Shown: positions 1-50,932 of the stretch, one piece after another
How the letters are laid out: each line of letters opens with the position of its first letter
Numbering within the stretch: position 1 is the first letter of the stretch
Assembly: GCA_001938485.1 (NCBI GenBank)
Contig: MQRK01223825.1
Location: forward strand, 5,564-56,495
DNA: 50,932 bases
Direction: 5' to 3'
Source of the DNA: Girardia tigrina
Lineage: Eukaryota
Notes under the pieces: model-generated
The model's input: the letters and a program-made list of their open reading frames with translations, nothing else
Database searches by the model: none
What the model was told of the DNA's origin: nothing
Position numbers and translations under genes: made by a program

Positions 1-107
1 GTGTTAATATATGTAAAATTTTAAATTGTAATAAATGTTATTTTTCTGTTGTATATTCATTTTTTGAACTTTATGTCATTTTGTTCTCAAATAGCTGCCG
101 CACCCTG
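1..107. mobile_element. Terminus of a Tc1/mariner-type DNA transposon (rest lies left of the window)
   Basis: ...gctgccgcaccctg followed by TA at 108-109; reverse complement CAGGGTGCGGC is a typical IS630-Tc1-mariner TIR start; it abruptly precedes Gypsy pol sequence. Partner TIR not visible. Confidence 0.45.
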
Positions 108-112
108 TATAT

Positions 113-1427
113 ATGAAAATATCATCAAAACCAATAATTCCTCGATTTCAGACTTGACTGGATAACATGGCAGAGTTTGATTTCAAGCTGGAATACCGAA
201 AAGGTGAGAATCATTTAAATGCGGATGCAGTATCACGATTATATGAAGAGGAATGTGCACAGTGCCAAATTAAGCATGAAGATCCAAAATGTAAGAAAGC
301 TAAAGTGAAACATATTAATTCGGTAGCGATTCAATCGACGTTGACTTAGATCAAAGAGGAACAGGATAAATGCGAGGATATTGGAAAAGGGAAAAGAATA
401 TTAGAGAATACTCGCGAGGACCCATATCAAGGGTCTGATGATTTAGGACAAGGGCAGAGGGTTTGATTGTAAAAGAAGGATTAGTTGGGCGGTTAGAGGG
501 GAATTATGTTTTACGTTAGTTCCGAAAGGTATAAGAAAAGAGTTTATGAAAAGAATTCATGTTGATTTGTGTCATTTGGGTATAAAAAAACAAAACGGTA
601 TATAATTTTTTTGTCCCAGAATTGGCGAAGGAAGTGAAACAGTAATTTCGGAATGTGACGAATGCCATCGTAGGAAGGCATTAACAGAGAAAACAAAAGA
701 AAAATTCATTCCAATACAATATGATGATTTTTTAGAACAATTGGTGATAGATATTGCTTTCATTGGAAATAGAAATTCAAATTATCCGTATTTGTTAGTG
801 ATAGTAGATCAATTCTCAAAACTAGTGAGTTTGACTGAAATCAGAACGCAATCCGATGATATTGTAATTCGATGTATTCTGATTAAATGGATTTATAGAT
901 TTGGTAAATTAAAACGAATTTTAATGGATAATGGAACGTGTTTCACGGGTAAGAAGTTCAAGGAATTCTTTCAAAAACATGGGATTGAACATCGGTGTAG
1001 TAGTCAATTCCAGCATCAATTCAATGGACTCGCAGAACGATATATTCGGACAGTGAGAGATATGTTGGTGACAACCAATGGAGAGAAGGCTAAACAGATG
1101 TGGTGGGATATAATTCCCAAAATTGAGTTTTCGTTTAATGCGATAGTACAAAGTACAACCGGATTTTCCCCATTTGAAATTGTTTTTAAACGGAAAATAA
1201 ATTTGCACGTGGCTTGAGGAGTATCACTGATGAAAAATGGAGAAGATATTAAAAAGATGGTGAAAGTAATGCGGAGAGAGCAGCAAACCATATGGAACAG
1301 TGGGATAGAGAAGAGAACAAAGAGAAATTTCGAAGAGGGTCAACAGGTTATGGTACAGATAGAGCCTCAAAAACAAAAGAAGGATGCTTTTCCTATTTGT
1401 AGAATTACAGAATCGAGCAGATGGTAG
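113..1427 (+). pseudogene. Gypsy/Ty3-type pol 3' remnant (RNase H end, H2C2 zinc-binding region, DDE integrase), disrupted
   Basis: AEFDFKLEYRKGENHLNADAVSR (RNase H C-term); IHVDLCHLG...ECDEC; ORF 741-1217 with VIDI..VIVDQFSK..MDNGTCF..NGLAER..TTGFSPFEI; stops and frameshifts present. Confidence 0.9.
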
Positions 1428-1488
1428 ACGGATACGAAGAAGAATGGAATGGCTCAAGAAGATATGAACCTCAAATTTCAGAGGGAGA

Positions 1489-1608
1489 AGTTATGGAAAT
1501 ATTAATAAAATACGAATTATTAATAAAGGTTTGTTTAAATTAACTATTTGTGTTATAATAATAAAATTTGAATTGATAAGTGTCTTAATGGAGTCGAATA
1601 TCATAACT
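1489..1608 (+). repeat. Putative 120-bp 3' LTR
   Basis: Preceded by purine tract AGAGGGAGA; termini AGTTATG...CATAACT are perfect 7-bp inverted repeats; directly follows integrase. Confidence 0.65.
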
Positions 1609-2348
1609 ATTATTATTTTTAATTAATATTTTTAAAAATTAAATATTTTACAAAGATTTAGAAAAAATGTTCAAATAATCAAGATTAAAAAGAGAAATAA
1701 AAAAACAATTAGAACGATTTTCCTATAGTTGTGATGACTATATACGATAATAGTAAAAATTCAAATGAAAATTGTCTCAATGTTCTTAATAATACAGAAA
1801 CATAAAAATTAAATATCTTTACTAAACAAAAAAATAATATTTTGTAAATAAAAAAGAAAATGAATTTTAAGTTAACTTCAATATATTCTTTTTGAAATTC
1901 AGAATTTTACATTTACCAAAAATTTTTCAATTCGAAACACCAAGAGTTGAATTACAGTGTTCAATTGATTTTAATTAAAAAGTTTAATTTTAAGTGTCAA
2001 ATTTTCTTGATATATTTTTTTGAAATTTTCTCTAATTATTATAAATTTATTTTAAAAGCAATTTGAATTTCGAATAATAATAATTCACAAATTATAAATC
2101 ATGAATTCATACTTTAAAAATTATACTTTAAGTTATTATATCGCCTAAATCTCTATCAGAAAAATGAAAAAAATAACTTACTAATTTGTGATTTTGAAAA
2201 AATATTTACAATGTCTCATATTTAACGGATAAAAAAATTTCAATTTAATATAAATATTTTTACAAATGATAATCTTCACTGATGCTATTTGTTTAAATAA
2301 TACAATGTTTTGCAACACTATTTAAACGAAAATAATTAAGATTCATCG

Positions 2349-2705
2349 ATGTCTGACGCAAAATCCGAAAATTCAAAAATCTTAATGACCGTGATTTCAG
2401 TATTTATATCTGCAGCAGTATTCATAATCATGTCCATCGTGGTCATTATCAAGCGGCACATGTGCATTCGTAGTGCTCGCTACACGAAAGCAGTTTACAC
2501 GCCGATTGGCCACGGATTGCCTAAAGTACATGATAAAAAATTACCATAGGTTTTTCTAATAAAACTCATAACATCTATCAAGAACGTGCGAGTTTCTGTC
2601 GAGCAGGAAATAAATGCCACTCGACGAGTTTATGTCGAGCCGAAAATTTTCACCGAAGAATATGAAGAAAATATCGATGAGTATTTGAAGAGAAGTTCGA
2701 ATTAA
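2349..2705 (+). CDS. Putative small single-pass membrane protein (about 110 aa) with a 24-nt intron (2526-2549) or 57-nt intron (2526-2582)
   Basis: Hydrophobic segment ILMTVISVFISAAVFIIMSIVVII followed by KRH; in-frame TAG sits inside GT..AG interval gtacatgataaaaaattaccatag; the same frame continues to NVRVSVEQEINATRRVYVEPKIFTEEYEENIDEYLKRSSN*. Confidence 0.5.
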
Positions 2706-3017
2706 AATTATAAAACACTTCCGTTCTTTCTTCACCGTACTATAAATAATTTTTCGTACCCTTTTCTTGGCCAATATGTTTTTAATGATTTATCTTTAAT
2801 TTTAATGAAAACAAATTTAAGAAAATGTTTATTAAAGACTTTTCTTCGCTCCTCATCCCAGAAGCCTGAGTTTAAAAGATGTTTTTGACTAATTTCCAAT
2901 CAAACTCATATTTCAATTAATATATTTTAAATGATAAAACGGAAAATTACTAGAAAATGTTTGATTTTTTTGATAATAATAATAATTTGACAAGATTGTA
3001 TAAAGAATATGTATCAT

Positions 3018-3661
3018 TATATATATATATATATATNNNNNNNNNNNNNNNNNNNNNNNNNNNNNNNNNNNNNNNNNNNNNNNNNNNNNNNNNNNNNNNN
3101 NNNNNNNNNNNNNNNNNNNNNNNNNNNNNNNNNNNNNNNNNNNNNNNNNNNNNNNNNNNNNNNNNNNNNNNNNNNNNNNNNNNNNNNNNNNNNNNNNNNN
3201 NNNNNNNNNNNNNNNNNNNNNNNNNNNNNNNNNNNNNNNNNNNNNNNNNNNNNNNNNNNNNNNNNNNNNNNNNNNNNNNNNNNNNNNNNNNNNNNNNNNN
3301 NNNNNNNNNNNNNNNNNNNNNNNNNNNNNNNNNNNNNNNNNNNNNNNNNNNNNNNNNNNNNNNNNNNNNNNNNNNNNNNNNNNNNNNNNNNNNNNNNNNN
3401 NNNNNNNNNNNNNNNNNNNNNNNNNNNNNNNNNNNNNNNNNNNNNNNNNNNNNNNNNNNNNNNNNNNNNNNNNNNNNNNNNNNNNNNNNNNNNNNNNNNN
3501 NNNNNNNNNNNNNNNNNNNNNNNNNNNNNNNNNNNNNNNNNNNNNNNNNNNNNNNNNNNNNNNNNNNNNNNNNNNNNNNNNNNNNNNNNNNNNNNNNNNN
3601 NNNNNNNNNNNNNNNNNNNNNNNNNNNNNNNNNNNNNNNNNNNTATATATATATATATATA
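3018..3661. other. Assembly gap flanked by (TA)n microsatellite
   Basis: N run 3037-3643 bordered by TA repeats; other N gaps near 13.9-14.4, 14.75, 22.0, 26.75 and 34.6-34.9 kb. Confidence 0.95.
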
Positions 3662-3754
3662 CAGTTGTACCCGCCTAATCCACTTAGAAATGAAAGGGGG
3701 CTTTTAAGAATTTGGCGGATTAAAAAAAAGAAGAAATTTAATAAAATTTATTGA

Positions 3755-6291
3755 TTAAAAGACTTTCATAAAATAATTATCAAGTGTATTTGTCTGTTTT
3801 TCTGATTTTGATCTTTTTCGCACATATTCCAACAAAGAATAAACATTTTTTAAAACGTTTTTATCAACACACTCCTCATTCTCTAAAACTTTTATAATTT
3901 CATAATTTACTGTAAGTATTTTCTTGAAATCATCTGGAGTAGATCTTCTGATATGAATAAATTCTTTATTTTCTGTTTGATTTTCTTCATCTCGATTCTT
4001 TCCATTTTTAATAAATTCTAAAATTTCTTCATGTGATTGCGGTTCAAATGTCACATTTTCTTCTTGATTATTAACAATCTCGTCAACAGTTATGATACCT
4101 GGTAAATTTAACTCACGTGATAATTCCTTTAGTTCTGACATGTCAATTTCAACAAGTTTCGCCCCTTCTGGATAATAAATGTAAAAATAGTTGATCCCGG
4201 GATAATGATGGATCAATTATTTTTACTTACGATAAAAGCAATTAAAATGAACTGAATCAACAAAGTATAAAAAAAAACCAAATCAATGATAAAAAAAAAC
4301 TTTAATCCAAAAAAAAATAAAAATAACCTTCGTACTTTAATTCAAAATTCATTAAAACCACAAAAGCATCAAAAATCATTCTATTATCATGAACGGTAAT
4401 TAATTATATTGTTATTTATTAATCGATTAATTTTTATTGATCTCTTTTTTTTAGTAGAATTAAAAGAATTTATCAAAATATTAAAATCATCAACAATCAA
4501 CCAGGGATTCTCATATTCGCCATCATATAATTTTTGATTGATAATTGATAATGATACTGGCTTATAGTTTATTTTAGAGGTATCATGAGTATTTGAATTT
4601 TTCGAATCATTTAAACTCAAAAACTCTTGAACGTTTTTATCATTCTTGATGAAGTCAAAAAGCACTTTAAATTCCGTATTTAATTCTTCTTTAGTCCGTG
4701 ATTTTAACGGAGAATCTTGCTTATTGACTATTTCTACCGCTGTTGTTGTCATTTATTATTTTACTATTGTCAAGAACCTTAATACCGAATGGAATGGCTC
4801 GAATCAAATCTTTGCCCCTCTTGTTGTAGGATTTTTTGAATATCAGTGTAAAAATATTATTAATGCATGAATAAATCACAATAAGAAATACATAAGTCTG
4901 ATTATCGTGAAAATAATATCTGGTCTCGTACATACATCATTCAAAGGTCCTTAGCCTCATTGTACAAAAATGAATCGAAACATAAATCCATTATACATCA
5001 CCTTCATCGCACACAGGAAACCCTATGTACAAAGAGCAACTAATCAAACCAAGACTTTGTACAAAAGCAAAAGAAAGAGTATAACATCTACACACAAAGC
5101 TTACGAAAGTAGCGTTTTACAATAAATATTCATTGTTATCGGAGATTGTTTCCAACATTGAGAAATTGTCTGTTATGTCACTTTATCCCAGGCAAAGTAT
5201 CAACATCTTTTAAAGTAAGACTTCTGTATGCATCAAAAACGGAAATTCCTGAATTAATACATGTCAGCACTTTGAGCATTTGCTGCTTTCTAAAAAACTT
5301 TTAAATGATCTTATTACACCCAAGTCCAATGGCTGTGTTTGGAGGCAGAAAAGCTATTTTAACATTTGACAAAGGAATCTGCGTGTGACTTGGACAGTTA
5401 TCAACTAATAAAATAATTTTTCTATTTTGTTTTCTCATTTTTTTGATTTAATTTTGTTATCCACGATTTATACAATGTAGAAGTCATCCATCCATTTCTC
5501 GAGGAACCGTATTCTATGTAATCTTGAAAATTGAAAGAATTAAAAGAACACGGCTTTATTGCTGTACCAATCATAAAAGGTGGAAGTTTTTCATCTGTTA
5601 AAGAAACACAAAATACCAAGGTTATTCTTGAAAGTAATTTTTTATTTCCTTTAATAGGAGCCTTTGAATTAGATCGGATGGGAACTGAGCGATAGTAAAG
5701 CCCAGTTTCATCCATATTAAAAATATCACGTGAATCGTAATTAGACATTAAAATTTTAATCGATTCTATTTCTTGAGAAAAAATCATTAATTTTAACATT
5801 TGCCATCTCGCCTTGCACTTTTCTTGCTTTCATTCCTATTCTCCTCTTTAAACGCGACAGAGTACCGTTTGACATACTGTAATTCTCTATATTAAGCTCC
5901 GCTGAAAACAATTCTGTCTGAGAGATAATTATTGCTTCAGTTATGGGATTGTTAATTGCTTCTTGATTATCACACCATAATTCTAAGGCTTTTTCTAAAT
6001 CTGGATATGCTGGTTGTACAATTTTCTTTGTTCCTGCCCTCGTATTGGCCGCTGCAGCCAATATAGACTCATCATGCTTCAAAATTTCACCAATTGTTCG
6101 CCTAATCGACGCCCCGTCTATTCTGCAATCCCCGCCCAATATGCGTTAAAATCATCAAATTATGAATTTTTTTTATTCTTTTTAAACTTCTCATCAAAAT
6201 AACACTTCAATTGAGCGTGTGTTGTCTTCTTAAATTTCTTCTTATATTGAATTATTTCTTCTTTTTGATCAAAACTTAAATGAATTCCCAT
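3755..6291 (-). pseudogene. Tigger-like transposase (HTH, CENP-B HTH, DDE_1), frameshifted and interrupted
   Basis: YPDLEKALELW..PITEAII; IFNMDETGLYY; LLVDNCPSH; PLDLGVIRSFK; AWDKVT..TISQCWK; C-terminal KQTNTLDNYF. Confidence 0.9.
4387..4752 (-). pseudogene. Divergent bromodomain fragment resembling CBP/p300, located inside the Tigger element
   Basis: KPVSLSIINQKLYDGEYENPWLIVDDFNILINS resembles the CBP/p300 bromodomain segment PMDLSTIKRKLDTGQYQEPWQYVDDVWLMFNN; EEL motif upstream. Confidence 0.6.
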
Positions 6292-6589
6292 TTTAAAGGA
6301 TAATATTAAAACAAATTTATTAAAAACTTAGTAAACAACTTTAAAATGACGAAATTAATTACGAAAGGGATGAATTCATCGAAACTCTTTATAAACTTGA
6401 TAAAAATAATAATAAAAAAATTTAAAATTGTTTTTTTAAACGCGGATTAGGCGGGGATTGGCAGATTGAGAAATTTTCATTAAAATATGAGTTCAATGCG
6501 CCAAAAATTCATAATTTGATGATTTTAATGCATATTGGACGAGGATTGCAGAATAGACGGGGCGCGGATTAGGCGGGGACAACTGTATA

Positions 6590-6900
6590 CATATATTTCG
6601 AGAATATAATTTGATTAAAGCTTTTTTATATAATTATTGGACATGTTTCGATGTTTATATACATCATCATCAGCAATTTGAAAACAATTTTAATAGATAC
6701 ATTAACTGTAAAAGGTATATTAGGGATTTTATATTATTATTTATTAAAGTATTATTGGGTAATAATGGGAAAAATATTTTAATTAAAAATTTCAAGTATT
6801 GAAATAACCTTACTTTGCCCATTCTGAATGTTAATTGATGGGTTGTAGTGTCTTATTAGTAGAGATTCACAAAACTGTCGTTCGTAATGTGAATCAAAAC
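6590..6900 (-). mobile_element. Penelope-like element 3' remnant (GIY-YIG C-terminus plus pLTR)
   Basis: Minus-strand translation FDSHYERQFCESLLIRHYNPSINIQNGQS; hammerhead motif downstream. Confidence 0.75.
6636..6677 (-). ncRNA. Minimal type I hammerhead ribozyme (PLE-associated)
   Basis: ATTG CTGATGA T GATGT atataa ACATC GAAA CATG TC CAAT: intact core, 4-bp stem I, 5-bp stem II, palindromic ACATGT stem III, GUC cleavage triplet. Confidence 0.85.
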
Positions 6901-6962
6901 CCTTTTGTAGAACAGAAAACTCATCTTTTGAAATGGATGAGGTTCTATCCTTACAACATAAC

Positions 6963-7323
6963 CATCTTCAGGTCACTAATTAATAATCAATTCACCTGAA
7001 TATAAATACAAAAATGATGGTTGCGTAATCTATTGCATGGAATCATGTTAATAAAAAAATCAATGTTCAATCGGCAGTCTCAACCTGCTTATTGACAATT
7101 TTATTATTGTTTTTCTAATAATTTTTAAAACATAAAAAACCTATTTATATTTGAAGGTTAATTTAATTATAATGCATTTGAAAATTGTTTTCAAAAATTA
7201 AAAAATGTAATAATATTAAAAGCATGATTTTTGATTAGCAAAATTTCATGCAATCGATTACATAATCATCATTTTTGTATTTATGTACAGGTGAATCGAT
7301 TATTAATGGGTGACCTGAAGATG
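6963..7323. repeat. Imperfect inverted repeat (about 100-bp arms, 6963-7066 and 7221-7323), pLTR-like
   Basis: catcttcaggtcac..ttcacctg..aaatacaaaaatgatg mirrored by catcatttttgtattt..caggtgaa..gtgacctgaagatg. Confidence 0.8.
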
Positions 7324-7350
7324 ACGATAGATCCGTTGAAATATATTGTC
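7312..7350 (+). ncRNA. Minimal hammerhead ribozyme
   Basis: GAC CTGAAGA T GACG atagatc CGTT GAAA TATA TT GTC; stem I GAC/GTC, palindromic ATATAT. Confidence 0.6.
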
Positions 7351-8223
7351 TTGAAATATATTTTTTAATGGATGAGTGTTGTTTTGAATATTAAAAGCGT
7401 CATTAAATTGAGTCTTATCCATGTGTTGTAACACTATTAAATTCAGATAGATCTTGTAATAATTTTTTTGGGAATTAAAAAATTTTAATTTTAAATTATT
7501 TAAAAATACTGACAAAAATTAAAAAAATGTTCCTTGGTGTGGGAGAACGGATGAAGTTTCTTAAATTAATTTTCTGTTGAATTATATGCTTATTTGTTTT
7601 ATTTTCATAAAATTCAGAAGACATAACGTATATTTATCGATTAAAAGTAGTGGAAGAATATAAAGAATTGAGTGAGACATAAATACAATTCTATTTGATA
7701 TGAAGTCACGATTTAAAGACACTGACATGGTTTATTTTGAATTAAAGTTCTGGCATCCACACAAATTAAAAAAATATTTAGAGTAGGTCTTAGTAAGCTC
7801 TAAACTATAAATATGTTCGGCCGAATTCAAAAAATCGGTAAAAATATTTAAATATAATATTTTTAAAAAATTCAACGTAATAGGAAAAAATCTCACTTTA
7901 ATATGAAATATATATTTTAAATATATTTATATTTAGTGTATTAAAATTAAAATTTTATGAAAATTATATTTCATTTGAAACATAAGATAAAAATTAAAAT
8001 CTTTCATTTTTAATTATATTTATTAGTTTTTAATTATTATAATTTTGTTTATTGATTTAGTAGAATTTAATTTTTCGTATTTAAAAAAATTTTTAATGTA
8101 AAAATATTTCTAGAGATTAAATTTATGCTTTAAATAATAGCAGTTGCTTTTTTCTTTTATATTTAGTATATGCTTTAAAAAAATAAATTAAAATATTAAT
8201 AAAAAATTCTTAAGCCAATCAAA

Positions 8224-8262
8224 GTTTATTAATTTCGACAGTTTAACCGTCATCGTCAGAAC
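8224..8262 (-). ncRNA. Minimal hammerhead ribozyme
   Basis: GTT CTGACGA T GACGG ttaaa CTGTC GAAA TTAA TA AAC; palindromic ATTAAT. Confidence 0.75.
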
Positions 8263-8290
8263 AAATGATTTTTCAAACGAAATTCACTTA

Positions 8291-9345
8291 CAAAGTGTCC
8301 CACAGGGTATGCCTTCGTTAATTTGATGTTAAATTGAAGTTTAGGGTCTATATATTGTATATTGACTAATAAAATTTTTTTAAAAATCTAGCATCATAAC
8401 AAGTTACGTAACTATTTTTTTCAAAAAATTTTGGAAAAACAAGTTAAACAATGACTTATTTTATAGATTATTCAATTTTAAACGACTTTTTTGAAGTAAA
8501 CATATTCCATAAAATGAACAGTAACAAAGTTATTCAATGAAAAACAATATTTATTAATATAAAAGATTTTCAAAGTGAGATCCTTCTGAAACAATTACAT
8601 TTCTTAATCGTCGTTCAAAGTTGTTTACAAATCTTTTTAACATTTCAGGAGTGATCTCTCGAATCCTGACTTCAATTCGATTTTTTAAATCTTCCAAATT
8701 AACCACTTGAATTCTATAAATACCATCCATTATGAATCCCCAAAGAAAATAATCGCATGGATTCAAATCAGGTGAATAAGGAGGCCAACATATTCTTTTA
8801 CCAGTAAATTTCTCTGAATCCAATCCAATTATTTGACCGTCGATATGTTCTGAAAGATATTCGAATACTTTGCAGGTTCTATGCGGTCTAGCACCATCTT
8901 GTATGAAATAAGTCGCTTATTTTTCCCAAACCATACACATAATGTACCACTTGTTTTTGAAGAATGTTTCAATAAACCGTTGATTTAATATTTTCAGAAA
9001 AGATAACCGGTTCAATAATCATTTCTGAAGATATGCCACACCCGATAGTTAATCTTTTCGGATGCAAGAGTTTAATAATGGAATAATGTGGATTTTCTGA
9101 TTCCCAAATTCTACAATTTTGCTTATTAACGTATTCTTCCATTTGAAAGTGCGCTTCATCTGAAAACAAAATCTTTCCGAAATCAATATCGTTATTTTCT
9201 GCCATTGTCAACATTTGATTTGCAAATTCCAAACGTCTTTCACCAGAAAGTTGATTTATGGGTTGATTGGTTTGAATCCTGTATGGAAATAATCACAATT
9301 TCGTCTTGATAATTCTTTGTACCGATGATTTACTGATGTCACTCT
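8291..9345 (-). mobile_element. rosa/DD41D-like Tc1-mariner transposon, 5'-truncated, defective
   Basis: ILFSDEAHF..YVNKQNCRIW; QDGARPH; WPPYSPDLNPCDYFLWG; EGSHFENLL; TA+CAAAGTGTCCCA TIR-like end at 8291. Confidence 0.85.
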
Positions 9346-9600
9346 CTCCCAATAATTTTTTAAATTGAGTGCACAGAATTTTAAAGTGTTGTGAATTTAT
9401 ATCTCCTTTACATTGTCTTCTATGTCCTGCAATGTTACTTCCACCTTCATTGCGACTGTGTTCCTGGATTCTCTTGCAGAGATGACGTGAAGTCTCTTCA
9501 ATGTATTTGACGTTACACCCAATACATGTATATTGGTAAATGAGATCCGAACACAATCCTAAAGGTGTTGGAGATTTATTACCGAACATACTTTCAGTTG
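9346..9600 (-). mobile_element. Penelope-like GIY-YIG endonuclease fragment
   Basis: LIYQYTCIGCNVKYIEETSRHLCKRIQEH..NIAGH..C..FKIL. Confidence 0.85.
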
Positions 9601-9825
9601 GGAGAGAGTGACATATGAAAAATAATTCTTACATCGATAAATGGCGTTTTTGTTATTAAAAATATATAAGATTATCAAAATATATAAGATCTTTGGATCC
9701 TAAAATTAACGTTCAAACTGCATTCTCTACAACATTGAGAGTTTTTTTAATGATGTACTGATTACATATTGATTGCATAATCAATAGCTGCACTAAATAA
9801 GTAAATTTCGTTTGAAAAATCATTT

Positions 9826-9864
9826 GTTCTGACGATTACGGTTAAACCGTCGAAATTAATAAAC
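9826..9864 (+). ncRNA. Minimal hammerhead ribozyme (inverted copy of 8224-8262)
   Basis: GTT CTGACGA T TACGG ttaaa CCGTC GAAA TTAA TA AAC, inside a ~90-bp inverted repeat (8205-8290 versus 9799-9888). Confidence 0.7.
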
Positions 9865-10113
9865 TTTGATTGGCTTAAGAACTTTTCATTTGACAATTTG
9901 CCAATTTTATTTCAATTTATTTTAAATATTAATATTTAATAAATTAATCTTCTTAGTGTTTTAAGTTATTTCTATCCAATCATAATTCTGCAAATGTCAT
10001 GTGTTTGATAGGGACTCTTTTGTTTTTGTTGTCATTGTTTAAAAATCTGTTCTATCAATGGACGATCCTCGAAATGAAATAATAAATAATTAAATATATT
10101 TAAATATGAAATA

Positions 10114-10790
10114 AATAACAAAAACGCTATTTATCGATGTAAGAATTATTTTTGACATGTTTCTCCTTTACAGGCATCTTCAGGTCTTCTGTTTGAGGTT
10201 TGTAAAGCGATCTTCTTTAATACTTGCTTGATTGTTATGTAAGTGGTATTACGTAACTAGTGGATTAATTTTATTGATGTCAATTAAGATGTGATTGAAT
10301 GTTTCATTCTGCACATTCAAGCATGGTATGAAATACTTATTAGAACTGCTTCTGTGATGATCCTTTCACTACCATTATCAAAATTCGAGTTCAATATTTT
10401 GAATTCACTTTTCCACTTGAGAGTTTCCCGATCTTTACATCTCGTCAGATATTCTAGAATTGAACTTTTCCTACTCTGTTGAGAATGTTCGGCTACCCTA
10501 TTGCGGAGATGACGGTTTGTTTCTCCAATGTACAAGGCTTGACACTTGTGACATGTAAATCGGTAAATTAGGTTGGCCTTAATTCCTAATGGAGTTTTAG
10601 ATTTGTTCGTAAAATATCGGGAAGATTTGTTTGTTGTGAAAATAATTCTTGCTTTAAATCCATGAGGGATGTTCTTTATTAATACCTTTTTAAGTTCTTG
10701 AGCCCAATCTGAGTACTGAAGTTTCAAAGTTAACGGGACCAGCTCGGTAATTTCTGAGTTCCTTTCATTGTTGCAGATATTATCTCTCGA
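10114..10790 (-). mobile_element. Penelope-like element 3' remnant with GIY-YIG domain and degenerate hammerhead (10154-10186)
   Basis: ORF 10317-10727 LIYRFTCHKCQALYIGETNRHLRNRVAEH..FKIL..ITEAVLI; downstream CTGAAGATGCCTGTAAAGGAGAAACATGTC; 10114-10153 has an inverted copy at about 9617-9658. Confidence 0.85.
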
Positions 10791-10794
10791 GATA

Positions 10795-12055
10795 TTGGGT
10801 TGGCCAAAAAGTCATTGCGTTTTTGACTAAAATATTTATTATCAAAAAATGACATGGATGCACAAATATTTTTACAGGATATACTGTCCATTATTTTCAA
10901 TCACTTTCTTCCACCTTTCCGGTAGCTACATTATTCCTGATTCATAAAAACCTTTGCCTTTGTCAGCAAAAAAGCCGTCATCATCACTGAGAATGTTTTT
11001 CTGTGTAAGAAATTCTGCAGTGATCTAAATAAGTGAATATCCGATGGGGCCAAGTCTGGAAAATATGGTGGGTGCGGCAAAACCTCCCAACCCAGTGATA
11101 AGAGTTTCTGGCGAGTGGTAAAACTTATATGCGGTCTTGCGTTATTATGCTGAATTACAACTCCTTTTCGATTTGCCAATTCAGGACGTTCCTGTTGAAT
11201 TGAATGAGCCAATTTCTACAGCTGACCACAATATCTGTCTGAATTGATGGTTTCATTCCTCAGAAGGAGTTCAAAAAACACAATTCCTTTAAAATCCCAC
11301 TAGGCGGAAAGCATAACCTTCTTTTGGTGAATTTCTGCTTTTGAGATCGTTTTGGCAGGCTCACCACGTTTTGTCCATGATCGTCGGCGTTCCACATTGT
11401 TGTAAACAATCCATTTTTCGTCACCCGTAATCAAGCGCTTCAAAAATGGATCACTTTGTTCTCGCTTCAAAAGGGAATCACAAATGTCTATACGTTTCAC
11501 CAAATGAATTTTTTTCAGTTCATGTGGTAACCACATATCGAGTTTACTGATGAATCCAAGTTTTTTTAAATGACTTCCAACACTTGATTTTGATATTTCC
11601 AGAGTCTCTGCAACTTCTCTTGTCGATATATGTGGATTAGATTTGATCAGTGCTGTTATTTTGTCGCCATCAACTTCAACTGGTCGACAGGAGCGTGGTG
11701 CATCTTTCAGATGAAATTTTTCAGAACGAAATTTAGAAAACCAGTATTGACACTGTCGAAGTTTTAAGGAGTCATTACCATATACAAAACATATCTTATG
11801 AGCTTGCACAGCGGTTTTCCCTTTGCGAAAATAATGCAACAAAACATGACGAATATGCTCATTTTGATTTTCCATTTCGAATTGACGGTAAAGTAATAAA
11901 TTAAAACAAAATCAATTAATATTTTGTATAAAAATAGTCTGAAAATTAAGGTTTCAGAATATATAATTGATTTTAAATTTTATCACATCGTTTTATATTT
12001 TCAAGCTTTTTATTAGGACGTACTCAAAAACACAATGACTTTTTGGCCAACCCAA
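10795..12055 (-). mobile_element. mariner (DD34D) transposon, mellifera-subfamily-like, full length with a few disabling mutations
   Basis: About 32-bp TIRs TTGGGTTGGCCAAAAAGTCATTG.GTTTTTGA, TA TSD; MENQNEHIRHVLLHYFRKGK, WLPHEL, ITGDEKW, HNNARPH, YFPDLAPSD; 1261 bp. Confidence 0.95.
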
Positions 12056-13740
12056 TATATAATAAAATAAAGTTCTTGACAAAACCCTGAAAACTATTTC
12101 AACATTTATTAAAAACAGTTTTAAAGTGTCTCTGTCGTTTAATCGGGACTTGACGGTAATAATTAGAAAAGAGATTATTTTTCTGATGATTTAGTTCCTT
12201 TGGTGAAATTATTTACCAATGACCCTGAAAATTTGACAAAAACAAGTTTAATAAATAAAGAAGCGACCGATTTGAATGCAGATTGCTTCAATTTGTATAC
12301 GAATGCGAGGACCTCATATAAGGTGGTTAAATAAGTTGTTTTTGTTGGACGTATCAATTTAATACAAGTTATTTTAGCCATTTACAGAGGAACATTATCG
12401 ACAGTTCTCACAAAGCAAAGAGAGATTATTGAGAATGTAATTTAATTTATTGTTTTCATATAATTTTGCATTTTATTTTATTAAATAATTATTTAGTGAT
12501 ATAAATATCTTTTTATTCTTTCTCTCTCTCCTTCTCACTTAAAATACGGATTCAAATAAGCGAGTTTTCGAAATTAACTTGAATTTTTCGGAAGAACTCA
12601 AAACTAACGTGTTATGACGGCTCACATTGATTGTAATTGTTATTATTATGTGTAAAATTTGAATCATCTTTGGAACAATCAATAGTTGAGCCTTCAGTCG
12701 TTGACATCAAAAAGAATATATTAATAATTTTATCCGAATATCCGAATCAATTTGACACATGAAAAACCCTTTAAAAATATCGGTACGCGACAACTGGCCG
12801 CAGAAATTAATTTTATGACTCAATAATTTTTGTTGTTCAATTTTACAAATTGGTGATTATAATTTTATTATTTGTCACATTCTTCCGTTACATTTTATTT
12901 ATACTTAAACATTAAATTTCATTTTTGTTTTAGTAACATGAAATTTACTTTAATTTTGTTCATGATAAAACTTTCCTTAATCCTTAAAATTTTATTTTTG
13001 CCGTATATTACAACTTATGATTTTAATTGAATCATTTTAAAATTTATATTCGTCTGAAATTAAATTTCTACATATATTTTTTCAACAACCAATTTTAAAA
13101 TCTAGTTCAATGAAGTATTTGACATTTTTTTTAAAACTATTGGGTTTGATTATAAAACTATCTTTGATTATATTAAATTGCTAATCTGACTCTAAATCGA
13201 CCAAAAAGTTTCTTCCAACAATAATATATGAAGAATGAACACAGATCTTTTAATAAACTTTATTTGTAAATGACAACTTGAGCACAAAACTGAAATCGAA
13301 ACTTAATCACTAAATCAATAGTTTGAAGAACACTCAATCAACACAAACCAATATCAATTTAGAACGAGCAATATCTGAAAGTTTAACTTTAATCTTTCTC
13401 CTTTACAGGATACTAGATTTGTTTACAAAAATTAAATGAAAAAGATTACCGTAAATCATGATGAAATTTAAAACTTAATAGGGTCCGCAAATATAATTTT
13501 TGTTCGAAATTTTGTTGCGAATATGACTGAAATAATCATTGTTTATATACTAGTTTTTTCTAACCTTTAAAATTAGTTTACTAAAACAAATCTAAAAATA
13601 TTTAAAAATATTCTACAAATTTTATCAAAATAACTATTATGATAATTAAAAAAAATTATTAATTTTAACCAGAGAATTATTTTTAATTTTTTTTAATTTA
13701 AAAATTTTAATTTATATTTTTCGGAACCCCAACAATACTA

Positions 13741-14948
13741 TTAGGTGTACAAGTATGAAAGGCGGATTAAATTTTGAAAAGAAATACGTTAAAAACAAAA
13801 GAACGATAAAAAAAGCTTTATTCAAAATATGCTCCATTACTAATGATACATTTGTCCNNNNNNNNNNNNNNNNNNNNNNNNNNNNNNNNNNNNNNNNNNN
13901 NNNNNNNNNNNNNNNNNNNNNNNNNNNNNNNNNNNNNNNNNNNNNNNNNNNNNNNNNNNNNNNNNNNNNNNNNNNNNNNNNNNNNNNNNNNNNNNNNNNN
14001 NNNNNNNNNNNNNNNNNNNNNNNNNNNNNNNNNNNNNNNNNNNNNNNNNNNNNNNNNNNNNNNNNNNNNNNNNNNNNNNNNNNNNNNNNNNNNNNNNNNN
14101 NNNNNNNNNNNNNNNNNNNNNNNNNNNNNNNNNNNNNNNNNNNNNNNNNNNNNNNNNNNNNNNNNNNNNNNNNNNNNNNNNNNNNNNNNNNNNNNNNNNN
14201 NNNNNNNNNNNNNNNNNNNNNNNNNNNNNNNNNNNNNNNNNNNNNNNNNNNNNNNNNNNNNNNNNNNNNNNNNNNNNNNNNNNNNNNNNNNNNNNNNNNN
14301 NNNNNNNNNNNNNNNNNNNNNNNNNNNNNNNNNNNNNNNNNNNNNNNNNNNNNNNNNNNNNNNNNNNNNNNNNNNNNNNNNNNNNNNNNNNNNCTGCCTA
14401 TCGTTCAATTGATATGGTACCCATCGGCCGATCTTATGAATCTTTCCCATCTGCCTGAGGCGATTGCTAACAGCTTGTTGAGTAACACCTAATTGCTCTG
14501 CTAGTTGGTTTTTGTGTTTGCGAATCATCTTCGTCCAACAAAGCTTGCAATTCCATATCTGGGAAACCTTTTCGTGGTTTCCCATGGTCCTTATCTGCAA
14601 CATCAAAGTAACCACCATGGGAGCGCCGAAACCATCGTTCACATGTATCTTGCGATGGGGCATATTCACCATAAGCTTCTTGGAGTAATCGGTATGATTC
14701 AGCAGCAGTTTTCTTTAGATGGTAACAAAAAATTAGTACCGTCCGNNNNNNNNNNNNNNNNNNNNNNNNNNNNNNNNNNNNNNNNNNNNNNNNNNNNNNA
14801 TTATTAAAACGCTTTATCAATTTATGAGTTACGTATGAGACATTACATAATTACTCAATATTATGACATCATTGCCTAACCATTGACCTACTTTTTGCAT
14901 TGTGCACAATCCGTTTTCTGAAATCGCATTTCATACTTGTACACCTAA
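13741..14948 (-). mobile_element. mariner transposon, Mos1/mauritiana-like, partly in N gaps
   Basis: TIRs TTAGGTGTACAAGTATGAAA, TA TSD; RTVLIFCYHLKKTAAESYRLL, ELQALLDEDDSQTQ, GRWVPYQLNDRQ, C-terminal KCIISNGAYFE. Confidence 0.93.
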
Positions 14949-15565
14949 TAAACATTCAAAATAAACAAAGTAAGACCGATTCAAATCTTAAAATCGTTAA
15001 TTGAATTTTTTAAACATTTTGCATTTTTTATCCAATAATATCCTAAATAATTAAAATAAATCAAAACGTAATTCCTCTACAACCATATTTTTATAAGATG
15101 AACATTAAAACTAACAAATATTAAATTATAATTGCTGATGACGGAATACGAAAATTCAAAATATGTTTAAAACTCGATTTCTTAAAATATCTTTAACAAA
15201 ATTATTTTTGAATTTATTTTTCAAATTCTATAATTTATGTACTTGAAATTCATTAGATACAGAAATCTATTTTTAGTCAGCTTAAATTTGAAGCAACAAT
15301 TCAGTAGTAACTGTGTAATAAATGCTACCACAAGATGCCACTTACCAAACACATTTGTCTAATAAGATTTCTTGTACATTGACTTTTGTAATTTGGTATA
15401 CTCTAACGGCAAAGGATTTATACAATTTATTTGACTTGGACACAGTATAAAAATAATAAAAATAAACATTTCCAATTATTCGATCGACAAGGAAATAATG
15501 AATGTGGTTTCAGATTCACGAGTAGAAAGAACAGCTGGCAGCGCGACGAGTCTTCGGGAAGCAAT

Positions 15566-15880
15566 ATGACGGATCAGGGGGGTTCAGGAGGGCGACGGCT
15601 CATACCAGATGAAGAACGCATGCACCGACACAGCCACAGCGTGGACAGTATTGATTCTCAGACGGCACTGATTGAAATCGATAATAATCGCGAGACTCAT
15701 TCTCACGCGGTGACAGCAGACAACTCAACTAACAATTTGCATGACAACCTAATTGGATGTGTAACCACACGGTTTTCCAAATCCGGTTAGATAATAATCA
15801 TGTGTAGATCGATTAAATTCTCCTCTATTATTTCAGCCGGAAAGAAAGGACAAGATAATAATAATTCTGTTGATTGTTAA
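15566..15880 (+). CDS. Putative small disordered host protein, spliced (intron 15786-15836, or 15786-15807)
   Basis: GC-elevated open frame MTDQGGSGGRR..; GT donor removes the TAG and polypyrimidine tttcag acceptor restores the frame to AGKKGQDNNNSVDC*. Confidence 0.35.
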
Positions 15881-15966
15881 TTTGGAATTTATTAATTTAT
15901 CGATTTTATTTTTGGTAAATTTTTATTTTAAATTTTTGGTCAAATTCAGTTTTCTCTATTATATTA

Positions 15967-18232
15967 CAGTGCAACTCGCTTAATATGGTCATATCCGTTG
16001 TGGAACATTGATATTTGTCTTGATCTGAATTTCTGAATTCATACTAATGTTTTCAATAAATGAAAATCTGTTAATAAAAATTATTAATTATAAAGAATTT
16101 AATTAGTTGAAATTAAATCTAAACATTTTTAAAAAAAGAACATATTAAATTAATATATTAAAATTTTAAATTACATTAAAAATAAATAATACATTCAAAA
16201 ATTATTTTAAATCTTTTTACAATTAAATTAAATTATTTTTAATTAGTAGGAATCAAAGAAAATACCAATCATCCATCTGTGTAGGAGAGCACAATCCGAA
16301 TCAACATAAAACATGCACAATATCAACACACAATTCAAAACATTCCTCACAAATACAACAACCATCTAATTTATACTAGGTTTCTACATCAAGTCATCGA
16401 AGTATAAGTACAATAATAATGCATAAAAACAGTCTTTTATTGACTTTCTTACATGAGAACACAATACAATAACAATGTCACTCACGGACTAGAAAGAGTC
16501 GTATATCTTCTCGAACTAAGACATTCGTCTCGAATTTCCATAATGCTCACTAAGAGTTCGTGCACTTTGGAACAGAGATCTGTTCGAGTATGTCACACAA
16601 GAAATCATTCACCTTCATATAAATTTGACTGCAGAAAAAAGGTTGTTCCTTCATCATTGCTGGTATCTGAGTCCAGAGTAATTTCCTGGCTAGATCGTTT
16701 GGCAGCACCTTCTGCAATTACAATGGAGCTGTTTTAATAGCATAATAAAAAAAAGACATGAAACATCGAGAATAATTTATTTCAATAGGAAGTTGTACCT
16801 CCCTCGGCACGCAAAGGTTCTTTCACACGGCGACACATGCTTTCAGGCACACCAGAACAAAAGTTACAAATGGCCGAGAAGGAAAACCATATTTGCAGAC
16901 ATGTTTGCCGCAATGTCTCCTTGGGAACATTTCGTTTTCGAGCATCACGTTTCAATAGGTTCCAGGCTGTCTCTATCGGATTCATGCCTGCGCCGTTTCC
17001 AGCTCAAGACAACTCGGTTACTCCATCGTCCTCCAAGTGTGATCGCGTTTTTCTTGACGTGTGGCATGGGGCGTTGTCTTGTTAGAAGATCCACTCCTTA
17101 GTGCCATGCCAGTTTTCTGTCTGTGGGAGGAGACAGGGTTACAATGACTTGACAGTATTGTTGGGATGCCATTGAGCCTTCCTGCCTGTGTCGCCGTCCA
17201 GGTCCTCTGCTGGAGATGCATCCCCAGATCATCATTCTAGGAGAATATTCATGCCGACATTGCACATGACCTTGTTGAGTCTGTCCAGCACTTCTTCGAA
17301 CGAATTGGCTCCTGCGGCGACCTGCTTCCATCATTGTCTCATCAGTGAAGACAACCGCAATGAAACCAGATCAAGAGAAGATGTTCCATGTAATGAGAAT
17401 AACAGCATTTCATTATTGTACTCATTACGGTATCTAGCTTGCTCCATTTGTCTGCTGCCCAGCGTGCATGTTGCTTTGCCCACTGAAGTCGTTAGGCGAT
17501 TCGTCCTGCATGCTGCAAATGCTCTCGAATTCGACGTGCTGATACATTAGATGCAGCTCGCCAATCGTTTCTTTCATTTCCACTGATGTCATTTTCGGAT
17601 CGATCTAGCTGAGTGTAATGATGCGATTTGAAAGTCGCTCTCCAATGAGCTTCTTTCTCCCACACCGGCCTTTCTTCTGATTTGCGATGCTCCCAGTCTG
17701 TTGATGCTGTTTTAACAGACGGGACACTGCAGATTGGGAGTAGCCCACATTTGCAGCAATTACCACTTGTGTCTGGGATGTGTGGGTAGCCGAAGTCACT
17801 GTCTGCGCACGCTGTATAGCAGTCAAGTCCGTGATAATGGCGATTCTTGGAATTCGTTGAAACAAAATTAAAAATAGAATTATGGTGTCATTTTTGCACC
17901 CTGTACAATTGGATTGATTGATTAATGTTTACTGCACGTAGACTTTATCATTTTCACAACACATTGACCATGAAACTGATATAATATATCGAATTTCAGG
18001 ATTATGCAATTAAAACCGTCCCATTGTATAGTGCAGTCTTCCGCCATATTCTCCTCATAGCATTGGATCTGCGAGTCAATATCGATTTAGTCTTGCTTCA
18101 TTGATCTAGTAATCCACATCTACATTGTCAAACTCGTTAATATGAAAGTCCGATTTTTGGAAGCATTTTGTGATTCCGTTCATGGTAAATTTGGGTGTAT
18201 TAAGCGGTGACCACGTTAATCAGGTTGCACTG
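15967..18232 (-). mobile_element. Internally deleted pogo-like transposon with nested Tc1
   Basis: Imperfect TIRs CAGTGCAAC..TTAA..TGGTCA with TA flanks; remnant ITKCFQKSDF motif and a degenerate Cys-rich C-terminal segment near 16260-16380. Confidence 0.7.
16782..17903 (-). mobile_element. Tc1-family (DD34E-like) transposon, degenerate
   Basis: IAANVGYSQSAVSRLLK..GRCGRKK; VFTDE; MMIWGCISSRGPG; MNPIETAWNLLKR; ESMCRRVKE..EGGTTSY; TA+CAGGGTGCAAAAATGACACC TIR-like end at 17903. Confidence 0.88.
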
Positions 18233-18244
18233 TATTTATTTTTC

Positions 18245-20240
18245 AGGGATTATTTCATGAGAGAACTTTTACCGCTATGTATAATTATTAAAACGCTATG
18301 TATTTTTTTATTAAAAAGCTAAGTATTCTTAATGAAACGCTAAGTAAAATAAACGAATCCTATATATCAAAGGCTAAGTAAAAAATAAAAAAGATAAATA
18401 AAAAATGTCAATTCTAAGTACAAAATACAAAGTTAATAAATCAAAATACAAAGAATATTTTTATCCTTTATTGGAAAATTAAAGCCTTTTAAGCCTTGGT
18501 TGGTCTACCATGCTTCAATTTTTCTCCAATCCGCACATTTTTGCAGTAGCAGGTCGTTTACAAAGACCGGTTCTAATTGAAATGCCAACAACATGCTTGC
18601 AGATATAATTTTTGAAAAATGCTGGTCAGTCACATACTCCATCTTGCCAAACTTTTTCTTTAAGAAATGTGAGTTTCCAAGCACGTGTTTTAAATTACTC
18701 GAAGGTATTCCATTACAGTAATTTTTTTCTTCGACAACACTTTTAGCAAGTTGGTTTATATTTCCAGATGGAACGAAATATTAAACTGTTGTATCCAGAT
18801 CTTCCAACAGCAAAACTTTGTTAGTCTTTGTCCATTGATACACATTAGTCTAAACACTTAATGGATAGTAAGATATGTCACAAATGTCTTCATAAGCTTT
18901 CGACCAGTTGGCAACCATCACAAAAACAACGACGAGCAAATAAGAGAGAGTCAATCGTTCACGTAAAGTTCCCTCTTCTTTGATATATCGGTTAAAACTC
19001 TCCAAAGCATTGTTGGTACTCGGAGTGAAATGTTGCTATCCTTCATACCAAGGGTTATTCCAAGTGTTATAATTTCCTGTCATTATTGAAATAGTCGACA
19101 AATTCTGGAAAATCCATTTATTAAGAAAAGAAGTGATGCTTTTCAGAATATTTCAGAAGACTGGGACAGTTGTAACTTATCAATGTCTTCAAAAACAGGT
19201 TCACAAAAATCTGTAGTGCAGCTTTTCGCACAAGCACGACGCATATGAGCCCAACACATTATAATTTGGTACTTATTGAAAAGTTGAATGAAGGCGTTTT
19301 TTATTGCAGCCGATGCGTCACAGACTAGTATTTCAGGCTCAAAAGACGCATTATGAATCTTTGATAGATATTCAACAATACCCTTAAAAATGAAAATAAC
19401 AGACTGCTAATCAATATGGATGAAAATGTCGATCTGAGGCGGTCGTACCACAAATTAAGGCTGGAAAACCTTGCCAATTCAATTGATAAGTGGCATACGC
19501 ATGTAGAATTTTTCTTCCTTTAGCGATACACAATAGTCTTTCATTGTGACGAAATACTTGAAAGTATTGCTTTCTTGTTCGACTTCTTCAATATCATTAT
19601 CACAGTACTCGTAATGAACAGAATATTCTAATATAAATTCATTATCATCTGATTCAGGAACGTTTTTATTTTCTTTGAGTATAGCTTCTTACTCTCTTAA
19701 ACTTATTTTAGTGGGCCGTATTTTTCCTTTTTCAATTTAGTTAGATTATTCCTTAATTGAATTATTGATGGATTTTTTTTCTTTTCAATTCCTCGCTCAT
19801 GCAAAATTTCTAAAATTCTCTTAGGCTTAATTTTAAGTTCCACCAGCTCATTTATAATATCTTTAACATCTTCAGAAAAAAGATTTTTGGAAGAATTTCC
19901 ATCATGACTATGTTCAGCTCTAGCTCGAAATAAGATTACCTCAACACTTGTAGAATCATATAAGAGATAAATGCCAGAATCGCATTGCTTACCCTTGAAC
20001 TTAGCTACATTGCACCTATAAAACACTTTCTCTCCGTTTTATTTTTATAGGAATAGGAATAGCTCCATATTTTTTCTTCCTTAATTTTACTTAGTGCTTC
20101 TTCACGTGACTTAAAATGAGAATCTTCATCCCAGATGCGACACCCCTTAGTCATCCTTTTCTTAGTCACTACATTATCTTGAATACTCATTTCTGAATCA
20201 GATGATGATTGATATTCAGGTATTTGTGTTGCATGCCATT
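18245..20240 (-). mobile_element. MULE (Mutator-like) transposon remnant with SWIM finger
   Basis: YRCN..C..HSH; ATYQLNWQGFP; LVCDASAAIKNAF..MCWAHMRR; PSTNNALESFN; CD.PAFFKNYICKH; repeated CGCTA(A/T)GTA subterminal motifs at 18270-18380. Confidence 0.88.
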
Positions 20241-20631
20241 TGGTTAGTTTGCAAGATTTATCTGGGAATTTCTATTATTAATATTAAAATTATTGGTTAA
20301 ATTATAATTACTTACATTTTTTAAAAATATGGCTAATTTTTGAAAAAGTACAGTAAATTTCATATTAAACAAACACAATAAAATTTCATTTTAAAGAACA
20401 CGAATTAAATTTCATCAAACCAAACTTTTCTAAGTGACACTTTGAATTGTTTTATTTTTACTAAATATATACAACAAAATCGAATAATGTTTTTTTAAAT
20501 ACTAATACTGATGAAAAGATAAAAACAACATAGAAATTTAAAAATCTATGTTTTGATTTTTTAACATAGATTTTTTTATTTACTGTTTAATTAATTATTT
20601 TACGTAGAAAATATTAATTTACTGATAATAA

Positions 20632-21530
20632 TTATTGTTTCGCCCGACCCTCAGGTTGATCCGAGAATCGGACGAATGCAACAAGGTTGCACAGTGGAAA
20701 TCTCTCGCTCCAGTGCTGGGCCCATATTGTGTTTAATTTGTTTAATTTCAGCACGAGAACGATAGCACATTGATCGATGATTCCGTATGGAAACAGCAGT
20801 TGATTAACATCGAGACAATCTCGTTTAGCGAATAACACTTGTTCCTCCACCGGGATTCCTTTCACTGATTAAATCTCATGTCTCAGTGAATCCAATGACT
20901 CAGTTTTCTCAACCAATATTTTAAATGATTCATTTTTGTTCACGCAAATTATCATACCGAATTTATTTGGAAACGTGGTGCATAGAATCTCGCATCCGTC
21001 ACTGACTCCACAATCGATCAGTTTCTCGCCGTCCGTATCCAAAACATTATTTTTAAATAATAATCTCTGTTCGAAAGGCGAGAATCCGCAAATAATTTCG
21101 ATTTAAGTTGTAAACACGTCTCACTTTTACCCATCTTTAAATTATAACGTGATCCATCGATCAGTTTTAATTTTATATTCATTTCATTTTGAATCGACAA
21201 TTGTATGAAGAACTCCAAAACTCTGATTTTCACTCTATATTCAATTTAGGAATTAATTCTATCAGTAATTCAAAATCCAATTAATTCAATTTGCAAAATT
21301 CAATTGGATTGATGAGAACAAACAAATATTCGTTATTTTCAAACTTATCATTAATAACGCAGCAGTTATTTGAAATCGATTCTTTCCGAAATAACTCCTT
21401 TTGATCAAAATACGCTCGATAAATTCCATTCGAAATTTCAGCTAATTTTATCTCGAAATATTCTATCGAATTTCCCATCTCGAATAATTTCATCTTCGAT
21501 TGGAACAAACGATCCGTTTCTCGATAATAT
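20632..21530 (-). pseudogene. Tandem ubiquitin-like domain protein pseudogene
   Basis: MNIKLKLIDGSRYNL..ETCLQLKSKL/GFSPFEQRLLFKNNVL..KLIDCGVSDGCEI and FKILVEKTESLDSLRHEI*SVKGIPVEEQVLF..YGIIDQCAIVLVLKL; one frameshift and one TAA. Confidence 0.75.
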
Positions 21531-21937
21531 CGTGTTGACTCTATAAACTGAGAATAACGAATTTCGAATTAGAAAATTTCTTTCTATAAAGTTCTATGTG
21601 TCCATTTGTTTGTGTGATTACAAAAAATTGCAGAGACACGATAAATTAACACGATTCAAATTTTTTCTATTTATTTCGTTTTATATAAACGAATTCACAA
21701 TTTTTATTAGTTAAACAACATCAATCAAAACTTTCGTCAATCATTTCCATTAATTGTTTTTTTTCAATTTTTAAAATTAATTTTCTTTCCAAATCAAACA
21801 ATATTTTTTGCATACAATTTTTTTACAAAACACATAATTAAAAATATAAAAAAACACAAAAAATATCACAGATTGGCGTTCACATTTTTTTCATGTGAAG
21901 GAGATTGAGATAGAGAGAAAGAGCACGGGATCAATTG

Positions 21938-21975
<38 letters not shown>

Positions 21976-22185
21976 NNNNNNNNNNNNNNNNNNNNNNNNN
22001 NNNNNNNNNNNNNNNNNNNNNNNNNNNNNNNNNNNNNNNNNNNNNNNNNNNNNNNNNNNNNNNNNNNNNNNNNNNNNNNNNNNNNNNNNNNNNNNNNNNN
22101 NNNNNNNNNNNNNNNNNNNNNNNNNNNNNNNNNNNNNNNNNNNNNNNNNNNNNNNNNNNNNNNNNNNNNNNNNNNNNNNNNNNNN

Positions 22186-22232
<47 letters not shown>

Positions 22233-22385
22233 TAGTGACCAGTAATTAACACATGTTCGTTTTATAAAAAAATTTAATTAAGTAATCATAAAGTTTCCGT
22301 TAACCCGATATGAAGTTGATAATAATTCTCTGAATTTATGTCTTGGTTGTTTAATTGTCTTAAATGACGATTTTGTCGACCAACA

Positions 22386-22901
22386 TCAATAAAATAAATC
22401 GTTCGACGAGAAAACACTATCATCCATCGTTTTTCGAGCAAAATAAACCGTTGAATTCGAATAATATCGGCGGCAATAATAACAATTGGAAACGACGAGT
22501 AGAACATTTTCATCAAACCTGTGGAGTTACGTAAGTGAACAGTTACCACAACAACTCGTCCGTCAATTCATCGAATTTCAACATCGATAATCCGTCAAGA
22601 TGACAAGCGACTGATTTGCAGAGAATGACATTATCGAGTTGCGAACTCCGGCGACAACACGCGATCAATTCCAACGTCGGTGCCAAGATTACTCACGGTT
22701 GTCATGGTGGCCCCTTCAGCATTTCTTTCACGCCATCAAAATATGGTAATAATTGTGAGTCGGCAATCGGCGCTCCCTTTGGTAAATGTAGTATCCGGCC
22801 ACCCAGGAGGGGACACGAGACAATCTGGTCCCACTGCCGAAGCTTCGATCGACCGACACTATAAGTGATAATAACAGTAACAACAATTGAATCCCGAACA
22901 T
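22386..22901 (-). CDS. Candidate secreted Cys-containing protein gene or pseudogene with tiny intron(s)
   Basis: Signal-peptide-like start MFGIQLLLLLLSLIVSVDRSFG; 28-nt intron gtaactg..tccacag (22519-22546) joins ..DELTDELLW/FDENVLLVVSNCYYCRR..; middle frame not resolved. Confidence 0.35.
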
Positions 22902-22933
22902 TTATAATACAGTGTATTCCTTATATTATATAA

Positions 22934-23098
22934 CTAGTAAATAACCCGTCATGTATGACGGGTAAAATTGAGAAAAGAAATTTTATTTTTTAATTTTAAT
23001 TTGAGTAATTTTGGATGTAATAATAATAATTTTCCATATGAATTATTATTAATATAAATATCTACTTACAATTGTAAGTAGATAATATGAGCGTTAGT

Positions 23099-23133
<35 letters not shown>

Positions 23134-23165
23134 TGAGTGACTTGGGCTTTTATAATATTATATAA
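22934..23165 (-). mobile_element. Non-autonomous Helitron (Lep1-like architecture) with (CTGC)n microsatellite
   Basis: 3' hairpin ACCCGTCAtacaTGACGGGT, 6 nt spacer, CTAG then T; 5' TATAATATTATAAAAGCCCAAG followed by tetranucleotide repeat (23100-23133); internal palindrome about 23059-23082. Confidence 0.8.
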
Positions 23166-23610
23166 TATGAAACTTAAATATAAAAGATTTAAAAAATCGA
23201 TTTAAATATAGATTGTTTTTATAATTGTAATTACAGTTTATTTGGAATAAATATTTATTATTGTTCTGTGGAATTTTTATTAAAAGTGGAGATATCTAAA
23301 GAAAAAAGAATCCTCCACACATATGATTCGTTTATTTTACTTAGTGTTTTATTAAGAATACTTAGCGCTTAAATAACTGTCTTATTTTATTATTATCAAT
23401 TAAACTTCTGCAATAATTAATACCCTTAAAATTAATTTTAAAAAGAATCGATAATTCATCATGAAGGAAAATTGTATAAAGCGGTTCAAAATCAAACTAA
23501 AAAATTCGAATTCCAATTTCAACAATAATAATTTTATGAAGATAATTTTGATACTATAGTGTTTTTAAAGAAATTTATTTTAACCACATTTAATAGTTAT
23601 ATAATATATT

Positions 23611-24235
23611 ACGTCGTCCACTTAGTTATTGGAAAAATTTATTTTTTAAAAACGTATTTACATTTTATTCCAAAAAATAATTTCCGTTGTTTTCTTTCAC
23701 CTTCCCTCGTTCAGGCAGTTGTTTGATTCATTTTTTTTTTAAAAAATCCTTGGGTTTTTCATTGAAAACTTTTCTGAGATTTTACTTCATTAAGATTTTT
23801 AAAATGTTTACCGCGGAACGTATGTTCCAATGACTGGAAAATATGATAGCCTGATGATGGAAGGTTTAGAGAATAAGGTGTATGAGTCAGTTGTTCAAAT
23901 CCAAGTTCACTTATTTTCTGGTTCGTGATTCTCGCAGAGTGCGGCTTTGCGTTGTCATGCTGTAAAATTCTTCCAATGTTGTGAATCACTTTGAGTTATT
24001 CTTTTTATAAAATTCCAGTTGCTGACAGTAGATCTCTGTCGTAATGCTTTCACCAGGTTTCAGCAACTCATAGAGTATGATGCCTGAAATATCTCACCCT
24101 ACACAAAGATGGACTTTCTTTAACGTTAGTGATGGTTGAGGAGTCGAAAGACCTGCTTCTCCGGAAGAAAGCCATTGTTTACTTCGATTTGGACCCATTT
24201 CTCGGCTCCTGTAATAATTCTGTCCAAAAAGGGTC
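23611..24235 (-). mobile_element. mariner transposase 3' remnant
   Basis: RIITGAEKW, YELLKPGESIT, LQHDNAKPH, HTPYSLNLPSSGYHIFQSL. Confidence 0.85.
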
Positions 24236-25559
24236 TTCATGTCGATGCAGGAGATTTATGATGAAACACGATCGTAAAACAACATATAATAAACATCATT
24301 CGTAAATATTCCTCACAGTCTGAATCCGGACTTTCGAATCTGTGGAATTACTGGGCTAATCCATTAATATTAAAACCTATCAGATAAGGTAATGTTATCA
24401 AAAATTGGGGGAGGTATTTGGTTTGCTTAAGTTGAATTCTTAATATATCTGGTGCACAATCTAAATTTAATATCACACAATATAACAATTTATTTTAATA
24501 TTTATGCATTTATATTTTAGGAAGAAAATATCTTTTTGAAATAAACATTTTATCTTATATTTTTGATTTTTAGAATGTAAATTATTGGGCCTTTTTCATA
24601 TTTGAGATTGTTTACCTTTTATGTCAATCCGAATTGTTGATCTTGTGATATGAAAATTTTGTAATTGGAATTTTTATAAGGAAAATACTTATTTTTAAGT
24701 TATTATGCTTGTATTGTTGTCGATGTAATAAACGTTTTATAATCATATCTAAATAAAAGAGTAGAAAGTTCAGAAACATATTTGGTTAATAAACACCAAA
24801 TAATTCTACGAAGATTACATTTTGATTTTTTTTCGAATAATAGAACGTTAAAGAAGCTTTTTGTTATTAATCAAGTAATTTTATGTTAGAATAGAAAACC
24901 AGGTGTAAATTCTGATAATATTAAATGTATTGTGGATTGGATGGGTCGAGCCTGAGTTTGTAAAGACACTAAAAACGTTGAATCTGCTTATCAGGTTACA
25001 TATTCCCCAAAAACTTATCATTTCATTCCTATCAGTTTTCTAAATCATACAGAAGACGCAGAGATCAGTTTTGACGTTTTCAATTTCATGAAAAATGCCA
25101 CCATAATCATAAGTTAAAATCCGTTAGGCTCGTGATCTGTTGGTGCGACTTCATTACAATAGATTGACTTGATAACATTAAATGGTATCTATTCAATTTG
25201 TCGTGATTCCAAAAATTAAAAGTATATTTTATAAAATATGTGCAAGTGTACAATGGCTTATCAAAGCAAAGAATGTCAATGTGATACAGGACAAAAAATA
25301 ACAAATTAAAAAAAGGAACAAAAGCATTAAACTTTAGACAAAATATCTAAACCTACGAGATTTTTATTAATAATAACAACATAAAAGACTAAACAATTCC
25401 AAAAAAATTATATTTCAGACTATAAATATCAAAGTATTATCCAACGCATCGTATTTTTTAAAATAGTTTATCATTTTAGAAGACTGATAACTACTTATTA
25501 TTTATGGAATTATAAACTATACTATCAGGAAAAGAAGATACATTTTTATAAACTCTGGT

Positions 25560-26580
25560 AAAGTCACCAGAAACCATCTACGCGTTGTATTTTACCTAAT
25601 CTTGTGTGAGAGACCGACTATTGTGTAATCCTTCCACTGTGTTTTTTGTACGAGTCAAATTATTCAATGATCTCAGTTAGTAATTCTAAAAACTTGTTGG
25701 AAAGGTTGGACCTCTTCTTTCGTCTATTCTAGCGATGTATGTGTTTTCAAATTACCTTTAAACATATACAGTCGAGTCTCGATATAACGAACGTCGATAA
25801 AGCAAAATCCTCGATATTACGAATTATTTTTAATATAACGAATTATTTTGTCGGTTCCTTGAAATTCGTTATGTTGAGACTCGACTGTAACTCTTTGAAA
25901 TTTACAGTAAGATATTAATTGATAAAAATATATTATATCTGATTCTAGACAAATGGTTATCATAGAAAGACTACTCAATAAGTGCAGATAATATCAGTTT
26001 GATATATAGGTTTAGGACTGTTATCGATTATATTACGCCAAAAACTTTGAGGTAAATTAAAGACACCCATATACTATTGAGGAAAACTAATTAGAGTCAC
26101 ACTAAATGTATCATCTTGAAATATGTATTCTGAAGATGTCGAAATATTAAGTCCTTTATAAGTAGTATAGATTATCAAGTCATCACTTTTATGCAATATA
26201 AATCTCTTGCCATCAATTGTTGAATGGAAACGTCTCGACAAAAATTAGCAAAATGTAGTTCGTAATCAAAATCACGTGAATAATTTCTTCGACTACGGGT
26301 TATGAATTGCAAAAGGAAAAACAGGTATAATACTTGTGGACTTGATCGTCATAACACGAGAAAGAATTAAAAGCGTTAAATCTTCTTATTCTGCACTTTC
26401 ATACATTCTTGATTTCATTCTTGTGAGATCTATAATTTCTTTTCTTGGATCACAGTAATGTTCCCATGGCATTTGTACGTTTTCATGAGGATACTACTAG
26501 TACGATCAGAAGATCACCAGTAGGTTTTATTGTTCAAGTCTCTCTATATTGTATAAATACTCATTATAGACAACCATGCT
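25560..26580 (-). mobile_element. Second, highly decayed MULE transposase remnant
   Basis: FILHKSDDLIIYTT..YIFQDDTFSV..FPQ; QSFWRNI; FENTYI; LNNLTRTKNTVEGLHN; boundaries approximate. Confidence 0.65.
25769..25887. mobile_element. 119-bp pogo/Tigger-type MITE
   Basis: 23-bp TIRs CAGTCGAGTCTCGATATAACGAA / TTCGTTATGTTGAGACTCGACTG, TA TSD. Confidence 0.92.
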
Positions 26581-26609
26581 TGATTTACCTGTCACAATAA
26601 GTTTAATTT

Positions 26610-26724
26610 TATTACAAGCTTTTATTACGTTTCATTTGTTTGTTTGTTTGTCTGTATGGATCAAATCTTGCGATCGAAATTTCACCCACTTCCCGTTGTG
26701 CTGGTGACTTGAAATTTTCAGGAG
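26610..26724 (+). mobile_element. HINE/DINE-1-like (Helentron-associated) element, partial copy
   Basis: TACAAGCTTTTA subterminal repeat plus (GTTT/GTCT)n; near-identical start to 26913 copy; runs into N gap. Confidence 0.6.
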
Positions 26725-26912
26725 NNNNNNNNNNNNNNNNNNNNNNNNNNNNNNNNNNNNNNNNNNNNNNNNNNNNNNNNNTAATTTATTTTGCAAAAAA
26801 ACCACTTACGATTATCTACAAATTTATACACTGTATTACATAGCAATCTTTTTGTTTATTTTCATGAATAAAATTCAAACTCTACCAAATTACCAAATCA
26901 AATAATTATTAT

Positions 26913-27285
26913 TATTACAAGCTTTTATTACGTTTCATTTGTTTGTCTGTCTGGATGCATCAAATCTTGCGATCGAAAATTCATCCACCTAGCGACATGA
27001 AACTTTCAGGATGGATGTATTCTAGGTGACAATACACTTTTTCACTGTCACTGCTCATCTACCGCCCTTAGTTTGGCCGCAAAAAAGTAATTAAAGTGTC
27101 GTTCTCATGTTTTCCTCAGTAGTAGGCTTTGAAATTTGCTACATCTAAATGCAAATAGAAAGTGGGTTTTCGCCTAGTAGGCTTTGATAATTCAGTCAAA
27201 AAATGTGGGAAGTGGGTGATATAGATACAGAACCGCAAATATATGACAAATTATAAAAGCTTGTACCCCAAAAATTTTTTTGGTA
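26913..27285 (+). mobile_element. HINE/DINE-1-like (Helentron-associated) non-autonomous element
   Basis: Subterminal inverted repeats TACAAGCTTTTA (26916-26927) and TAAAAGCTTGTA (27254-27265), 5' microsatellite, 3' stem-loop ccaaaaa/tttttgg. Confidence 0.7.
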
Positions 27286-27454
27286 TGATATTATTTTCTT
27301 AAATATTGTATGTACTTTATCAAGTTTTACTTTTTTACGGTTATTTTTTCCCCTCAAATACAATTTCGACATTTTGAACTACAATTTAAATCGATACATT
27401 TTGAATTGTGGCATAGTGAATTACGATATTTTGGTTGCAAAATTATGAATTACG

Positions 27455-27800
27455 AGATTTTAGCAGCTGAATTTTTTCAAGAATAATTTTCAAATCAACC
27501 TCTGATTTTTTTAATATTGTGTTGATCCCCTGGTAATGTTGATCCATATTTTCTGTTAATATCAAGATATCACCCACATAAACTTTGGCTCAATTTATGT
27601 TTTTTATGACCTTTGTAACTTTGTCTCCCGCTGTAGCACTCATAAAAATATTGTCCTTCTTTGGTCGAAAAAGCAGATTATTTTTGTGAAATCCCATCTA
27701 ACTTAACTTGGTGAAATACGTTTCCGTGGTCGATAGAACTGAAATATTTTGCTCCGCATAATGAATCCGGCATTTCGTCAATGTTTAATATTTTCTTTTG
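27455..27800 (-). pseudogene. Decayed Gypsy-type reverse transcriptase fragment
   Basis: NIDEMPDSLCGAKYFSSIDHGNVFHQV..SAFSTKEGQY..VYVGDILI. Confidence 0.75.
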
Positions 27801-28135
27801 TCCGATAATAACCGTTCCTAACAAAGATCGTTTTTATCAACATTCAGTTCTTCGTAATTAGTTCGAACGGTCTTGACTACGTCGTTCTTTATGTACGTTG
27901 TTCTCACGAGTACAGCCTCGTATCGGCTGTGTTCTGATATCTGTGCATTTTCGAATGTAAGAGTACTCTCTGTTCATCAGTGATAATATTTAGATAACTC
28001 TGTAATTTTGATTGATGTATCGATTTTGAATAATAAAAGTTAAATCATATAATGAACAGGATTAAGGATAACAAAAGTCATTTCGTTAAGTTTATTCATG
28101 TCAACAAATTTTTTTATACTAGTTTTCCTTATTTA

Positions 28136-28813
28136 CAGTGAAAGCTGCTTATAGTAGTCACATCTATCCAGCCAGATTTGGTCACTATAACCGGTTGGTC
28201 ACCATACTAAAGTTGTTATAGTACTGTCCTCCGAATCGGGCTATGGATACCAGCACTAATTTCTCGTGCGGGAAGCATCGCCAGTTCAATGTCGACTGGC
28301 ACCGTTTGGCGCTCCGACGATTGGGGTCAGACTCGCCGCGGCTTCCCAAAACGCGGACTCGTACTCGTGGCCGCTAGAAAGTTCAAGGTAATTTGTGATC
28401 AACCAAGCCCACCGACTGTCAACCCGAAAACGCGACTATGGTGGCTGCATGTGTGTGCCGGGCAGCGCCAAAGTGTGTGAGGCTGCTCGATTGAGGCCGC
28501 TGCCACACAGTGTGGTTCGAATTATAATCTATCATAATTTCGAAGTGACAAAAATAAAATCGAATCGTAACAATATTTATTTCAGTAAATTACAAAATTG
28601 AGCTACATTAATCTATATTAATCAAACAAAATGTATTATTTTACACAAATTATAAATTTTTATTTTTAATAGTTTGTTTTTAATATCCGAGCACCACATT
28701 TGTCTATGAAGACTTAGTTTTTTAGTTCGATGATCAATATTTAAATAGTTTTAAAAATTTATTTTAAAAAATCTCGTAGGACGAATGTGGCCCACTATAA
28801 TCGGCTCTCACTG
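28136..28813. mobile_element. Non-autonomous pogo-like element (678 bp, GC-rich interior)
   Basis: Imperfect TIRs CAGTGA(A/G)AGC..TTATAGT..CACAT, TA on both sides. Confidence 0.8.
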
Positions 28814-30313
28814 TATTTTTGTGTATTTAAACAACGACTTTTTATCAAACGTTTTAATAAATATGTTATGTCATATCTTTGATTAGTTAATTAATACATA
28901 AAAATATATAAACATTTACATAAAATTTTCTAACACAAAAATTCTGTTTTTTTTAAATTACACAAAATAAGATGAAATTCGATAACAATTAATTAACAGT
29001 TATTGATAAAAGTTAAATAGATTTTTTCAAATAATTAATACAAATATACATTCTATCTTAGTTTGTAAATTGTTATAGTACACAACATTTAGCATTGGGA
29101 ATGTTTGTCTCACAGTGACGGAATTGAGCCGATGAAACTTGAAACAAATTCTAATATCTTTTTTCCATTCTACATATGCAGATTAAATCTGTTTTCATGG
29201 GTGAAATAAATTTTCTAGTTATATTATTTTCGCTTCTTTAATCTACTTAATTGATGTCGTCCGTATCTACTTTTCCCTGCAACTGCCGATCTATAGCTCC
29301 GGAATCTGTTTTGAATCCCATTGTCCCTTGCAGTGTTAGTTGCCATGTTAGTTGTGTTTGTAACATCAATTTCAGAAATCATTTTACTCAATTTAATAGA
29401 ATTCAAATTTAACTAAAATTATTATTTTGAAAACTACTTAATCGGATGTGTTTTGATCAACTCATCTTTCTATTAAAATAATATTTTAATTCAAATTAAT
29501 ATAAAAAGAATATTTTCAATTTCAAATTTAAAATATTTAAGTATCATTCTATGTATTAATTTAAAATTTGGAATTTGGTTTCAATTCCAAATAATTTTTT
29601 AAATTATTTAAATTTCGATCAGCGAACTGAAGATTAATTAACTCCTCAAATGTATTCTTTACTTTTTGAAGTTCGATGGATTTCAAGGAATTTTTGTAAT
29701 AGACTTTAAAATATTATTTATTTTTCAAGTGTTATAAATATAAATAAATATATAAGAAAGATAAATAAATATATTTATATCTTAATGGCTTAAAATCATT
29801 TTTAGATACGACCGTTTTAATAAGGAACTATTATATGAATAAAGGAATTTTTAGAAATATAAAAACCAACGCCATTTTATATCAGTATATTCCTCGAGTT
29901 TACACTACTGTTTCAAGATAAATTCTGAACGTCAACGTTCATAGAAAGTAAACTTAAATTTGTCAAGGTTGATCGTTTTGGATTTCGTGATGAAGTAGAT
30001 GTGTTTTGTGAAAAGAAGAAAATTTTATTTGGATTTTATCGATTGATGGAATTAATGAATTTATTTTATTCTTTTCGACTTTGGCAATATAATTTTTTTC
30101 GATTGGAATTTGGGAATATATTATTACAATTTTTTGATGTTGTAAAAAAAGAAATTTGTTTTTTATATTTAATGTAAAAATTATTAAAAAAAAGTGCTGT
30201 TTAATTGAATTAAAATTGAAAATTATTTAAATAAAATAAAAGGTTTTAAGGGTGATTCGCATTTTATGAAATTGGGCCGGTGAAAGAGAAAAATAAATTG
30301 AAACGTGTAAAAG

Positions 30314-30640
30314 ATGAAAGAAATTGTTCAATTGCCGACTGGTCCGTGTGGAAATCTAATTGGATCAAAAATTTGGGAAGTGATATCAGACGAACTTGGA
30401 GTCGATTTGATTGGCACATATCACGGAGATTCCGATCTGCAATTAGAGCAGATCAGTGTTTGGTGCAGTGAGGACACTGGGGGAGAGTGTGTTCCACGAG
30501 CAATAATAGTGAATTTAGATCCGGCCGCGATGGATTCTGCTTGAGCGGACCATTCGGACAGATATTTCGACTGGACGGTTTCACTTTCGGCCAAAGTGGA
30601 GCGGGAAACAATTGGGCGAGGGGATACTAAATCGAGGGCC
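30314..30640 (+). pseudogene. TUBB: Truncated beta-tubulin pseudogene (N-terminal about 110 codons)
   Basis: [63 protein letters not shown]; two stops and a frameshift, no introns. Confidence 0.95.
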
Positions 30641-30743
30641 CCGATGGGGATCGAATGTCGTGGGAGTTTACAGCGGGAAACAATTGGGCGAGGGGATACT
30701 AAATCGAGGGCCCCGATGGGGATCGAATGTCGTGGGAGTTTAC
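30600..30743 (+). repeat. Perfect 72-bp tandem duplication
   Basis: 30600-30671 equals 30672-30743. Confidence 0.95.
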
Positions 30744-31986
30744 CACGAGTGAGTTAAAAATAAATTATACCCCTAGATCGCCCCACGACTACAGGGTGCT
30801 GCTACCGCACTGCGCTCGCTCTTCTATCATCTACTCTGAAGGATTAAAATAGTTAAAAATTTTATAAAAATAAGCTATTAATTACCTTTAAAAATTTAAT
30901 CTTCTATCTCATTCACTTAAAGTGGAATATTTTTGTAATAAAGTATCTGCTCATTTGAGTCTATGAATATAGAAATAGTCAGTCACCTCTACAAACTTAT
31001 AGAGAGTAGAAGTAATATTACTGAATATTGGCTAACTTGTTATTGAAAGATGAAGGAACCTTAGTAACTGTTTGATAAAGCTGTGAAATCCATGTAACTC
31101 TAATATTATAATGAATAAAATAATTTAACAGTTATTACTAAAATTTTATTAACAATTGAAACGAATCAACGGAAGGATGAAAAAACAAAGATTAAATATG
31201 AATCGCTGGGAAGGAAAATAAATTGTTTAGAGAGTTTAATAATGTCTATTTACTTTAAATTTAAGGTGTTGTTTTTTTCTCAACACCGATTTTCGGATTT
31301 AGTGAATAGATTAATTGTCTTGATAGGAAGTTCGGATTGACGAGTAAAATCAAATCATTCCATGTGTTTATCGTCAACTTGATGGAAGGCCAAATAAAAT
31401 GATTGTTTTATGGCGATTTCCTATTTTCGTTGGGATAAGATTTGAATGTCTCCTTTGATAAACTTTGGCGGCGTGTCTCAGAATCACCGTTATAAGAGTT
31501 TGTGAATTATTCTTATTTCCGTTGTTAGGTTTTTAATTATTAATTTTCTATTTAAAATTTTAATTTTTTGTTGATTTTTTATATAATATACTAATTTATT
31601 ATTATTAATATAATTTTTAATTATTATAATCCATTTATGCTGTTTGGGACCAATTGTTTGGTGGAAACGGATTAATGAATCGTTCCTCAAATGGTACTGG
31701 TTTCAAGCAGCTAACCGGTGTCGAGATAAAAAATAAATAGCAATAAAAAAGCAAAAAATAAATATATTTATTGATCGTTCTGTGGGTGAAAAGGAAATTA
31801 CTACACTCGTAACAGTAACTTGAGTATAAATGATTAAAGAAGCAAGATTTAACAATTATATATATTTAAAAAATAAAAAAGAATTATTATTACAATATTT
31901 TGATTTCTCTTTTACCTTTCATAAATGATTTGCAATCGAAATTATCATTGGAAAAATTCCTTAACAGTAAGAAAGTCTTCTTTCAT

Positions 31987-32547
31987 TCAATAGTTTTTAA
32001 CTTTTTTATTAAATATTCTGTTTCTCAATTCCAATAAAGTCGGATTACGTTTGCTGGAATTCTGGTTGAGAAATTCCCTCCGAAAATTTTTTTCATTGAT
32101 TTTATTTTTTACATTGATTGAGTATTCATTGCTAAAGAGATTCAGTTTTTTGAAGACCGATTCATCTTTGGCTAGATATCTCTTCTTGCGAATTCTGTCA
32201 ATTATAGAATCACGATTTTTTGTCGGGAATAAAGCGATTCTTTCGTCGACATGATTCGAATTCGTTCCGGAATACGTTCTACCGAAATCAGACGAAGTTC
32301 TCTTCATCTCGACAATTTTACCCTTTTGCATATTCAAAAGATAATTTTCTTTGATCATTAAATTTCTCATTTGATCGAGAAGATTGATTTTGTTAATCAG
32401 GATTTTTCTTTCTTCTAAGATTCTATTACTCAATATTTTTTGAAAGTTTTTATTTTGTCTCCAAGCATTACTGTGTCGCTTGTAACTTCCCAAGAAATCG
32501 ATCGTTTTTCCTCCAAAATACGTAACATCTCCGTGAGATATATTCAT
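31987..32547 (-). CDS. Hypothetical 186-aa basic, partly coiled-coil protein
   Basis: Uninterrupted ATG-started ORF in very AT-rich context; heptad-like RILEERKILINKINLLDQMRNLMIKE; no TE motifs. Confidence 0.5.
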   Translation of the reverse strand: MNISHGDVTYFGGKTIDFLGSYKRHSNAWRQNKNFQKILSNRILEERKILINKINLLDQMRNLMIKENYLLNMQKGKIVEMKRTSSDFGRTYSGTNSNHVDERIALFPTKNRDSIIDRIRKKRYLAKDESVFKKLNLFSNEYSINVKNKINEKNFRREFLNQNSSKRNPTLLELRNRIFNKKVKNY

Positions 32548-33310
32548 TAAATTGAATTAACTAAAACTTAATAAAACGATTTATTGACCAATTTAATTTT
32601 AAATAATTATTATATTAAGATTCTTCAATTCTATAAATTTTTATTTAACAATTCTTCAGATTTATAACTATTTTCTTTATTTAATAACACTGTTTCATTT
32701 ATTTCGATTCCTTCAGTCATATCAACTCTGCACTCTTTTACCTCAAATTCTTTACATGATTAAAATTGGTCACTAAACAACATTCATATACGGTAATCTT
32801 ATTGGCTTGTTGTCGCTAAAATTTGCGGAAGTATGGTACTGGCTACCGGACCGAGCTGCAGTAACTATGACTTCTTAATCGAGGAAGAAGTTGCTGGTCG
32901 GAAGAGTCGTCCGACCATCTTGCGTGCGCTCATGAACCTGTTGAACCCAGTGGCCAACAGTCGACGTTCATACGAATGTTGGTCTTCTGACCAGCTTGTG
33001 GGAGTTCCCCGTTCAGTGTCACCATCTACGGTCAATCAGCTTATACCCCGATCGTTCACTAGTTCTTGTGAATCGTCCGTGTACCGATTCCCAGATTGAG
33101 ACGGCGGTAAGTCCGGCCAGACTGGTTTCATCATTGTAGAGATCGAGGTAGACGTGTTTGGATGGTATCGTGAGCGATAATTGATGGATAACGTGTTCGG
33201 TCTTCCGAGAGAATTATAGTACGCGAAACACACTTTGATTAGACAAATAGCAAACCGGTCACTCGGATTGTAGTATCTTTCAAATAACCGATTAAATATC
33301 GCTCAATTAA

Positions 33311-33542
33311 CCCTACAATGCGCCGCGATTCATATTTAAATCAACCATATTTTACCTCAATATCTTTTAATCACGTGATATTCTTTGAGTGTTTACATAC
33401 TGTGAACCAAAAGCATTGTCTATGGAATGATAACTGCCCATAAAGTCATAGATGCAATATATTTTGTCAACAAAAATTACAGTTCAGTTTGTAATACTGG
33501 CCGCGTGTTTTATGATAATTAAAAAAATTGCGCATTGTAGGG
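33311..33542. mobile_element. 232-bp piggyBac-type MITE
   Basis: TTAA TSD, 13-bp TIRs CCCTACAATGCGC; empty site in the sister LTR near 40212. Confidence 0.93.
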
Positions 33543-35066
33543 TTAAATACGTATTGAAATCATCAAAATCAAATCAAACTTTTATTTTTTTTAATTCCAT
33601 TTTAAACTTAAATTGATGCATTTAAACAACATATATTCATACTTATAAGTTAGTCACAACGCCTCTGTCTTTAATAGTTCTGGATGTAATCTTCCAAATG
33701 TTTCGGGTTTCTTCATAGTCTCCCGGGTCTTCGCAGGGCTTCTTCCAGAGTGTTCTCCGCATCTTCAGTTTCTTCAGAGGGAATTACCTAAACCGATGTG
33801 TAACTTTGAGATCGAGGAGCTAATTTTTAATTTCGAATATTTATTTCGAAGCCCTACTTCAATTCAAAGGTAAAAGGACCAATTGCCTTAACAAATCGCC
33901 GCATATTGTCATTTAGTGTAATCATTTCATCACAAACTTTGAATGGATTCTTTTGCAAAGGTTTTCAGTGATTATTGGCATAGTTTGCTTGAGCTCGCTC
34001 TTTAAAGAACAATGTGAAATCTTGTTGAGATATGTCTTTGTTTCAAGCCACATCCAACGAAACATCAAGTCTTTTGGAGATTTTTCAGTTATAATATGCT
34101 TGGTGGCTCCATAATTCCTGGCATAGTCCCAAAAATCATTTTTAAATTTCTCCAACGTCACAAAACCTATGATCTTTTCTAGCTTTTTTTATGTTTCTGT
34201 TCATCCGTTTCATAAGCCCATTTGCTTGAGGGTTGTAAATTGAAAAACGCTTATGCTGAATACCATGATTAATTAAATATTCACGGAAAACATGAGAGAT
34301 AAACTGTGCACCATTGTCCCTGACAATACAAGTAGGTAGTCCAAAGATGGAAAATAATTCCTCCAAAAAATGTTTGATTTCTAGTGTCGTAGTGTCCGAG
34401 TTTCTGATGGGCAAGTTGAAACCACCACTTCAAAAATTTTTATATCCAATTTTGCCACTAAGATATGTTAGGGTTCTGAAAAAATACATGTGAACACTTT
34501 TGATAAAATTTTATATAGGAAATTTTTAAATAATTCTTTTAGTAAAATTAGTAACTTCAAATAAAATAATATTTAGTCTAACAANNNNNNNNNNNNNNNN
34601 NNNNNNNNNNNNNNNNNNNNNNNNNNNNNNNNNNNNNNNNNNNNNNNNNNNNNNNNNNNNNNNNNNNNNNNNNNNNNNNNNNNNNNNNNNNNNNNNNNNN
34701 NNNNNNNNNNNNNNNNNNNNNNNNNNNNNNNNNNNNNNNNNNNNNNNNNNNNNNNNNNNNNNNNNNNNNNNNNNNNNNNNNNNNNNNNNNNNNNNNNNNN
34801 NNNNNNNNNNNNNNNNNNNNNNNNNNNNNNNNNNNNNNNNNNNNNNNNNNNNNNNNNNNNNNNNNNNNNNNNNNNNNNNNNAAAGCATCGTTCGTTTTGG
34901 GAGATTCACAGTTTTTACTGTAATCTGTTAACTCGCACGAAATATTGATTGTATTTGTATTCTGTCATCAAAGAATTGAGTTATTATTATTATTTGTGAC
35001 ATGTTGATATTTGTTATTTGAAATAAAGTTTGATAAAAGAATTTTTGTTCATTATTCATATATTTA

Positions 35067-35261
35067 TGTTGGAAGACCTTTCTGAATAATTGGAGTCAGA
35101 TCAAAAGATAAAAGATTATTGATTGAGAATTATTGATTAAAGATTATTGATTAAAGAAATAAGAAAAGAGATTTACGATTAAAGATAAAGATTTAAGTTT
35201 TGTGTTTTTAAAAGTGAATAATTGAAGTTAAAGACATTTTTAATAATTTAAAAACCCAACA
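35067..35261. repeat. Possible solo LTR interrupting gag of element A
   Basis: TGTTGG...CCAACA termini, internal GATTATTGATT repeats; no clear TSD. Confidence 0.4.
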
Positions 35262-36374
35262 GATATATAGGACATCCTTCTTGTCAGCCTTATCTAGAAT
35301 TAAATTCAACTTCAATTTCTGAAGCCAAACGAGAAAGTTCATTTGATTGGCAAATTGCTCGATTTTATGAGTAAAAGCCGTCATGGTGTATGATATAATT
35401 CCAAAATATTTAAATGGTGGGTGTAGTGCCCTACTTATTTTGCTGTTCTTTTGGTGACGTGTGTATGTGTGATGGGATAATGAATGAGTCTAATATTTTT
35501 AACTGTATGGTTACATGATTTTTATTTTTACGTTTGTGTGACCAGCTGATACCAGGGTTTTGTAAGATTTATTTTTATTTATTTACTTCTATTTGAGAAA
35601 ATACAATTGATTGTTTGATGCGATATATTTTTTGTGATTTTTTTTTATTTATTTTATTTTGTGTGTGACCGCGTTTTTTTTGGTGTTGTTAAACCTATTT
35701 TGTTTGGGAAAGGATAGATTTTTATTTTCTTTTTGGATAATAACTAACAGATATCCATTTATTGAAATGCTTTCCAATATCAATTTTCAGCATTTGAAAG
35801 ACTTGGTAATTTTGTTCCCCGAATATTATTATAGTGTATTAAAGTCATTTTTTATGCATTGTTACCGGTATTTTATTAAACATTGCCGAATGCATTTTTA
35901 TAGCCAAATAAAAAATTAAAAAATGAATAATAAAAATTCAAAAGCGAGATCAATCAAAATTAATTAAAAAATCAATAAACAGAATTTATTTTATGACTTA
36001 CTTGACTACAGAAATATTTCTTTGACGATTAACTGACAATCTGAAGTTATACAAATCTGAGTCCATACAAATTGCCGGCTATCAACAACATCAAGTATCT
36101 TTGTTATAGAACATTATAAAATCGACATTGTGACTGAATTAGTTTAAATTATTTCAAGAACGGTTATTTATTATTTTTATCATTAAAAATTTGTTTTGTT
36201 GATATTTTCAATCAGAGTTGAATTATTTTGATTTATTATCCTTGTTATTAAGATAAGGCTAATTAGCTAAAGTGACTTGTTGAAACTCCCTCTTTGTTCG
36301 ATAAGTACGGTTTCTGTTAGAGAACAGAGTGAGTTTTACAGTGGGTATAGTAGAACTAATCTCCAAAATGCAGT

Positions 36375-39300
36375 TGTAGATGTATAGCGTATTTATTAAC
36401 TATTAAAAAATAACAGTTGTTTTACTGTTCAAAATCTGAAATTCATTTGTGAGTTATTTTCAAATAATAAAAGATTCTTAGAGTTATTATTCTTTTTATT
36501 CATTGATCATCACCACAAGCTATCCGGGCAATGACAAGCATCAACGGAGACAATTCGTGGGAAATATTGAAGAAACAATTCACAGTGATGACTTCGATGC
36601 AACAAATGAAGGACGTTTCAGTGCTATTTCCGTTCGCGGTAAGTGGGTTGGCGCGGAATATATTCATGTAGCTTTCAGACGAACAGCATAGAAGTCCTAC
36701 GGAGGTATTTCGAGTATTAGATGTCGCTTTCGGAGTGCAACCTTGGAATGCTTATCAAAAATTGAAGAATATCAAATTGTCTGAATTTGATACTATCGAT
36801 GAGTATGCGGCCGAAGTATTGAGATTGGCAAAAAAGGTAGAAAATTTAGAAATTGCGTTGGAGATCGAGAGAGGGCGTTCGAAATTGGCACGAAATTGTG
36901 GAGATTAGTCTTACGTTTGTGAGCATCAGTAAGGGCACAAACGACACATCAATGGTAAGCATTTACGATCGGGCGGAGAGAATTATTCGCAGAGGACGGG
37001 CCAGTGGTGGCACTGTCAATGTTAGCGCTCATAAAAAGTTACTCGAGTTTGATGACAAGGATGGAGAAAAGGCGGATGATGGCCGCCGTAAAAGTCCTCT
37101 AGTTCGAAATAAAGATATTACTTGTTTCAGGTGCAATAAAAAGGATCATATCGCCAGATACTGTTAGGCAAAAAACACCAACGAGAAGTCGTCAGCGCCA
37201 GCGGCTTCTCGACAGAAGTAAAGACGCTTCCAGTGGTTCAGTGCATGATGAAGGGAAAATAGCTCAGGGCTCTGGTGGACACTGGCTGCTCTCGATTGGC
37301 CGTCAGGAGAGCAAAGTGGAAGAATCTGCTATAAGATTGGGTGATGACAAGGTCTCGTTAGCCAATGGGATTATGGGGTCCTGTATAATCGATATGATCT
37401 ATTATAAAAAATAGGTAAGATTAGATTGTATAGTTATAAGTGAATTGCCGGAGAGTTTGGATTTGTTGTTGGGAATGGAGGCAATTGAGAATTTTGGGGT
37501 ATCGTGTTCCATAATGGGCACGTAAAGTTTGGAGTTAATTTAGAATTATCAAATGTCTCAGTGTTAGCACGAGTTATAATTCGATAAATGCGGGTGTCGA
37601 GGAGGGGATTATCGAAAAACATAACTTCAGGATCCGGTTAGACCGAGAGTGGACAATCTACTGGGATTGGAAATCCAACGCACCGGAATATTTACCGAAC
37701 GGACAGACGCCATTGAAAGATTCAAAATCAAAAGATAGACGAACAATGGATATTTTGGAAGAGTGAGTGAAACGGAGTTATTTGGTCGAGTACAATGAGA
37801 GGCAGATGGGTAAGTCCGTGGGATCAATTCCCATTTACAGTATCGTTCAGGTGAATAAAGGCCAAATCAGGGAAGTTTTTGATTTCAGAAAAGTAAACAT
37901 GTATATTGACATTTACAGCGGATCTTCGGATGTATGCACGGAAAGATTACACGATAGGAGGAGAGAAAGTAAGGAATTCGTAATATTTGATCTTTCAGAC
38001 GCATTTATGCAAATTCATGTTGATCCAGCTTTGTGGTGCTTCCAGTCATGCATCATTAACGGTAAAAAGTTTGCTCTAAATTGTATAGGATTCGGCCTCA
38101 ACACAGCTCCGACTATAATGGTAGAAATCGTGAGAAAGGTTTTGTCATCAGATCAGAATATGAATGCCACCACGGGTTCGTATATTGATGACATTTTCGT
38201 GGATGACTCTAAAGTTAAAGCAGAAGACCTGCAGTAAATGTTCGATAAATTTGAGCTAGAATGTAAACCACCAGAGCGAGTAAACTACAACAACAGTGTG
38301 GGGGTTCTTGGTTTAGAAGTAAAAAATGTTGAGGGTGAAGTCACCTGGAAACGTGCAAACTAAATCAGAATTAAAGATTTATCGGAATTCATGTCTCGGC
38401 GGGAATTATATTCTCTATGCGGGCCATTGACGGGCATTTATCCGGCGGCACATGGGTTGAGGTTATCAGGTTCGCATAATAAACGAATGTCCGATTGCGA
38501 TTGGGATACAATGGTTGAAAAATCTGTAATGGAGAAGGTGCTATGGATTCTTGAAAGAGTTGAGGAAAGTGACCCCTGTCCGGGCATATGAAATATAAGA
38601 GAGCACAAGGCAGGCATTTTGGGGTGTGATTCAAATTCAATAGCCATTAAGGCGTTTTTGGAAGTCAATGAGGAAACAATAGAATACGGGTCTTGGATGA
38701 GAAAGGAGGGCGATTCGAGACATATAAACATTATGGAACTGGAAGCTTTGATGAAAGGTTTGAATATTTGCGTGAATGACATCATGGTGAAATGAGATAA
38801 TAAATCAGTGGTTTCATGGATGAAAGAAGTGATTTCTAACAGATCCAGATTAACCACAAGTGCCTCTTCGGAGTTATTGATTCGACAGCGTCTGTCTATT
38901 ATAAAAGAAATATGCGAGGAATTCAAATTAGTACTTAAAATAGAGTTTGTATCAAGCAATTTGAATAAAGCAGACGCGTTAACTAGGTTACTGAAGATTT
39001 TAACAAAACACGTATGCTGTACCATGATGGTTGTCGAAATTGAGAAATTAAAGGAACTCCATGAAAGATGTAATTTTGGCGCGAAGGGGATGAATTTTCT
39101 TTGCGAAAGGGAAAGTATCAAAGTTTCAGATAGAGACATCACAAATCTTATCTCAGGTTTTCAACAGTGTCAGTCGATTGATTCCGCACCAGTGAAGTGG
39201 GAAAAAGAGCATTTGTCAACAAATGAAAATTGGTGTAGATTGGCGATCCACGTAACCAAGTACAACGGTAAGAAGTATTTAAGTTTAATTGATTGTGGGC

Positions 39301-40174
39301 CCTCAAGATTTGCGATTTGGAAAGAAATCCAGGATGAGAGCGCGAGTTCTATCACACCAGTGATGAATTCAATATTTTTCGAGCGTGGTACTCCTAGGAA
39401 ATTGATTGTATACAATTATACTACATTTTATTCTAAGGAGTTTGTTAATATTATGGATTGGTGGGGAATCGAGTTAATTTACCGTGCTAGATATCGGCCG
39501 AGTGGCAACGGTATCATAGAAAGAAATTATTGGATGATAAAAAGAATTGCAGCAAGTTACAATATTACAGTCATGGAAGCATTATGGTGGCACAATAATA
39601 CCAAAGGGGAAGGAAAAGAACCACGATTTGAGAAATTTATAAGTAAAGATGCATAAAAGAAAAAGTTAAGGCGATCAAAAAGGAGGATAAATCAAACAGT
39701 ATAGGTGTTGAATATTGTGATTATTAATTGGTTTGGGTAAAACCCACTTTAAGCACAGGCTGCACTCAACAATGACAGAAGAGTAAAGTACTGGCAAAAA
39801 ATCATCATATTTGATCGAATGCGGTAAGTCTCATTTTCCTAGGCCCATTAGAGATATACGACCTCGGAGAATTGAACCTGACCTTCAGAGAGTCAGAATC
39901 AGTGGGAGCAGCAGCGATTCAGCTCAGGAGGAACCAGCGATCATGAATGAGAAACTCACACGGTGACGACCACGGTACTTGGAAGACTATATTGTGGAGG
40001 AAGATTTATCGGCGGAAGAATCTAGTGGGGGTGTAGATGTATAGCGTATTTATTAATTATTAAAAAATAAAAGTTGTTTTACTGTTCTAAACCTGAAATC
40101 GATTTGTGAGTTATTTTCAAATAATAAAAGATTTTTAGAGTTATTACTCTTTTTATTCATTGATCGTCACAATA
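36375..40174 (+). mobile_element. Compact LTR retrotransposon B (gag-PR-RT-RH-IN), full length, defective
   Basis: 143-bp LTRs 36375-36517 and 40032-40174; TSD GCAGT/GTAGT; CFRCNKKDHIARYC; ALVDTGCSR; DLSDAFMQ..GFGLNTAP..YIDDIF; HINIMELEAL..NKADALTR; IDCGPSRFAIW..SGNGIIER; PPT AGTGGGGG. Confidence 0.93.
36518..36529 (+). promoter_or_regulatory. Atypical primer-binding site complementary to the 5' 12 nt of tRNA-Lys(UUU)
   Basis: AGCTATCCGGGC directly abuts the 5' LTR; reverse complement GCCCGGATAGCT is the conserved 5' end of animal tRNA-Lys(UUU). Confidence 0.75.
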
Positions 40175-40409
40175 GTAGTATCTTTCAAATAATTGATTGA
40201 ATAACGCTCCATTAAATACGAATTGAAATCATCAAAATCAAATCAAACTTTTATATATAAATCCATTTTACAACTAAACTTGATGCATTTAAACAACTCA
40301 TTTATATTTATAAGTTAGTCACAACACGGATTTATCATGGAATCGTCAGACGCAGATGAGGTTCGTTGTTTATGATCCGATGAGATTTCAAAATTCAAAT
40401 TCATTAAAA

Positions 40410-41767
40410 CATATTATTGGACTTTTCTCTAATCTGGGTTATCTGATTTCCAATAAAATCTTCTCACTAATAACTGAAACATCAATTCCACTATCCCACA
40501 ACATTAATACATTGTGATTGTTCAGCTTAACATCGCTCCACCATCTACAAACTGATCCCTCTACTATCTCTGCAATTCGATTTTTTGGAGATTTTATGTC
40601 GACTCCACAGACGAAATGCTCACCATGGAGTCTCTAGCATTTAAATCATCTCCATATTCGTCTTTATATGGTACCATATCTACGTTGTCTTCATTGTGCA
40701 CACATCTTTGATGCGTACTACATTTACATTCTTAATATGATTACAGTTTCTGAATCCATGTCCAGTTTTTCTATAGATTAAACAACGATTATTTAAAGGA
40801 TAATCTTTCCTCAAATGCCCATGTTTTCCATAGCAATAACAATCCCCTCTGGTTAAATGCTCCTCTTCTGGAGTCGGAAGTCTCTTTATTTTGCAATATA
40901 AATTCTTTGCTTCGTACCAAGTCGAATGCACCGGGCGATTATATTGTTGTTTATCTTCTGACATTCTAATGGATCCTTTTTCATTACTTTTATTAAATCA
41001 TTCCGATGGTATTCTACGTTCCGTTCTTAATATTGGTTGTCTATCGTTTGATTCATTCAATTGAGCTGTATTTCTTTAATGTTCAGGATTCTCATATCTT
41101 CTAACTTAATATTTGTCTTTCTTTGTCATTTCGGCATACGATGTTTTGACGGCTAAAACATCATTTCTTTCTTCTTTTGATATGTTGTCCTCATAAATCT
41201 TAGCTTTCGCTCTCATTTCGTCCACTGATATGTTGGGTTTGAAAACAAATCGATCCTTCAGAACTTGAGATTTTATCCGCTTTTTCAAAAGTTCATTCAA
41301 AATTTCTTCATCGCTGTGTTTCCTAAAATTTTCAATTGTTTTCGGAACCCTTAATTCGAATATTAAGAACCTTCCATTCTCACCTTGACAAATTTGGCTT
41401 AATTTGTCTAATTCTTCCAACATCAGTATTTTCTTTATAAATGTTTTCTGGAACCAATTTTTGGATTCCACATCAGACATTGGTTTCTTACCCTCTTCTG
41501 TTGCATTCCCCCAAAGAATTTTCGCTTCGTCTATCAACAAATAGTTACACATTTCCGAGAATGTTAACCCAAAAAAATCTGAGCATTGCATAAAGCTCTA
41601 TACCATATTTGACCTGCTTCAGAATCCACTCCATTGTACTCCTTCATTTTCTTCTCGAGGGTTTCCTTAAAGATTGATGGAAGTTCTAGTTTAGGAAGCC
41701 TCAAAAATTTTATTTGAACACCAGCGTGATCGCTAGTTAAATCTCCAGTTTTCACTCCAGGATTCAT
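40410..41767 (-). pseudogene. Gypsy-type gag-protease remnant
   Basis: Gag-like ORFs 41106-41767; two degenerate zinc knuckles CYCYGKHGHLRKDY and CLIYRKTGHGFRNC; protease motif LMLWDSGIDVSVI near 40480. Confidence 0.75.
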
Positions 41768-43141
41768 AATAACAACAAGTAGAATTTATTAATTATTTAC
41801 AACCTTTTTAGAATACTTAAACAAATAATAATCACAACTAACAACAAGATTTCAAGGAAAATAATTATAAAATAATAATAAATATATTATTCCGATATTT
41901 TAATCGATAAATATGATAAAACGGTAGAAAGTAATCAACAAAAAATATAGAAAATTCAGTAAAATATATTAGAAAAAATAACCGCTGGAAATACAAAAAG
42001 ATCCACGATAGAAGAATGAAAATTCAGGAAGAAATAATAAAAATTCATTTATTCAAAGATCGACCAAAATAACAAAATATCGATCGATTTCCGTAAGGAA
42101 TAATCCAAAACTCTCACAAAAATCAAACATAATAAATATCGTAAAAACATCATGAAAAAAGCGAACGAAAAGTGGTACATTCATGAAAATTTAAGTTAAA
42201 ATTAATCGTTTGATCGAAGTTATGGAAAATATATTAAACAAAATACATTAAAACAAAAAAAAATAAAAGTACCTTTTGCGATTAGTCAGCACTCCAAAAT
42301 TTTCTAAAATTTTTTAATTTTAGAAAGTCTAAAATTGGCAACTGACGTGTTCCAATAGGTACCGATTGTACGATTCCAAAACGTAAGTGGACCAGTAGAA
42401 ATTGAACACGCAGAAAAAATCGCACTAAAAACTAGTATATAAAGCGAGTGATTTTTTCATAAAATCAAAAAGAAAAATAAAAACAAGAACAAAAACTTGA
42501 AAACAAATTGAGGTAAATTTGAACAGAATTTGAACCAAATTTGAGAAAAGAGTTTTGAAGGTTGACATTGCTGTTTCGCGATAGAGGGAAAGACTAAAGT
42601 GTTACTCTCTCTCGGGGCCCGAATTTTAAAATTTAATTTTCTTTAAGTACGAGTCGATTAATTATAATTTATTGCTTTATTCCTTGCATTAATTTAATCA
42701 ACCGTATCGCATATTGTTATTTTAATATTTAATATGTTATCTTATTTTTGCGTTTTTATGCGGTTATTTCATTTTTTCTTTTAATGATATTTTGTAATTT
42801 TTTAATTAACTCAATTAAATGTATTAACAAATCCGAATTGATTTATTAATGATAATGATAAATTTAATCTTTTATCTTTAATAATTCGGCTCGAATACCC
42901 TCGGGTAGAAGGACTTTTAAAATCAAACGAAAGTATTTTTGAAGGCTGGTTCTGGCCCTCGATTCATCGTAGCCAGAATAATTCCCCAGTTTTGAAGTAT
43001 AAGGGTGACAACAAAACTCAAGGTTTCATACCGGAGAGCAGGTTTGAAATCAAACTGTTATCTTTCTCGACCGCTTACGCAGAATAAGAATAAATAACTA
43101 ATAAACAACTCATATTTCTATTTCAATAATAATCTTTTCAG

Positions 43142-43514
43142 ATGTTCCAACAAATTGAATTACAATAGGCTAAGCTGACCATTGAGCGTCTCCAACAAGA
43201 GAATAGATTATTAAAAAAAGAGCAGAGTAGCAGATCGGAGGGAGATGATGAATTTACGCGACAATGTAGAGCGTTTGTCCACGAGTTTAAGAGGAGTAAA
43301 AGATGCTTCTATCGAACCTGAAGAGTACGCACGTGTAGTAAAGCGGGGCGTCATGATGGAGAATCGGATCCGCGAGCTAGAGCGGCTCTACTCCGAGCAA
43401 TTGAAGTTGCAGATGCGACAAAAGATGAGAGCCGAGGAAGGGAAGGAGTCGCGCACCTTGGGAACGCAGTCATTGATATCCGACTACAGGGGCGAAGATT
43501 ATATAAAACGGTGA
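43142..43514 (+). pseudogene. Coiled-coil protein remnant
   Basis: After a ttttcag acceptor-like site: QIELQ*AKLTIERLQQENRLLKKE, frameshift, MENRIRELERLYSEQLKLQ. Confidence 0.3.
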
Positions 43515-44299
43515 CAACGGCAGAGGATTCGCAAGAGCATCAATAATGTTGTAAAGTGTTATAACAAATAAATTTTTATTCTTATTTATATGAGTTGTTG
43601 ATTCGGTGTTTTAAAATATAGCCAGCACAGAATAGTTAAAATCATTTAGCATTTCTTTCTGCATCATATCACTACGTCTTAGCACCAAAATCACACACAT
43701 AAAGGGAGGGTTTGCGTCAGGGTATTCGAGTTTACACTTTTGTAAATAAATCGTAATGAATAAAATCATGAGGGACGGACTGTTGACATAATCTTTCATA
43801 CTTGCTAGGGGGCATAGCACATAAATATAAAACACACCATATCACATCCTAGGGTCAATACATTAATATGAATTATAGTTATATTCAATCGTAACATAAC
43901 ATCATACCCATTAAAGCTGATCTGGTCTATCTGGTTTTAAACCTGTGTAGGTCCTGAACCTGGAAGGTCCTCATCACCTATCACTGCTTGCAGATGATAT
44001 GGGGGTTGAGAGGCGAGTGGTGGTCTTAAGTATAAGGGGTTAAGAGCTAAAATGCACACACAGAGGTTACATTAATATAACAATATCTTATGGTTGTTTA
44101 CCGATAACATAGGGGTTTAAAACCAAATAACTCAGTTCCAAAAATATATTCACAGGTTTTTGAAAAACACAGAACCACAACATATTTCAAAAATTTATGG
44201 TCTTATATTTTAAATCAAACAACACCTTTAGAAACATTTTTTATCTCAACCCCAGCACAGTGGTATAGAAATTGAATTGCAAAGAACCTAAGCTGGCTA

Positions 44300-46345
44300 A
44301 TCGAATTAGGTCTTATTTAATCATAGAGTACGGATGAAATTTCGGGATGGACTTAATTTCAGGATAGAAAAAGAATGGCTAGTAAGAAGAGGCAATAGTT
44401 AAAAGTTGAAAAATATGATGAGATCTGTACTCGTTTTTCGTAAAGTGAATCCTTAAATTTCATCGCACACGATGGATCTGAAATTCACGCGATACTAAAC
44501 TTCGAGAATAACGGCAGAACTTTGATAATATACAAGCGTTGGATCTCCGGAACGCCTATTTACAGTTACATGTTAAAAAGATTCTATAGAAATATCATAG
44601 TGTGTGTTATGATGGAATGGTATATATTTTGACAAGGTTTGGTTTCGGTTTGGAGTCAGCCCCACGAATAATGACGAAACTTCTAGAATAAGTGTCGAGC
44701 CTAAAAGAAAATATTCATTTTGAAATGAACATTGACATTTCAGTAGACGGATCGGTCATTTCCGTAGAAATTACAGAGCATTTGAAGTGTTTTGGTTTGG
44801 AATGTAAAGAAAATTTGGAATTTATCGGATCGAAGTTTTTAGATCTACAAATTTATGAGGAAGATGGAACAGTCATGTGAACGAGAAGAAGTTCAGTTCC
44901 GGAAATTTGCTGTCGTTTGATGAAAAAGGGTATGTTTTCGTTGTACGTGTTCCGTCCGACCTTCAGGTCGCCCCGAGAACCGGACGGATGTAGCAGGGTG
45001 TCACAGGGAAATTCTATGGATGAATTGCTGAGCCTATTTGTGTTCAGTTTGTTTACACACTCTTCTAATTTCTCACCGATCAGTCGATTTTTATCGGTGA
45101 ACTTTCATACGATCATTTTATCATCGCAACTATTACTATTATTATTGATCAATTGAGTTTGAGTAGACTGATCAGATTCAATTGATTATAGATCGGTATT
45201 GATTACTGAATCAATCGATTTCTTTATTGAACCGTTAATTAAAATTATCTGAATATCAGTGAGAAAATGATTAATTTGAAATTTAAATCGATATGAAGAA
45301 TGGAAATTATTGAGAAATATTGTTTCAATATTAATTATTCAAGATAAAGATAATTTATTTCCAAGAAATAATACAATCGCAAAAATCTTTGGCAATATTC
45401 ATGAATTAATTCGAAAATTCGTGAATCACACAAACATTTATTTAACAAACCGACGAAAATTACAAAGTTTAAAAAAATCAATATTGATCAATCACGTTGA
45501 TTCCGTCAAACAAACGTCAATTTTCGCGAAAATTCTAAATTCTCAATTTTCCCCCTTTGATAATCAATTTTGTTTCTGATTATAATTAAAAATAATAATT
45601 TTTAAATTATAATACTCAATTATATATATTTGGATACCGAGCAGTACGGACAGTTAGTCAGTTACTACCCAATTGCAAGAAAATTGAAGATATCTACAAA
45701 TTTTATGAGAAGAAAAAGTAATCTATATTATTGGCAAGAATCAGTATCTAAAAATATACTAAAAATGTTAGAAGATGTAATTCAATGAGTGAGAAATGGT
45801 GATCCTGTGCACGGTGTCTGGTATGTCCTAAGAAGTGAAAAGTAGGGAAAAGTAGGATGTGACACGGGTAAAATCACAATGGGAAGCGTACTGGAGACTA
45901 CAGGACAGATCGTATAGAATAGCTGTTAGTTACAACATGAGGCTGATGGCAAACACATCAATGTTGTCCAGCTAGAGGAAGTCGTGAGGGGAATAAATTT
46001 GGTGGTAATATGGGAAGTGAGAAAATTGAATATCGTTACTGATTCTGCATCTGCATTTCGCTGGTTGAACTTCTGCACAGATCAAGGAAGATTAAAGTGG
46101 TCGGAATGAAAAAGATGTTAGTCAGAAGGAGGTTAAGGATTAATGTGGAGATTTAAGAAAGTTATAACATGAAATTTTAACCGATTTGGACACCTTCTGA
46201 ACTGAATAATACCGACAATCTAACACAAGAGAGAATTTCGTAGTTGAATCGGAATCGTAGAGATATCTTAATGATGGTTAATGATACGAAGCTCTCTAGT
46301 GCAGATATCCGTCGGGAGCATTCAAAACATCATTTTGGAGTTGAT
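44300..46345 (+). mobile_element. Decayed RT-RNase H of a second element of the same lineage as element B
   Basis: FGFGLESAPRIM, HLKCFGLECK, FSLYGQLVSYYPIA (after removing insert), GDPVHGVW, KHINVVQLEEVVRGINL, VTDSASAFRWL, HSKHHFGVD. Confidence 0.8.
44948..45643. mobile_element. 696-bp TG...CA insertion with 5-bp TSD (solo LTR or non-autonomous element)
   Basis: TSD GTACG at 44943-44947 and 45644-45648; termini TGTTC...GAGCA; removal restores host element frame FSLY/GQLV. Confidence 0.8.
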
Positions 46346-46392
46346 TGAAGTTACAATATTTTTATTTGAAAAGAACTACACGTGAACAAATA

Positions 46393-46609
46393 CCGTATTT
46401 TCCGGTAGATAAGGTGCACCTATTGTATAACGCGCAGCTCTTACTTTTTGGCATCCTCTTTTATGTAAAGATAACGCTCATAGCAGACATGTTGGTATAC
46501 CTAAGAGGTATACATCGTTATCGTCAGTACATGATTCACAGTTCATATTTTGACAAAATTTAACATTTTTGTATAGATAACGGTGCACGTCATCTACCAG
46601 AAAATACGG
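46393..46609. mobile_element. 217-bp pogo-type MITE
   Basis: About 28-bp TIRs CCGTATTTTCCGGTAGATAAGGTGCACC / GGTGCACGTCATCTACCAGAAAATACGG, TA TSD. Confidence 0.88.
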
Positions 46610-47329
46610 TACGATATAAAATAGGTCATTCAGAATTGCGACGAATATAATGCAATAGATCCGAACTCTGTTCGGAGCAGAAAAAGACAATTGACGAAGG
46701 ATGAGAAGTGGAAAACCTTGTCGACGGATTTCACACATGATAACTGTACTCTCTCCATAACAATAATAAGGACTCATGGTGATTAAAACAAATACCGACT
46801 ATTTTGAAAAATTACTAACTATTTATTAAATTCTGCGAGCTTTTTCGGAATGCCTGCCATTAGATTTGCAATTGTAGTTTCTGTCACGTTTTTGGATGCA
46901 TTATTCCACTTGTTTCGAAAATCTGCAATCGTCTGTGTCCTCTTGTTTGTCGTAGTTCATTGCCTTTTTATCAGGGCCCAATATCTTTCGATTGGTCGAA
47001 GCTCTGGAAAATTTGAAGGGTTTTCCTCTCTATGCACCAAATCGACGTTATTGTCTTCGTACTACTTCTTGGCTGCCTTACATTTAGTTGCAAGATGCCA
47101 AATCCGGCCAAAAGAAAGTAAGACCTCCGTGCTGACTTATGAATGGTAATAAACGCTTTTGCAAGCACTCCTTCACGTAGACTTCTGTGCTTATTGTGCC
47201 AGATGTGATAAAGCATTTACTCATTTCCCCGCTAAAACATATAGCGTGCCAAACAAGAATTCTTTTGAGAAACTTAGATTTTTTCTCGCTTCTAAATTTT
47301 TCATCAACTCTTCTCTTAGTTGTAGAGTA

Positions 47330-47634
47330 CGCCTCCCTCCCGCGGTAATCTGCATACGCGCCTCAGGAGCCAAAGGAGCCGAGTCGGTGTTTCATCGGGT
47401 TTCACCCCTCAACTGATAGTGGGCGTTGTCCGAAGACATTTCCACATCCCGCTCGGATAGCAATGCCTTTTAAAGGAGTGGATTGCAGGCCCAGACCCCC
47501 GCACTATGTTGGTCAGCACCCAAACAAGGCAAGCTTCGGACACTTTAGCCTAGAGAATGCTCTAGTTTCCCAGGGACACCACGTGGAGGTATGTCCGACT
47601 GGCTTAACACAGGTTACCAAAGTAACAGGTCCCC
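47330..47634 (-). mobile_element. 305-bp ribozyme-headed non-autonomous non-LTR retroelement (SIDE/SINE-like)
   Basis: 12-bp TSD agttgtagagta (47318-47329) / agttgcagagca (47635-47646); GC-rich; splits the DD37E frame, which is restored on removal. Confidence 0.85.
47536..47634 (-). ncRNA. HDV-like self-cleaving ribozyme
   Basis: P1 GGGGAC/GTCCCT (G1-U wobble), P2 TCGGACAT/GTGTCCGA, P3 ACC/GGT, L3 TCCACGT, P1.1 CC/GG, P4 CTAGAG-catt-CTCTAG, J4/2 GCTAA with catalytic C at 47548. Confidence 0.88.
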
Positions 47635-48610
47635 AGTTGCAGAGCAAAATTCTTGTCCGGGCAGTTGGGAAAACTCACAGAGCACATAAGTCACATTATC
47701 AATAATGCAACATTTTTTCTTCAAAAGAAAACCAGATTTTAACTTTCTGGCTCTCTGCTGCGCATTTACGTTCTTGTTAGCATTCCGGTCTGGTACTGTT
47801 TGAAATTTATATGTTTTTAAACCCACAGATTGTTTAATTTTCCGAACTGTTTTTTTGCCTTTACCGCCAGTTTTCGATTTGATAGATGAGGAATTCTCTC
47901 TAACAGAGCCTTTACTTTCTTCACATTCTGTGCACACGAAAAACCCTTTCTTCTTCCCGAACCAATTTTTCTAAAAACGTTCAAATTATCATTAAAGTTT
48001 TTAATAACGTTAGAAACTGTTTTCTGACAAACCTTTACCTTTCTGGCAATTGTTTTCTGACTTGATTGTGGATTTTCTTGAAATAAACGAATAATTAATT
48101 CGCGACTTCATATTTCTGACGACATATTCATGAAAAATGAAATTTAAAAATGAATTTTATTTTGATTTATTCAAACAACAATCTACTTGATTAGTTTTTT
48201 TATTTTGTGAATTTATGTTGGAGTTATAGAGATTGAAAGTTAGTAATATTTTTCGCACTCAGTCCTCAGACTGTTGCACACGCTATTCCATTAAGAAAGG
48301 AGGTGAATTGGGAATCATCAGAAGAGTTACTGTTGCGGATTCATAAAAAATAATAAATAAAAATATATATGTAATTATAAAAATGTTAAGTGAAATGAAT
48401 CTGCTTTGTTTTTTGTGTGTGAAATCGATTGGAAAAATTATTTTGAAATTATGTCTTGTTTAAATATTTCAAATTAATGAATTTTTGTACATGACTATTG
48501 TCACAATTTCAATATTAAAATAAAAATTAGCGATTTTCTTTTGAATTTGTGTAGGCTAATTGATTTAAAAATCAATAAAAGTTCATTTAAACGTTAATAA
48601 TAAATGCAAT

Positions 48611-49193
48611 ATGCAACGATCGTCGTATGAATATTATGATTTTCGAACGGAACAATCTGCAGTTTTTGCCGATCGACAACCGGATTGTGTGTTCGATATG
48701 ATTCAGAGTGAAATAGCCCGACGATATCATTATTTGTTGCAGAATATGCCCATGTCGAAAAAGTTCAATCGTTTACCGTTTTGTTTGGTGATGAAAGTCA
48801 ATGAAACAATTTCGAATAAAGAGAACAATTTGAATGGATGTATCAAGTCTGGTTTTAAATTCTTCGATCAGAGTACGATTAATAAAAAATGTCATCTGAA
48901 TTTGTGTTCTCATCCGTCATTTACGACTGTTGTGTCGCATAGTAAATATCCGGACGTTAAAGAAAGACAGACGCAAATTTGGTGGTTGGAGAAATTGCTT
49001 AATTTGGAAAAGTTTCAGTTGATTAATTATAATACGACTGATTTGTATAAAAACGTTAAAATCTCCATTGATAAAAGATTATAATATTACTTTTATTACC
49101 GAAATTCGAGTTGTTCCATCATCGTTATTTATGGATCATATGGAAGAAACTTTTGAGTATGAAACAGTCGATAAACGTATATATTGTAAATAA
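48611..49193 (+). CDS. Hypothetical protein (157 aa to 49084; probably extends to 49193 via a +1 frameshift in an A run)
   Basis: ATG-started ORF without TE motifs; alternative frame continues DYNITFITEIRVVPSSLFMDHMEETFEYETVDKRIYCK*. Confidence 0.45.
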
Positions 49194-49236
49194 GTATGTG
49201 ATATTGAGAACTATTCTTAATTTGATTCTTTTGGGT

Positions 49237-49590
49237 ATGTGAGGAATGTTTTGAATTGTGTTGATATTGTGCATGTTGTAAGTTGATTTGGATTGTGCCT
49301 CTCCTGCACAGATTGATGATTTATATTTTCTTTGATTCTTACTAATTAAAAATAACTTAATTTAATTTTAAAGTAAAAAGATTTAAAATAATTTTTGAAT
49401 GTATTATTTATGTTTTAATGTAATTTAAAATTTTAATATATTAATGTAATATGTTCTTTTTAAAAAAATGTTTAGATTTAATTTCAACCAATTAGATTCT
49501 TTATAATTAATAATTTTTATTAACAGATTTTCATTTATTGAAAATAATTAGTTTGAACTCAGAAATATATTGATCAAGAGAGATGTCAAA
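49237..49590 (+). repeat. Inverted dispersed copy of the 3' part of the pogo-like element at about 16003-16352
   Basis: About 350 bp of clear reverse-complement similarity, e.g. gaggaatgttttgaattgtg..gatattgtgcatg and cagattttcatttattgaaaa. Confidence 0.88.
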
Positions 49591-50470
49591 TAGTGAATGC
49601 GCTTGTGACATTAATAAATGTTGTAAACCTCAATTTGATGTTGTTAATAGGGAACAAACCAAATACTTCTACCATCTGCTAAAGATGATAATAGTGATCA
49701 AACAAATCAAAAGAAATCATATTCTACAGTTACTAACACATTTTAGTCAAATATTTTACGAGTTTGGCCCCTAAAGTGGGTTTTAGCAGATAATGGGAAA
49801 GCTATTAAATCAAAAGCATTCCAAAAGATACACAAAGAGTGGAAAGTGAAGTTGCATTTTCGATGCGCTCCCAAGTAAAGTGGTAATGGTATAGTTGAAC
49901 GGGTGCATCGGACAACAAAGTGAACAATGGCAAGAACCAGTATCAATTCACGAAATGCTGTTTATTGGTATAACGTTGCCCCTCGAACAGGAAAAATACA
50001 TCCCCACAAGAGGAGCTGTTCGGTTAATGAACCACACGTCGAATCAGGTTATGATGTTGGGGAGCAGGAATTCAGTGCTGTGTAATGTTAAAAAAGGGAC
50101 AATATCTGGTATAAATTTCAAATTTAACGTAGATATGGAAAGAATCCATCGGTAAATAAAGACATAAGGAAAGTGAGTTTGTCGACCGAAGATGTTGTCG
50201 AGTCATATGGAGATGAGTGATTCGAGTTCCGACGAGTCACAAGACGGAGAGTTGTCGGGCTAGGAAAAATATTCTATGTTTTAGGTGAAGGAACTGGAGC
50301 ACGTCAATCGATTCGACAAAGGGTATCGCCCACGTATTTAAAGGATTAAAAGTTGGCATAAAACTTAGATGAGGGAATCTAGTATATTCGTTTGAATGTC
50401 AAAATGCAGTCTTTCTTTAATCACACTGCTGTCTGGGTATGATTCAAACATTTGAAAATTAACATTACGA
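49590..50470 (+). mobile_element. Integrase and 3' end remnant of the element-B-like lineage
   Basis: EFGP..VLADNGKA..EWKVKLHFRCA..SGNGIVERVHRT..AVYWYN; purine tract AGATGAGGGAA near 50368. Confidence 0.75.
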
Positions 50471-50932
50471 TCTTGTTTATATCAATAAATCCCAAATCGT
50501 TTTAAATATAAAATATTAAACTCTAAGATAAAAACTATCCCTGTTTTCTCAGCTGTGCAAGATTTAAAGTTGGTTAAACTCAGTATTAAAAACTAGTAAA
50601 TCAAAAATTAAATTTTTTATATCCATTCCTTATGCAAACAGAACGCTACTTTACCAACAATGTTTTTAAAAATTTAATTAAAATCACATTAAAAATTAAT
50701 ATAAACTACTTATTAAGAACACCAATTTGATTTTTTATATTTTTATTTAAACAACAATTTTGATTGTCCTCAAAACAATCTTTGTCAAAACTTTCGTACA
50801 TTTGCAATCAAAACGAAAATTGATTAATGGTTTTAATTCTCATTACTTTTTTAGAAAATGGGGAAATAAATATTTAAATAAAATATTCACTCAAAACTTA
50901 TTGGATAATAATTAAAATGATAATTAATTATT

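Follow-up and report, generated by a model that had tools for sequence, protein, structure and literature searches.

Three primer types are listed for LTR retrotransposons in the available text of PMC6317226, namely the 3′ end of a whole tRNA, a half tRNA cleaved within the anticodon stem, and a self-primer. Half-tRNA priming has been described for Drosophila copia, yeast Ty5, the plant elements Osser, Bryco and Bianca, and rust-fungus Copia/Helenus (PMC10886601, PMC6317226), and, as far as the available text of PMC10886601 goes, priming by truncated tRNAs is reported at the anticodon loop and in Copia-order elements only. In the self-priming elements Tf1, Tf2, Tj1 and sushi, a 5′ RNA segment pairs with their primer-binding site (PBS) and must be cut free to provide a 3′-OH (PMC4600332, in the portion available). 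Here we describe a putative PBS of another kind, found in an LTR retrotransposon within a 50,932-nucleotide stretch of the Girardia tigrina genome (contig MQRK01223825.1), the whole of which is referred to below as the window. Like the half-tRNA site of Copia, as portrayed in the available sources, it points to a 3′-truncated tRNA primer, lacks TGG and lies at the LTR edge; however, the Copia PBS matches the anticodon arm, whereas the window site matches tRNA nt 1-12, to the tRNA's first base, and would imply a cut in the D-stem. Moreover, Copia carries its integrase before the reverse transcriptase (RT), whereas in the window lineage integrase follows RNase H (PR-RT-RH-IN), and the 12-mer motifs of the window lineage were absent from the supplement of PMC10886601. 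The closest geometry, judged from the available text on Tf1, is that of self-priming, in which a short 5′-terminal RNA segment likewise pairs with the PBS and needs cutting. In Tf1, however, this segment comes from the element's own RNA, whereas in the window lineage it would come from a host tRNA; the Tf1 PBS complements its own 5′ LTR RNA over at least 10 nt, in contrast to a longest run of 5 nt in the window copy; and in the window lineage, unlike Tf1, one 12-mer is common to unrelated LTRs.

Structure of the window element and its match to tRNA-Lys

The window element is a decayed 3.8-kb LTR retrotransposon, an old and dead copy, whose features are collected in Table 1. AGCTATCCGGGC occurs once in the whole window. 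Because other copies of the window LTR, solo and 3′ LTRs included, terminate TCACAACA, there is no spacer between the LTR and the 12-mer. The sequence-only reading of this DNA had placed the 12-mer directly against the LTR, with the gag ATG at 36531, and this was borne out by the LTR pair and by the family copies. It had also seen no TGG-type PBS, and TGG after the LTR was indeed absent both in the window copy and in all 23 family loci spanning LTR and gag. Its estimate of a 5-bp target-site duplication (TSD) likewise agrees with the GCAGT/GTAGT pair of the window element, which has one mismatch, and with related elements, where the TSD was an exact 5 bp in nine of the 16 scored and matched at 4/5 positions in three more. 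In an empty-site comparison, the homolog of the right flank at window position 33270 begins GTAGT and the left flank has no alignment there; the repeat at 33267-33660 has its second copy at 40175-40325, which is the right flank of the element. Purine tracts similar to that of the window copy were also found in related families.

Table 1. Features of the window element (positions in the window).
Feature	Position	Strand	Evidence or remark
Left target-site duplication, GCAGT	36370..36374	+	right copy GTAGT, 4/5 match
5′ LTR, 143 bp, TG...CA	36375..36517	+	starts TGTAGATG, ends TCACCACA
Putative primer-binding site, 12 nt, AGCTATCCGGGC	36518..36529	+	exact complement of tRNA-Lys(TTT) nt 1-12
gag region, broken, from ATG 36531	36531..37167	+	reading frame and homolog comparison
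gag zinc knuckle, CX2CX4HX4C	~37117-37164	+	zf-CCHC E 0.01, below cut-off
Protease region, broken	37218..37557	+	tblastn (homologs P0001, P0009)
Reverse transcriptase core with YIDD	37767..38234	+	Pfam RVT_1 E 1.4e-8
DUF7047 (PF23088), between RT core and RNase H	38394..38564	+	27.5 bits against a cut-off of 27
RNase H region, interrupted by stops in the window copy, ends approximate	38592..38990	+	homolog comparison
Integrase core (rve)	39246..39500	+	E 5.6e-4, below cut-off
Purine-rich tract, likely PPT, ending GGGGG directly 5′ of the 3′ LTR	40014..40031	+	
3′ LTR, 11/143 differences from the 5′ LTR, terminal CA replaced by TA	40032..40174	+	ends TCACAATA
Right target-site duplication, GTAGT	40175..40179	+	

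Four host genes for tRNA-Lys(TTT) were found, all of which start GCCCGGATAGCTCAG, and AGCTATCCGGGC is complementary to nt 1-12 of this tRNA at 12 of 12 positions, so that the full match ending at tRNA-Lys position 1, which the sequence-only reading had based on animal tRNAs, holds for the host's own genes. Pairing stops at tRNA position 1, without running into the upstream flank of the gene, and at position 12, beyond which tRNA nt 13-15 (CAG) lie opposite the LTR end ACA as three mismatches. The remaining 15 of the 16 host tRNA types retrieved, an incomplete set, gave runs of at most 7 against the junction region and were rejected as primers. Self-priming was rejected as well, the longest run of the 12-mer against the LTR of the window copy being 5 nt.

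Elsewhere in the window, 44497-50004 holds fragments of another and more remote member of the lineage, separated by insertions; its RT, RH and IN showed 33-43% identity to homologs, and a 12-mer site was looked for in the window for this element and not found. The window also contains an inverted repeat pair of about 350 nt and 90% identity (16008-16351 / 49238-49589), an array of ~8-nt units from 2929 onward (2929-4500), overlapping long open frames that are probably simple repeats (13650-14714), and an exact tandem duplication of 72 nt (30600-30743).

Distribution of the site within and beyond the host genome

The window family is represented by 23 loci that span LTR and gag, several of them assembly duplicates, and among these the 12-mer was exact in three, differed by 1-3 letters in 19 and was disrupted in one. 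Across the genome, ACA followed by the exact Lys-type 12-mer occurred 2,144 times and the reversed-pattern control 0 times, which rules out a chance match, and the Lys-type 12-mer was present in at least six LTR families with unrelated LTRs. From 150 RT matches, 40 elements were chosen for long frames and spread of identity (RT identity to the window copy 54-69%). An LTR pair was found in 20 of them, and in 15 of these 20 the pair ended within 1 nt of the 12-mer; the other five comprised two with a shortened 3′ LTR and three that were unusable (wrong pair, gap, deletion). Both the LTR letters and the letters downstream of the 12-mer differed among the RT-anchored elements.

A second junction, AGCTATCGCGGC, which we call Phe-type, was counted 824 times genome-wide against 0 for its control, and the LTR ends that precede it are of many kinds. 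When 20 such stretches were fetched, the same Pol matched in 12, and an LTR pair ending at the 12-mer was seen in six, two of which are probably one insertion. The Phe-type site complements four host tRNA-Phe-like 5′ pieces of ~30 nt each, and the assignment to Phe is based on their agreement, at 23 of 25 letters, with the Drosophila tRNA-Phe probe given in PMC7038984. These four heads (L341, L342, L349, L354) are fused to a shared non-tRNA repeat, and when an intact host tRNA-Phe gene was looked for in the assembly, only the four truncated 5′ pieces were found. Tyr-type sites gave one match in the host genome and Thr-type sites none; Ile(TAT)-type sites, with four matches, were rejected, the two that were fetched being one mutated Lys-family insertion. 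Judged by its sites, the feature is broader than tRNA-Lys, with Phe-type sites dominating the lineage as a whole and one Tyr-type site found, in L305 (see below). The three outcomes that the sequence-only reading had named as refuting did not occur: the 12-mer is kept across copies and families, though exact in only 3/23 window-family loci, a TGG PBS was absent from the family loci, and the 5′ end of host tRNA-Lys agrees with the site.

The gag ATG lies 0-12 nt from the 12-mer in most copies, and 699 matches had an ATG within 12 nt of a Phe-type site (some sites counted twice). Such proximity is what would be expected if the 12-mer bound an entire tRNA to serve in packaging or dimerisation, or to control how gag is translated, while priming proceeded otherwise. 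We regard this as improbable, because the 12-mer occupies the exact place of a PBS, with neither a TGG nor a self-complementary site to take over that role, and because the ATG distance varies, with far longer leaders in L258 and L310, whereas the distance to the LTR end is constant. The long leader of L258, a metagenome member, contains after the 12-mer a tRNA-like stretch with a GGTTCGAA box (L258:1833-1950), in which ARAGORN calls no gene.

Outside the host, the same DUF7047 architecture was found in homologs from Oratosquilla, Amphibalanus, Macrobrachium, Portunus, Trichuris and Hydra. A scan based on protein alone yielded 78 metagenome and 6 MAG loci, not all independent, of which 50 included a gag start. 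The 12-mer was present near the gag start in 49 of these 50, the sole miss being a contig that begins inside gag. One variant, that of L300, had been put into the search pattern after being seen; the other 48 sites all start with AGCTAT, preceded by CA in every case but one (GA), and 44 of them finish with GGC, which the pattern did not demand. The middle letters of these 44 AGCTAT-nnn-GGC sites were TTC (17), CGC (11), CTA (8), CAC (4), CCC (3) and TCC (1). In five relatives both LTRs are complete, and there the pair stops no more than 1 base from the site. Variation among the 12-mers falls on letters that also differ between tRNA acceptor stems. The site AGCTATTTCGGC equals the last part of a Drosophila tRNA-Phe 5′ probe given in PMC7038984, and AGCTATCATCGG in L305 complements a tRNA-Tyr 5′-end primer published in PMC5371417, so that even the final letters of the site follow the tRNA. 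The comparison with published tRNA 5′ ends covers these two sites; the other variants in the metagenome contigs end CTAGGC, CACGGC, CCCGGC, TCCGGC or CACGCG, or read AGCGAACGCGGC.

In an RT-RH tree of the 54 rows with a site and a long enough segment, built by a quick method with a midpoint root and with kin that share labels, site types clustered, with 13 changes counted against a shuffled mean of 33.7, and the Lys-type sites formed one branch. Across deep branches, sites of the Lys, Phe and Tyr types all have their edge at tRNA nt 12. All 49 sites retain AG as their first two letters, the complement of tRNA nt 12 and 11, although this is in part a product of how the search pattern was built. 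The retention of AG bears on the idea that the primer is another RNA ending in the 12-mer sequence, such as the transcript of a tRNA-derived SINE, or else a piece of 10-11 nt with a spacer of 1-2 nt before the LTR. The four truncated tRNA-Phe-like heads in the host genome would suit the former, and retroviral PBSs, which lie 2-4 nt from the LTR in the account of PMC7472051, the latter; we nevertheless consider both together quite unlikely, given that a shorter piece fits poorly with the retained AG and that a site tracking three or four tRNA types is hard to explain by one other RNA. The tRNA types used all have UAGCU at nt 8-12, with A at position 9. G9 in tRNAs can be methylated, and avoidance of a methylated G9 may be the reason for the preference for A9 tRNAs.

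In viral contigs no Pol homolog was found, and a 14-mer scan of them gave ~130 matches; scans for tRNA starts there, which cover virus-borne tRNAs only and are uninformative on hosts, found tRNA-Phe in 11 of 25 loci starting GCCTAGATAGCTCAG and in 1 of 8 with a looser pattern. The ~130 matches show that short matches occur in very large collections, and on that ground the site might be a chance match or a family-specific relic. This explanation has a negligible probability in our view, given that the site recurs in thousands of copies at one defined position, behind many LTRs that are unrelated to each other, and in 49 of 50 relatives picked by protein, and that it covaries with tRNA identity. 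At E 1e-30 the Pol profile matched 1,982 protein clusters, which is a maximum, since elements of other kinds may be among them. This eukaryote-type element also turned up in bacterial MAG bins, with L331, L334 and L335 on one 25-kb contig at ~8.2-kb spacing and L332, L333 and L336 besides; these are likely host contamination.

Placement of the lineage

The sequence-only reading had suggested that the element might belong to Troyka. We rejected membership in Troyka / Kuafuorterviruses on four features, for which the descriptions in the available text of PMC12440569 and PMC11673190 give CG...CG LTR ends, a 3-bp TSD, a gag knuckle CX2CX8-10HX4C and the RT motif IADD/VADD/LADD, whereas the window and its relatives have TG...CA ends, the lineage has a 5-bp TSD and YIDD/YVDD, and the window knuckle is CX2CX4HX4C. 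The RT motif was YIDD in 55, YVDD in 42 and YLDD in five of 120 homologs, the window copy having YIDD. What the two groups have in common, as far as those sources describe it, is that they are animal LTR elements with short LTRs and the order gag-PR-RT-RH-IN, remote from typical Gypsy. The main text of PMC12440569 contains no occurrence of tRNA, PBS or primer.

With Ty3/Gypsy (Metaviridae) the lineage shares gag-PR-RT-RH-IN between direct LTRs, TG..CA termini, a TSD in the 4-6 bp range, a CCHC gag and an HHCC-DDE integrase. It differs in that the Pfam models RT_RNaseH and RT_RNaseH_2 gave no hit at E 0.1 in five of five full-length homologs, which carry DUF7047 and RVT_3/RNase_H instead of Gypsy-type RNase H models. 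The RH profile of the lineage scored at most 2.8 bits on 30 host Gypsy loci and at most 11.6 bits on 20 host BEL loci, and its RT profile scored 38.7 bits on host BEL and 31.1 bits on host Gypsy, one Gypsy family being sampled; by these scores the lineage RT is as remote from host Gypsy as from host BEL. BEL/Pao (Belpaoviridae) is distinguished by Peptidase_A17 (PF05380) in the RH region, for which the same number of lineage homologs (5/5) gave no hit. In the region of the GPF/Y module, behind the integrase core, G-D-x-V-W-V-K-P...W could be made out by eye in P0009, P0042 and P0067, without the GPY/F letters. A GFGLN motif, as GFGL..AP, was present in 95 of 120 homologs and had no match in the 418-element reference alignments of the Kuafuortervirus paper, in which long entries may be incomplete.

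By eye, the RT motifs of the lineage resemble those of DIRS-1 (RPVLD and the following blocks) as these appear in the supplement of PMC11673190; the lineage differs from DIRS-1 in having a DDE integrase and true LTRs, and a host DIRS outgroup of eight tyrosine-recombinase loci gave no RT. A search of PDB sequences returned weak retroviral and Ty3 matches only, the best at 5e-17, and in the ESM Atlas the nearest clusters were unnamed RT proteins. A sister branch (P0199, P0210, P0211, P0212, P0217, P0223) has PR-RT-DUF7047-RH in common with the lineage and carries a different integrase, with a stronger Pfam match, in a longer polyprotein; an integrase swap is possible. On these comparisons, the lineage is one marked by DUF7047 and known in crustaceans, nematodes, cnidarians and the host. 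Possible placements are a branch that has no name yet and one of the MolGy/PolGy clades within Gypsy in the broad Repbase sense; the available text of the MolGy/PolGy papers (PMC6238403, PMC8556966) mentions neither PBS nor tRNA, and the files searched gave no sequences for comparison.

Candidate priming mechanism and its implications

Substitutions within the site carry a further signal. Host tRNA-Lys(CTT) differs from tRNA-Lys(TTT) at one place within the first 12 letters, and at site position 6 of Lys-type junctions the change that matches Lys(CTT) was counted 19 times, against three of the other transversion and 15 transitions. The corresponding counts were 0 vs 7 at the same position of Phe-type sites, where no host tRNA matches, and 2:13 and 7:13 at the neighbouring positions of Lys-type sites. 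The excess was significant by Fisher tests (p = 9e-6 and 8e-5, the latter against the same-position Phe-type control), and the 14 Lys(CTT)-type copies that were fetched had different flanks and fell into about six families. Retroviruses copy their tRNA primer into the PBS, as described in PMC7472051. Either a second tRNA sometimes primes and is copied in, or Lys(CTT) variants stay viable; both readings call for action of the tRNA 5′ end at the site, and we read the excess as a mark of tRNA use. Selection on viable variants, rather than primer copying, could account for it.

The site lies at the LTR edge, extends over 12 nt, is conserved and varies in step with tRNA 5′ ends. We consider it likely that the lineage primes minus-strand DNA from the 3′-OH of a 12-nt tRNA 5′ piece, mostly of tRNA-Phe and, in the window clade, of tRNA-Lys. 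The sequence-only reading had proposed just such a 5′ fragment of about 12 nt, cut in the D-stem; comparative support for it is now strong, and the priming step itself is what we infer. In this mechanism the element RNA would invade a complete tRNA at its acceptor stem and its D stem. Energies computed for unmodified RNA, which leave aside tRNA modifications and tertiary structure, were -23.5 kcal/mol for the duplex vs ~16.7 to open both stems, a net of about -7. A cut in the D-stem between tRNA nt 12 and 13 would then free the 3′-OH, from which RT would extend directly into the LTR without a spacer. Plus-strand synthesis would copy the short primer to its 5′ end and so fix the site at 12 nt, and this copying might occasionally write the tRNA-Lys(CTT) letter into the site.

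As to the nuclease, we lean slightly towards the element's own RNase H, which would cut the RNA:RNA duplex much as in Tf1, with the tRNA supplied in trans. The catalytic D-E-D-D of RNase H is kept in 88-89 of 89 homologs, residues that every LTR element needs anyway. In Tf1 the primer cut is reportedly made by RNase H, and the self-primer is said to be 11 nt long; to our knowledge, RNase H cutting of RNA:RNA is known only for Tf1. Alternatively, the same primer might be made by a host cutter, with ready-made 5′ tRNA fragments being captured or a host nuclease reducing the bound tRNA, by cutting or trimming, to a length of 12 nt. Such a route departs from RNase H cutting by the element in the cutting step only, and as to the cutter we hold it to be a genuine but lesser possibility. 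It draws on the existence of 5′-tRFs and tRNA halves (PMC7472051), on the use by copia and Ty5 of a tRNA cleaved within its anticodon arm (PMC10886601, PMC6317226, as available), and on the mismatch of nt 13-15 with the LTR end, by which trimming of a longer fragment to its paired part would give 12 nt. However, an edge at nt 12 for Lys, Phe and Tyr across deep branches fits an element-borne ruler. RNase P, which has been proposed as the cutter in the copia model, would need a helix starting at the cut, and folding of nt 13-76 alone produced no new helix starting at nt 13.

In the literature covered, which extended neither to Repbase, Dfam, GyDB and the Troyka supplement nor to most subscription journals, no 5′-terminal 12-nt tRNA primer and no account of DUF7047 was found. 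Among the known modes of priming by tRNA fragments, a 5′-terminal 12-nt piece would very likely count as a primer of a new type, and we give a chance of about one in four that it has been published before. A fuller picture is tentative and, taken whole, somewhat short of an even chance: the element's own RNase H would remove 12 nt from the 5′ end of a host tRNA (Phe, Lys or Tyr) bound at the edge of the LTR, in an unnamed, superfamily-level DUF7047 branch; this fourth priming mode would bridge tRNA priming and Tf1 self-priming, and it would let the elements escape silencing by 3′ tRNA fragments.

If the proposed priming is true, it adds a fourth primer type for LTR elements, in a large and overlooked lineage with ~3,000 exact sites in the host genome alone. 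PBS finders that seek TGG or a tRNA 3′ end, as in the methods of PMC6317226, would call elements of this lineage primer-less, and CA|AGCTAT-nnn-GGC with an ATG close behind offers a simple diagnostic for annotation. A prediction of the mechanism is that tRNA is cut specifically at 12|13, which would give very short 5′ tRNA fragments a new origin or a new use. Finally, because a 5′-end duplex cut by RNase H would have the geometry of Tf1, the interconversion of priming modes would become testable.
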